In this document: in pieces, positions 1 through 64,000 of the stretch
Numbering within the stretch: the first letter of the stretch is position 1
Layout of the letters: each line of letters opens with the position of its first letter
Assembly (NCBI RefSeq): GCF_052425735.1
Contig: NC_135760.1
Span: 4,030,001-4,094,000, forward strand
DNA: 64,000 nucleotides
DNA from: Oculina patagonica
Lineage: Eukaryota
Direction: 5' to 3'
Position numbers and translations under genes: made by a program
Notes under the pieces: generated by a model
Database searches by the model: none
Told to the model about the DNA's origin: nothing
The model's input: the letters and a program-made list of their open reading frames with translations, nothing else

Positions 1-904
1 TAAACTACCAAACTAACGGACTTTTGAGGTCGAAAACCCACACAACTGTATTTACTCGTTATGAACAGTTCAGCTTCTTACGGTGTCTGAAACATTCGTA
101 ATGCGTCGGATTGATTCGGAACGAGTCGGGTGTCCGTTTCTGCCAATCATCCGAACAACTTCGTGAATAGTTCGCATTCCAGTTACATACCAATGTCATA
201 TATGGAAAACAACGGAAGTAGGGTGTTGACTGGGGAGAGACCAGGGAATTGATGACGTAAAGATCAAGGGTCACGTAAGAGGCTTAAAATAATTCAATTG
301 TTTAATTTATCAAAACATTTTTAATGCGATTTTAGCGATCCTTTGTTTTCACGAAAATCATGGCAGCCAAAAATTATGTCGCAAACACGTCTTTTGCAAA
401 GTTAGCGTATACACTGCTAATAATTAAGATCAAATTCTTGGACTGCTTCCTGCACTGATTTGAAAATCCTAAAATCACAACACATGCTACAATAACAACA
501 AAAACAAAATCCGATTATAAGCAGGCTAAGTAAGGATTAATAAACACTTAAAAAACACATGATCTGAGAAAAGTGAGTATTGAAAAGTATGAAGAACATA
601 TTACATGTAACGACAAAGTGCAGCCGAGGTACTCAGAGAATAATATAAATACATTATTGAACGATTAATAACCGCATTCCATTTTATTAACGCAGTTGGG
701 GAGAACTGGTAAAGTTATTACATTATTCCTAGTTTTTTTAAAGGTTATCAGTGTCCCAGAGGGCTTAGGCCTCGGCAGGGGCTAAAACAAACTGGGCTGG
801 GTTTCTGGCTTGATCATATCACATCTACGCTTCATGATCAGTGCTAAAAATATTTTTCATAACAGTCGGGTAAGGTCCCCAGGGACCCCTACTCGCACCA
901 GTTA

Positions 905-1721
905 GGGACGGACCATTAGAAATTACCAGATCTAGAGGGGGATGACTTTTACCAAAAAAAATTCCTGCAAGGGAAACTTGTCGAAAAAAAATCCTGCAAG
1001 CGGTTGTGCCTGAAAAAAAATTCGTGCAACGGAATTACCTGTAAGTGTTGTATGATGGCATCTATAAACGTCCATCAGAATGGCTATAGCTAAAATAGTG
1101 TTTCTGAGGTTCTGAAAATTAAAATTTTCCCGGAGGAGCATGCCCCCGGATCCCTCTAATTTGTCATGTACCGAGAGAACAGCGTCAGCTTAATCCTATC
1201 AACGTTTTGGTTGCAAACACACCTGACCCACCGTAACAATCGCGTTCCATCAGTAAACAGTTAACCAAAAGCACAAACAGTATCATTATTATCACTTTAA
1301 ACTGCAATTTTGTCTGATATTCTAAAGTTTAGCTTGATATGTTTTAGCTGTCATCTTTTTCATCTTTTTTGTTGAGGGACCAGGATAAAAAATTCTAATA
1401 AGGAGGGGGGGGGGGGTTATATTTAACGGGCACTATCTATCAAATCCCTTCATCCCCCTATCCCATATAAAATGAACGGTCCCTAAATGTCGCTTAATTC
1501 AGAGAACAAATCTGAAAAATGAAACAATAATGCTATTTAATAATGATAATTGTTGTGCAAATCATAGATGCGTTACAAAAAAAGACCTGTATCTTTGGGC
1601 GAAAAAAAAATCGTGCAAAGCTTGTTCCCCAGTGCTGCAGAAAAGTAGGCCTTCAAAACAAATTCCTGCACCGAAAATTTTTTACCCCCCCCCCCCAAGG
1701 TTATTTCTAATGATCCGTCCC
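905..1721. mobile_element. Non-autonomous DNA transposon (PIF/Harbinger-like MITE)
   Basis: Imperfect TIRs GGGACGGACCATTAGAAAT / ATTTCTAATGATCCGTCCC, flanked by TTA on both sides (902-904, 1722-1724); internal AAAAAAATTCCTGCA-like repeats. Confidence 0.6.
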
Positions 1722-2919
1722 TTAGCTCCGTGTAGCCGCACCCACTCCCCGGGGGTACTCCCTATACATGTAATGGCCTATACGAGAGGCTCCTCTGGAG
1801 GTCCCTTTTTCATGCTTCAAGTATATAAAGGAGTAGGGATTTCACAGGCTTAGGTACACGTATATTTAACAATTAGTCCACGAACAGACGCACCTTATGG
1901 CTGTATCATTTAAACTTATTTAATTAACGCTACATAAAAACGTCTTCAAGACTTCCTGTTTAGGCATATGTTATGTCTTTTCGGTATATGAAAGGGGTGC
2001 CTTTTCTGTCAAAATTGTATATAAAAGGTAAGGGGTTGGACCTCGGGGCGGAGCCTCCCAGTACAACACCCGAGGGAAATGGGTGGGAGGATAACTTTTG
2101 CGTTATAAAAACATGAAAGCTAAAATTGAGGGTCATACTTTTGAAAATGAAAAATTTACCACTCTATCTACCACTCTAGGCTTTTCGTTTTTCATTTTTT
2201 CTTGTCTTTCCTTTTTCTCCATTTCTTATCTTTTTGCTGCAGTTGTTGGCCTATAACTGGGCTTGCTTGCAGTTTAGAAATTTTCGAGAAGGTGCTATAC
2301 AACTTGCCACTGAAGAGCCATAGGTGGCTGAGGCAAATTCTCCTACGAAATTTTCACTTTAATTTTTAAGCATTTTTGTAGGTATTTCAAGCACAATTCA
2401 CCCAATCACTCTAATTGGGGCATCATCGGAAAGAGCTTTTCCTCCTGCAGAGTTTGAGTGTAAGTGATGCCTTTTTTGATCAAAGATGATGACGTCACAA
2501 GTGGAAGAAAGAGCAACGATCGTCAAGGCCGGTTTAGGCCGGCACGGGAGCCAATCGCCACACAAGATTCGAAAGGTAGTAGTTTCTAAAACGACACGTT
2601 AGGTCCGTTAGCGTTCGCAATGATCTACTTGCATTGTTGTTTTACTTCATGTTGTACAGTACTTTTATTGTTTTTTCACTTCTCTACTAAGTAACAGTTT
2701 GGGGGCTTCACCGATGTTCCCCCTCACTAGATCCGCCCTCTAAATATTAGGCAAGCTGGGAATGTGAGCACATTGTAACCTAGACAGCATTCCGGATTTT
2801 TTCCCCAAACATAAAACGCCATAGTGTTCAAAATACAAAGTCCTCAATGGTCAGGAAAACTATCCTCCCGCAAAAATAACCAGACTGCGAGCTGTCTTTT
2901 ATTCAGCCTCAATTGCTTA

Positions 2920-3380
2920 CCGTATTTACTCGAATAAGCGCCGCGGCGCTTATTAAATTTTTGGCGCCTCAAGTGTGGCGCTTATTCGAGGGCGGCGCTT
3001 ATTTAAAATTTGAACGCCACAAAGAGTATAATCTTTTACAGTAATAAAAAAATCCCGTCTTTTGATCGTCAGTATTCGTCTCTTGCTGAAGAGAAGGGTG
3101 GCACTAGCTGTCCGGGCAAAGTTCGTGGCTTTTACAACGTTTTCATAACTATGTATTGTAGAAATGTTGGAAAAAAACTAATGGACGAACGGTAAAATAA
3201 AAAACATCGCTTTTGATGGAAAATATGTCCAAGTTTTTTTTTAAGAGATGCTCTGTAGTGCTGTTTTTAGCTGAAAAAAATTCCGCGAATACGCGCCGCA
3301 TGGGGACTGCGGCGCTTATTAACTTTTTTGTCCCAAATGCAGCGCTTATTTGAGGGCGGCGCTTATTCGAGTAAATACGG
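2920..3380. mobile_element. Tc1/mariner-pogo-like MITE
   Basis: TIRs CCGTATTTACTCGAATAAGCGCC / GGCGCTTATTCGAGTAAATACGG with TA on both sides; internal GCGGCGCTTATT repeats. Confidence 0.75.
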
Positions 3381-3487
3381 TATACTGTAGAGGCCATTTT
3401 AAAATAATCAAGTGTAAACCAACACTTTACTTTTAAGAAAAAAGAGTTTTCGCAGTTTACAAACGAAAAGACATGCTTTTATCTCCC

Positions 3488-3954
3488 CGCGCCGCGGCGC
3501 CTATTAATTTTTTCGCGTTTCAAGTGCGGCACTTATTCGAGGGCGGCGCTTATTTAAAATTTGGACGCCACAAAGAATTTATCTTTAAAAAATAGCGTCT
3601 TTTGATTGTCAGTCTTCGTCTCTTGCTGAAGAGAGTAGTGGCGCTAGCTGTCCTGGAAAAGTTCGTGGCCTTAACAACATTTACAGAACTACGTTGTAAG
3701 AATGTTGGATAAAATTGGAAAAACTAATGGGCAAGCGGTAAAATAAGCACTTTGAAATGCGAAACATCCCTTTTGATGGAAATAAATGTCCAAGTTTGTT
3801 TTGAGTTGCTTTGAAGTTTTTAAGTTTTACGGAATTTCTCGAATAAGCACCACATCTGTACTGCAACGCTTATAGGGGGGCGGCGCTTAATATTAACTTT
3901 TTTGTCCCAAATGCGGCGCTTATTTGGGGGCGGCTTTTTTTCGAGTAAATACGG
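3488..3954. mobile_element. Second, 5'-truncated copy of the 2920-3380 MITE
   Basis: Clear similarity to 2940-3380, ending in TCGAGTAAATACGG-TA. Confidence 0.7.
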
Positions 3955-4258
3955 TACTCTTATCAGAAGAAGAGCCCTTTAAGCTACCAGAACAAGGATA
4001 AAAATAAAAATAACTTTTTGAAAACACTAAACAACAACGACATTGGTGCATGTAACCTGTAAGCAAAATAAATTTATTTCCCAAACTAAGTAACATCATC
4101 AGTATTTGGCACAAAATGAAATATTATTGACAATACTTGTTAGCTATAACTTGAATAATACCATAGAATACAAAGATGTAATTCTGATGAAATATTGACA
4201 TTGTATACATGTAAAAGAAAGATAGCCAGATGTTATAGCAACTATTAGGACATTTCAT

Positions 4259-4550
4259 AGAGCGGTTTCATTTGAGTGTCGAAAGTAATTTGCATTTGCT
4301 TTGGTTTTGCATTACTACGCTGGGTGATTGGCTTAAAAATCTCGTGCCAATTTCTCAGCCAATCAGAACTAAAACAGAAAGCAATCATGTCTCGCTTGCA
4401 CACGTTTTCCCGTGCTTCTTGCTAGTTTTATGTATTTGGTTCGAGTTTTGATTGGTTCACTGGGTTGCCAGTGTCCTTTGTGATTGGCCAGAGTAATTAC
4501 AGCTAATAACTTTGCTCTTGGATTTACGACACTCAATTGAAAACTGCTCT
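4259..4550. mobile_element. Palindromic MITE with AG...CT ends and AT flanks
   Basis: TIRs AGAGCGGTTTCATTTGAGTGTCG / CGACACTCAATTGAAAACTGCTCT; AT on both sides; related copy at 32198-32479. Confidence 0.7.
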
Positions 4551-5731
4551 ATCAATCACATATCAAAACATGTAATGTGTCCGTCATGAGAAATTATATA
4601 GTTTGTGCAAGTGTAATAAGAACTTTATGCAGATAAAAGTTTTGCCAAAGTCAGTATTCCAAAATTCAGCAAACTACATCGCTGTAACAGCTTTTAAATT
4701 AAAATGTTTCTGATTTATAAACCAGGAACATTTCCACTGCTTCCTCAAAATATTGGAGAGAGCACTGGATGAACATATGTGAATGCTATTACCCTTCCTA
4801 TAAATAAATATGTTGAGTGAGTATTAGTAATCGTGGCACCAATTCGTGCTTCTTATATAATGGATCATTTCACACATGTTGTAGTTTTATGGTTTTGAAA
4901 GTTTTCGAAACCAGCAATTTCATTTTCCTCTCTCATATGTATTATATAATCCAAAAAAAAAAAAAAAAAAAACTGGCGTATAAAATTTTAAAACTACAGA
5001 ATAATATTACTGGGCTGTGAAAACAACTACAGCAGATAGGCTTAGCTATTTGTTGTTACCTAATAACTAACCATCTAACCATAGTACTATTGTTAAGTTC
5101 TTGTGGAAATGTGATCTTTAAACAACCTCAATCCCAGGGGCTCTCTCTCTCCACACCCTTGGTCTGGCAGGGGCGGGGGGGGGGGGGGGTGGGAGACCTT
5201 GGGAATGAGGTTAAAAAGCAAACAGAAATAAATACCATTATTACATCAAAACAGTCTCATCCATCAATTTTTGTGTGCTAGCAGATTTATAATGATAAAG
5301 AATACTAAAGTGTGTGGCGATTAACCCCATCTCTAGTAAAACACCCCACCCCACTCCCATTAAAAGGTCTTGAAAAGGAAGTTAAGCTTACAGGAGCTAA
5401 TTTACAGAGTTCTTGCTGTTATAATTCACTGAGAATAGTTAATAAGTTCTTTAATAAAACAATTTTGACAAGGCGAATAAGTTTGCCATAGTTACCGGTA
5501 CACTACATGAACAGTCTATAAATAATGAAAAATTTTACCCAAACTTTTTGCCTCTTACAGGCTGCCGGTAACAAAATGAATTTCTATAACAAACTACTAC
5601 CAAAATACTGTGCAATTCATCAGTACAATTTTTACAGAAATTATTTAATTTCTCATTAACCTACTTGTTTCCTACCACTCCCAAACAATAGATACAATTA
5701 TTAATTAACCATTTACCCCAGTGAATTGTGA

Positions 5732-8700
5732 TTAGACCACCTTGGAACTATCCAAGTTATTTTTCTGATAGAATTGCTCAACAACATCAATATTTGCTGA
5801 CAAGAGATCAAGGAAATCTTTCATTTCACTCAAAACAGTTGCTTCATCTACTTTTCCCCGACCAAGGCTGGCAATGAAGTCCTTGCGATATGGGACAGCC
5901 TTCATGGCAAGCTGGAGAAAGAGAAAATTTTCAAAATTTTTGTTAGTGAACACAATTTCTCACTCAGTCGCCGTAAAGAGTGGCAATTGAAGTATGTGTA
6001 TGATTTAAATAAACACATTGGAAACAAGTGGACACCTTAGGCCTATCTGAAAATAAACCTTTTTTTTAAGAAGAAAATCACACCCTTCAACCTCCAGGGG
6101 AAACGAAAATTGCTTCAAGAAATTAAGGGAAGAAATTACAGAGAAGTACTATCCAAGGGAAACGAAAATTGGTTCGAGAAACCGGGAGTTACAAAAAGCT
6201 GAGGTTTCGAGAAATTAGGATTCCACTTGCAGCATCAGTTTTTTACCTTTCATTTTTGTTCAGGTAAAACAGTATATTATAATACAGTTGAACCCCACTA
6301 TTTCAAAGTCCCAGGGGAAAGGGAAAAAGTTTGAAATAGCGGGGTTTGGAAATAGCCAGGGTAGCAAGAAATTTATAAACAATAAAATATTTTTAATTAA
6401 ATACAGTATGGAAAAGACAGGGATTAAATAATAAGGATTTTATGTCAGATAAACCTGCAGATGCTGTTGCTATGAAAGTATTCTGTTGTTGTTTTCTTAA
6501 TACTTGTGTCGAACATCAAAGACAGCTGCCTTGTTCGCAGTCGAATCTCTGACAGTTACCTCAGCAGCAAACAAATTGTTGCACAAGTGAAGATGGTCGT
6601 AAACGGCTTGTGTTGACACACCCCTAAAGTAACTGCCTATTATATTATAAATGTTTTATTATTCGGTGGGGCGAGGAACAAATAAGTATATAAAACCGCA
6701 TGTTACAGTTTCATTTCAGGAGGGCTGTGGGTGGCAATTAGTTGGAATTGTTATTAGCGCACTGTACTCCAGATTGAATGTCTGGGTTCAAGAACTACTC
6801 TCAACCTTAGGTTTCTAAATGGGGAAAGGCATTTCATTTGGGAAACAGTCTGACAAAGTATTCAGTGTTCACCTGTCACGATTTGGCATACTTTGCTTTA
6901 AACCTCAGAAGTTTCAAAAGTGATGATCAGCCTTAGTGGTGAGAGCCACTTTTGACTCATCCCATGCAGTCTATGGCTTTTTCTTACTGAATGGAATTTA
7001 ATGTTATGCATAAAAAAGAGGTAGCTTTTATCTTTTTAAGAATCAAAATTTGCATCTTAGGGGAAAATACAGACTTTCTTAAAGTCATTTGGTTCTTGTT
7101 TTCGATTTGGCAGTAGAACCTGGCGCGAACGACAAGCTCTCGCGCTTCACGCTCGCTGACTAGTGCTCCATGGACATTTTTACGTGATCTGATCGTGTTG
7201 ATCTCATGTGAGCTCAAATTGTAGGCAAGTCTAGGGGAAATAATGACTATGTAGAAATATGAAAATAAGGACCCCTCACTCCCCCCCCCAAAAAAAAAAA
7301 ATATAAGCCCTCTTTAGACAGAAAAATCCTTCTGAAAATAAGATATTACATTAAGATACAGATACATCTTTTCTGATTATAAGCCCCTATTTATAGGGCT
7401 GGTTTGTATTTTATGTGGTTAGAGAATTATTAAAGTGACTGTAGGACTTCTATGGGGTTCCATATCATAACAACTAATATCCCCCCTCCCCCATCCACCA
7501 TATATATGCCCTCCCCTCTTAAAAGAATGTTAAGCTAATATAAGCCCAGGGCTAAGTTTTTTTCAGAATTTTACAGTAATTAGGTGGGAATAATGATACC
7601 GTGATAACAGGACAACAAACTATAAAGTTAGAGGCCTACATTTCTACATTATTTATATTTATTACTAGCAGCCTAACCACTGGCTATACCAGACTAACAC
7701 CACATTTATTGATCCCTGTCAAGGGTTTTAAGGAAACACAGATATGCCCTTCAGATGTAGAACTTACAGAAAAAATTCCTTGGACCATCCAGCCATGAAA
7801 TTTCTTCAGTGATCCCTCATAAGCTTTCTTGGCGCATTTTACCAGATCTTGTTCTCCCGTAAGAACCTCCTGGAGAAAAACGATGATAAATTGCATTGCC
7901 CTGTAAGAGAGAAAGGTAATGATGCCCAATGAAATGCGGTGAAACACTCTGTCTTGTGCTTGATATAATTCAGTTTATAAAAACTGACATTCATCTTGGA
8001 CACGACTAACCTTTTCAGCCAAAGCAGGGCATCTGTGGCAGAGTTCTTTGCCTGAGTTGTCTTTTCCTCTATTTCACTCTCTACAATGTCTTGCAGAGTT
8101 TTATATTTTTCTGGATCTTTGGCAAATTTTTCTCTCAGTTTCTAAAAGGAAAAGCATTGGATTGATCTCATTACTTGCTTAGTCTCATTACTTGATTAGT
8201 TCCATGAGGTTAGAATAATGTTGGGAACTATGGGAGTTCATTGCTGTACTGATTCAGCTTCAGATACTAGTTGAAATGCAGTGATGTAAAGGTTGTGGTA
8301 TATACAGTGGATTGAGCAGCCCAGAATCAATCCTTACCAGGGTTCTTTTGTTGTGTACTTGAGCAAGACACTTTACTCTCATATTACCTCTCTTCACACA
8401 AGTGTGTATAAACGAGTACAGGCAAACCGTACTGTTTGATAAACGTGATGACATTCTGGTGGTAGCCTGCAATGGACTAGCATGCCATTCAGGGGAAGTA
8501 ACAATCCCGGGGGGGGGGGGACTCCCATAAATTCGGATAGGGGTGTGCCGCCAAGGTTCTTAAACCCTGACCCTATTTAAGGATAAAGAAAGCGAAAATT
8601 GATACCCTTTTTTAGGCCCAAAACCGAAAAAATGACACCCTATTCAAGGGGGGAGAAGCGTTCCGTGACGACTCAAATAACGGCTAACCGCGCAAGGCAA

Positions 8701-11515
8701 GACACAAATCTTTATAAAATCACTTTTCTAATACCTGAACAGAAAATTTAGTTTTAAGATATCTTTTTTTTGTTTAGCTGGGTGTTATTTTAGCTAATAG
8801 AATTTAGGTACCCTATCTAAGGATCACACCTGAAACACATTGCTAAAAGGAGCAAAAATAATACCCTACTTAAAGACTGAGAACCTCAAAAACCATACCC
8901 TATCGGGTGGCACATACCTATATAGGCCACATATGGGAGTACCCCTACCCCCCGGGAGCATGCCATTCAGAAGAGGTAGCAATACTCCAGTAGCTTTATG
9001 CTACAGAAACCAAGATAAACTCTAGTGGTATCGGACACTTTGCCCTATGCAGACTTTGTTGAACTTGTAGTAAGTTTGAAAATTTACAATTCCATATTAA
9101 CCACCAAGAAGGATAGCCATCTTTCTGAGCACATTCACACACTAGAGAAAATTAATTGGATTTGTAATGATACTTAATCCAGGAGGTTTTAGTAATGTGT
9201 AGACCCAAAAAATATCCATACCCTCCCCATGGAAAACCATTGGAAATTCCGCGGGGGAAAGGGTCTTAAAGACCAACATTTTAAAGGAAATTGTGTACCT
9301 AAACTGGAATATCCAGATGGAAAAAAGGCAGGGGTTCAAACCCAAAAAACCATATGTGGGGGAGTACGTATATTTTTTGGAACAACACAATGGATTAATT
9401 ATGACATTTACTCAAGGTAGACGGACCAAAAAATCTGCAAAAATCGGATCAATTTAGGTTTCTGGAAACTGCTCACCGACCCCTCCTCAAACCTAACATT
9501 AACCCTTACTTATCGCTTTGGGCAAAATGTTAGTTTGGGGAGGGGGGCGCCAGAATTAACCTAAATGATCCCAAAAATCTAATGCGATTGTGTGTGATTA
9601 GAGGAGCTAAACACAATAATAGGATAGACAGTATTGAGCATACCCATTTTTTCGACTTTTTTACATTAATAGTGTGATTATTTACTCTCAAGGGATTAAT
9701 TTCTCAAGGGATACTTTCCTGACCGTGGAAAAGTACACGTTTTACATTTTAAAAGTGATATTCAGCTTTTTATCTCAACGCAAGTGTGTCTGAAAGGCGA
9801 TCTATAAAAAGCGTTGCAAAACAATGGATTGCGTAACTAAAACACAAATAAATAATCACTTACCTAGCACTTACACGTTTAAAAATTACAAACGTCAAAA
9901 ATAAACCATACCAAAAACTCGCTCTTTTCAAAATATTATTGAAGTTAAAACAAATGCAAGAGATGGGGGCTTCTTTTAGCTTAGGAGCGGTTAAAAATTA
10001 GGCCAAATTTGGTCGCTACATGTAAGCGCAACTCTATTTCGTCATCAGCCTAGGTCGTTAGGGACGTGACCTCGCGTTGAAGGGAATGACAGCAGTTCAT
10101 ATCGGCTTTACACATGCGATCGTATCTACGCAGTTCGAGTGGAATTCAGTCAAAGACAGCAAAATTCTTTCATATTTCATCTTCAAATATAATTCGAAAG
10201 CATTCACTGTATATATGCTTTTGTTTAATCCTGGGTCTTGATATCCGACCCTCGCAGAGCCTAGACAAAATGCACTTGAGTGTAACATTTGTTTACACTG
10301 CTTATATGCGCAATGTTTTCTCCGACAGTAGTTGGAAATATTGTATTTTTTTTCGTGCTTTTTCGTGGAGCAATCGTAACGATACGGCCTTGAACATATT
10401 GAACAGCGGTCTACCTATAACAATTCAAATATGGCGTTGCAAAAAAAAGCGTAGAACGCATTTTTCTGTTTCATTTGCTAATTTCGCTGCTGTAATTGAC
10501 TGCCTCGAAAGGTCCTTGCAATTTTAAAGTATAGAATTGTCAGATCTTGCTGAAATTTGCACTGTTTATTTGTGTAATGTTAAGGAATATGTGCCTAAAT
10601 ACCCGGCGCGGACGAGCCATTTTTGACTATTTTTTTATATGGCTGCATTTCCTCCGCGAAGATAGGAAATTGTTAAACTAAACTACAAAGAAACTGTAAT
10701 GATAAGTTCGAAGAACAATGCACAGGATAAACCTTCGACTCATACTTCATGCAAAAACGTCGATATCTCGAAGAGACTTTGATTTTCTACCTTACCTTAG
10801 AAAGAGGTATACAAAATTAAATACTACAACATCACATTACCTTTATATTACCATTGATGTCTGACTTGACCGGCGCAAAAGCTGTAGGTCCTAAAACATC
10901 TGAAAAGAGGAAATTAATTCAATAATAAATTAATAGTACTTAATAATCAATAATATATTCGTTTACTTTATCAAAAATTATGATAAAATGTTGCAGCTCT
11001 ATATTATCGGCTATAGAAAATTTAAAAATCCAAACATAAAATACTTTTAAAAGTAACTACACCGGTAATAGATCAAGCTCAATTTCTTATACATAACTAA
11101 TTTGCGATTGCAAAAATTACAGAAAGAAATATCATGCTCACTGTTTGTAGACGCTGATTTGGATTTTTTTCATTTGGGTTCAAACTCTTCATATACTCGA
11201 AATCAAATATAACAAATTAAAAGGATTACACTATAATTTATAATGATATGCCAAACTGCACTCGCAAATCAATCAATACTTAAAATCCTGACATAATACA
11301 AAATCTGACACGCAGGCATTGATTGCCCAGTGACCTAACATGAGATTTAAATGAATAAATTGAGAAATTTATCCAGGTTTTTAATCTACAGGAAAGCTTT
11401 ACGCACCGAAAAAAGGCACTACTTCACTTGCAGCATCTAAAAATGATTTAGTTTCGATTCTGCCATCCTCTGGAATCGGTAAAAATCTGTGTTGAGCCTC
11501 GGAAAAGAACGACAT
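5732..11515 (-). CDS. GLTP: Glycolipid transfer protein (GLTP family), 203 aa; exons 11515-11407, 10899-10841, 8141-8011, 7900-7768, 5911-5732
   Basis: Five GT-AG exons join in phase: MSFFSEAQHRFLPIPEDGRIETKSFLDAASEVVPFFD-VLGPTAFAPVKSDINGNIK-KLREK...SATDALLWLKR-AMQF...AYEGSLKKFHGWMVQGIFS-LAMKAVPYRKDF. GLTP motifs D-x3-N, WLKR and HGW are present. Could be the FAPP2/PLEKHA8-type GLTP-domain paralog. Confidence 0.92.
8275..9055 (+). mobile_element. Degenerate tRNA-derived SINE interrupted by a CCCGGG-bounded repeat
   Basis: TTGAGCAAGACACTTTACTCTCA core similar to the SINE at 13534; 3' part resumes after 8957. Confidence 0.6.
8506..8956. repeat. Dispersed repeat family with CCCGGGGGG..ACTCCC / GGGAGTACCCC..CCCGGG ends (related pieces ~1746-2075, ~28831-29260, ~50180-50326)
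   Basis: Inverted terminal motifs with poly-G/poly-C tracts; related sequence recurs in the window. Confidence 0.6.
9195..9390. repeat. Short palindromic MITE-like repeat (related copy ~23060-23250 in an intron of the P-like transposase)
   Basis: AAAATATCCATACCCTCCCC...TGGAAATTCC; the related copy ends GGGTATGGATATTTTCTG. Confidence 0.5.
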
Positions 11516-11851
11516 AATTTTTCCGTGCTTGTTCGGTTCAGGATCAGGAAGCGCGCGCCGGTTTAGGATCTTGTTGGTGACTTGCTAGGGTGGGGTTAGG
11601 ATACGCTGAGGCCATTTATTTCCATTTCTTATTTATTCAAGCAGGTAATAAATAAACAGTCGTTTCAAACCTTTTAAAATATCGAAAAAAACGAAAAATT
11701 TGCACAGAATACCGCATTTCTTTTCAGTTTCTAGACTTTTTCTTTGTGATATGTTTTCCTCACCCCCACCTACTGAGAAAGTTTTGTCGTGTCATTCATA
11801 AAGCCCGGGAAAAGATTTCTGGGAAATGTTTTGTTCAGTTTATATTTTATC
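11516..11851. promoter_or_regulatory. Probable bidirectional promoter between GLTP and the zinc-finger gene
   Basis: The two ATGs are divergent and 336 bp apart; GC-rich GGAAGCGCGCGCCGG patch. Confidence 0.55.
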
Positions 11852-14800
11852 ATGGCGTCTGAGTTATCACGTATTCAAGTCCGTCAAAATGAGGTAAAAA
11901 TCACGATCTTCTTTATTTTGTTACCAGTGGCGTTTATACGCCAACTTTTCTAACGTTGAGAGTTTTTGAGTCAAACGAAATAAGATTTGAGTTTTCGAGT
12001 TATGACAGAAGTCACGTTTCCATTCACAAACAAGAATGTGTGAAACAATTGTCAATGACTCTAACGTGCTCGCCAGTTTCATTCACTACTTTTCCCCCGA
12101 ATTAAGGGCAAGATTTGAGGTTAAAGTTGTTTATATCAAGGATAATTTTTTTTATCGTCGACGATCGTATGTTTACGTAATTTACAAGAGTTGAATTATT
12201 ACTTGACGATTATTCGTTCTCGAATGTAGTACTTCTGAACGCGTGGTGTGGTTGTCTTAATTCTTTTTATAAATATTCAGTTTTTCAGTCATTCAGTTCG
12301 ACAAGTAGCTCAGGCCTTTACGATTTAACGGAGATCAGTTAATCGAAACTGAAATTCTAGTTGTTTTCAATTTTTACAAATTAAAATTGAATTTTCCTTG
12401 TTGGTGGAAACCGATTGATATAAAATGATGTAAGCTTAAGTCTTATGCCTTATTTAGTTCCTTTACTACGTGTAAAAGAACAATGTGCCTTTCAGCTTGT
12501 AGTAGGGTAAAAAAAAGATGAATGTTCCAAAATTCTAATTTAGTTCATTGCAAAGTGGTAACGATCAATTATTGTACACTATATTTTGTTTTGTTTTGAT
12601 AAACTGCAAAGTGGTGAAATTTAACACCTAGACCACCGTAAACGCTAACCAATATTTCTCATAAAGTAACCACATTTAGGAAATGTTTATAAATCAGTAT
12701 ACATTTAAACATCCAGTTAAAACCACTAGTGCTAATACTATTTAATTTGTAAGCCAGGAATGATAGATGTTGAGGTCAAGGGTCTTTTAATTTAATTTTG
12801 TCATTTCATTTCAGGGGTACTGTCAAAATTAAAGCCAAGACCTTCATTTTAAGATGGTCTTTTGTTACTTCTGAGCCAGAACAACTGCTGATGTAACTTT
12901 TAAGCTATTGTTCTGGTTCTCAAATAAGACAATTTTTTCCTGATATAAGTTTTACAAAGTTTAATTGGCTTTTTTCTTTCAGCATTGAAGGAAGAACTAC
13001 AGAAATTGAAGAATTCTGTTGTTATTCAATAAGTAAAAGAAATTTGATACCTTGTTGCATGACTGCTCACGAAACATAAGAAGATTACCTTTGCCCCCCT
13101 TTTATTATTTTGTTATTGGTTTTAAAAACTATATACATGGTCACTGCAGTCAAAGCCAGTTGGAGTTGATAGGGGGGGGGGGGGGTGAGTCTTGCAACTT
13201 TGATTGGCTGCGTTCAACCAATAGAAGAATGAAATAATACTTTGAGAGTGATTTGAGAGAATATTTTACTCTTTTCCCTCAGGTTCTACTTTTCAAGAAT
13301 GGTCAACCAGTTCTTAGAGTTGAACGAGGGACTACCTTGAGTGTCATCAAATTGCTTTATCAAGCTGACCCTAGGAACAAAGGAACAGTCATCGCACTTA
13401 GACCAGATACGAATGACCCTTTACCTTGTGTTTTAACACAAGACCAGTCTCCTCTTGAAGAGGCAAAATATGAAATAATCACACATGGTAAAATAATTTT
13501 GCACTTTTATTTAATTAATATTAGCTTGATCGTGGGAGGCGTGGTGGCCTAATGGTTAGCGTGCTTGACTCCCAGTCGAACGGCCCGGGTTCGAGCCCTG
13601 CTGGCCAGGGCACTACGTTGTGTTCTTGGGCAAGACACTTAACTCTCACAGTGCCTCTCTCCACCCGGGTGTATAAATGGGTACCAGCTAATTTATTGCT
13701 CGGGGGTAACCCTGCGATGGACTAGCATCCCATCCAGGGGGAATTGTAGCAATATGTTTCTCAATGTTCCCAGTCCGCTTAATGCTATGGAAACCGGGAT
13801 AAGCTCCGGCTGTACCCCTGGGCCACTTTTTAATCTCTGGGCTCGGACACAGACTTAACCTTAACTTGATCATGGCACTTCTAAAGGGTTATCGTAACCT
13901 GAAACAAATTTTGACATCATGTGATTAAGTTAGTTGGGAAGAACTTAACAGTTGACTAGAGATCACACAAAGTTTCAAGCCTACTTCCATTAAATTGTAA
14001 ATATTTTCCCCTTATAGACTTATTTTTTTTTATACCAGTGTTACTTTTTCTTCCTGACTAGAACCACCTTCAAACAATTCTACTCAACCAGCTGCCAGGG
14101 AAGCAACAAGCACCAGACAATCTGATGGAAAATCTTCAAACACGGCAAGGTTACCGTTCTCAAAAAATCCAGTTGATCCTTCTCAGGGGGCATCATCAGC
14201 TGTATCACAAGTGGGGCTCCCTTTTAGTCACGCAACACCTCTTACAGTAAGCATCTCACCAGAAGGTAATGCTAAAAGCTTGGCAAGTCACAGAGACAAC
14301 AGCAGTAGCTCATTGCTCTTGGCCAGAAGGAGCGATAGCTATTTTCCTTCACGTGCAAGCGTTCCTTCAGTATCTCGTCGCAAGAAAACAGCTCGGAAAT
14401 CTGTTTTCCCCCGGAAAGTCTCCCCAACCTCTAGTCCTAATCTCAGCCTTAACAGCAAGTCCACACATGGAATACACCCTCAAGGTAGAGAGATAATAAC
14501 TTACTCTGTAAGACGCACAGAAACTGTTGACTCGCCAGGCCTGTGTGACAGCACTGAAAATGGAAGTGTCAGACCTTCTATGGAGGAGACTGGAGAGGAA
14601 ATGGAATTGACAGCCCGACATAGTGAGAACTATCATGGCAGCGATGCTGTGTCAGCATTTTCAGTAGAGGATTCAGCAGGCTATGCTAACTTTCCAACCC
14701 TCGAAAGTTCTTCCACAAATGGTTCAAGTCCTGCCATTAGTGATGGGCATCCTGCTGTTATAGATATTCACAGCGACTCAAGGGAGACGAGTGGTGGGGA

Positions 14801-15716
14801 GAATGACTCAGATTCAAATTTTGTTAGTTCAGAGAACAGTCCTCCTCAAAGCCATCCAACTATGGTCCAGAGCTTGCATAGAAACAATAAACAAAGTTCG
14901 CACGTAGACAATGAAGAAACACGGTGTTCTCATTCACAAACACCAATAGTAGTCCTACAGAACACAGTTCAAGTCAAAACAGAACCTAATGAAGTCCTTC
15001 CCTTAACCAACAACCTCTCACCAGAACAAAATGACGAGGAAGGTAATCACGCTCATATGGATGTCAGTTCTGAAAGAGAAGGTAGAGATGCGATTTCTAC
15101 TGCAGAGAGCTTTTCTCTTAGTGAGCAACATGTCATGCCAACCAGTTCACAAGAAGGCCATCCCAACTCACGGCAAGTTCATCCAGGGCCCTCGCTGATG
15201 CCACGAGTTGTGAATGTTGTGGGTGCTTCTCCAGATCATGACGACCAAATGGATACCTCTCATCAACCTCACTCTGGCACACACTATATGGATTTAAAGG
15301 AGTATAGCTGTGATATATGTCAGAAACAGTTTGACTCTGCAAACTCTGTCATGCGTCACAAACGCTCACACACTGGGGATCGACCATACATCTGTAAAAT
15401 CTGTGGATGGGGCTTCAACTTAAGCGGCAACCTTAACCAGCATTTAGCGATTCACCAAAAGGTCAAGCCTTTCAAGTGTGTCTACTGTGGGAAGACTTTT
15501 GCACGCTCAAATGTGCTGAAGGCGCATGTGCGCTGCCACACAGGGGAGCGACCATTTCAGTGCCAACTTTGTGGAAGTAAATTTATCATTGGTCATAATT
15601 TGAAGAAACATATGGTGACCCGACACGGCATCACAGAAGATGATAGAATGTTCCCACAAACTGATGCCCCTGACGACAGTGGAAGGTCGTGTGATGATGA
15701 AAAGGTATCAACATAG
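11852..15716 (+). CDS. C2H2 zinc-finger protein, ~633 aa, 4 C-terminal fingers; exons 11852-11893, 13283-13487, 14062-15716
   Basis: In-phase GT-AG exons; long Ser-rich region; four C-x2-C-x12-H-x3/4-H fingers with HTGDRPY/HTGERPF linkers. Confidence 0.85.
13534..13865 (+). mobile_element. tRNA-derived SINE (CORE-like central region)
   Basis: A box TGGCCTAATGG, B box GGTTCGAGCCC, core GTTCTTGGGCAAGACACTTAACTCTCA, CTTAAC-type tail; flanks CTTGATC(G/A)TGG look like a TSD. Confidence 0.85.
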
Positions 15717-15952
15717 CAATAAGGATGAAAATATTGAGTATTACAATGTCACAATCATTAATAAAGTTTGTAAATATTGCGTTTTTCAGTGATATGCGAA
15801 CTCTGAAACTCAAAATCCAACTAAGGATTGGGTTTTTTGTAGCCATCAATCATAATTATGGTGACAGCCAACAAACCATGAAAAACAAAAACAAACAAAA
15901 AAGATCAAAATCTACCAATCACAACTGACAGATATATTGTTCTTTTGACCAT

Positions 15953-15984
<32 letters not shown>

Positions 15985-15999
15985 AGTAAGATAATAAAT

Positions 16000-16272
16000 A
16001 ATAAATAAATATCTTAATTGACCACTCCCCGAATGGGGCTTTTCAGGGCCAATGTAAACTTACTCTGAAACAAATATAATTGTAAATGAACATAACATGA
16101 TTAAGAATCCCAACTGGCAGGAGACAGACCAGTTGGCTATTTACAAGCATAGCCGAGGAGCTGAATTCAGGGCTACCGAAAACAACACCTGAGCTAGTGG
16201 TCAGAATGGGGCTTGAACCCGCGACCTCCGGATTTCAAGTCCGGCGCTCTAACCACTCGGCCACGCTGCCTC
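16000..16272 (-). mobile_element. tRNA-derived SINE (second family; partial copy at window end ~63930-64000)
   Basis: Minus strand GGGAGGCAGCGTGGCCGAGTGGTTAGAGCG...GGGTTCAAGCCC (A/B boxes), ending in a (TTTA)n-like tail. Confidence 0.75.
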
Positions 16273-18819
16273 CCGGTTGATGGTTGAGGATTGAATTTCA
16301 GAGTTTGCATATCACTGAAAACCACAAAATTATTATTATAACTATTTTTCTCAGGCATGCTTTGCTCAATAAACAGAACTAATGAAAAAAAAAAGAGTTA
16401 TTTAAACCAGAATGTGTTATGAAGACTCAAGATTAATACTCTAGGTGCTACATGAAAGTGCATGTAGTGTGCACTCATTGCTTTCATAATTTAGCTTTCA
16501 TATGAAAAGTCACACAGTGTACAGTAATTTCATTTTAACACTTCTGAGCTTGATGCAAGTGTCTACGATGGAGTGGGTTGGGGGGTGCTCATTTGGAGGG
16601 GTGCTTATTTTTGATTCAGAATTAAATTTTTTTATTACTGTGTCAAAAATTGAAAAAAAAAGCTATTTAAATTAGTTAAAGTTACAAAAAAATCCTTATT
16701 AAGGTTAACATTTTTAGTGGCTACTAATTTTAGCGATTTCTTTCAGAGCAAGATTTAGCGACTATTTACTGAGCGATTTTTCAACAAATTTAAAAAGTTA
16801 GTGATATTGTGTAAACAAGTTTTTAATGAGCACATGACTACGATGGAAATAAATGTTCAGTAAAAGAACAAACACACTTATAATAAAACAAACATTTGCA
16901 TTGACGGAAAGAACAAAGTTACACTCAACCATTTTTTAAAGAATTTTTCAAGTTGACTGTGTTAATTTTGTTTCCCTTTTTAGGGTGGGAGGGGAACTTA
17001 AATTTGATGAGTATTAAATTGACCGAGACAAATTTTAGCAAGTACAAAATTTAGCGAGTTTTGCCCAACTCGCTAAAGTCGCTCAAATTACCGGTAGTAG
17101 CCGCTAACACTAGTAACACACCTGTATAATGTACATTTTGTCATATCTTTTGACTTCTTGTTGTAAGTTTACTTCTTATCTGTATTGTAATTAATAATAA
17201 TTTTAAAAACTAAAAAATTGTAACAAACACTTCCTTTGTATTTAGTATTTATATTTACATGAACTTGTAACAATATAGTTGAGATCAAAATATAAATGTA
17301 TTTTATTTTAACAGAACATTTATTTTAACTTATTTTTAAAGACAAATGCAAGCAGATAAAGTGGCACCTTTCTTGCCTATTTAGAACAGAATGCTCAGTT
17401 ATGTGTTAACAAGAAGAGAGCTTTAATCTGAAATATATTACAAATTATTGAATTTGGTGACTTCAGGAAAATTTAAACCTAGTAGGACCAAAATAAGGAA
17501 AATTCCTGTTTTTTCCAAGTAAAATAAACATATTAAACAAAAACAGGTTACTGTATCATTCTATGGTTGACTTAAAAATTAAAATTTGACAACAAAATAT
17601 TCCTCAAATACGATGAACAACATGTTCATGTAATTTAAATACTATTGACCAAATATTTTTCCTTTATATTGAAGTTCACCAGACTTTGCCACTTGAGAAA
17701 GTTTTATTAAATAAATGTTTATTGATATTAATAATTTAGTCTACCGGACGTTGAAATCTAAGAAGTTTGCAAATGCTCACACATATTAACACAGTTGAAT
17801 CCAGATAACTGGAACCTTTGAGGGGACTCAAAAACATTTGCGATACCCATGGGTTCGAGTTAATCAAGAGTAAAATTGGTATGAAAATAACCTGGAGGGA
17901 AATTGAATAGGTTTTAAGTTTGTGGGAGGTTTGAGTTATCAAGGGTTCAATGGTCTTTAATCAGTCGCAGCATGTATAGTATTTTTTTCATGACTTGTAT
18001 TTTTAATTAATTTTTTGTTTCCGTGTAAAATAAGCTTTTAATTGAACATTATTTTTTCAGGGCTAATATACTTTTGGACATAATGATAGTTGCTGTAATG
18101 AAAAGCTCCCCTGTCGTGTAGGACATGTGTTATTCTACAAAAAAGAAGCTATTTTTCCATCGACATTGCTGTCCACAAGTTTCATATATTTTGCTATATT
18201 TATTGCAGTAATTCATAATGAACCAGGAAAAACACATAATGTCACATTGAAATAGATTTGTTAAGTAATATAAAGGAAGAGCTACATGTATTACAAATAA
18301 AATGATTACATTTAAGGCTATTTATTGTTATTCATTTCTGTTCTAATGAGCCAATCATAAGCAACTTACTGTGCCGCAGCATTTTATGCTATTTGCTGCA
18401 CCTGGGAAGGGGTAGGGGAGTGGTGGGGGGAGGGGGGAGAGGAAAGGAGGGAGGGGGTGCACCAATTGGTAGTTTAAGTGGTATCCCTGCTGAGGCCTTC
18501 CAACCCTGACTATATTTAAGAAACATATAATTCATTTTTACAACCCCATATAAGACAAGATGTCTTACTTTTGAGAGGACAATCACATGCTGTTTTCAAG
18601 ACTAAAGTAACAAAAAAATCACAACAGCCTTTCTCCTGAAAAATATCTGGACAGATACCCTGTTTAACATACTAAATAGTGAAATGGTATACTTTGTTTA
18701 GGACAAGGGAACCTGACATCAGTAGCCTGTTCAGCCACAAGTCCCTGTTTAGGCAAACTGATTGAGGAAGTGCTCCCTCCCCCCTCCTCCTGGCCCACTG
18801 AGGTAGAGGAGTACAAGTC

Positions 18820-19139
18820 ATTCTCATCCCCAGAGCTGTCTGTCCCTCTAAGCCGGCTGAGCCTGGGGCACGAGGAACAAGTGGCTTTGGGGACACATGA
18901 TTTGATTGGCCAGATATTAAACAAAGGAAATTTAAATTTAGCAAATCAAATCAACCATTTTTTAAATTATCTCTTGTTATAGGGGATTTTACTACGGTTG
19001 ATTTGATGGGCTACATTTAAATTCTCTTTTTTAAAAGTCTAGCCATTTCAAATCACGTGTCCTCAGATCAGAGCCACTTGTTCCTCGTGCCCCAGGCTCA
19101 GCCTGCTAAGAGTGACAAGCGGCTCTGGCAACGAGAATG
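18820..19139. repeat. Palindromic MITE-like repeat
   Basis: Inverted arms GGCTGAGCCTGGGGCACGAGGAACAAGTGGCT / AGCCACTTGTTCCTCGTGCCCAGGCTCAGCC. Confidence 0.6.
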
Positions 19140-19173
19140 GAAAAGAAGTAATACTTGTAAATGCTTTCTCTAT

Positions 19174-19374
19174 CAGGGTCGTAACAAGGTATATGGGATC
19201 ACGGATCACAGCCCGGGACGGGATCAGGACCCGGGATCCCGGGCACAAGCAGGGACCGGACGGCCAACAGATGGGAGAATGGAACAGGGACAAATGTGCC
19301 ACATTTTAGGGATCAGGAACAAAATTAGAGCAAAATGGGACAGCGACGAAAAAATATACCTGGTTACGACCCTG
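19174..19374. mobile_element. hAT-like MITE with 6-bp TSD
   Basis: TIRs CAGGGTCGTAACAAGGTATAT / ATATACCTGGTTACGACCCTG; CTCTAT duplicated at 19168-19173 and 19375-19380. Confidence 0.75.
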
Positions 19375-20026
19375 CTCTATGGTTATTTTTTCAATACATG
19401 TTATGCATGTCAATTAGTTATGAATACTCAAGATGCAACATTTACAGTAAAGGATCAATATATTTTCACGAGCATGCATAGATGAGCCGAATTTATTTTG
19501 TAGACTCCTAACTGAAAAGTCTCTCTTGCTCGCCCCAGATCCTTTTCGAAAAATACGCTAAAAAAGGACCGCTTTGCAGTCTTGTAATTGGCCTTACAAA
19601 GAAGGATTTTATACTGCCGTGTTGTTAATACGTACTTTTAACCAATGAATACATATAGGATTTTTAATTGCAAGAATTAAAAATTAAAAATAGAAAAAGA
19701 ATAGGTTGATACAGTACAAAATTAATTCTCGAAGCTTTGTACGTACCCGGCGCTTTAATAATTCTTCCTTTGCCTCGCCATTTCACTCGCGATTTGGAAG
19801 TTTAGTCTCATAAAGTCTTGTCTGAACCTATCTTCAATAGCTTCTCTTGCATTTCTAGCCATGGTAAACACTTACAGTCTGTAATTCAGCGGGATATTAA
19901 TACCTGTCTTGCTCCAAAGGTTATTGAAATGTTCAACCCCGCCGGAAAAGAATGATTGTGGGCGCCAGGGATTAGGGATTGCACGTGACCGTGCGAGAAA
20001 AGGGCGTCATGCAGGGTATGATGGGT

Positions 20027-21332
20027 CACAGGCGGCCCAAGCTCTCTATCAGATTACCTTTGGACGTGACTCTTGCTTACGAGCGGTGTTGTGTTACAAA
20101 GATTCGAATTATAAGGGTTTGTATGGGAAACAACGGTTTTGCTTTAAAAGTAAAAAAAAATGTATATTTTGTGAATAAAGTTGACTTACCCTGATTCGTT
20201 GTTTCATTCTTTGTTGTCTGCCAGCTTTTCAGGTCGATCCAACGCGTTTTCGGCGAGTTATCGTTATTTAGGTGTTCCACTGCTAAAATAAAGACAAGGC
20301 TGTACACTGATTTCCGGAGTGCCCGCCGCTCGAAGCGAATAAATCCTCTGAAATTAGTCCTGTCGACCCATATTCCTCCGCAGAATCAAAGAAGAGATGT
20401 TGAAGTTCCATGTCTGTTCACTTGATTCGCAATTCTGCGCTCAAACGCCTTCGCTACGAAAGCTTTTTTCCGAGATTGCTTCGCTTCACAAATTCGAAAT
20501 AGCCGCGTCCAAACTGGCGTGGACGTTCTCGCGGCTCGCATAGCATGTTGGGTGACTATAATTAACCCGACGGGGGTGGACAGCATCGATTTGTCGACAG
20601 CCAATCCAGAATGCACCCAGGGTCCCCACGTGCTTTATTTGTCAACCCACGGCGAGGCGCTTTGTTTTCGTCGACCAATCAAAATCGCGCCGAGTCGTGT
20701 TTACAAAATTAAAAAAATAACGGCATAGAAAACGTATTTTCACCTGAGGAATCTATCGATCAGTGCGAAAAAGCGATCCATTCCGAAGCGATGACTTCTT
20801 CATCGTGGCACTGGAAGACATGGTAGGTTAAACTGTTTTCTTAACGCAAAAATTTATCCACAAAGCTGACGCTTACGGCTTTTGATCACATAGAAAAGTG
20901 AAATCTAATTATGAACATCGGTCACGTATCTTGTAGGTTGTTATCAAACTTCGAGCACTGCGAAGGAAAATTGTTAGCAGTTAGAGAGTTACTTGCCGAC
21001 GGAGAGAAGTTGAAAGAGAACGTTCCCTGTAAGGCAAGTTCGTCTTTGTTCGGCCTTTTCATAAAGCAGATTTGGGGCGAAAAAGTAAAGCTGGTAAAAC
21101 GCGGTTCGTCGAAGCAAGGACGACAAAATTTCTACCTTGGACTCGCAAGGAAATCCCCAACAACGACAGAAGAAAATCAACCCATCGCCGAGACACCGTT
21201 AAAACCCGGATGGCATTTGCTGAATGATCAAGGAGGACATTTATCGTTCGTAAGATATGAGCCCTGGTCATTCCGCAAACAGAGAGTTGTAACAGAGGTA
21301 AGGGTGGCAGACTCTGTCTCTCTGACATCACA
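20027..21332 (+). repeat. Left TIR (1306 bp) of the P-like element
   Basis: Reverse complement of 26684-27988; I noticed only 3 substitutions and one 1-bp indel by eye. Confidence 0.95.
20530..20700 (+). promoter_or_regulatory. Putative transposase promoter inside the TIR (mirrored at ~27315-27485)
   Basis: CpG-rich; ZNF143/SBS-like GCATGTTGGGTGA, two CCAAT boxes (AGCCAATC, GACCAATC) and E-box CACGTG just upstream of ATG 20791. Confidence 0.45.
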
Positions 21333-24300
21333 TGGATGCCAAATCGACCTGACAAACTTCTTTAAACAAGAGTGTTTGGAGAAATTGCCAACAAGTAAGC
21401 GGATTGAAATTATTTTAACTTTCGTTGATACTTCTAATTTGTGCCTTGGGGTTCCCATCAAAGAAGGAGAAGTGTCAAGTACAATAATCCCCCATGAAAG
21501 TGGTGATTTGGCAACAACTGAAGCTACAGAACGCAGGGCTTTTTCTTCAAACTGCTCAGTACTTGCTAGTGCTGGGCAGTGTTGCTCCAACTGCAAGAAC
21601 CTGCAGCACTTGGAAAAAAAAAGAGAGAAAAGAAAACTCGCAAGCAATGGTCCCAGTCCCTTCACCAACAAGCGCTACCTTTCAAAGGACGAAGTTGCAA
21701 AGCAACTGAAAATAGAAAGGCAAGCAAGGATTAACGCAGAGCGAAGAGAAACGTACTGGAGGGAAAAGTTTGAGGCACAATGTATCGAAATGGAGAAAGA
21801 TGACCACACAGATCTGTGCAAGATGTTTGAAGATGTTGGTGATCACGTGCCTGAAAGTATGACCAGCCTATGGGAACAGCAACAGAATCTACTGAAATGC
21901 AAAAGTAAAAATGCATACCGATGGCATCCAAAGTATGTAACATTTCTCGCATGTTCTTAAAATCTCAATAGGTCACAATATAGCAATCATCATGCTAGTT
22001 TTTAATAACATAGAATATTTCATTGCTAGTCATGCAAGCCTCTCAATATCAACACCCCCTCCCATCCCTTCTCTTCCTCAACACACAAGCACTTTATTGA
22101 ACCCCTTGTCATATATCTGTCAATATTTAATGATTTACGTCCATGTTGTATTTATTTACAGGATCATGAGATTATGCCTGGATCTTTACTGCAAAAACCC
22201 CTATGTGCTTGATCCACTACGTCAATTCATTATTCTACCAAGCAATAAGACAATAAGGTGAGGAACACTAAATTATACACATGGAAATGCATATTACACA
22301 TTTTTAATATCAAAAATAAAGTGACTACTATACATGCTCATGATCATCCAGAAGTACCTTGTTGTGCATGCAAATACTTCATGCTGCTTAGTAACTTCAG
22401 GAATTAACATCATAAAAGTAATCCGAAATATTAATGTTGTGGTTTTTGCATGAACTGTAACAATTAATTCCCAAACTTTAATTATCCCTTACAGTGAAAT
22501 GTTTATAAAACTAAACCTAAACTTCTAACTTCTACACTATTCTTTAATTACAGAATGTATAAGAACAAGGTTAAAGAGACTCCGGGGTGGAATGAAGAGG
22601 TACTCATGTGGTGCTTGAATGCTGCCAAAGAAAATGGCTTGAAGCCAGGAGATTTCATGGGTGGTTTTGCAATTGATGAGATGAAGATCCAGGTAAATAT
22701 GTTACAGTCTTGTAATGTACAACATTAGATAAAAAGTGATAAAAGTTAAAAATTTTTTTTATCCCTTTCAATTTTTTATCCATAGGAGAACCTAGGGATG
22801 ACATCTGAAAATGGGAAGCATAAGCTTGTGGGCTTTGTTGACCTTGGGATAGGTCATGATATCATGAGAACTTTGTCAGGTACATACTAGTGTTGTTTCA
22901 TACAACCTCTTTACTCCCCTTTATAAAAGGAATAGAAATTACTTAGGTTGGGGGTTCTCCAGACCAAAAATTTGAAATAAAAGTATACAGTTTAACTGGA
23001 ATTTTCAGAGGAGTAGGGATTCTTATTGAAAATTCCTTCTGTGGGGGAGGTTTGGAAATTGTGTTATTCCAGAAAATATCCATATCCCTCCCACGGAAGG
23101 TTTTTTGGTTTTAATACCCCACCCCTCTGGAAATTCCAGATAAGCTCCATACTTCCCTTTAAAAATTTAAGCTTTCAAGACCCCTCACCACCTCAGAATT
23201 TCCAATGACCTTCCATGAGGTGGGTATGGATATTTTCTGAAACTGCACATTTGATGGAACTACACATTTACAAAATTCAATATTTAAACAATTTTCATTT
23301 TCCTGTCATTTTCAAAACTTGACATGTGTATAAAATTAAAATCTACCTGACTTTGAACTAAGTATTTTGCCCGTACATTATATTATTTTCAATAAAGTAT
23401 TGTCAGTACTTTTATTCTTTAACATATCATTTGTAGGTGAGGACAGTGAACCAGAACTTGCAACACATGTGCTACAATTTGTTTTCCTGAGTGATGGTGG
23501 CTTCAGGTTTCCGATTGCGCAATGGCCATCGGCAAACTGCACTCCCAGCGATCTATACCATCTGTTCTGGGAGGGAGTCCTGAAGATGTTAGAAATAGGA
23601 TTTGAGTAAGTGGATATTAAGTTAGGTATTCAGTTATGACTCTATACAATTCAAAAAGTATCATTATAGGGTAAAAAATGTGCATACAAAGCTAAACTAC
23701 ATAAAGAATTTGCTGGGTACAGTGCTGCTGCAGTGCCCCCACTCCTTTATAGTCTATTTCTAGCCCTTTTTTTTTTGGGGGGGGGGGGGGTTGTCACTCA
23801 TATAGCTTGAGTTGACAAATATTTAGTGCCTGCTTACGATAAAAAAGACTGGGTGTTTAAAAGCTCAACTGGTTAGAACAGTCTACATAAAGGGTTTAAA
23901 AATTAAAGATGAATCAATGTTAATTGTGAGTCTTTATTTCTTACGATAAAAAAGACTGGGTGTTTAAAAGCTCAACTGGTTAGAACAGTCTACATAAAGG
24001 GTTTAAAAATTAAAGATGAATCAATGTTAATTGTGAGTCTTTATTTCTAACTTAGGATATACTGGTGTGTGCTTGATGGGGCAGACTGCAACAGGCAGTT
24101 CATTAAAATTCATTTTAAGGGCAAGGACCCTGCTGATAGCAAGTTTATGACCACCAATATATACACCGGATGCCCGATGATATTTATCATGGACCCAAAG
24201 GTAGTCTATCATTAAAATTGAGTCTTGTTATTGTATCAGCCCAATCTTAAAGTGCTCATTGTAGAACACTAGGACACTTATTCATTCGTCTGTTCATTTG

Positions 24301-24914
24301 TTTTTTCGTTCATTTTTGAATCCATCCATCCATCCATTCACTTAATCTTTTGGGTATTCTATCAGCCCATGGCCAGCAGTCAGTCTGCTTGTAGTTATTT
24401 ATTTATTCATCCATTCATTCATTCTTCGTTGTTTCATCCATTCATACACCAATGCATTAATAAATTTTTTTGGTCAGGGAGGGGTGGAAAAGGGGATAAT
24501 TTAGGCTGAAAAAGATCATGTACACCGCTTTATAAAATCAAAATTTTTCTTATGTTTACCCCTTACAATACTGTCAAGTCTTCAATCAATAAACAATCTC
24601 AGTTATTAATATTAAAACAGCTTAAGTCTTTTTTGCAGTAACACCTTTTATATATTCAACAGCATAACATTAAGAAAATCTGGAATAACATCTACAAGAG
24701 CAACAAGACTGGAAACCCAAGATGCCTCAAAATCGGAGAAAAGCCAATCACCTGGAAGCAGTTTAGAAGTGCCTTTGACTGGGACCAGCAGAGCTTCTCG
24801 CTCCCACTGCACGAGAAATTAACCCAGCAGCATTTAAACCTTGATTCAGCAAGCATCATGAGAAACAAGCTTGCAGAAGATGTATTAGATGCCAAGATGT
24901 TATTTTTAATGCAG
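20791..24914 (+). CDS. P-element-type transposase, C-terminally truncated (641 codons over 8 exons: 20791-20822, 20937-21932, 22162-22257, 22554-22692, 22786-22879, 23437-23605, 24056-24200, 24663-24914), with an N-terminal RFX-like winged helix
   Basis: All junctions GT-AG and in phase. Motifs YRWHPKIMRLCLDL..LPSNKTIR, IDEMKIQ (first catalytic D), VGFVDLG, ATHVLQF, LDGADCNR (second D), MDPKHNIKKIWNN (D-x2-H), KLTQQH..MRNKLA. No exon with the catalytic E found downstream. Confidence 0.85.
23834..24047 (+). repeat. Exact tandem duplication, 2 x 107 bp, in transposase intron 6
   Basis: TTACGATAAAAAAGACTGGG...GTCTTTATTTC occurs at 23834-23940 and 23941-24047. Confidence 0.9.
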
Positions 24915-25689
24915 GTATTTATTTTATGCCTTGCACGCTTCATCAAATTCCATTAAGAATTATAATGTTTCTAACGACAGAGTTTTCTACTGTTAATTAT
25001 TTCTGTCAAGAATGCTGTGTTTTCTGCTCCCAAGGTTACAGTACAAAATAATACAAGATACAGTATTTTAAAACCTTTTTAGCACACAAAAAGAGAGTGA
25101 AAAGAAATGATAGCTGAGCACTGCCTGTTGATATTTCAAGATGGCATTTTCTTCATTTTTATTATTGTATTAAATTGTAAATTGTAATCATGTCATTGAT
25201 ATTTTTGAGATTGTGGTTTGAGAATCTTCATGTATATATTATTCATGTATATATTTACCACTTTGAAACAAGATCCACTCTATCTTTGGAGCAATGTAAA
25301 AGATAATTCAGGCCAGAATAGTTTTAATGACATGTAGATGTTTTGGGTTTTAGTACATGCCCATTTACAATACAGCATATCATCACAAAAGTTAGAAAAA
25401 TGTAATGTGTGTTGTATTTAAGCTTATGCTTGTGTAGTTTATCACCAATGTACAAGTAGTGTACATGTTTGTGTATATTTTGTATATATACAATAAGAGA
25501 TCTGATGGAATTTTTTTCATGTAAATAATTATTGTTTAAATAATTTCTCGATTTTTAGGCTTAAGTTTTATATCAAGGAATCAATATAAGTCAAAATTAT
25601 AAAGAGCTTAGATCAATCGCAAAATATATAAAAAAATATAATTAAATTTTTGGAACAACAAATTAGAATAATGATAATAAAAGAAATAC

Positions 25690-26683
25690 CTGGAATGGGA
25701 CACTATCACTTTTCTCTTTTTTCTTTTCTTGCCTTTGCAAGACTCGTTTCCGTAGTTCCACACTCTTTTTCACTTGGCATTCTCTGCGAAAATCTCTCAA
25801 GAACTGACACGCTCCCATGTTCACATAGTAAAGCAATATGTCTGACAGAAGCTTCTCAATGAGTTCCTGAGGAGAACAAAAAGAATTACCGATATAAATG
25901 ATGATTGTTTTACATTGAGATTTAAATTGTTTATACTCACAATTTTGAAGATTTATGTTCTGGATCGGCAAAACAAGTGAGAGTCGCCATCTTAATTTAC
26001 AAGTACATTGTAGTTCCCAGTCTTTATCCTCCATACATTAATGGGCGTCTACCGTACATGTGCTTGTCTCTTTCTTCATTATTTTATTTTAATATATTAT
26101 ATCCAGGCAAACAGAATTTTTATTGTAACTTAAAAATGATTAAGAAAGCGATTTCTTACCTTGTGCTTACAGATATCCTCATTTTCAAAGCACTGTAGCC
26201 AACTCGTCTTCAATTCTTGATCAGCTTTTAACTCAACTAACGCCATTTCAACCATTTCTTCCCGCGCTTTTTTCAAAATGTGCAAATTGAGTAATTCCAC
26301 TCGCCTTTTCTCTAGTTCCATAAAGAAAATGTACGCCTGGTCTGAAATGTGAAGCAATCCTCTTTCGCGGTATTGTCTCCCTTCTGTCACTTCTAGCGTT
26401 TCCGGGAACATTGAAGTTTCCTCCAGTTCCGAATAGGGTCGGATGACGTTCTCTTCAAGCAAATGACAGGCTATCTGTTGGTTCTCAACTCTGGCCAGCG
26501 TGGAACTGCACTTGGTGAACAGATTCTTTTGAATGTATTTTCTGCAGCGATTTAGAACCTTCCTCACAGCCCAACCCCCAACATGTCGTACTTTTGATCG
26601 ACCTACTCCGCTCATTTCATCAACATCAAAACGGACGGCCTCCTCCTGCCTTTGCTGATTCACGACAGAAACTAGCCCTGATG
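25690..26683 (-). CDS. Second (convergent) gene of the P-like element, partial; exons ~26683-26160 and 25866-25690
   Basis: Open frame runs from the inner TIR border (..TSGLVSVVNQQRQEEAVRF..KVRHVGGWAVRKVL..RGLLHISDQAYIFFMELE..CKHK), donor AAG|GTAAGA, acceptor CTCCTCAG, in-phase exon ELIEKLLSDILLYYVNMGACQFLRDFRR..PFQ|GT. Confidence 0.7.
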
Positions 26684-27225
26684 TGTGATGTCAGAGAGAC
26701 AGAGTCTGCCACCCTTACCTCTGTTACAACTCTCTGTTTGCGGAATGACCAGGGCTCATATCTTACGAACGATAAATGTCCTCCTTGATCATTCAGCAAA
26801 TGCCATCCAGGTTTTAACGGTGTCTCGGCGATGGGTTGATTTTCTTCTGTCGTTGTTGGGGATTTCCTTGCGAGTCCAAGGTAGAAATTTTGTCGTCCTT
26901 GCTTCGACGAACCGCGTTTTACCAGCTTTACTTTTTCGCCCCAAATCTGCTTTATGAAAAGGCCGAACAAAGACGAACTTGCCTTACAGGGAACGTTCTC
27001 TTTCAACTTCTCTCCGTCGGCAAGTAACTCTCTAACTGCTAACAATTTTCCTTCGCAGTGCTCGAAGTTTGATAACAACCTACAAGATACGTGACCGATG
27101 TTCATAATTAGATTTCACTTTTCTATGTGATCAAAAGCCGTAAGCGTCAGCTTTGTGGATAAATTTTTGCGTTAAAAAAACAGTTTAACCTACCATGTCT
27201 TCCAGTGCCACGATGAAGAAGTCAT
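26626..27225 (-). CDS. TIR-duplicated 5' end of the transposase: ~161-aa product with the RFX-like domain only (exons 27225-27194, 27079-26626)
   Basis: Mirror copy of transposase exons 1-2; reads past the TIR border into IRASFCRESAKAGGGRPF-stop. Confidence 0.55.
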
Positions 27226-27988
27226 CGCTTCGGAATGGATCGCTTTTTCGCACTGATCGATAGATTCCTCAGGTGAAAATACGTTTTCTATGCCGTTATT
27301 TTTTTAATTTTGTAAACACGACTCGGCGCGATTTTGATTGGTCGACGAAAACAAAGCGCCTCGCCGTGGGTTGACAAATAAAGCACGTGGGGACCCTGGG
27401 TGCATTCTGGATTGGCTGTCGACAAATCGATGCTGTCCACCCCCGTCGGGTTAATTATAGTCACCCAACATGCTATGCGAGCCGCGAGAACGTCCACGCC
27501 AGTTTGGACGCGGCTATTTCGAATTTGTGAAGCGAAGCAATCTCGGAAAAAAGCTTTCGTAGCGAAGGCGTTTGAGCGCAGAATTGCGAATCAAGTGAAC
27601 AGACATGGAACTTCAACATCTCTTCTTTGATTCTGCGGAGGAATATGGGTCGACAGGACTAATTTCAGAGGATTTATTCGCTTCGAGCGGCGGGCACTCC
27701 GGAAATCAGTGTACAGCCTTGTCTTTATTTTAGCAGTGGAACACCTAAATAACGATAACTCGCCGAAAACGCGTTGGATCGACCTGAAAAGCTGGCAGAC
27801 AACAAAGAATGAAACAACGAATCAGGTAAATCAACTTTATTCACAAAATATACATTTTTTTTTACTTTTAAAGCAAAACCGTTGTTTCCCATACAAACCC
27901 TTATAATTCGAATCTTTGTAACACAACACCGCTCGTAAGCAAGAGTCACGTCCAAAGGTAATCTGATAGAGAGCTTGGGCCGCCTGTG
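26684..27988 (-). repeat. Right TIR (1305 bp) of the P-like element
   Basis: Reverse complement of 20027-21332. Confidence 0.95.
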
Positions 27989-28014
27989 GATGGGTATGCA
28001 TCTTTTGATGTTTC

Positions 28015-28561
28015 CACAGGGAGCCCGAACGCTGTATTGGCAAAGTTAATAATGAAAATAAAGATATGTTTGTTACCTGTGCTCCTGTGTCTTTCTTTGT
28101 CCTTAAAATGGTTGTGCTCTTGTGTCTTTCTTTGTCCTTAAAATGGTATTTGAATCGGTGCGAAAACGGTTTGAGCAAGCCTTGTCTGACGCTCCGTAAA
28201 TAACGACGCAGTTAACACGTCTCGTATTTCCATTCATGTTATTAACTATTAATTCTCAACGGGAGAGCGTTAAATTGAAATACGAGATTATCTCCCCAGG
28301 AGTGTTAATGGTTAATATGGAAAGAAATAGTTAATAACATGAATGGAAATACGAGACGTGTTAACTGCGTCGTTATTTACGGAGCGTCAGACAAGGCTTG
28401 CTCAAACCGTTTTCGCACCGATTCAAATACCATTTTAAGGACAAAGAAAGACACAAGAGCACAACCATTTTAAGGACAAAGAAAGACACAGGAGCACAGG
28501 TAACAAACATATCTTTATTTTCATTATTAACTTTGCCAATACAGCGTTAGGGCTCCCTGTG
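28015..28561. mobile_element. Foldback MITE related to the P-like element (236-bp arms, 75-bp spacer, 7-bp TSD)
   Basis: Ends CACAGGGAGCCC...GGGCTCCCTGTG; TSD ATGTTTC at 28008-28014 and 28562-28568; arms 28015-28250 and 28326-28561 with one mismatch seen; ~35-bp tandem repeat in each arm. Confidence 0.9.
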
Positions 28562-31125
28562 ATGTTTCCAACGAGAAACTACTGAGAAATCACTTTCCGG
28601 TATTATTTCGATTCATGCTGTACCCAGAATCTTGATCACGTTCCTTGAAAGTACCGAGATAATTATTCAATTTCTTATCATTATCTCAAATAGTAGAAGA
28701 AGCTCAAGAAACAAGAAAGCAACTAAACGAACTGGTCTAGGCACTTCCCTGGTTCATAATGGTCATGACGTTCATCTTTAAAAAATAAAAAAAATAAAAA
28801 TAAAAGATGGCACTGAAGGCGGTGAAGTGGGCCCGGGGGGAGGGGGGGGGGCACTCCCTTATTAGGGCTTAACAGGGACGTGCGGCCCGATAGGGTATGG
28901 TTTTTAGGCTTTTCTGTCTTGAACGGGGTATATATTTCACTCCTTTTTTGTCTTAAACGGGGTATCTGCATGGACCAATGTCAAACAGGATAGGCTTATA
29001 TGCCTGCAGAGGTGTAACAAGCCGAATTTTCACGAATTCTTTCATATTGCTGACTTACGTTGATTTCGGCATTGATACTTAGCTTAATTCACAATCACAA
29101 CAAAGCCAGTGAGGTACTTGTTTATGTCTTAGACGGGGTATCAAAAATTAGCATTCTGGCTTAAACAGCGTGGGAAAATCAGAGGTTCGTGTCTTAAACA
29201 GGGTCAGCGTTTAAGAGGCCGGGCCCGCATCTCTCTACCCGAAATTATGTTGAGTACCCTAGATCACATTTCACGAAATCACGACGTCACAATCTATTTC
29301 TTTGACCGAACAGGCCTAATAAACTATCATCCCATAGAAATCAAAGGGTGAACGATTTAATCGTTTTAGTAGAGTCCTTTCTTTACTTCCTTGATATCTG
29401 ATTTTCAATTATTTTCTTACTTTGAACTCTCGTATTAGTGAAATGAAACTTGCAGCTGTGTACAAGCGCTTATCAGTTCATTCAACAATTTCGGGTTTAA
29501 ATGTCGCGCGTAACGGCTAACGCCTTTCTTTTATTCTTCTCGGAAATTGTTTTATCCAGTTATGTTTCTAGATCTTTTCCCCAAACTTCGGAGAAACGAC
29601 AAGAAAACGTGACCATTTTGTAGGTAACTTCCAGCCTGGCCACTGCACACTAATTAACAATTAGACTAAGAGTCCGAGTGTTCTATTAATGAATAGTCAA
29701 CGAGGCGCAGCCGGCTCGACTACTGCTCACAGGAAACAAGGGCGAGTAGTCTTATTGTCTTAGTAGGAACTCTGAAGAATTGCAGTCCAAAATCTAAAGT
29801 TTGATGTTTTTTAAGGCCTAAGAGGAACGCGCTCGCGATTGTGTTCTTTCTGCGAATAGAATCCACAGGGGGGGGGGGGGGTTGTAATAGAACATAATAC
29901 GTGTCAACTAATAGCTGATAGTGTACGATAGCTCTGCCAATCAAACTGCAGCTGACTAAAGAACTTTTATACGTGGCTTTTCTCAACATTCCTTTATTTC
30001 GGTAAAATTAGCGGCCTGACATCGACCACGTTACGAAATGTATAGCAAATGATGTTGTTATTTCAAATATCTATAAGATGAACCAGATCAAACTGAACCA
30101 CCCTGAGAAACTGGTCTAAACAGCACACGACCTCCCAAAATGACACTGCTCTTTTTTATTAGTCAGTAACCAAGGAGACTAGTTTCAACTTCATTCAAAG
30201 AAGCGATGTTTAAAAGCAAATTGAAAAGGGAAAAAAATGAAAAGATATAAAAAAGTATTTCGACGACATATCAACGAGAGACGCAACTTATAGTAAAATA
30301 ATTATATATCATGTTATCCATGATTAACGTATTTGCCCTAATTGATATATTTTTAGCATGTTTCCCGCGTTGCAGTTTGTCCATCACTTGATTAGTCGTG
30401 ATACTTAGCTAGTTATACAACTTATACTTACTAGGAATAGTTGACACTACAGCTGTCCCCGCCGTGTTATACTTACTTATTTACACTAAGTAACACCGTT
30501 ATCGATTTTTATAATTAGTTTGGTTTGTTTGATTGGCTGGTCATAAGAACGCGGGAATCTATGCTAGATCTGTAGTAAATATAGCTCAATCTTGGAGTAG
30601 GTGCTTGCCTTGCACACTACCCTGGTTATGAGCTCCTGACTAAAGTCGTTAGTATTTTACTGATATATATCAGTTTAAACTTTTTTGGGTCCTGTTCGCC
30701 TTTAATTTACCATGATCTTTCATATATACTTAATTTCGGGCACCTCGTTTATTCTATTTTACTGTATTTTTTAATCAAATAATTATATTTATTTATTTTT
30801 GCTCGAACCTTCTCCTGTCCTACAACTATGTATTTTGATGTCTGAATACGTATCTTTACACGAACATCACGGCTTATTAAAATCATATGTACAATTCAGA
30901 TATAGATTTACGTCGATATTTATCCTCCCGTCACCCCCTAATTACAACCACACTCACCTCCCACTTAACAATCACTCTTTAGATTTTTCCTGGTCTAGAT
31001 CTATATCAATTCAGTTTTCATCAAGAGTTGAGCCGCCTAGCGAAGTTAGCTTACTAGTCGCGTGCTTCACACGCGATCAAGGCTCACGTCATTCAAGCCT
31101 CTACCCCATTCCCTCCCGTTTATTG

Positions 31126-34048
31126 CTAGCTCACGTGTTCCGTGTAAGAACACGTGTAAGTGACCAACGTCTTTATGAACGGTGGATAACTTGTCTTATA
31201 AACTCGTTTCAGGCTCACAATGCACACGTTCGTCCCATCAACTTGTCCGAGGTTAGCCTGACAATGCTTGTCAAAATCGTCGACAGTTTTGTTGTCCCCA
31301 GGGATTCCGAACGCTCTGACGCGGGTGACCTTTAACGTTCCAGGGCACTGGAGAGAGATGTCGTCATTTCCAGTTCCCTCGGCTGAAAGAAAAATGTTGA
31401 GATTGTTTTAAAGGAATTTTTTTTCCCAAGGCAAGTAATTTTTTCCCAAGGAAAGTCAGCAATACAGTGGAATCCTGATTTATCTAACCTTCAAGAGAAA
31501 ACGAAGACTGGCTCGAGAATTCGGGAGTTCGAGAAATTGGGTTGGGGGGGGGGGGGGGATTGCAGTTTTTAACTTAGTAAAGCAAATACAAGGGAAACGT
31601 TTTTTGGTTCGAGTTTAATATCAGGAAGTTTCATCCATTGATTTGTAGTAGATAAGGGCAGCTCCATTTCCTAAGGCTTGCTCCAACTAACCTGCGATCC
31701 GCCGCGAAGAAAAAAAAAGAAAGCCTGATCGCAGGTTAGGCTCCAACGTCTGGTTTAGTTGAAGCGAGACTAAGGAAACAACTTTGTGGGGGGGGGGGGG
31801 GGGTGTACTAAACTAAATGTTCACTGCAGGAGACAACACAATTAACACAAATCTTCAATTTCCTTAGACAAAAAGAAGGAGAAGGGAGGCGAAGGATTAT
31901 GTCTGAAAGAGGGAGGGGCCGTCAGCCGTGCTCACCTTTTTTCTCTGTTGTCACCACCCGTGTGGGGCGAGGTGTTGTGGGACCAGTCAAGGTAACATTG
32001 GATGTTGTGAAATTTACACCTGACAAAACACAATGAAAAATAGAATGCGAGGAGTTAATGGTTCACATCTTTTACTTGAATGATGTCTTTGCAAGTGTCA
32101 GATAACTCGAAGGAATTAGGCTGTTAGAATAATAGCGACATCCGAGTCTTAGACAGCCCAAAGTTTGAAATGAAAAATCTCGTTAGTTATTACCTATAGA
32201 GCGGTTTTCACTTGAGTGTCGAAAGTAAATTGCGTTTGCTTTGGTTTTGCATTACTAAGCTTAGCGATTGGCTAAAAAATCTCGCGCCACTTTCTCAGCC
32301 AATCAGAACTAAAACCAAAACCAATCGTGACTCGCTCGCGCACGTTTTCCCGCGCTTCGTGCCAGTACATGTATTTGCTTCGAGTTTTGATTGGTTCACT
32401 GGATTGTCTGTGTCCTTTGTGATTGGCCAGAGTAATTACTTTGGTTTTGGTTTTACGACACTCAATTCAAAACTGCTCTAAGCTTGGTTTAAATAGTTGT
32501 TTTGATAGTAGTGTCCTCTAGTTGATTACTTTTAATTCTCGTAAAATATCTCATTGGCAGCCGATATATTGACACTATAGCCGGATAGCAAAAAGTGATC
32601 TTTATTACATTTGAAATTTCAAAGATTAATTTTACTTTAACTATTTTTTACCAACATAAACACGATTTTAAATACTTGTAAACGTAGCTAATTCGATTAT
32701 ACCTCATCAAATTTCTATCGAAACCTACGTCTATCTGTTTTATAGTGGAACTTTGATCTTGGTTTAAGGGCAAAGCGTTTCTTTGCGTGCATAAGTCAAT
32801 CGTTATCAACATACCAATGTTGGCTGTCGTTATCACCGAACTAGTGCTGATACCATTGTATGAAGTAATTGCTTCACTCTTTGGCCCGTCTTTTGTTTTG
32901 ATGTATCCATTTATCGACGGAAGATGAGGGTTTTTCATTTCTAAGTTAGCTGTGAACAGTGAGTGTCACAATAAACGTACTGTTAAAGAGAGAACTGAAT
33001 CGAGCAGAAAGATTTATTCTCAGGTATTATATATTTGCATTAAAAGTTGCATTATTGATGGAAACATAAAAAAAGAAAGGAAGCAAGGAGGAAGAAAAGA
33101 AGAAAGAAAGGAAGCGGGAAAAAGGAAGGAAGTATAGACGGGACGGACGGACGGACGGAGAGACAAACAGACGTTAACAGACAGATAGATAGACAGTCAT
33201 TTACAAAGACGGACAGACAGTCAGACAGTTAGACAGTCAGACAGACAGAAAGACAACCAGATATTTAGACAGTCAGAAAGACATTCAGACAGCTAGACGA
33301 CGACGTCAGGCAGTACGACAGTCTGACGGACAGACAANNNNNNNNNNNNNNNNNNNNNNNNNNNNNNNNNNNNNNNNNNNNNNNNNNNNNNNNNNNNNNN
33401 NNNNNNNNNNNNNNNNNNNNNNNNNNNNNNNNNNNNNNNNNNNNNNNNNNNNNNNNNNNNNNNNNNNNNNNNNNNNNNNNNNNNNNNNNNNNNNNNNNNN
33501 NNNNNNNNNNNNAAAGAGTCAGACAGTTTAACAGACGGGCAAACAAACAGATATATAAATACTCAGACAGTCAGAACAGACAGACACTCCGGCAGCTAGA
33601 AGACAGTCAGACAGACAGACAGAAGGCAGATAGAAAGACAGACAGAGACAGACAGACAGTAAGAAAGTCTGACAGTCCGACAGACGGAAAAACAGATAGA
33701 CAGAAGTCAAAAAAGAAAATCGGACAAACCTTTACAGAGTTCAATGACAAATACTAAGTAAGGAATAAGTCCAACAAGACCGCCGAGGAAAAAGCAGACA
33801 GCATAACGAACAAGAAGAGCGGTGTGTGGGTTATGCTTCCGAGAGAAGAAACGGAAAAGTTTCTGGAGACAAAGAAAAAGAGAGACATAATCAGGTTGGC
33901 CTATCTACAGAAATAAAGACCGCTAGAAGGGTCTCGGGAGAGGACAGAAAAGAATGGGACTGGGAAGAGGATCATTCAGATGAAAATTATAACTTATTTT
34001 AATCGTTTTTATTTTTAATTTTCACCAAGTTATGATTTATATATTCAC

Positions 34049-34083
<35 letters not shown>

Positions 34084-37000
34084 TTTTATATTACTTTCAA
34101 AAATAGATGTGATAATATATTCCTTACTTCAGAATGGCTTTGCTTTACCTATACTAAGTTCTGATTGGTTTAAAAAACTAGCGGCAAATATTTAACCAAT
34201 CAGCTGAAAGCCAAAAAAACGGCCCCTGGCCACACATTTTTCCCGCGCTTGGCACTGGTAACCTGTTTTTGCTACGAATTCTAATTGGTTCATCGAGGTC
34301 ATCATTGTAACTGATTTATTTTTTGTAGACAATCAAATTTTAAGTATTTTTACTTTCTCAGGGCAATTTTTTCTTTAGCCACAATCCCTTGAGCCATTTC
34401 CCTGTTACATTCAATGATTTAGTAAACTCTACCTATCTCTTTAATTATTTTTTCCCTCAAGTCTGAGAACTGAATTCCTGCCCGAACTGAAACATTTGAC
34501 AACGGCGTGATATCTCGCTAAGAAGGCTGATAAATCAGGCCAGAACGTAATGACTGCATCTTAGCAATGTACTGAATTGATGTTTTTCTCCGCCTGGAGT
34601 GAGTAACAAGCGTAACTATAAGATCAGTAACACGAAGAGAAGAAAGAGAGAGAGAAAGCGACAACTTACACGAACTGCCTCACTGTCTCCAGTGCTTACC
34701 GATTTCCGTCCCATTTCCTCGTCCGAATCCATCATCTGTCGTCGCCTCTGTGGGTTTGGTCGTGACATGATCGGTTCTTTCTTTTCCTTTTGTTTCTTTT
34801 TGCTCGGGCTTGATGGTGGAGGGCTGAAAAATGCGTAAAAAATACTTTAAGTAAAAGTGGTTACAGTGCATGTTCTCTTTCAGTGGCCATGGTCAATTCT
34901 TTTTATTATTTTTATTCTCTTTCCCGAGGATGGTACAATGGGCGACAAAAGTAGTTGAATCAAGGTAGTGCAAGAATTGTAAATAGATTAAATATATTGT
35001 AAGTAGTAATAGTATTTATTGCAATAATAATGTAAGAAAGTAGTAAATAGTAATAATAATATAAGTAGGTAGTATAAATACCGCAATGTAATTAATTATT
35101 CAAACGCAAATCCGGTGTAAAATGTGAAGCGTCCCCCTCCCCCCTTTTCAACGTTGTACAGAAACGAAGCAGGTCTTGCAGAAAGCAAATCCAACACTGT
35201 TTCGGGAGGAGGGGTTAATATCGAAGAGGTGAGGGGCGAAATTTGTCCAACGTACTGTGTCTCAACATTTTTGTCACCCATCGGTATGTGCACGAGGGGA
35301 TGCTGTCAGCAGAACGGTGCTCGGTTCATATCGTAAATATAACTGAAATCAACTCCCCCTCCCCACCCATCCCCCACAAAAAATACCTATTAAGCTACAT
35401 TGAAGCTTAGCGGCATTTGACCTAACCTGAGATCATGCCATCCCTCCCTACGTATTTCGAAAAAAAGGACGCCTGATCGCAGGTTACATCTGACTAAGAA
35501 GGCGAACTTGACCTTGGTGGTAACTTTTGTGCACTGGAATAAAGGATTGTATCCCGCCCTCTCAGTTCATCGATCCCAGGAGGCGTAGGTGAGGGGTAGA
35601 TTACAGACAAAAAGAAAAGACAAACATGACTCGGGCTAATTAAATGTAAAAGAAAGGGGCTCATTATATCACTTACATAGAGAAAACCACCCAAAACAAG
35701 GAAAGATAAGATACCAAGCACCCCTGCAAGTTCGTATGACATTTATCACTAATATAATGGTGTTACATTGTGAACGTGGAAACTTCGAGGGTGAATTAGC
35801 CAAAAAGAAGATCAATCACTTAATGACTAATTGACTGTGTTACTAAAACATGAATGGCGTGGTTTACGTAAGTCAGAATATTTGTATTCTGATATTAATA
35901 GCCATTTAGTTAATTATTGAGAACTTTTAGTTTTCCCAGACAATGAAATATGTTGCTAGAATTCGTGTGAAACATTCTAGCAAATGATTTCAATACAAAG
36001 TTTCCTCTCTGAAGGACTAAATACGTTACACTTATCAAAATGTGGAAACCCTATCCTTAAAGAGTTTCTTTAAAAAACTTTTTTATTTTAAGTTTAAAAT
36101 ATATAAATTACATGCAGAAAGCTCTCACAAATGTAAAAAAAACAGAATTTAATTGAACCTTGAAATGTACCTAAAATAGCTCGGAGCACAAAATTGTTTT
36201 GAAGAATGCAATTTTAAAGAGCACTCAAAGAGGAATCTTTTATGGTAAGCTAATTGAAGAAAAATCACTGTATTTCTATGAAAATAGAATTTCTTTTCAA
36301 ACACGACCCTTGAAATTTTATCCGTCACGGAAAAGTTGGCATTCGTAAATGATGTATATTGGTGATGATTTTTTTTAATTTATGTATTTATGTGAATTTA
36401 TCAAGCCAGGCGTGTTTTTTTTTCTTTTCTTTCTCTTTCTTTTCTTGCTTTCCTATAATATATAAAGCTAAGGAGAAAGAAATTTTTGGGTTCACTCCAT
36501 TTTATTTTTTTGAAAACACTGACGGTGCGAAAATTTGCTAAGTGGCTAAAATAAATTGAAAGATTCTAGTTTGGCGTATAGTTGCGGATGTGTTTTAAGT
36601 TCAATTTCTTCAATTTTTCTCTATCATAAGGACAAAATTACCTTGTGTATAAACAAAAGAAGAAAAACAAGATTTCGATAATGTCAAAAACGATCAGATA
36701 CTAGTTAGAAAAACGTATTAAATCTTACAGACGTAATTACGGCATTAATTACTCCAAAGATAGATAAAATAGTGGTCTAAAAGAAGTTATTTACTATCTA
36801 TGTGAGCTAACACACATTTCTACGCAGTGTAAATTCGCTAAATCTAAAACACGTAAACAATTATTCAAAACACTTACTTGGGTACTAAGTTCTGTAGATT
36901 GGGTCCTCGAGAAAATCCTGGTATGCGAAAAAGACTTCGTAGGGGTAGAAAGCTTAGAAATGCCTAAAAAACAACACGGCTTTTCAGAACATGGTTGTAT

Positions 37001-40000
37001 GAAGACTTTGTTCAACATTTAGAAACGTCGCCCAAAGTTGTTTGTGTCGTTCAAATCGAGTTACCGCAAACCACATCAATAATTCAGTGACGGCGCGAGA
37101 GGAACAAATGAGGCGTCGTTAATTCTTTATTTAAAGATAAAGATAAAATAACAGGGATGTTTTCAATTGAAGAACTTGAAAAACAAGACTTAAGGATAGT
37201 AGAAAACAGGCGCATTTACATGTTATTTGACACTAGAAACACAAATGTGAATACACTTTAATAGACAAAACAAAAAAGAAATTAGGATAGCGTCCGGCCG
37301 ACAATAAATGAATAAATAAACGAACAGTGTTTTTGTCTTATCACTGCTTGCTTTAATTTACAACCCCTAAGAAGGAAGGGAACTAATTAAAAACAACGAA
37401 TAAGAAATTTCCCCCTCTAGGTATCAAATGTCTAGGTAATAGGGTCCCCAGATCGTTAGCGACCTGGGAAATGTCTCTTATCTAGTATCTCTTTTGTGTT
37501 GCTTGCTATTAACAGCAGGCTAGCCTGCAAACGCACACAGATCTCGTGAAACAACAAGCCAACATCCCTTTGCTAACAGCATGCCCGCGGTTCTTGAATA
37601 CGAGCAGGATAATGCCACATACCAGGTGCGAAAGCAATTCAAGCTGATTCAGTTTTTCTAATTTAAAGATAAGGGAAGACACTTATTTTGCCTCCTTTTC
37701 TAGGAAGATAATTTTATACTCATAAGGTGAAGTGAAGTGAATTCTTTATTTACCCTCGGATTGAAGAGTGGCTTTTAAAAAGCTAATATCTCCGAGCATT
37801 TCAACAGTACAACGGCACAATAGGCAAAGACCAGACCACAACACCGGGGAACTTCATGCCCTACCCTGAGGTTGTTAGTGCATGCTTCGTTACAAACCGT
37901 AAATTTGTAAAACGTTTGTAAATTTAACGTAGTTTTTCACAAACTTTGTGTTTACGGCTAAGAGACGTGGTACACCTGGTGAAATTCCTAATGCAGCAAT
38001 GACAGCGTACGAGAACTATACCAGCCGGCATTTAAAAGGAAAAGTCCTGAAAACAAGCCAAAAATGAGCTGTGTCAAAAGCTCGAGAGGAACGTTGAAAT
38101 GGCCATAAATATTGATATCATTGCCATAATATAATTATAAATTCTCCTGATTTATTATCATACATTTCTATTAATGTTGGAGAATATCGTGATGCATCAA
38201 ATGCGCATACTTACTGCGCATAATTACACGCGCGATGAGCGCGCGCGTATTACAAAACGGCGGCTTCTTCTTTGTGCGCCAGAGAGGTACATCGTCATTG
38301 ATCGTAAACAAATATGGTGGCCTTGCATTGTTTTTATCTTGGTTTGAATTGAGCAACAACTTCCGCTCCGTAAAATAAATATAGTAAAAATAAATTATTG
38401 CGAAAATGCAAGAATCTCCTCCTCCTAAGCGAGTTTGTTTTTATTTCAAAATTTAGTTTCTTAAAAGGCAAAGTTCGACAAAAATCTCAGTGTAGGTTTT
38501 TTGTAGGGCAACAAAATTACTGGGGTCCCAGTAGTTTTCATTGTGGCCCTGAAACCCCGATCGAATTAAAATTTTGAAGTGTTGGTTTTTGTGGAGGGAG
38601 AAAAACCAGAGAACCCTGAGAAAAACCTTTGGAGCAAGGACGAACTCAACCCACATATGACGCAGGCTTCGGGAATAGAACCCGGGCCACATTGGTGGGA
38701 AGAGAGCGCTCTCGCCACTGCGCCATCCCTGCTCACCCTCCCTTCTATCCTTGCTCGTTAAAATAAGGACAAAACAAGCCTTTAAAAAAGCCAATCCCAT
38801 GTTCTGCTCTTATCTTTTTTCCGCAAAAGATAAGCTGAAAGGTAGATGTCATAACAGGCTTACATTTCAATAATTTGAAAACGGTATCAAAAGACGCCGA
38901 ACAACAAACAACTCAAAATTCAATAGTACAACTTCGAAATACATCCATTCTTTGCCACGGCAGTTGAATTGTAAAACAGTGACTAAATAATCTGCTTTGT
39001 GCTAAAAATATTTCCCGGTAGACAAGCTTTATTTTCTGGCTACAGTTATCTTTTTTCAATGTCATAAAATTCTCAGCTTGATAATTTGCTGGTGCTGGAA
39101 AACAATAATTAATTCCTGATGACCGTCGCATTTTTTAAAATGTAAAATTAATAATTTCTGTTTTTCTTTCTTTTTCTTTTTTTGGCAAAACATTTTTCAT
39201 CTTAAAGTATGAAGTTTGATTCAATGCTTGACTACAAATTTTTAGGGACATTAACTTGTTGTCTTTCTTGTAGTTTTGGTTTGACCGCAAAATGAGGTAT
39301 CAATGCAACTTCTCTTATTTTTTCTCAAATGTCGGAAAAAAGGAATGTTGTAAAAAGTTCAAAAAGAGCTTTATACCTACCATACAAGGCTAGTGAATTC
39401 TCACAGAGACCCCAACGATTTCCCGGCAGGTCGCATTCAATGTGTTTGCGGAAATGTTTTAAATCGTTCGAGTAAATGTCGGTTGATTCCGCTGTCGGAG
39501 TTTTACCCGAAATCGGAAAATCTTTCCGGCTGGTCGATGACTTAATTAGTAAACCTTTACGAACCTTGAGCGATCAAAGAAAATATTTATAGTGTAGAAA
39601 ATCAAGAAAGAAAAGTTACTATCAATCTCTGTTCAGATCACGTCGAGAGGTCTTTAAAACGGCTCCCTATGAACGGTTCACTGACCGCTTATTTAAAAAT
39701 ATTATTACAATTTTAACGATGTCTTGCTTGAGTTTGATGTATCAACCAATGGGATTAGTTCATAAGTTATGAATGATACTTTGTTTCAAATTTTAACGCT
39801 TCTCGTTGGGCCACAAATGTTGTAAGAAAATGATGAACTTCCAGCCGGCATTTCGCGCTAAAATTGTTAACTGAAAACGCTTTTAAATGGATTTCCTCGA
39901 CACGGTAATGATATTTGCACGGGCAGAAAAATATCAAAGAATGTTTGACTTCATAACGAGGAAATAAGCGGACAACAAAATCTTTAAACTCGTGTTTAGA

Positions 40001-43000
40001 TGAAGCAAAACAAAGTGATAATGTTGTATAACTATTCAATGCAACATGTTAAAAATTTAAGGGCTAATCGCAGCTCTGCAGAAAACTATAGCTAGTCCCA
40101 GTTAATAAGGTGTTAAAGGCTATAAAACAACTACGTTTTTCAGATGATTCCTAAAAAAGAAAGGTGACGCTTTTTAATTACGTTTTTTAGATAAATAATG
40201 AACACAGGTGACTAAAATAAAACAAATTAGTTTCCAAAGAAAACATTGGTGATTATACGCCAACACTCGAGTCGGTTATACAGAATCTTTTTCAGTTCAA
40301 AACATTCTCTTTTTATAAAATGTTTATCAAATTAGCCAATGAAGTAACGTTTTCGGTAGACATGTTTAACTTCAGCTCGATTTTTAATATAGCTAGAGTT
40401 AATGAAAAAAGAACGTTTAGATTTAGTTGCAACAGTATCGACAAATTTAAACTATAAATTAGGCTTGTTGAATGTGCTATGTAGATTTCACTTCCACATT
40501 GGGGCGACTAAGGTATGGTTATCGATATTTTTTGTAAGGGGAAGAAAATGGAAATTTGCAAGTGTCGCTCGAGACGACCGCCGGCAGGGACTCTTGCGCT
40601 TCTTTCTGCTCAGTGACCTTCCGTGCGCTATTGCTTTTAATAAATAAACTTGGACTTGTTGTTTCTTTTTTTTTTTTTGCTTTTATGAAACTGGGTAGGA
40701 AAATAGTACTGATTTGGTCTCGAAAGCCGCAGGGTAACGGCTAGGTAGGATAGAGCACAGCTCCAGTTAAAAAGTTTCTCAAAGTACTTTAGCCACAAAA
40801 GAATTGCCCATCGGCCGTGAGCTTATTATATAAATAATTGCGAGTTTATGTCTTGTATTCTTTGCCTTTTTGACGACACCTTGTCTTTGACACTTCTTGA
40901 CAGTAAGTAATGTTTATTGTACTTCTGTACTTTGCGTCGTTTTCAAGTCTTTTAATTAATATTGCGTTAAAAAGTTTAAATTTTGTCTCACTTTCGTCCG
41001 CCATTTTGTTTGTTCAAGATGCATTTTTCACGAGGCTGCCTTAAATGTCAATCATTTTCAATTACAACGTTTTGCACTGCTAATTACACGTTTTACACTG
41101 CCAATTACACTTTTTGCACTGGTTTAGGATAAATTGACGTGTTCTTAGCCAATCAGAATGGATAAATTGTTGCTTGTATATTATTAGTGCGTAAACTCTC
41201 TTGCTGTAGAATATTATAAGCCCTAAGTGGGGGCGACAAAGGAGTTAAAACATTGGCTGAAAATATCAAAATTAACCCGGTGCTTGTTTTATCTGTTCAC
41301 GATCTGGTAATAATGTACCGCCTTCCACACATAAAAGCTACCAAAATGGAGAACCCAAACATTAAAATGTTTGGCTTTCTCGTGTAAAAAATAACTTGCT
41401 TTCGATTTTGTGAAACTCTTATGTTGGCAAAACGTTCATTACTCAGTTAGAATCTGCTGCATTGCTGTCCTGTCTAGGATTAATTTATAAATACAAACGA
41501 TTCCCTTAGCATTGAACAATAAAGTGAGACAACTGTTGACCCTTCTGATCAACATCGAATCTCTCCTTACAGTTTCAATACATTGTTAAAAAAAAACAGG
41601 AAATGAGAATAAAGAGAATTAACAAGCAGTGTTGTCTCGATTTATCACCAACTTCTCCTAACTCACATTAAAAGAAACGTATGGAAAGCAGTAGGGAGAA
41701 TTGACATTTCAATCGAGGAAAGAGAGTACTTACGTTTCAAAACAGTGACAGTGATTGGTGTGTACTGTGAAGGTGGAGTGATCTTCACCAATGAGCATGA
41801 CTCCAAGGAATGGCATTTCACACAGAAACAGTAACTAAAGAAAACGAAATGAAGTAAGTTTAGATAGTTGAAATGCCCCCCTCCCTTCAACCCCGGTCTC
41901 GAGGAGGCTACTCCCATTTGTGAACTACAGTAGAACCCCGGTAACTCGAACTCGGATAGCTCGAACAACCCCGCTAACTCGAACTAACTTCCATTTCCTT
42001 TGGATTTGACCCCACTTTTCAGTCATTTTTACTCGGTTAACTCGAACTCGGATAACTCGAAAACCCCGCCAACTCGAACTAAATTTCGTTTCCCTTGAAC
42101 AAAATTTGGGTCACATTTACCCCGATAACTCGAATTTCACTTCTTGCAACTCGCCACGGTTGCCCATTGATTAGAACAACAAACATATCACGTATTTGAC
42201 AGTCATTTTCCATCCTTATCATAAGAATGTAAGGTCGTGTAAGAGTTTCTGACGACCTAAGTTCAATTTGCACTGTACTGTAAACTGAAGTGCTGAAAAA
42301 TCTGTAAACTATCAATTATTAACTTGGCAAATTAAATATTCAATCGACCCCGATAACTCGAAACCCCGCTAACCCGAACTGGTTTTCGTTTCCCTTTAGA
42401 GTTCGAGTTACCGGGGTTCTACTGTATATAAGTATGTGCCACGAGATTGGGGGATAGGGTATGGTTTTTGGTGTTCTCAGTCCTTTTATAAGGTATCCTT
42501 TGACCCAATAGACCATTTGCATTATGACGTAAAAGCGCAAAGACTTCTGGTAGTTGTAGTTAGGTTCGCGGAAAATTTTGAATCGTCATCAAGCCCGCTT
42601 GCCCGAGAAAATCGTGATGGAGGTAAAGAAAATTACGCTCACCGAAGAAGACGTCCCTGTGGCTTCATTTAAAGGGCAAAAAGCAACCTCTCAGTATAAA
42701 ACTAAGTTATGCAAGAAATTGTATATTTGCTGGGTTGCGTTTTGTAGTGAAGTTTCAACGAGTGTTTCCTCCAAGTCTCAGTCGCGCGGTTATTTAATTA
42801 AATTCCTAAAACTTTTGCTTGCCAGGTATTTTCAAATAATATACGAAGACGCAATATTTTACCCTTTCTAAACATAGGGGAACACAGTACATGATGTCTA
42901 CACTCGTAAAAATCTTTGAGGCTCACCTTTCGAGTCGCACAAGTAATCGTTCATCAACAAGATTATGGGGAAAGATTTCCGCGCAGCCCCCTACATTAAT

Positions 43001-45419
43001 TATGTATGCAACTATTTCATACTATCACTATACACTAACAGCAATCATGAAAAGAACGAGTAAGTCACAAAATTGTATGCATAATTAATGTAGGGGGCTG
43101 TGCCGAAATCTTGCCAAAAATACAATTTTAAGATAAAAACAAAATAATCTGTATTCACCTGCACAGGGAAGTTTTGATTGATCAACTTGAAAATCATTTA
43201 TGATTGACCCTTCATGATTCATCGATGAAGCTCGATTGAATGAGGAAAATTATTTGACTCGTTTCTCTGTCTCACTGTAAAAATATATTAAACTAACCGT
43301 CCCGCCGAGCAATCATGATATATGGCAAATTTTCAAAGCTTTTCAGTGAAGAATTAATTCACCTGCGAACGATGGAAGCGATCGTTTGTTGAACGTCTGA
43401 AAATAGATTAAGAACAAAGTCAATGGCTTGCCTTGCTTTCACTTGATTCCACACAAATTTAGTTACGGTATATCCTCGACTCGTCCTTTCAAGCAATCTG
43501 TTTCCAGTGTGATATTTAAGCTTATAAAATTATTTACGAAGAGAAGTTGTCGGCCGCGATTAATGAATTTCTACCAAGTCAACTCCGCCACACAACGTAC
43601 ATATTAAACTTACTTGAACACGAACAACATTTGTCTGTCTTGGTTAAAACACAGAACTCAGTCAATTTTCATTCCAAAGCTATCATCCTGTTTTCTATAT
43701 TTTTGACAGGTAACTGAAAAAATAAAGTTTAAACAAATTTCGAAGCGACAAGAGAGTAAACTTAGCAGCTCAAACTTCTGATCAAATTAAAAGTCCTGGA
43801 TGTCCACCTTCACGCTTGGCTGCCCTTAGCCAATCATAAGCCAGAAATGGTGTTTTCCCGCGAACCTAACTACAACTACCAGAAGTCTTTGCGCTTTTAC
43901 GTCATAATGCAAATGGTCTATTGGCAGTGGTACTATCACCACGCAAGGATTAAAAATAAAAGAAAACGTGCAAAGTGTAAGGCAAGTTAATGTGAAGTGT
44001 ACAGTATATGGTGCAATTAGATAAATATGACAAGAAAAGAAAAAGAAAAGAGTTCATGATCAGAAAAAATGCATATCAGGGCATGCGCAAATCCTACAAG
44101 GTTATGCCGGTTTTATTTTAAGCGGTAGGCAGGAGCCCATGCCCTGGCGGTAGGACATTCCAGTCTTTTATCGTTAATTCTCCAGAAATGGTAATGTAAA
44201 TAAAATACAAACAGCGGCAACAAACATAACACATGGACTACGCATAGTCTGAAAAAATAATCTAAAATGGTCTTTTTCAGACCATGCGTAGTCCATGTGT
44301 TATGTTTGTTGCCCCTGTTTGTATTTTATTTCTGGTGAAATTGAAATGGCCAAGAAACAAGAGCGTCTATGGTAATGTAAAGTCTGCGTTAAACAAAGTG
44401 GCTCATACCATGCATACCGCCGGAGCTTATCCCGGTCTACTTCCCCTTGGATGGGATGCTAGTTTATCGCAGGATTACCCCCAGCAGTAAGTTTGCCGGT
44501 ACCCATTTATACACCTGGATGGGGAGAGGCACTGTGAGAGTAAAGTGTCTTGTCCAAGAACACAACACAGTGACCCCGACCAGGATTCGAACCCGAACTT
44601 CCCGAACTTCCCGAGTTCAGCGCGCTAACCATTAGGCCACAGCATATCCCACAGGAGACGAAAAATAATGGTGAATAATTTCAGCATAATGTATAACGCA
44701 CAAAACCACCAAGCCTAAAAACCACGCAATACGAAATCTTCCAGAGCCAGCAGTCTTACCTGTTCAGCAGAAACACTACGTCAGTATCCGGGCTTTTACA
44801 ACAGTGCTCTGTACACCTATCAACGGTCATGTGACTCTCATCGGGTGGTTCCCAAGGCATGTACTTCCCAGCCTCTAGGCCACCCCGGAGCACCACATTG
44901 TGGTACGTTGTTTTCTTGATACAGAACAAAACGTCGTCTGCGCGGACGAATGGAACTGTAACAAAGAAGTCTAGTTGTAAAGCAATTCCAGTGGATACCA
45001 TTACATGGAGTGTTGAATAGAGGGCATTGGCCTGGGCTCTGATGAGGAGAATGAGCCCGCGATCCTTCTCGGAATGCTCCTCTATATCGGATATCGGAGC
45101 AAGGAGGGAGCTGGGGGAGGGGGTTAGGCGAGGGGGAGGGGGAGGGGTAAAATCGGACTTTGCGGCAAAAATCGAGCATGTAGCAGAAATCAACAGCACC
45201 GCTTACGTTTCTTCTAGTTGTTCGCTACGAGAAAGTTGTGCTTTCTCGCCGATTGTTGCAGTAGCCAGTAACATTACATCACGCTAATTTTTAAGTTCGC
45301 TTATCGATGACAACATCATAGAGTACTGGATAAGAGATAAGAAAACATTTTCGCTCACCAGGTATAAAGTTCAGCAACAGCCAGACTGAGATTATTCGTG
45401 TCCGTCTTTCACCAGACAT
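31126..45419 (-). CDS. Predicted secreted protein, ~307 aa: signal peptide, MANSC/PAN-like Cys domain, Thr/Ser-rich linker, divergent SUEL/Gal-lectin-like domain; exons 45419-45359, 44970-44760, 41834-41734, 36963-36878, 34823-34700, 32019-31936, 31382-31126
   Basis: Seven GT-AG exons join in phase with no stops: MSGERRTRIISVWLLLNFIPDFFVTVPFVRA..VLRGGLEAGKY..CTEHCCKSPDTDVVFLLNSYCFCVKC..TTKPTEATT..ISLQCPGTLKVTRVRAFG..C..C..LVTYTCS. Confidence 0.7.
32198..32479. mobile_element. MITE, same family as 4259-4550
   Basis: TIRs AGAGCGGTTTTCACTTGAGTGTCG / CGACACTCAATTCAAAACTGCTCT. Confidence 0.75.
33065..33720 (+). repeat. Degenerate (GGAA)n/(GGAC)n/(GACA)n simple repeat surrounding an assembly gap
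   Basis: Visible tetranucleotide runs on both sides of the Ns. Confidence 0.85.
33338..33512. other. Assembly gap (N run)
   Basis: Run of N bases. Confidence 0.99.
38540..38735 (-). mobile_element. tRNA-derived SINE (third family)
   Basis: Minus strand GAGCAGGGATGGCGCAGTGGCGAGAGCG...GGGTTCTATTCCCG (A/B boxes) followed by TGTGGGTTGAGTT...GGTTTTTCTC body. Confidence 0.7.
41928..42424. mobile_element. Tc1/mariner-pogo-like MITE, 497 bp
   Basis: TIRs CAGTAGAACCCCGGTAACTCGAAC / GTTCGAGTTACCGGGGTTCTACTG; TA TSD; internal TAACTCGAA repeats; copy at 58032-58528. Confidence 0.85.
42510..43919. mobile_element. Non-autonomous ISL2EU-like element, 1410 bp, ~62-bp TIRs, AT TSD
   Basis: TIR AGACCATTTGCATTATGACGTAAAAGCGCAAAGACTTCTGGTAGTTGTAGTTAGGTTCGCGG mirrored at the right end; AT flanks; residual ORF start MEVKKITLTEEDVPVASFKGQK; nested inverted repeat ~42973-43112. 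Confidence 0.75.
44198..44330. repeat. Short palindromic hairpin/MITE
   Basis: AATAAAATACAAACAG..CATGGACTACGCAT..ATGCGTAGTCCATG..CTGTTTGTATTTTATT. Confidence 0.7.
44395..44652 (-). mobile_element. tRNA-derived SINE, same family as 13534-13865
   Basis: Minus strand GTGGCCTAATGGTTAGCGCG..GGTTCGAATCC..TTCTTGGACAAGACACTTTACTCTCACAGTGCCTCTC. Confidence 0.8.
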
Positions 45420-46584
45420 GCTTTTGAACTACTTGTGGTGGTTTAGCGTCGAAGACCCCAGATGTGTTCGTTCAAATATTACACTACGAAGAATAAAACT
45501 CTGCTGTTGGCTGCAGTATTAATTAACTGGAACAATTGGAAACTGGGTTATCAGAAACAATCCGGCTGTCTTGCGTATAATGCTACCAAACAGCATGGTT
45601 CCCTTTCATATAACAACACAATCCCTGTCTCCTGCCAAGTCTGAAACAGCTGGAATCAGGGAAACATAGACTGAGTCAGTCAGTTCAGGCCGAATACCGC
45701 ATAAACAAAAAAAATTACTATGATGTGTAACAATCCATACTAAAAAAGATACTTTGTGGAAACTGTGTAACTATGTATTTATTTTATTTGGCAGTGATTT
45801 ATGGCTCCATTTTTTTCAAGCAGAGAGTGACATGACGGGAATGGATAAATAATGTCATTAATTCAACGAGAACTTCCTTTCGCAGCATGAAATATGTTTT
45901 CCTGCCAAAAAAGATCGTAAAATGCCTTGACCACCAAGAGTTAATCCGGAATCATTAAGGGAGCTCCGGTGGTGCCTTTGAGCCCACGTGCTTCGTTATC
46001 GAAGATCTGGAGCCTTAAATCGTTTCTGGGATCCATCAGGCTATTACCTGTTTATCACTGGGTCAAACGCCTCTGGGAAGGGTAGCATTCGGTTGTAAAG
46101 TGTCGTTGGCGTGCGATGCAGACTTGTTTGAAAGCAGATTGGTGATTGATTGCCGTTCTGTTATCTAATAAGAGGCGTTGTGTTCGTAAGTCATTTTAAC
46201 GACCAGGGTTATGATAAGTTGGTTGTCCTGTGTTGTTGTTGTTGTCACGTGATCTGTAGGTTCACATTTCTGAAGCGTACAGACTAGACGTGTATGACTG
46301 TATCTCTACTCATAAAAACCAGTCTCGTTCCTAGGACCTTCGCCTTTCAGGCGAAGGCAACATCATACTAAATCTCTGAGTTCGAAACGATATTATATTA
46401 CAAGTAAACACAAAAAATTGGTTGCCGCAAATCTATGTTCCAGTTTTCACATAATCCGAGAGTCCGGAAAGAGTCAGGTCAAATGTAGCAGGCACGGACA
46501 ACCTTTATTTTTCTCCAAAAGGCGTATTTTACGCGTTTGGGCTCTACACGATTTTTGAAGACGGGTTATTTTGGCTAATGACAG

Positions 46585-47910
46585 CTAAATGGTGAACAAT
46601 AATTCAGGAAACTGTCCCTGTCTAGTGCTCGTTCCATTACCAGAGTACTTGCTATTCATAAATGTAATTGTTACACCTGAACATTTCACCAAACTGTGAC
46701 CATTTTCTCCTCGAAGTGGATCCGAGCCAGTTATTAACGCTTCTACGGAGTATGCGGTGTTTCTTTTTAGAACGAGTGCAGAGTCAAACAAAATCTCAAA
46801 TCCATAATAGCGACCAATGACACTATGTACAATCTCTGATGAAAACCATCCAGCTTTGGTCATAAGAACCGATTTGTTTGTGGCATTTTTAATCTCCAAA
46901 TCTACCCAGTAACTGTTGCTCTCTCTTCCAAAGAGGCGTAGCCCCTGTAACACAATATCTCTGTCCGCAGAAAAAATAACGCAATCTCTTCCAGTACCGT
47001 AAGTCCAGCTGTTGTGTGACACAGAGCCAAATCTGCAACATCGTTGAATTTCACCGACAAAGCCAGATCGTTTGGTTTCTGGGAATCGCACTGGGTAATC
47101 CAACACTGAGTTGATGTGTTTGATAACGCTGACGATTTCTTCTGCTGTTAATATTTTACTGTCCAGGGCCACCAGGGCAAAGTCTTCTTGTTTCATAGTT
47201 GGAAAGCGTATTTCTTTGACTATTTTTTCTCCAAGGATCTCTCGTTTTACTGCACCTTTTGTTACTAAGCCTTGCCTGTCGCATTCCTTTGTTGCCCACA
47301 AGTCAACAGCTTTAAACAGCTCCACTTCGTAAATATTCAAAGAGTCTCTCACGACAACTGCTTCAAGTAAGGACCTCTCAATTGCCGTAAATCCATCCGA
47401 TTTCACAGTCTTCTCTGTCTGCTCATCGATCACTTTCCAGCATCTTTCCACCAGATTTTTCTCGTCATATTTCTGAGCAGATGGCAGGATGCTGAAAACA
47501 TTAAATGCATCTAAGTTATCTTGCAGATATTCTATGCATTTATCAGCCAGTGAAGGCACTATGTATTTCTTCGCCAAATACAACACTCCCATCACATTTC
47601 TTCCATTCAAGTTCACTTCATCGCTGTACATGTAACGAAACAACTCCAACAGACTCTCGTACTCGCAATCAGGCAGTTCAATAGAGTCTCCAGTCTCCGG
47701 CAACTCACCGTAAAACATTGCCGAAAATACAGGACTGCCAATGGACAACACAAACTTGTGAGCTGGAATGACTTGCTTGATTTCACTCTCGCCAATTACC
47801 ATGTGAACAACAAACTTAACATCGCTGAAAAGATCATTGTTGAGCATAAACTGACTTCTTTCTCTGATAGTTGGTCTTGTTGTTTGCCAGCTTATCTCAG
47901 ATGCAGACAT
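46585..47910 (-). CDS. Intronless BTB/POZ-BACK-PHR protein (BTBD6/BTBD1-2-like), 441 aa, intact
   Basis: FSDVKFVV..IPAHKFVLSIGSPVFSAMFYGEL..YLAKKYIVP (BTB), BACK region ELFKAVDLWA..IRFPTM, PHR-type end GQFPELLF. Confidence 0.92.
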   Translation of the reverse strand: MSASEISWQTTRPTIRERSQFMLNNDLFSDVKFVVHMVIGESEIKQVIPAHKFVLSIGSPVFSAMFYGELPETGDSIELPDCEYESLLELFRYMYSDEVNLNGRNVMGVLYLAKKYIVPSLADKCIEYLQDNLDAFNVFSILPSAQKYDEKNLVERCWKVIDEQTEKTVKSDGFTAIERSLLEAVVVRDSLNIYEVELFKAVDLWATKECDRQGLVTKGAVKREILGEKIVKEIRFPTMKQEDFALVALDSKILTAEEIVSVIKHINSVLDYPVRFPETKRSGFVGEIQRCCRFGSVSHNSWTYGTGRDCVIFSADRDIVLQGLRLFGRESNSYWVDLEIKNATNKSVLMTKAGWFSSEIVHSVIGRYYGFEILFDSALVLKRNTAYSVEALITGSDPLRGENGHSLVKCSGVTITFMNSKYSGNGTSTRQGQFPELLFTI

Positions 47911-48919
47911 AGTATCGGAGAGGAAAACTTAAATAAGTCGGAGCAAACACTTTTTAGCTCCGTAAGGTGAAAACAGACAGACAAAAACTCATCTGAAAAA
48001 TTAATTCACCTCGAGAACATTTTGCATATTATATTACTCAAGAATGATCACCTTCCCATTCCAGCGTGTCTGAGAATTTTGTACAATCAAACTAATCCCT
48101 TGAGAAGACAACAAATAATTTCTTCTTTTTAACTGTGACATGATTGAACACGGCTGGGGGTACAATTTATAAATTGTATTTCATCAAAAGGATTGGAAAC
48201 AGTTAACACGAAAAAACGCAAAAACAGATACCGGAAACGTGGAGGGTTGGTGAGCATGTCCGCTGAACACCCCCATAATCCGCCCGGGCGTTAATTTTTC
48301 CCGCAAGCTCTCTGGTTATGTGCTTTCAGTCAGTGAAGTAAATTTGGCCAACTGCCTGTACGTATTGCTTGATTCTTTCATCAACGTTTCTATCTACCAA
48401 ACTATCTGTTTGTTTTAAAAAAACAATCGCGCTGATTTTTTGTAAGTTTTTACTAATAGAGTTATGATAGCAATTTCGAACATTTTGGACAAGTTAAAAC
48501 TGTAGAGACAGGATCCGTTTTCTTCCTGTAACAAAAGGCCATTTATATGCTACCCTACCCAGCTCGATCTTTCAAATTTTTCGGACCTTACATACTAGAC
48601 GCACAAAAAGAGAGAGAAAGAGAAAAAAATGATAGGTCCCGGGAATCGTCCCCCCCCCCCAAAAAAAAAAAAAATCTCGAGTCCCCTTGTTCCTAAACTA
48701 TTGTTGATCTTTTGATCCCAGTTTTCTAAAATATAACACAGGTTTTGTTGCTGCGTGTACCCAGCTTTATTTTTCATTTTGTTCCCTTGTTCACAATTAT
48801 TTTGTGGCCATGTTTCCTTGTAACCTGAAACCCTGGGAGGGTCTTAATTATAACTGAAGTGAATATTCATTTGTAGGTCAGGATTCAAGTTGCCATAAAA
48901 TTACCTAATATTTGCCTCG

Positions 48920-49713
48920 CGCGCTAGCTCAGATAGTTCCAGCTTAACAAGGCAAAGTTCAAGGAACTGAGGATTAGTTTTAGTACTAAGGAGACTCTCG
49001 AGCTTGATCCTATTGTTATTAATGACAGGCAAATTGATATCGTCAAGCATGCAAAGATTCTGGGCGTAACCGTTTCGAGCGACCTAAAATGGAACCACCA
49101 TTGGACGTTCATCGGACGTTGTTAAGAAAGCTAGAAAACGCCTGCATTGTCTTTCTCAGTTAACGCGTTCAGGCCTAGGTCCTAACGGGTAAGTACAGTT
49201 CTATCGTACCTGCATTCGCCCTATCACTGAATATGCCTGTCCAGTTTTCAATGAAAGTCTACCTGCGTATCTTTCTCCTGATCTGAAAGCAGTGTAAAAG
49301 AGGGCGATGCGTATCATGTTCCCGTAGTTTTCGTATTAAGAAGCGCTCGATAAGGCAAGTCTTGTCACTCTGTCAGGTCGAAGGCAAGCCCTGACGAACA
49401 AACTGTTTAACAACATTTTAGAGAACAATGACAGTAGGCTGAGGAATTTACTGCCCCCACGGAATCTTAGTAGTCATAACCTCAGAAAGTCACGCCAATT
49501 TAACCCTGTTTTTAAGACTAATAGATTTAGAAATAGTTTTATTGTCTCTAATGTACTTAAGTTTGATTTTAATCACTCTTGTATAGTTTTTTTAATATTT
49601 TACATTTTATCGTATAAGTTTTTATCGGTTTATAAAATTGTAAATATAACAAAATTCAACCTTTGGGTTGCGAAGTTGTATTAATAAACTATCTATCATC
49701 AATCTATCTATCT
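48920..49713 (+). mobile_element. Degenerate 3' fragment of a CR1/L2-clade LINE (RT C-terminus, 3' UTR, (CTAT)n tail)
   Basis: FQLNKAKFKELRISF..AKILGVTVSSDLKWNHH..RKRL..FYRTCIRPITEYACPVF with frameshifts and stops; AATAAA followed by CTATCTAT repeats. Confidence 0.8.
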
Positions 49714-51767
49714 ATGATTGCGATGATCAGTGCAAATTTCACTCGTGACAATTTCAAAAGGATACAACTTCCGTAGGCACACAGTGGCTGTTCTAAAAAA
49801 CCTGTATCCCGTTTAAAATGATACTACATACCTATCTGAAGCTACCGTTTCCTTTTATTTTGAAATATTTTTGTATTTTGATCGAAATAACCGCCTAAAA
49901 CTTTCCGTATGGCAGTGTTTACAAAGAGCGAACCTGTATTTTCACAGCAAAGACCGCTGGGCCAAGGTACTTTTTTCGAATCCTTTCCCAAAGAAACGCA
50001 CGGATCATGAATCCTAAAAATCCGGATTCAGATATGATCTGATGTATCCACTCGAAGTGTGGATTCTTCAGATCATTGATCCAAGATTAATCCATTTTCG
50101 GATATAGGTAAAGAAACGCAAAATCCGTTTTTGGATCAAGAATCCGGATTCGGATTTTTCCCAAAGAAACGCACCCTTAGATATATGAAAGGGGTACCTT
50201 TTTTTAGTTATAGGTATACGAAAGGGGTACAATTTCTGTCAAAAATGGTATATAAAAGGGTAAGGGGTTAGAACTTGGGGCGAAGCCTCCCCGTATAAAA
50301 CTTTTTGGAGTACCCCCCCCCCCGGGCTAGGAGTATTTAGAACTACTCCCCCTTGGATACGATGCTAGTCCAATGGGTTAAATGTGAAGTTTGCTGCGAC
50401 AAAAAAATTAACTGTAACAATGGAATTTTTGTATTTTGTTGCCGTTCAAAAGGTCAGATTGCAGAGTCAGTTTCTTTTGCCGACAAAGCAAAGTGATCAC
50501 AAAACAAAAATACCCTTTGATCAAATTTTGGCATTACTATGGTGATTTCTGGGAGAATAATAATTCAGGAAATTGTCCACCATATTCTCTCCTCTGTTTT
50601 TGAGTGTCCTTAAATGTAAATGTTACACCTGAACAAATAACAGAGCTACTGTCACAGTGTCCCCCCAAATTCCATACAGGAGGACCAGTTATTTTTGCCT
50701 TTATGCCATAAGTGGAGTTTTTCACCAAAACAATGCCTCTGTTAAACAAAACTTCAAATCCATTATATGAACCTGCTTGGCACTGTAGGCGCTCTGACGA
50801 GAACTGTCCACTTGCAGACCCCCAAACTGTTTTGCCACTTCGGTCAATGACGGTCAGATCTATCGAGTAGCTGCCATTTGCACGGCCAAAGAAGCACACT
50901 CCATGAAATGTTATGTCTCTGTCTAGAGAGAAATCAAGGACATACACCTTTTCAGACAACCATTTTGAAGAACAAAAACTCTCCAATACACGAAATGTGC
51001 AACATCGTTGAAGATTTCCTTTAAATCCAGGTCTTCTTGTTTCTGGAAATCCCACTGGAGCCTTCGAGACAGAATTCAGGCATTTGATAATACTGACAAT
51101 TTCGTCTGGGGTTAGAATTTTGCTGTCCAACACAACACTAGCAAAATCTTTTTGTTCAATTGTTGGAAAGCGCAATGCTGTTAAAAGTTTTTCTCCAAGA
51201 ACTCTTCTTTTAACTGCACCATCTGCCTCTAAACCTTGTCTCTCACATTCCTTTGTTGCCCACAAGTCAACAGCTTTAAACAGCTCTATCTCTTCAATCG
51301 TCAGACTGTCTCTTACAACTACCGCTTCAAGTAAGGACCTCTCAATTGTCACAAATCCATCTGATTTCACAGTCTCTTCTGTCTGTTTATCGATCACTTC
51401 CCAGCATTGATCCACCAGAGTTTTCTCTTCATATTTCTGTGCAAAGGTCAGGATGCTGAAAACATTTGATGGATCTACGCTATCTTGTAGATATTCTATG
51501 CATTTATCAGCCAGTAAAGGCACCATATATTTCTTTGCCAAATACAACACTCCCATCACATTACTTCCGGTCAAGTTCGCTTCATCGCTGTACATGTAAC
51601 GAAACAACTCCATCAGACTCTCGTACTCACAGTCAGGGAGTTCAATAGAGTCTGCAGTCTCCGCCAGCTCACCGTAAAACATAGCCCGTTTCACGGATAC
51701 GGGCGCCATTTTGAATAATTTGATTGCGCAAAGCAGTATGGGTCAAAAAGGGGGCATTGAATCCAAG

Positions 51768-54700
51768 ATGGCGTCCAGTCGCACGAGTGATGAAAACGAT
51801 GAAGCCTTTTTCAGAAACTGGGGCGTTGAAAAGTTAAAATGTTACCTATTGGAAAGAGAAGTTCCGGTCGGGAATACCAATAAGGCTGGTTTAATTAACC
51901 TGTGTGTGTTTGCTAGAAAATTGGGGCTCAGGGTTGTACAAAATGTTCAGGAAAGCTTAAAGGAGGTAGAGAGAGAAAGAATAGAAAAGTTAAGACTTGA
52001 AGATGGGAGAATCATTCTTCCCGACCCAGATAGTTTAGTTGTAGGCTGGGAAGAAGGAGCACAGAGTTACCCGGAGTTGTGTCAGATCGGCATGGAAAAA
52101 TATTGGGATGAAAGTGAGTAAACTATTTGTGAAACTCTCTCCTTATATTTAATTATAAAGACAAAAACAACAACAAGGTTTATTTATTTCAACTGCAAAA
52201 TTACTAGTTACTAGATATGAATGTACATTATTGTTTTATAAATATGTGCTTCTGAAAAGCTACTTTTCAACCGTCCAATATAAGGAGTAAAACAATATTT
52301 AAAAATATATATTTGTTAAGAACAGGACATAATATCCCATTTTGTAACATGCAAGTATCCAGTACATTTCAAATAAATATACAAGTTTGATGCATCACCA
52401 GTTTGTTTTGTGTTGACTTTGTACCCCTGGAGAATATATTCTTCTTACTAAATAAACAAACATTCAAATTTAGAAAACAAGGTTATTGGCATTAACACTG
52501 GAGGAAAAGAGGCATTGAGAGATGGAAAATCTTTGTTTCTATCGGGTCATGTTAAAGAGGCCAATTATCATGGCATTAGTAGCAATATTGCATATTGCTT
52601 TATAAAAGCAAAGGTTTGTGGTGTCTCTATCTTTATGATTTACTACACTGTACAATCTATAGAATTAACTTACATACACCTTATGTTTTCTGAGACAAAT
52701 ACCAGCTAGTTAAAAAGCAACAATTTTTACATCACATCACATTGTGATGGAATTTTGTTTTGTTTTGCAATGATTGCATCAGATGGAATCCTTAACTGTT
52801 CAATAATACACTTGCAAATAAACATGTAATAATTACAAACCCCACAGGTTGTTAGAGAAACATCAACAACTGCTGCCCCATATGCAGGCTGGATAATCCT
52901 GCAGAAGCAGAGTGGAACACTTTCTGATGCCTTCTGTTCATGTCCAGCTGGGTATACTGACTATATAATGTATTTTGACTGAATTTCTCATCGATTTTTG
53001 TAATGTGCAGCCAAAAACATTTACTAAACCTGATTGCATTGCAGGGTAAGAGGGAGCTGTAAACATGTGGCAGCAATTTGCCACCACGTTATTGAGAAAG
53101 TTGTTAGAGGGGAAAATGCATCGGTGACTTCAAGGGAGCAGGCATGGGGTCGGCCTTCCGAGAAACAACTACACCAGCCTGACTTTTTCAGAAATATCAC
53201 TATTAAAAAAGTCAAAGGTAGACTATTTGTGAAAATGTCATTTGTGTGTATTTAGAGAAACTCCTCCCCGCTTCAGGGAAGGTCAATTTGATGTCCAAGA
53301 GGATATTTTCTGGTACATAATCCTTACAACTGTATATCAGATTATTTTCAATGTTTGCCCTCTCAGCTTCCTTTTCTGTTTGATATGATAGGTTATTCTA
53401 CTTAGTTAGTCTTAAAATTTTTTCGTTTTGTTAGTTTGGAGAATCTTCTGTTAGATCTAATCAATATTCTTAAGTTTATAATGTTCTCAATTCTTATTGT
53501 CAGTCTGCTTAACAATAGGTTGATATTGTAAGGAGAAGTTGCATGTTGATCTGTCCTTCAGGTGAAAGAGTTTTTATAACTTTACATTTTTCGTTTTCTT
53601 TCTGCTATTATTCTTATTCAGGGAATTGCCAGTTAGAAAATAGTGTGTCAAGGAGAAGTAGGTTTGATTACGACCCAAGAGCTTTGGCAGATAGAGGAGT
53701 TAAGAGCATAGAAGAGTTAGATTTAGAAGGGTTGCAGAGAGCTACTGATGGCAAGGCAGCTATTTTACACTTTTTTTCCCAAGAAAATCATGCCTCTCAG
53801 GATTACCCTGATATGAGTGATATGGCAGTTGTAAGTGAGGAGACAGTGGTTACCACAGAAAAGGTACCATTGCCACCAACATTACCAGAATTAGCAAGCC
53901 AGTTTACTTCAGCTGATGAGATCTTGGAAGCTGTCTTGAAACCCCTCTCCTTTGCTGTTGTGAAACAAATAAGTGATGAAACAATTCAACAAAGGGATGA
54001 CAACCTGTGGTTTGCTGTTAGAACTGGAAGAATTACAGCAAGCACATTTAAAAGGTGCATAGATAAGGTGGACCTTGCAGAGGGCAAGGTAAAGGGGGCA
54101 ACTACTTCCCTACTTAAACAAATAATGAATTACTACCCCAAGGCATATTCACCCGCAATAAACTGGGGTATCTACAATGAGCCACATGCCATTGCAGACT
54201 TTCTGAAAGCACAACGTGGCTTTCACAAACACATGAAAGTAGAGCCGTGTGGGGTATTCCTCTGTGAGCAATACCCATTTCTTGCTGCATCGCCTGATGC
54301 TATTGTCACGTGTGACTGTTGTGGAAGCAGACCACTTGAGGTTAAAAACCCTTACAAGCACAGAAACATGACCATCAAGAACTATGCCAAACAAACAGAT
54401 TCATGTCTGCAGGTCCAAGACATTGGTACAGTCTCGTTGAAGTATGAGCACACTTACTACACTCAAGTCCAGCTTCAGATCCTTGCTACTGGAGCAGAGG
54501 TAGGTTACTTTTGTGTGCGAACAGCTGCTTCTGAATGTAATTTGCATTGTCAAGAAGTATTTTTGAACACTGAATTTCTTGAAGAAGCTATGGCAAAAGC
54601 GGAAGTATTTTTCAAGCAAGTAGTGCTGCCAGAGCTGATGACTGGACATGTGAAGAAAGCAATGCAGGATGCATCTACAGCATGTTCTGTTGCTGATGGT

Positions 54701-54904
54701 GAAGAAAAGGGTGATCCTGAATTTCCTTGTGGAAAATGTGGCATAAACTGTCCAGAAGAGCCAAAAGAATTTAAGGAAATGAGCATTGGTTGTGACAAGT
54801 GCAACCAGTGGTTCCACTGGAAGTGTGTCGACTTAACTGGAAAAGAAGCTGTTCTTGAAGATCAAAATTTGATTTGGATGTGTGATACCTGCTCTCCCAA
54901 GTAA
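51768..54904 (+). CDS. ISL2EU accessory protein, ~681 aa: SAP-like, SWIM, YqaJ (lambda-exonuclease-like) nuclease, PHD finger; exons 51768-52113, 52474-52613, 52848-52951, 53045-53217, 53622-54904
   Basis: In-phase exons; SWIM CSCPAGVRGSCKHVAA; YqaJ W..R.GRITAS..G..NE..ASPD..EVKNP..YYTQVQLQ; PHD CGKC..CDKCNQWFHWKC..CDTC. Confidence 0.88.
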
Positions 54905-55195
54905 TCATAATGTGATCCCCAAGTTTAAAGTTATGATGATAAACAGACTGACTTTTAGTTGCCTAGTTGTTCAAAGGATGGGTAATGCTTTACACTGGAC
55001 AGCTCACTTACCACAAGATGGCCAGCATCCTTACCCACTGGCTAGTGATCTATTTACTGTATAGCATTACCTATACTTTGAACAGGCAGGAGCCTAAAGG
55101 TGATCTCTTAAATCATATATACGTTAAAATGCCATACTTAACAACAACTCTGTATGGGTTATCACTTTTCCAGAAAGCCGTTTACAATGCTAATG

Positions 55196-57287
55196 TCACT
55201 GACAGTGTAGGGGTATGATTGGCTCTTGTAGATTGATAAGTGCACATACAACAGTTGCGATGTGATCAAAAAGATCCACCATGTCCAAAGGTTGTTCACA
55301 CTTAAGAATGTCATAATCTTTCAGACGACCAATCACACGTTCAATGTGAATTCTGGCGTTAGCTACTTGCTTAGTGCGGGTGTCATCCTCAATTGTGAAC
55401 TGGCTCTTTTTCTTCAGGAACGGGGGGATAACTAGCTTTACTTGACGAGGGAGAAGAAGCTCCTGAATGTTAAAACCCCTATCTGCTAGGACGGTATCTC
55501 CCGGCTCGAACTTTGAAATAATGCCACTTTCCTTCACAAGCCTCTTGTCACTCATGGCACCTCCTGCACTGTGTGAAATAAAAGAGACAGTTCCAACCGG
55601 GGTACAAGCAACAAGCAGTTTGCATGTCGGTCTACCTTTGTAAAAAGAGTAAATTTGCCCATTAGCGAGAGCTAATGATGGCCGCTGGATAGGAACTTCA
55701 GTGCAGTCAATGATGGCAATAACGTTTTTGTATTTTTTGAAACAATCTGGATAGTATTTTTCGGCTTCCTCGCGTGTGGGCCAGTGGATCAATGGTTTCA
55801 ACTCCAGGGAAAGGAGAGGGAGCCATGTAGATATAATGGTTGTCACAAGGCTTGGTGACACTCCAAACATGAACGCAAGAAACTGATTGTTCAAATTGAG
55901 ACGGAGCTTCATTAATGTCAAAAGAAGCTCGTTTTCGGGTGACAAAATTCGATCTGGGCCAGGCTTTTTACACTTCGTTACCTGATACCTTTTTACATCA
56001 TGGGACTCGGGACCCTTATAGTACTGCATGTACGGTACCTTGTCCTTCACCTGATCATAGATCCAATTAAAAACTTTGAAGTTGTCAAGACCCGTATGAA
56101 GCTTGACCAGATAGTCAGAATCTTTAATTTTTTCTACCGAGAAGTTGTCACTTGAGTTGTTTTTGCTGACACTGTCGAGGCTTTCCTTAAGTTTGGCATT
56201 TTCATTTTTTAGGTTTTCATTTTCTTCAATTGTTTGCATCACCTTTTTTTTACATTTTACACAAAGTGCCTGTTGACAGCTGCATTCATCACCTTCAGAG
56301 ATTTGAAAAGATTGATCCTCAGGATTGCAGTATGTGTGATCACTTTCAGGCAAATTAAATACACATTGCTCCACAATAGAATCCAAACTGTGGTTGGTTT
56401 CGGGTTGGGATTGCTCTTCTAAAGATGGCTGTGTTTGAAATGGGGTATCTACCGTATCTTCAATCATTTGACGTTTAGAACTTATGGTTTCAGTTGCAAC
56501 AGTCACTTTTCGTTTGATAGCACTTCTACGTGTTTTAAGGAAACCTTCGTCTACATCGTCATGTCCACATAACCTGTTCACTGTTTGGGAAACGCTGATA
56601 TTTGATGTTTCCTTACCACTGTATCCACGCAGCCATAGTTCTGGGTGAAGGTGATCTCCTAGTGGCTTACCATGCACAAAATGATTACTGCACACCTTGG
56701 TATTCTTTGTAACTGTAAGATCTTTTCGGTTTATTATTTTTTCCCAAACTTTAAAGTACCTTTCTGGTGGTCTGTGCCACTGCATGTGTTTAACATGTGA
56801 TTTAACGACACACCTGTATGTACAATTACAGAAATATATTGTAGTTTTTAACTTACACATCTAAAGATAGTTGGCTGTGTGGTAAATTAAGTTTACATTC
56901 ACAATTAGAACTTGCTTGGTTAAATGATATTAGCATAAATATTAGCCTTTTCATCAATCATGATTAACACAGATAGATTTTTAGTTTTCTTGAAGGCTTA
57001 CATTATTGTTAAAAGACTGTTCGTATATAAAACGGCTGGAGCTACGGGTGTATTTTAGGTTTAGAGTTTTTCTATGCAGCGGGGAATAAATCTGTAACAA
57101 TAAGAGCTTTTATTCCTACCGATCTAATGTACTGTATCCCGGCACAAATGAAAATAAAACTTACAGACAATATACAGCCTCTGCTAGCTTTAATGCCTTT
57201 ATTGACAAAAATATTAACACGATACCTGTCAGGTTTTCTTCTGCTATTAGAGCAACCAAAAACGGCACAAAAATCACCGCCACCCAT
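55196..57287 (-). CDS. THAP - HTH - DDE_Tnp_4 transposase, ~559 aa; exons 57287-57226, 56813-55196
   Basis: THAP CAVFGCSN..W..VCSNHF..P; HTH ELLLTLMKLRLNL..LAFMFGVS; catalytic IDCTE, ADRGF, RIHIERVIG. Confidence 0.9.
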
Positions 57288-58031
57288 CCTCGATCGCTTC
57301 TTATCGCCACAATTTAAACAAGAAAAAATCGTACAATTTACCACGTGCGACTGGACGCCATCTTGGATTCAATGCCCCCTTTTTGACCCATACTGCTTTG
57401 CGCAATCAAATTATTCAAAATGGCGCCCGTATCCGTGAAACGGGCTATGGCTTCAAACACAGGACTGCTTATCGACAACACTAACTTGTGAGCAGGAATC
57501 ACTTGCTTTCTTCGTTTGCTTTGACTTTCGCCATCCGTCTTCCTGATAACAAACTTCACATCGCTGAAACGGTCGTTGTTAAATATAAACTTGCTTCTTT
57601 CTGTAATGGTAGGTCTTGTTATTTGCCAGTTTTCTTCGACGACAGACATGTTTGCCTTCTGTACCGTTCAAGTCGGGCCAAGACGGGCCAAGAGGCCCCG
57701 GGTCTCAACTCGAGACAGCGGTAACCATGTCCAGCGGTGACACATCGCGTACCTGTCACGCATTCGGTGCAAAAGCGTAACTGTCAGCGTGACAGGGGCC
57801 CTAATCGTTCATTGAAAACTACAGTCAATAGATATAAATCTATTACGAATTGATGAAAGTGGCGTAAAAATGTTAAAAAATACGCTGACAAAACTGTAAA
57901 GAAACCTACACAAATCTGAACTCTTTCAAAGGTCTTCTTCTTCTTTCGGACGGAGCGTCCCCATATAGGCCATTATAGGGAGTACCCCCCTCCCCCCAGG
58001 GTCCTGTGTCCCTGCAAACTGACCACTTCCA

Positions 58032-58528
58032 CAGTAGAACCCCGGTAACTCGAACTCGGATAACTCGAACAACCCCGCTAACTCGAACACACTTCCATTT
58101 CCCTTGGATTTGACCCCACTTTTTAGTCATTTTTACTCGGTTAACTCGAACTCGGATAACTCGAAAACCCCGCTAACTCGAACTAAATTTCGTTTCCCTT
58201 GATCAAAATTTGGGTCAAATTTACCCCGATAACTCGAATCCCGGTTCTTGCAGCTCACCACAGTTGCTCCTTTATTAGAGCAACAAAACAGATCACATAT
58301 TTGACAGCCTTTTACCACTCTTATCCTAAGAATTTATGGTCGTGTTGGAGTTTCTGACGAGATAAGTTTAATTTGCACTGTACTGTATACTAAGTGCTGT
58401 AAAATCAGTAAACTATCAATTATTAACTTGGCAAATTAAATATTCAATCTACCCCGATAACTCGAAACCCCGCTAACCCGAACTGTTTTTCGTTTCCCTT
58501 CAGAGTTCGAGTTACCAGGGTTCTACTG
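58032..58528. mobile_element. MITE, copy of 41928-42424
   Basis: Same TIRs and 497-bp length. Confidence 0.85.
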
Positions 58529-58828
58529 TGTTATAATAGGTCCGCAGGGCGTACATGTCTAAGCTTATGTTTAGTTTTACTATGTTAGAGTTGATTATAC
58601 TTCAATAAAATTACCAAAATGCTCTCTAGAAATCTTTTCTTTTGGTGAGTTAACGTTTAAGAAGAACATGTAAGTGTAAGTTAGGTAATTAAAGAAAAAT
58701 ACAGATTTTTAGATGGCTGGTATTTAGGTACATGCAAAGGTTATTCATCTGGAGCCAGGGGGTTTGTCATATATTCACCGAGGGGGAATCACGGGGATGT
58801 AGCCCGAGAGCATCGCATGAGATAATTA

Positions 58829-58926
58829 CCGTAGAATTCCGGTTATAAGCCCTAGGCTTATACAACTTCGTAAGGGGTTTTGGGTGGGCTTATAAGCGGA
58901 GGGGCTTATATTCGGAAGGGCTTATA

Positions 58927-58959
<33 letters not shown>

Positions 58960-59362
58960 AAGGCTACTAAAATTTAGGTTTTGGCTACCAGGTTTAGCAT
59001 TCTTACTAGCCATTCGGCTAGTGAAAAACTTGGAAAAGTCAACTGTTCTTGATAGATATCACTATACCTGACTAGTGAAAGGTTACTTTTGGCTAGTAAA
59101 ATCTGACATGTCACTAGCCAGTAAACCAGTGAGTTAAAAAGTTAGTCTCAAGCCCTGCTTATAAGCGGAATAAAAGAATCGTTTCGAAACGAGCCACGGG
59201 AGTGTTGATCGAAATACGTTTTTAGGTTATTAGCCCTGTTTAGTACCGTCATTCAGCAGAGGAGGGCTTATATCCGGATGCATTTTTTTGTTTCAAGGTA
59301 GATGGGCCTATAACCGGGGGGGGGGCTTATAAGCGGGGGGGCTTATAACCGGAATTTTACGG
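58829..59362. mobile_element. Tc1/mariner-like MITE with a nested insertion
   Basis: TIRs CCGTAGAATTCCGGTTATAAGCC / GCTTATAACCGGAATTTTACGG; TA flanks; GGGGCTTATA repeats. Confidence 0.75.
58927..59157. mobile_element. hAT-like MITE with 6-bp TSD, nested in 58829-59362
   Basis: CAGGGCTCGAGACTAAC / GTTAGTCTCAAGCCCTG; CTTATA duplicated. Confidence 0.75.
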
Positions 59363-60157
59363 TATATGACATATCCCCTTGAGCTTTTATTCTTAATGAA
59401 CGATAAACAAAGTAAAATAAACAAATCCTTGTTAAAAATACGAGAGATGTATTATTTTCAATTCCTGGTAAATGACTACAAGTTCTTGTTGTTAACTAAT
59501 TCAGTTGTCAACTTCTAATAAACTTGTCACTGCTTGCTTTTTGTTCCTGAAAAGTTATGCATTAATAAATATTTCGTCACCAGTCGTTGGTCAAGTTGCC
59601 AGCAATTTAAAATAAAACAAACATACATTGCATTTCAAAGTTTCCTAACCATGGGCTATTACAGTCATCTGCAAGTGACAGGTCACCACTCAGTTTTAAC
59701 AGTCCAAGGTTACTGTTGCAAAATTATTAATAATACATTTTATGGTTGATTAAATTAATGGCTGCATTCTTAGCTATTTCAGGTCAAGGAAATGGACATT
59801 TTTGCTTAGGAGGTTAATTATTAACCTCAAACCTCCATGTATGGGATGCCCCCTTCCTTCTTTCATTATTAACACTTCTTGTTGTTCCAAGGGTATCCCC
59901 TAAATAGATGTTCCATTGTATATCATACAAAAACTAAACTTCAGATTAAAAACAAATTCTTAAATAAGAAAAAAAATAAAACTTAGTATGATATCTAAAG
60001 CTTTTTTTTGTTAGTTTCTAATGGTAACCACAATATTTCCAACCCACTGCTGGAATGAAAAAAGGTGGTTGTACATTTTACCACAATTCATTGCGAACCT
60101 AACACAGCCCATAAAAACAACACTGGTCATGCTAGGACAAAAAGGTTTGAGGTTTTA

Positions 60158-60326
60158 CAGCAAGGCGCCCAAATGTGTGACCACTTTTAATTTATTCACA
60201 TTCTTTCGTGCAGATTTAATCCAATCAAAAGCCGTGGATAGCTTGCAGTTGACTTCTGATTGGATTAAATCTGCTTGAAAGAATGTGAATAAATTAAAAG
60301 TGGTCACACATTTGGGCGCCTTGCTG
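60158..60326. mobile_element. Near-perfect palindromic MITE, TA TSD
   Basis: CAGCAAGGCGCCCAAATGTGTGACCACTTTTAATTTATTCACATTC..GAATGTGAATAAATTAAAAGTGGTCACACATTTGGGCGCCTTGCTG. Confidence 0.8.
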
Positions 60327-60597
60327 TAAGAGCTTTACTGTGTGTTTTTATAAGCATTTTAGGGTTTTCGCTCACTAAGATTAGAATAATGTGAGAAAAT
60401 GTACCAGTTGCCATCTTTTTCAGTACAGAGGATTGTACAAGGGACACTTAAAAAATTATGTTGCAACCTTCATGTATTAAGCTGATACTACTGACAAATA
60501 AACATTTCAAATTGAGTTGAAAAACTCTTAAACATTAACGAACAATTATTTCTTATTATAAACAATATTTCAATATTTTTTAATTTATTATAACCTG

Positions 60598-61098
60598 CAG
60601 GGCTCAAATAGTTTTTGTACAGTTGCCAGTCATGTTGACTGGCAAACAGATTTTAGATCGGTCACGTGTCGTTTCTGACTAGTTAAAATATTGATAATGG
60701 TAATTTTAAACTACCACTCCTTTGTGCTGTTCATTGAATCATGTTCGTTCGTGTGGTATAAAAAGACCCGCAATTTGTTCACTGTTTTGGCTACAAATGT
60801 CTTGTAAGATGTGATAGCGATAAGAACATGTAGCTTTAAGGCAAAATTTGAACATCTCCTACCTTGTTGTTTTCTGTCTCTTGTGCCCTAAAATCAAATG
60901 CCTGTGGAAGCTTCCATTGTTCTTCCCCGGGGTTGTTATGTACATGCGTAAACTATAAATTGGTATCAGAAATATTATTTTTTCTGGTCATTAGTTATTA
61001 TTTTAAAATCCATGTACGTGACCGGTCAAAATGACCAGCAAACCCAAACTTTGTCCAGACAAATTGTCATCTTGAGCAGACTATTATTTTGAGCCCTG
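60598..61098. mobile_element. hAT-like MITE with 5-bp TSD
   Basis: CAGGGCTCAAATAG / TTTTGAGCCCTG; ACCTG duplicated at 60593-60597 and 61099-61103. Confidence 0.7.
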
Positions 61099-61179
61099 AC
61101 CTGCTATGTCATTTCAATACAACTACTGTAACCAATTATCAATCACAAATTAATAGATTTTGGTATTCTGATGAATAAT

Positions 61180-62513
61180 TCAGTAAGGGGAGAATAACAG
61201 TTCAGGAAATTGTCCTTCATCTTCTTCCCTTTCACTGTCCTGAATTGTAAATGTTATACCTGAACAAGTAACAGAGCTAAGTCTTGAGTGATACCATATT
61301 TGACGACCAGTTATCTTTGCCTTTAGGCAGAAAGTGGTGTTCTTTACCAAAACAATACCTCTGTTAAACAAAACCTCAAAACCATTGTAATCCCTTACTT
61401 TGCACTGTAAAGGCTCAGCAAAAAACTGTCCACTTTCTGACCCCAATACAAAATTTCTTTTTGTGTTCTCTATGGTCAGATCCATAGTGTAACTGGCATT
61501 TGCACAACCAAAGAGTCTCACCCCATGTAATGTTATGTCTCTGTCCACAGAGAAATTAAGGATATGACACACTTCTATAGGACCTATAGATGATCTTGAA
61601 GTACAACAAGACCTGAGTAACTGAAATGTGCAGCATCGTTGAAGATTTCCTTTAAATCCAGGTCTTTTTTTTTCTGGGAACCCCACAGGAGACTGCGAGA
61701 CTGAACTCAGACATTTGATAACACTGACAATTTCATCTGGGGTTAGAATTTTACTGTCCAACACCACACTTGCAAAATCTTCTTGTTTAATTGTTGGAAG
61801 ACGCAATGCTTTGACTATACCTTCTCCAAGAACTCTTCTTTTGATTGCACCATCTGCCGCTAAACCTTGCCTCTCACACTCTTCTTTCGCCCACAAGTCA
61901 ACAGCTTTAAACAGCTCTATCTCTTCAAGCGTCAGACTGTCTCTTGCGACTACTGCTTCAAGTAAGGACCTCTCAATTTTCACAAATCCCTCTGATTTCA
62001 CGGCCTCTTCTGTCTATCGATCACTTCCCAGCACCGATTCACGAGGGTTTTCGCTTCATAACTTTGAGCAAAGGGCAGAATGCTGAAAACATTTGATGGA
62101 TCTACGTTATCTTGCAGATATTCTATGCATTTATCAGCCAGTGAAGGAACTATGTATTTCTTTGCCAAATACAACACTCCCATAACATTTCCACCGCTCA
62201 AGTTTACTTCATCGCTGTAAATGTAGCGAAACAACTCCAACAGACTCTCGTACTCACAGTCAGGCAGTTCAATAGAGTCTCCAGTCTCCGCCAGCTCACC
62301 GTAAAACATGGCTTCAAACACAGGACTACTAATCGACAGCACTAACTTGTGAGCTGGAATCACTTGCTTCCTTCGTTTACTTTCACTTAATTCGCCATCC
62401 GTCTTACCGATAACAAACTTCACATCGCTAAAGAGATCGTTGTTAAATATAAACTTGCTTCTTTCTTTGATGGTGGGGCTTGTTTGCCAGCTTTCCACGT
62501 CTGCCGCAGACAT
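61180..62513 (-). pseudogene. BTB-BACK-PHR paralog with a frameshift (4-bp deletion at ~62015)
   Basis: MSAADVESWQ.. BTB ORF shifts frame at ..EVIDRQKRP; the paralog reads TGTCTGTTTATCG where this copy reads TGTCTATCG; the downstream frame continues to GQFPELLFSPY. Confidence 0.85.
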
Positions 62514-64000
62514 GGTTAAAATTCCCGCATAAAATTCAGTAAACCACGAGTAAAACCACTCGAGACAGTGATCATCATGACAAGCGGTCTTAACCATCGT
62601 GACGTCACCATCTAAGGTCATTGAAGGGGGGAGAGCAGGGGGGGCTGGCAGCGAGGTCTGGGACGAGTTTCGATGATCGCCCCAGTTAAGAAATATGGCC
62701 GAGTGGGACTAAGTACCGTTTTAATTGAAAACAAAGATGGCGGAAGTTTATGGCGGACGGTCGTTTGCGAAGGTTCATAAACGTTTCGAGAACTGTTTCC
62801 GCGTTCGAACATCCAGGGGTTCGTTTAAGCACTTTTTATCTAAATTTCGATTTTTAAGAAGTATCACAGGTGAAGTTTACGCCGCAAACTGGCGAACGGG
62901 ACCACCACTGCGTTTTTACACCCCAGTGAAGACAACGAAATCTCACAGCAGAATATTTTTAGTAGTTGTTTCATACACTGGATAAGCTGAACGATCTTTA
63001 TTTCTGGACTAGACGCTATGACGGTAAGGGTAGCCATTTTCGGACAGTTTTTTTTTTCTGTAAGACTTAGATCAAACCGTTGTTGACGTAGTTGTTATTG
63101 AGAAAGTGCAGAAGGTTTGATATGACTCCTTTTGTTTTATAATTTTCCCAATTAAGCCTCAGAGCCTAGTTAGAATTTGAATATAAGAATATAATATCTA
63201 GAGTAACATGGAACTGAAATACAGTTTATCGAAATAAAATATATCAAAATTTAATTGGCCTACCAGTATTTTTTATTTTATGTTTTGCACCAGTTACAAT
63301 AACATTTTTTTATGTTCAATTCAGTAGTGTTGTAAGATTAGGTGGTAATGTTTGCAACAGTTTTCTTTATTTAATCTTTTGAACTGAGCATGTCTTCGTG
63401 ATAATGGCGCTCACTGAGAAAGCTGGTGGGGTAACCTTGCATTTAGACTTTGCCTATCACACCTGTGGGGTGAGAATTGAAACTTGCAGGAGGCTGGTTG
63501 GTTGTAGAATGCTTCACCTAAAACTTAGTGACCACGGTTTGCTGTATTTACTTGAGGAAAAAATGAAACTTGAGTTCTGAGGGGGCTTAAAATGTTTTTA
63601 GCAATGCATTATCTTGAAATGCTTTTACAAATAAAATAATTATACCATGGTGGAGTTTGCATCTGCTCCTCAAATGTACATGTGTGTACCCTGGTAGAGA
63701 AATAATTGAGACACTGCATGGGATCTGACACTTTAAAAAATCCTATTGAGACTTACTTAACCTGTTGATTCTTAACTGCCCTACCTGTCCAAAGAAAAAA
63801 TCAATTTCTACTCGCATCCAGTTGAATAATCTTTCTGCTGACCAGGAAAAAGTTTCAGATGTAAATGTAAAAAAATATATGTAAAATTAAAGTTGTTTAC
63901 AGTGGTCATGCCCTTAACTTCAAGGGAAACAAAAATTTTAAATGAACATAACAGTTACAAATTCCAACTAGCAGGAGGCAGACCAGTTCTCTATCTACAA

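Follow-up and report, generated by a model that had tools for sequence, protein, structure and literature searches.

The 7,962-bp insertion at positions 20027–27988 of the window, the 64,000-nt stretch of the Oculina patagonica assembly (GCA_052425735.1) analyzed here, is very probably a genuine young insertion of a DNA transposon copy that is non-autonomous, has been truncated twice and rearranged, and belongs to an anthozoan two-gene family of the P superfamily. The element has CACAGG...CCTGTG ends and lies between identical 7-mers (Table 1). Global alignment of its two arms gave three mismatches (20185/27830, 20840/27176 and 21207/26809) and one 1-nt indel (20189), and the similarity ended sharply at 21333/26683. 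A 1.3-kb inverted repeat with 99.7% identity between identical 7-mers far exceeds chance. The ends, the GATGGGT duplication and the near-identical terminal repeats of ~1305 bp named in the original prediction were all confirmed in the sequence; the host, a stony coral, is a non-insect, and its element does belong to the P superfamily, with kilobase-scale arms and a 7-bp duplication. A search of the arms for tandem or direct sub-repeats found none. Inverted ends with a 7-bp target duplication were seen at the window element, at the most complete relative (locus L005) and at the adjacent foldback MITE, which has arms of 236 nt and its own duplication, ATGTTTC.

Table 1. Features of the insertion and its immediate surroundings in window coordinates
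Feature	Position	Strand	Remarks
Left target-site duplication	20020–20026	.	GATGGGT; identical 7-mer at 27989–27995
Left inverted arm	20027–21332	+	1306 nt; starts CACAGGCGGCCCAAGCTC
Transposase exon 1	20911–21932	+	ends ...YRWHPK
Transposase exon 2	22162–22257	+	HTH region
Transposase exon 3	22554–22716	+	motif ...AIDEMKIQ; candidate first catalytic Asp
Transposase exon 4	22786–22879	+	
Nested small high-copy repeat	23026–23252	.	in intron; 45-nt imperfect inverted ends
Transposase exon 5	23437–23605	+	
Perfect tandem duplication	23833–24046	.	2 x 107 bp; in intron
Transposase exon 6	24056–24200	+	motif ...LDGADCNRQF; candidate second catalytic Asp
Transposase exon 7	24663–24914	+	last exon homologous to relatives here
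Central filler	24970–25608	.	no similarity to relatives
Helicase tail exon m2	25666–25866	-	ELIEKLLSDILLYYVNMG...
Helicase tail exon m1	26160–26679	-	5' side cut by right arm
Right inverted arm	26684–27988	-	1305 nt
Right target-site duplication	27989–27995	.	GATGGGT; matches left 7-mer
Foldback MITE, adjoining	28015–28561	.	547 bp; related termini (CACAGGGAGCCCGAA...)

On the + strand, an open frame of ~647 codons, interrupted by GT-AG introns, extends over positions 20911–24914. Exon 1 encodes, in this order, an RFX-like winged helix (~residues 1–80), a beta-rich domain with four invariant Cys residues and, after a long coiled coil, the first part of the HTH region. The donor of exon 3 is one among several in-frame choices. 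Contigs of run X10 (listed as 'RNA?') join the splice 22257/22554, a transcript that may stem from other copies, and a contig of this run spans precisely 24661–24914. The 642-aa product annotated at the locus carries a precomputed Pfam match to PF21787 (TNP-like_RNaseH_N); Pfam matches came only from this whole product and from longer ORFs of relatives, and single exons of either gene, too short to match, gave nothing useful. The exons that come next in relatives, for the putative insertion domain and the C-terminal part of RNase H (NQDCVENHF), are absent from this copy, and the RNase H C-terminal part has no match in the whole 64-kb window. Thus the + strand transposase was correctly predicted as spliced and P-type, but the gene is not complete, as the exon with the third catalytic residue is absent. 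The public annotation begins this gene at 20791 and adds a short exon.

The transposase head was modeled by AlphaFold with a pLDDT of 86, and its two best fold matches in the PDB were RFX5 (TM by target 0.77) and the DNA-binding domain of RFX1 (0.69). Pfam RFX_DNA_binding matched two of 30 homologues, and no Pfam THAP domain was found in exon 1 nor in 29 homologues. The N-terminal ~80 residues are therefore predicted to fold like an RFX DNA-binding domain. It had been claimed that the element differs from canonical P elements, with their one gene and THAP domain; this was borne out, as the lineage has two convergent genes and lacks THAP. Replacement of THAP by an RFX-type winged helix would mean that the DNA-binding head of the P superfamily is exchangeable, which bears on the possible origins of THAP9-like and RFX-like host proteins.

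The second gene, on the - strand, is represented by two exons. Exon m1 begins at the arm boundary, and 12 homologues hold ~110 further residues of m1 upstream, preceded in relatives by PIF1 helicase domains. Exon m2 reads through to a stop, and the next tail exon, to which relatives splice, is missing. Neither the helicase domain, m3 nor RNaseH_C had a match anywhere in the 64 kb; only m1 and m2 are retained. As the inner part of the right arm (27105–26684) repeats transposase codons 1–141, the public annotation joins 141 mirrored transposase codons to m1/m2 in a 320-aa fusion product (P0003). By sequence comparison, the - strand 'gene' is a chimera in which the duplicated transposase codons 1–141 are joined to what is left of the 3' part of a PIF1-like helicase gene. 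Of the separate spliced gene predicted on this strand, exons are present (at about 26679–26160 and 25866–25666), whereas its reading as an intact independent gene does not hold. Both annotated 'genes', of 320 and 642 aa, are transposon wreckage.

The most complete relative, L005, is 11,472 bp long, has CACAGG ends and is flanked by the target duplication CCTTGGT; its ~0.78-kb arms do not reach into the coding exon. Its + strand carries a PIF1 helicase gene that converges with the transposase gene on the - strand, and the arm stretch preceding the helicase repeats, in inverted orientation, the one preceding the transposase. The last transposase exon of L005 matched PF21789 (E 3.8e-7, over the curated cut-off), and among PDB sequences it was most like the Drosophila P transposase, the match lying at the E531 motif (6p5a_A, E 0.064). 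The exon with this Glu motif, and with it the C-terminal part of the P-superfamily RNase H that the window copy has lost, was found in L005 and L009–L012. In relatives ~150 residues separate the last shared exon from the Glu motif, at the place of the GTP-binding insertion domain of the P superfamily; they gave no Pfam or PDB match to that domain and are at most a candidate for it. The transposase stops ~40 residues past the motif. Three other assemblies (L010, L011 and L012) have the convergent helicase and transposase genes adjoining, with tail identity of 49–61%. At L006 and L002 the order is terminus, arm, PIF1 (PF05970, E 2e-23) and then m1 and m2; the helicase of relatives combines PF05970 with Pif1_2B, its ORF starting ~0.2 kb inside the arm and its helicase motifs lying at residue ~35.

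Judged from these sequences, the family plan consists of CACAGG... termini, a 7-bp duplication, arms of sub-kilobase to kilobase length and two convergent genes, each beginning a short way inward of an arm. The first of them (gene 1) is a predicted multi-exon DDE transposase of P/THAP9 type with a winged helix, a Cys-rich beta domain, a coiled coil, an HTH and a split RNase H; gene 2 is a predicted stand-alone PIF1-like SF1B helicase without a Rep domain and with a conserved helical tail (m1-m2-m3). The plan is a composite, since L005 has a small inversion at the 3' ends and L010 and L012 carry nested insertions; it is drawn from relatives in other coral assemblies, none fully intact at full length. 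Both genes together were not found at L007 (Exaiptasia), L008 (Paramuricea) or the distant relative L009, so that the pairing is shown only at the coral loci examined. A Harbinger-type transposase beside the tail gene (L002/L003) was rejected as the true partner and is read as a nested insertion, because the other loci have no such gene. The predicted distinct two-gene P lineage stands for the family (L005, L010, L011 and L012), not for an intact window copy. What appears new is a P-type transposase with its own PIF1-type helicase: in the literature searched, which did not cover Repbase or Dfam, we found no description of this pairing or of an RFX-headed transposase. The suggestion that the lineage may be undescribed agrees with the literature searched, and the family may be catalogued in Repbase or Dfam.

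Comparison with relatives also revealed how the window copy was rearranged. The outer ~680 nt of the left arm are the counterpart of the arms at both L005 ends, and the inner ~625 nt consist of the transposase-side leader and codons 1–141. The inner 625 nt of the right arm matched the transposase side of L005 and had no match on its helicase side. The helicase 5' region of ~2.3 kb, together with the helicase-side leader, has been replaced by the inverted transposase-side leader and codons 1–141, and this replacement stretched the arm from ~0.7–0.8 to 1.3 kb. The 1.3-kb arm is thus by comparison a secondary extension and not family architecture, and foldback repeats of this length did not hold up as a feature of the lineage. 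Elements are poorly classified by arm length, since the arm of 1.3 kb arose as a recent accident. In three of the four runs (X1, X2 and X7), contigs break at 25090 or enter unlike sequence there; we read this position as a putative internal deletion junction, with loss of the 3' ends of both genes. Beyond 26679, too, contigs of other runs go on into unlike sequence. Having lost the 3' exons of both genes and the 5' part of the helicase, the copy is non-autonomous, and what remains of its second gene is chimeric.

Such a copy would be unable to make active transposase and would be mobilized in trans by full-length copies. The rearrangement may be the product of gap repair that switched templates between the inverted arms and was then aborted; P elements with internal deletions, and the expanded arms of non-autonomous Galileo copies, are known to form in this way. 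Internally deleted non-autonomous copies are common among P elements (PMC7776569), and in Galileo the longest arms occur in non-autonomous copies, through internal sequence recruited in inverted orientation (PMC3573991). Truncated DNA-binding proteins with a repressor-like effect might be made from the promoter and winged-helix exon, of which each arm carries a copy.

Three other explanations of the locus were weighed. An intact autonomous foldback P element with native 1.3-kb arms and two complete convergent genes would account for the open spliced frames that start within the arms on both strands, for the near-identical arms and preserved duplication and for the two genes in the public annotation. 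It is scarcely credible, given that the + frame ends after 24663–24914 with the catalytic-Glu exon missing from the whole window, that the - frame is without the entire PIF1 helicase domain and has m1 cut at the arm boundary, and that the complete relative L005 has 0.78-kb arms with no coding exon. Inverted duplications are a known long-read artefact, and the inner 0.6 kb of the right arm, or the entire inverted duplication, might come from a chimeric or foldback read or from a mis-join of copies. Short-read-type contigs of all four runs indeed stop at 26679 and leave the junction unbridged, with arm sequence aligned to the left arm only. Contig ends are expected where several copies diverge. 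Sampled 31-mers over the inner junction of the right arm (26654–26713; two words sampled) occur in contigs that were assembled separately from the genome assembly; these contigs come from X1, the only run with junction words, which may be the assembly's own sample. The outer ends are bordered by the identical 7-bp duplication, and the arms differ at four positions and are therefore not a simple copy of one read. An artefact seems to us very improbable.

We give an equally slight chance to nesting: a Helitron or free PIF1-like gene, unrelated to the P element, would have inserted into a one-gene P element by chance, or been captured by it, and left the - strand remnant. PIF1-like helicases are typical of Helitrons, anthozoans have hundreds of PIF1-like genes, L007 has two helicase genes and no transposase, and L009 has no helicase nearby. 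Yet in L005 the convergent pair is enclosed by termini of this same type, and in L010, L011 and L012 the two genes adjoin; the position of the helicase ORF and motifs relative to the arm leaves no space for Rep/HUH, and the helicase-side arm is an inverted copy of the transposase-side arm.

Among known systems, Galileo shares with this family the P-type transposase, the 7-bp duplication and long arms (0.3–1.2 kb in Galileo, PMC3573991) of variable length, longest in non-autonomous copies with inverted internal sequence, a pattern that the window copy matches. Galileo is a Drosophila element with one gene and a THAP domain, and some of its subfamilies have arms that contain tandem sub-repeats, whereas the coral family has two genes, an RFX-like head and no sub-repeats; the predicted Galileo-like character is thus a resemblance in duplication and arms only. 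Foldback (FB-like) elements also differ in having arms of tandem sub-repeats. With the P element of Drosophila and the vertebrate THAP9 (Pdre2) the family shares the split RNase H DDE core (PF21787/PF21789), the motif NQD.VE..F...RS..GQ.D.PT.LQ at the third catalytic residue, a coiled coil and HTH before the core, a multi-exon gene and the occurrence of non-autonomous copies with internal deletions (PMC7776569). [quoted passage not shown] Like Helitrons and Helentrons, the family encodes a PIF1-family SF1B helicase. That of Helitrons is fused to a Rep/HUH nuclease in elements without inverted arms or target duplication; in the coral family it is a separate protein, encoded between inverted arms alongside a DDE transposase, in an element with a target duplication. 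Two-gene cut-and-paste elements have precedents in AcademH (a helicase helper), PIF/Harbinger (a Myb-like partner) and ISL2EU (a YqaJ partner). The AcademH helicase is not known to be of PIF1 type, and both its transposase superfamily and its helicase family differ from those of the coral family.

As for the roles of the two proteins, the transposase would cut and paste, and its RFX-like head would recognize sites within the long arms. The part of the helicase is probably to assist either the long-tract repair synthesis by which the ~11-kb donor copy is restored or the handling of the long, hairpin-prone arms. Drosophila PIF1 promotes the synthesis that repairs a 14-kb P-excision gap when POL32 is absent (bioRxiv 10.1101/554550). 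Cut-and-paste DDE transposons are usually held to depend on host repair and replication factors. A P-type element with a conserved PIF1 partner would be a natural experiment on what limits movement and donor-site restoration in large elements with long inverted arms, host PIF1 being already implicated in the repair of P-excision gaps in the fly.

The helicase tail gave a further lead. Its family profile had no match among PDB sequences, and Foldseek of the tail model gave no significant match in PDB or AFDB-SwissProt. The C-terminal domain of the P transposase came up twice as a weak match: at rank 12 in AFDB, and in VIA-align (wide), where residues 617–714 of 6p5a_B gave Z 5.0 and an rmsd of 3.6 Å over 96 residues. 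We treat this likeness as a lead only, because the score is under the toolmakers' safe level for helical folds. Kinship of the tail with NDC10_II or integrase-like proteins, hinted at by the protein atlas, was dropped with no support from other evidence. It is conceivable, though we think it unlikely, that in an undescribed lineage the P-type C-terminal domain has gone from the transposase and its likeness is carried by the tail of the PIF1-like helicase; a tail folding like that domain would recruit the helicase into the transpososome. If so, the helicase would be needed to move or re-synthesize an 11-kb element whose kilobase-long arms are prone to form hairpins, the window copy would represent a natural derivative with 'both halves deleted', and its two promoter and winged-helix modules may serve as a built-in repressor.

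Two further observations concern the introns of the transposase gene. The small nested repeat reached a contig word depth of 2,000–13,000 vs. ~40–100 in its surroundings, and the homologous intron of L005 is without it. The 107-bp unit of the perfect tandem duplication is present once in contigs of runs X2 and X7.

The two arms of the insertion (1306 vs. 1305 nt) differ in global alignment by three mismatches and one single-base indel, which corresponds to 99.7% identity, and their likeness drops off abruptly at 21333/26683. The left end reads GATGGGT|CACAGGCGGCCCAAGCTC... and the right end ...CCTGTG|GATGGGT, and the inverted arms and the 7-bp target duplication GATGGGT of the original prediction were borne out by repeat search, global alignment and end sequences. 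All three mismatches (20185, 20840 and 21207 vs. 27830, 27176 and 26809) are of the same transition type, each with C in the left arm and T in the reverse complement of the right one. Given the intact duplication and the near-identity of the arms, the copy inserted recently, presumably in trans. It is flanked by a BTB/BACK/PHR gene on one side and a C2H2 zinc-finger gene on the other.

Positions of the insertion, of smaller repeats in the window and of insertions nested in relatives from other anthozoan assemblies (L002, L010, L012)
Feature	Position	Remark
Locus	Oculina patagonica GCA_052425735.1, chromosome CM126637.1, near 4.05 Mb	Window 100% identical; host is a stony coral
Inverted arms	20027-21332 and 26684-27988	Repeat search
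Small repeat nested in transposase intron	23026-23252	Inverted ends 45 nt, imperfect
Tandem duplication, intronic	23833-24046	2 x 107 bp, perfect
Foldback MITE, 547 bp	28015-28561	19 bp from the element's right duplication; arms 236 nt, perfect
Several diverged direct repeat families	47029-62484	
Inverted pair, 106 nt, perfect	51680-57449	5.5 kb apart
Nested insertion	L002 12332-13468	Harbinger-type DDE_Tnp_4 gene
Nested insertion	L010 15718-18756	Peptidase_C48 ORF, 1012 aa
Nested insertion	L012 13283-14563	RVT_1/GIY-YIG (Penelope-like) ORF

The plus-strand gene starts at 20911 with an exon of 349 codons; codons 1-141 fall within the left arm and are therefore repeated on the minus strand at 27105-26684. 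Assuming GT-AG introns, the frame stays open for approximately 647 codons in seven exons, to 24914. Contigs of X10, a run given as 'RNA?' with the same species label, contain the intron 22257/22554 as a joint, and another X10 contig spans precisely the last exon (24661-24914); both may stem from other copies. The 642-aa product annotated at this locus has a recorded Pfam match to TNP-like_RNaseH_N (PF21787). Among 1.84 billion representatives, a full HMMER scan gave 380 relatives of exon 1, the majority being exon-length and the majority stopping at the same ...YRWHPK position. THAP was found in none of the 30 aligned family members and an RFX_DNA_binding match in two. In the AlphaFold model of exon 1 (pLDDT 86), a winged helix is followed by a beta-rich domain containing four invariant cysteines, then by a long helix and finally by a helical bundle; the two top fold matches of the model in PDB are RFX5 (8zjr_M, TM by target 0.77, rmsd 2.1 Å) and the RFX1 DNA-binding domain (1dp7_P, TM 0.69). 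The coral transposase thus has in common with P transposase (PMC7776569) the order of DNA-binding head, coiled coil, HTH and RNase H, but differs from it in the head. In each of the four runs compared, contig word depth over the small repeat in its intron was 2,000-13,000, against approximately 40-100 in the surrounding sequence, which makes the repeat a very high-copy element of O. patagonica and related corals. The 107-bp unit of the intronic tandem duplication is single in contigs of runs X2 and X7, so its copy number varies among copies or samples.

On the minus strand, the 186-codon exon m1 has 62 homologues, all anthozoan, with 42-94% identity. Among these is P0003, the 320-aa product annotated on the window locus itself, in which arm-borne transposase codons are fused with m1 and a second exon, m2. 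Other homologues carry approximately 110 extra residues upstream of the point at which m1 and the arm meet in the window, and upstream of m1 their loci encode a PIF1-like helicase. At locus L006 of a relative, the order is terminus CACAGGCGGCCC, arm, a 402-aa ORF with PF05970 (E 2e-23) and a Pif1 2B domain, m1 and m2; L002-L004 have the same layout with 58% identity. The helicase ORF begins approximately 0.2 kb inside the arm, with helicase motifs from about residue 35. A Helitron protein was considered and rejected, as the ORF has no Rep domain. A third tail exon, m3 (e.g., L012 11951-12250 and L010 12264-12464), resembles by eye a SAP-type DNA-binding motif (...SQLVLLCKAYNV...SNKLAMARKLAEAV...); it has no counterpart in the window copy.

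The complete relative, L005 from another coral assembly, is 11,472 bp long, has CACAGG at its ends, is flanked by the 7-mer CCTTGGT on either side and bears arms of approximately 0.78 kb (97-99% identity). Its helicase gene and transposase are convergent, on opposite strands. The latter comprises every window exon and one more ORF, which matches TNP-like_RNaseH_C (PF21789, E 3.8e-7) and has as its best PDB sequence match the Drosophila P transposase, in the motif around E531. The convergent pair recurs, more diverged, in L010, L011 and L012, where the gap between the two genes' 3′ ends is only 0.2-0.65 kb. Judged by these four loci, the pairing is a conserved feature and not a coincidence of the window locus. 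Neither the surroundings of a distant transposase relative nor the Exaiptasia locus L007, which has two helicase genes only, showed it. These two helicase-plus-tail genes (Exaiptasia diaphana LJWW01000177.1, L007 8225-21699) are convergent, with no transposase exons between them and no long inverted repeat found there, and may represent a mirror-image derivative with both sides of the helicase type. In L005 a small palindromic rearrangement lies where the two 3′ ends meet (11448-12655): m3 occurs twice, and attached to it is a copy of the transposase's Glu-motif exon in inverted orientation (90 nt, 100% complementary). In this family, the place where the two genes' 3′ ends adjoin seems prone to rearrangement. 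In the full-text literature searched, we found neither a P-type element with a PIF1 partner nor one with an RFX-like head.

Compared with L005, both window arms have an outer part of ~680 nt that matches both arms of L005 and an inner part of ~625 nt that matches the L005 transposase side only. Nowhere in the 64-kb window is there a counterpart to the L005 helicase-side leader, helicase domains, third tail exon or last transposase exon(s), and a 640-bp stretch (24970-25608) matches nothing. At 25090, three of the four runs have contigs that break off or diverge; contigs from two of the other samples continue beyond 26679 into sequence unlike that of the window, as would be the case with full-length copies in those samples. 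Taken together, the L005 mapping, the missing parts and the contig breaks show two lesions: a central deletion took away the 3′ ends of both genes, and an inverted copy of the transposase 5′ part has taken the place of the helicase 5′ part, which accounts for the 1.3-kb arms. Such a structure could also be an assembly artefact, yet this is improbable in view of the target duplication and the four inter-arm differences. All 31-mers of 26654-26713 span the arm/m1 junction, and the two words sampled were both present in contigs of X1, the only such run among those compared, which may be the assembly's own sample. The window locus is read as a true insertion, and it is a degraded, non-autonomous family member. 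The spliced P-type transposase predicted earlier retains its open frame and PF21787, but it lacks the exon for the third catalytic residue, so that no active DDE enzyme can be made from it. The separate minus-strand gene keeps spliced m1 and m2 exons, but only as a remnant in which helicase domains are absent and arm-borne transposase codons are fused.

P element excision opens a double-strand gap, which is filled in again with the sister copy as template; where this synthesis aborts or switches template, internally deleted copies result (PMC7776569). The longest Galileo arms occur in non-autonomous copies, with internal sequence recruited in inverted orientation (PMC3573991). If a nascent strand re-annealed to the wrong one of two identical arms, it would copy the transposase side instead of the helicase one, giving the structure of the window copy. 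The helicase could support long-tract synthesis in the repair of the ~11-kb donor, or help to handle hairpin-prone arms. In flies lacking POL32, PIF1 promotes synthesis across a 14-kb P excision gap (bioRxiv 10.1101/554550). The family transposase ends approximately 40 residues past the Glu motif, too soon to accommodate a P-type C-terminal domain. As a weaker lead, the modelled helicase tail (pLDDT 79) may resemble that domain (6p5a_B 617-714; Z 5.0, rmsd 3.6 Å over 96 residues, in the noise range); in AFDB-SwissProt it ranks 12th for the tail model, within the noise range for helical folds.

The neighbouring foldback MITE has its own 7-bp duplication, ATGTTTC, and a 2 x 35-bp tandem repeat within each arm. 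Its termini (CACAGGGAGCCCGAA) have 14 of 18 bases in common with the P-like element, and these related termini together with the MITE's own duplication indicate recent activity of a related transposase in the O. patagonica genome.

Follow-up and report, generated by a model that had tools for sequence, protein, structure and literature searches.

Few eukaryotic transposases have been studied as thoroughly as that of the P element, which is regarded as one polypeptide. Its C-terminal domain (CTD) is helical in the P-element strand-transfer complex and attached by a disordered linker. In the Drosophila protein, this domain corresponds to about residues 617–715 of PDB 6P5A, and Pfam family PF12596 covers its start. 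Galileo and 1360, members of the P superfamily, have long terminal inverted repeats (TIRs) and 7-bp target duplications. PIF/Harbinger elements are cut-and-paste transposons that use a transposase and a Myb-like DNA-binding protein. Helitrons encode the RepHel protein, which includes a PIF1-family helicase. Internally deleted P elements encode repressors (PMC7776569).

The element described here is found in the genome of Oculina patagonica and lies within a 64,000-nt window, the whole stretch of DNA that was analyzed (contig NC_135760.1, forward-strand positions 4,030,001–4,094,000). Unprefixed coordinates are window positions. The original prediction singled out positions 25690–26683 as a convergent second gene resembling a detached P-transposase CTD. 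Taken as one joint reading, this stretch is likely the 3′ remnant of a PIF1-type helicase gene, the second gene of a two-gene P-superfamily transposon, with the last subdomain of its tail being a relative of the P-transposase CTD that is supplied in trans. The features of the locus are:

20027..27988, no strand, entire element copy of 7.96 kb, derived by deletion from a two-gene P-type transposon of ~14.5 kb
20027..21332, plus strand, left arm, normal TIR only in its outer 684 bp (20027-20710)
24675..24920, plus strand, transposase exon resembling the TNP-like GTP-binding insertion domain
25090, no strand, deletion breakpoint at which 1.43 kb of the full copy (C9:806404-807833) is absent
25690..25866, minus strand, exon B of the PIF1-CTD gene, 59 codons, with a basic helix and the third shared motif (Y..M....FLRDFRR..)
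25867..26159, minus strand, GT-AG intron of 293 nt, removed in a contig of sequencing run X1
26160..26679, minus strand, large-exon remnant with a P-CTD-like core, the last ~173 codons of an 826-codon ORF
26680..26683, no strand, junction filler of ~4 nt separating the gene remnant from the inverted duplicate
26684..27988, minus strand, right arm, inverted duplicate of 20027-21332

The large-exon remnant lies in a minus-strand frame of 168 codons (26663..26160) that holds HVGGWAVRKVL and RGLLHISDQAYIFFMELE. Its core motifs are RHVGGWAVRK and RGLLHISD..Y.FF..LE. The frame closes in phase 0 at a GT donor (26159-26158), the AG acceptor is at 25868-25867, and exon B is bounded by another GT (25689). 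The two-exon frame has 227 codons in total. Splicing of the intron is shown by a contig of run X1, whose identity as RNA is only a guess: in it, 26159 is followed directly by 25865, and the intervening 293 nt, with minus-strand GT..AG, are missing. P0058, an annotated paralogue, is uninterrupted across the intron position. The motifs and the basic helical tail expected on the minus strand were found in frames 26663..26160 and 25866..25690, and the expected intron of their own was borne out by the splice sites, the X1 contig, and P0058. The segment had also been placed opposite the catalytic exons, which agrees with its plus-strand neighbor being P-type, with a GTP-binding-domain exon at 24675-24920. 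Except for an internal Met, the remnant frame is without a start codon, and its upper limit at 26683 is a rearrangement junction and no gene start.

Both termini of the window copy are CACAGGCGGCCC, as are those of the single second copy of the stretch in the genome (G000:C9:798246-812775, referred to as the C9 copy), which is 99% identical and in the opposite orientation. Exact 7-bp target-site duplications flank the window copy (GATGGGT at 20020-20026 and 27989-27995) and the C9 copy (ATAAAAT). The C9 copy has TIRs of 684 bp, and its sequence matching window position 26679 runs on for another 5.9 kb. In the window copy, the right arm stands where the normal right end and these 5.9 kb, including the helicase-coding part, would be; the right 6.6 kb are lost and an inverted copy of the left 1.3 kb is present instead. 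Right and left arms are 100% identical over 1,143 nt and 99% identical over 164 nt. Inward of the TIR, the left arm takes in the 5′ region of the transposase and codons 1 to ~141 of a 349-codon plus-strand ORF (20911-21960), and the right-arm duplicate breaks this ORF after ~141 codons. Unlike the long TIRs of Galileo and 1360, the 1.3-kb arms of the window copy come from a secondary duplication, the TIRs of its sister copy being 684 bp. Within the 1.43 kb deleted at 25090 lie the RNaseH_C exon of the transposase and the final PIF1-CTD exon. In the window copy, both genes thus lack their 3′ ends, and the entire helicase is gone.

Because it has its own flanks with an exact 7-bp target duplication, the window copy is a real insertion, with later internal deletion and right-end replacement. 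It is best regarded as a dead derivative that is no longer autonomous. The deletion may have arisen by faulty gap repair with template switching between identical inverted ends; the extended inverted arm and the ~4 nt of filler fit repair synthesis switching between inverted ends. Like KP-type P elements, the copy has intact ends and a deleted interior, as happens when gap repair is interrupted. It differs in that one of its ends is in an inverted duplicate, and no evidence of repressor activity was found for it. A perfect tandem duplication with a 107-nt unit lies within a transposase intron (23833-24046), and the repeat count differs in the C9 copy. A perfect 236-nt palindrome with a 75-nt loop is located 26 bp beyond the right end of the element (28015-28561).

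The parent gene is intact in the C9 copy. There, the first exon of the remnant makes up the final 177 codons of a continuous frame of 826 codons, which is followed by two small exons. Residues 19–428 of this ORF are a PIF1 helicase (PF05970, 80 bits; cut-off, 25.9), and P0058 matches the same family at 91 bits. The ORF begins ~30 aa before Walker A. The helicase core, with Walker A/B and the PIF1 2B domain, is present in the parent gene and deleted from the window fragment. Residues 429–826 are a helical extension of ~400 aa without a Pfam family, here called the CTD. The third exon, at C9:806474-806779, matches P0058 residues 901–1000 and falls within the 1.43 kb deleted from the window copy. 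In the NCBI model of P0058, the first 51 codons lie outside the TIR, and the exon they form may be mis-annotated. Rather than a stand-alone gene of ~230 aa, the segment is the tail of a PIF1-like helicase protein of ~1000 aa and in the window a truncated remnant that lacks a start.

A PIF1-family helicase encoded by a transposon is shared with Helitron RepHel. However, the coral element lacks a Rep nuclease, is bounded by TIRs with target duplications, and carries its helicase beside a DDE-type P transposase. The C9 helicase is also nearer to cellular PIF1 (human PIF1, 6hph; E 7.5e-26) than to Helraiser (E 0.0019). No Rep domain was detected in the C9 helicase ORF; on this ground and because TIRs and target duplications are present, a Helitron fragment was rejected.

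A 160-position core profile built from 10 sequences matched 878 cluster representatives at E≤1e-3. No P transposase was found among the 150 matches listed, all of which are family members. By sequence comparison, conservation of the CTD is far above chance. By word search, the CTD family includes about 60 proteins of 800–1000 aa with an N-terminal PIF1 domain, and CTD-bearing PIF1 proteins occur in scleractinians, an octocoral, an anemone, and two hemichordates. No Pfam domain besides PIF1 was found in ten CTD members of odd length. The hemichordates Ptychodera flava and Glandiceps talaboti have PIF1-CTD proteins and CTD-only models (P0227, P0272, P0233, P0240). One PIF1-CTD member is filed under a gammaproteobacterial metagenome-assembled genome and is probably on a mis-binned animal contig.

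The helicase gene is paired with a P-type transposase at every locus examined in the genome. The GTP-binding-domain exon at 24675-24920 resembles canonical P ORFs found in this genome. An X1 contig passes from position 24914 of this exon to the RNaseH_C exon, present in the full copy alone. In the C9 copy, RNaseH_C (PF21789) scores 31 bits and the ORF stops 41 aa later. Pfam did not detect RNaseH_N in the short exons of the element. Nine diverged lineages in the genome (24–67% amino acid identity) have the transposase and the PIF1-CTD gene convergent within long TIRs. Downstream of all eight diverged CTD paralogues whose flanks were inspected (25–49% identity to C9), convergent transposase exons are present, and the CTD segment is on the strand opposite the transposase in 10 of the 10 copies examined. 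Each of five paralogue loci checked for inverted repeats has TIRs of 140–980 bp with CACAGG..GCCC termini that enclose both genes. Exact 7-bp duplications flank four copies (window, C9, C7a, and C7b). Pairwise identities of the two genes co-vary over the nine lineages (r=0.78; 34 non-independent pairs). Run X1, again RNA by guess, has spliced contigs of both genes in the full-copy form. As the pairing within TIRs is kept in diverged lineages, this is a two-gene transposon lineage and not a nested insertion. Its long TIRs (0.14–1 kb) and 7-bp target duplications are features shared with Galileo and 1360, whereas Galileo encodes a single THAP transposase.

The 684-bp TIR (20027-20710; C9:798246-798928) extends over sequence upstream of the transposase ATG (20911). 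Being repeated at the other end, this sequence is consequently also upstream of the PIF1-CTD gene, and one TIR-borne promoter might serve both convergent genes. Loci L011 and L012 (G000:C7:17052559-17053689 and G000:C7:17123162-17124292) are 100%-identical copies of another two-gene lineage, the one to which the model P0058 belongs. They are separated by 70 kb, a sign that transposition or segmental duplication was very recent.

Direct comparisons of the CTD with the P-transposase domain were negative for sequence profiles. Pfam searches with each exon separately gave nothing, with no match to PF12596 at E≤1, and 23 CTD family members gave no PF12596 match at E≤10. This was the profile check suggested for the fragment, and it came out against a direct match. 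A six-frame genome scan with PF12596 did not match the CTD loci. The CTD profile had no match among PDB sequences, Foldseek found nothing in the PDB with either structural model, and the ESM Atlas yielded no usable match for the CTD. When an AlphaFold model of the whole CTD (pLDDT 75) was compared with 48,161 chains, the best domain-sized match for its residues 236–398 was 6p5a_B 617-715, the P-transposase CTD (VIA-align; Z 6.8, below 8; rmsd 3.2; 99 residues aligned). A model of the window exon (pLDDT 88) matched 6p5a_B with Z 6.6, also below 8 (VIA-align; 92 residues aligned), and only two helix hairpins of 43–47 residues ranked above it. According to the tool's own note, Z values of 6.6–6.8 are within the range reachable by chance for helical domains. 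Both domains are all-helical, and each has a conserved helix with the pattern aromatic-GG-aromatic..(R/H)K as well as a basic helix at the C terminus. The coral domain differs in its location in a separate, convergent gene, where it is fused to a helicase, and in having no direct Pfam match, ~13% identity, and a longer spacer between motifs.

A second family links the two domains. THAP-headed P elements of the same genome have a convergent second ORF (ORF2) of 342 aa with a C2H2 finger, located 2.5–3 kb downstream of eight of the nine strong RNaseH_N loci. At L034 (L034:1936-8156; G000:C12:29385935-29392155), ORF2 lies inside 50-bp TIRs. This locus and also L036 and L035 are two-gene units in which a transposase (THAP, RNaseH_N, GTP-binding domain, and weak RNaseH_C) faces ORF2. 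ORF2 relatives are widespread in corals, including Stylophora, Montipora, Pocillopora, and Acropora. One ORF2 paralogue meets PF12596 at 24.8 bits, just above the cut-off of 22.6, and 18 of 40 family members match the family at the same place, over profile positions 58–104 only. An ORF2 HMM searched without filtering against 210 CTD proteins gave E values of 1.4e-6, 2.4e-5, 3.3e-5, 5.3e-5, 2e-4, and 8e-4, while the best E value in reversed and five shuffled control databases was 0.02. The ORF2 and CTD alignments are collinear over three motifs. YlGGYv.hK in ORF2 corresponds to RHVGGWAVRK in the CTD, RGGLWsit..a..iF..tE to RGLLHISD..Y.FF..LE, and lYvrvRsFs.akD to Y..M....FLRDFRR. Profile-profile comparison of CTD and ORF2 by hhalign was collinear and weak (P 0.026–0.17), and the observed score was reached by 1 of 60 shuffles. 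The CTD is homologous to this ORF2/PF12596 family. Through the chain of CTD to ORF2, ORF2 to PF12596, and the structural match to 6p5a, its homology to the P-transposase CTD is probable. The likeness to the P/THAP9 C-terminal domain that had been noted from the sequence was upheld by way of the ORF2 family (E 1.4e-6; 24.8 bits) and 6p5a, but not by a direct Pfam match.

In both P lineages, with PIF1-CTD and THAP-headed, the RNaseH_C ORFs stop ~40–46 aa after RNaseH_C. No CTD-like sequence was found on the transposase strand of six elements with the CTD and ORF2 family HMMs, and a further small transposase exon could conceivably carry a CTD of its own. Since an intact PIF1-CTD gene always faces a P-type transposase without a CTD, coral P elements look like two-protein systems. 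It is quite possible, and tentatively proposed here, that coral and probably hemichordate P-superfamily transposons are obligate two-protein machines, in which the CTD was lost from the catalytic subunit and is delivered by a partner, tethering a helicase in this way. The partner would be a C2H2 zinc-finger protein in the THAP-headed lineage or a PIF1 helicase in the long-TIR lineage. In the preferred reading of the window, the transposase ends shortly after its RNase H domain, apparently without a C-terminal domain, and the helicase protein would dock into the transpososome through its CTD. The partner would thereby supply in trans the DNA-contacting CTD that the Drosophila P transposase has in cis. 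By analogy with the arrangement in the Drosophila P transposase, such supply in trans is plausible. The other module of the partner (the zinc finger or, in the long-TIR lineage, the PIF1 helicase) would be anchored at the transpososome, and a 5′-3′ helicase might be brought to the transposon ends or the donor gap. From what is generally known of PIF1 helicases, it could open the ends for a staggered cut or promote repair synthesis that copies the element into the donor gap. The coral elements would share with PIF/Harbinger that two element proteins are or appear to be needed for cut-and-paste transposition. PIF/Harbinger belongs to another transposase superfamily, and its partner is a small DNA-binding protein and neither a piece of the transposase fold nor a helicase. 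The window copy is incapable of the proposed role, as it no longer has the helicase, the last exon of the helicase gene, the transposase RNaseH_C exon, or a right end of its own.

Other explanations concern the relationship between the two genes. The PIF1-CTD gene could be a passenger, either a captured host gene or a Helitron-like piece, with no role in transposition and a likeness to the P-transposase CTD by chance. The blank direct family scans of the CTD and the middling structural Z values would agree with this, as would a helicase nearer to cellular PIF1 than to the Helitron helicase, which is expected of a captured host gene. A passenger is nevertheless unlikely given that the pairing persists in nine lineages down to 24–31% identity with intact frames and co-varying divergence, and that in another P lineage this domain sits on a different partner, which occupies the equivalent convergent position. 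The cross-family HMM matches are far above controls, and the Rep domain is absent. The original prediction had offered two accounts of the opposite strand, a separately encoded subunit or an internal inversion that flipped the 3′ end of a formerly co-linear transposase gene. The window copy does contain an inverted duplication with its boundary exactly at 26683/26684, but what is inverted there is the element's 5′ end and not the remnant. In the full C9 copy and eight diverged lineages of this genome, which answers the suggestion to inspect full-length copies, the segment is oppositely encoded in the convergent gene, inside a helicase ORF. Its opposite strand in every intact relative and the stop of the transposase ~40 aa past RNaseH_C favor the separate subunit, in a helicase-fused rather than stand-alone form, and local inversion, being scarcely credible, was rejected.

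Two further explanations concern the window copy itself. The 25090 deletion and the 26683/26684 junction could be assembly errors and the copy no true derivative. The rearrangement is seen in the assembly alone: neither junction is bridged by a contig in runs X15, X19, and X1, the loose contig ends at both follow the C9 form, and the arms are identical at 100%. This is still distinctly unlikely for a copy with its own flanks, a perfect 7-bp duplication on each side, and its own substitutions relative to C9 (0.6–0.9%); moreover, contigs prove presence and not absence, and the other runs are perhaps from other individuals. A simple fold-back read artifact was rejected, as the arms are 5.3 kb apart and the target duplications match. 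If the structure is real, the remnant could remain in use. Transcription from the duplicated 5′ region in the right arm might yield a truncated DNA-binding head or a CTD-only peptide from the internal Met near 26618, with KP-type interference with transposition. The right arm does duplicate the transposase upstream region and the first 141 codons, aimed into the remnant, and repressors are known to be encoded by internally deleted P elements (PMC7776569). Such use is very unlikely, however, since the duplicated ORF meets a stop at 26626 in another frame, RNA contigs over the stretch carry full-copy sequence beyond 26679 and not the window junction, and only a single such copy exists in the genome.

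The preferred reading remains that of a two-gene P-superfamily transposon whose helicase gene left its 3′ remnant in the window. Neither a split P transposase nor a P-type element with a PIF1 helicase was found described in the full-text literature, a scope that excludes most subscription journals and Repbase. Natural elements that encode the DNA-contacting CTD in a second protein would demonstrate that it is able to act in trans. If the reading is true, a cut-and-paste DDE transposon recruits a PIF1-family helicase, until now a hallmark of Helitrons. The coral elements would then make questions about the P mechanism testable, including the role of the CTD and the handling of single-stranded ends and the donor gap.
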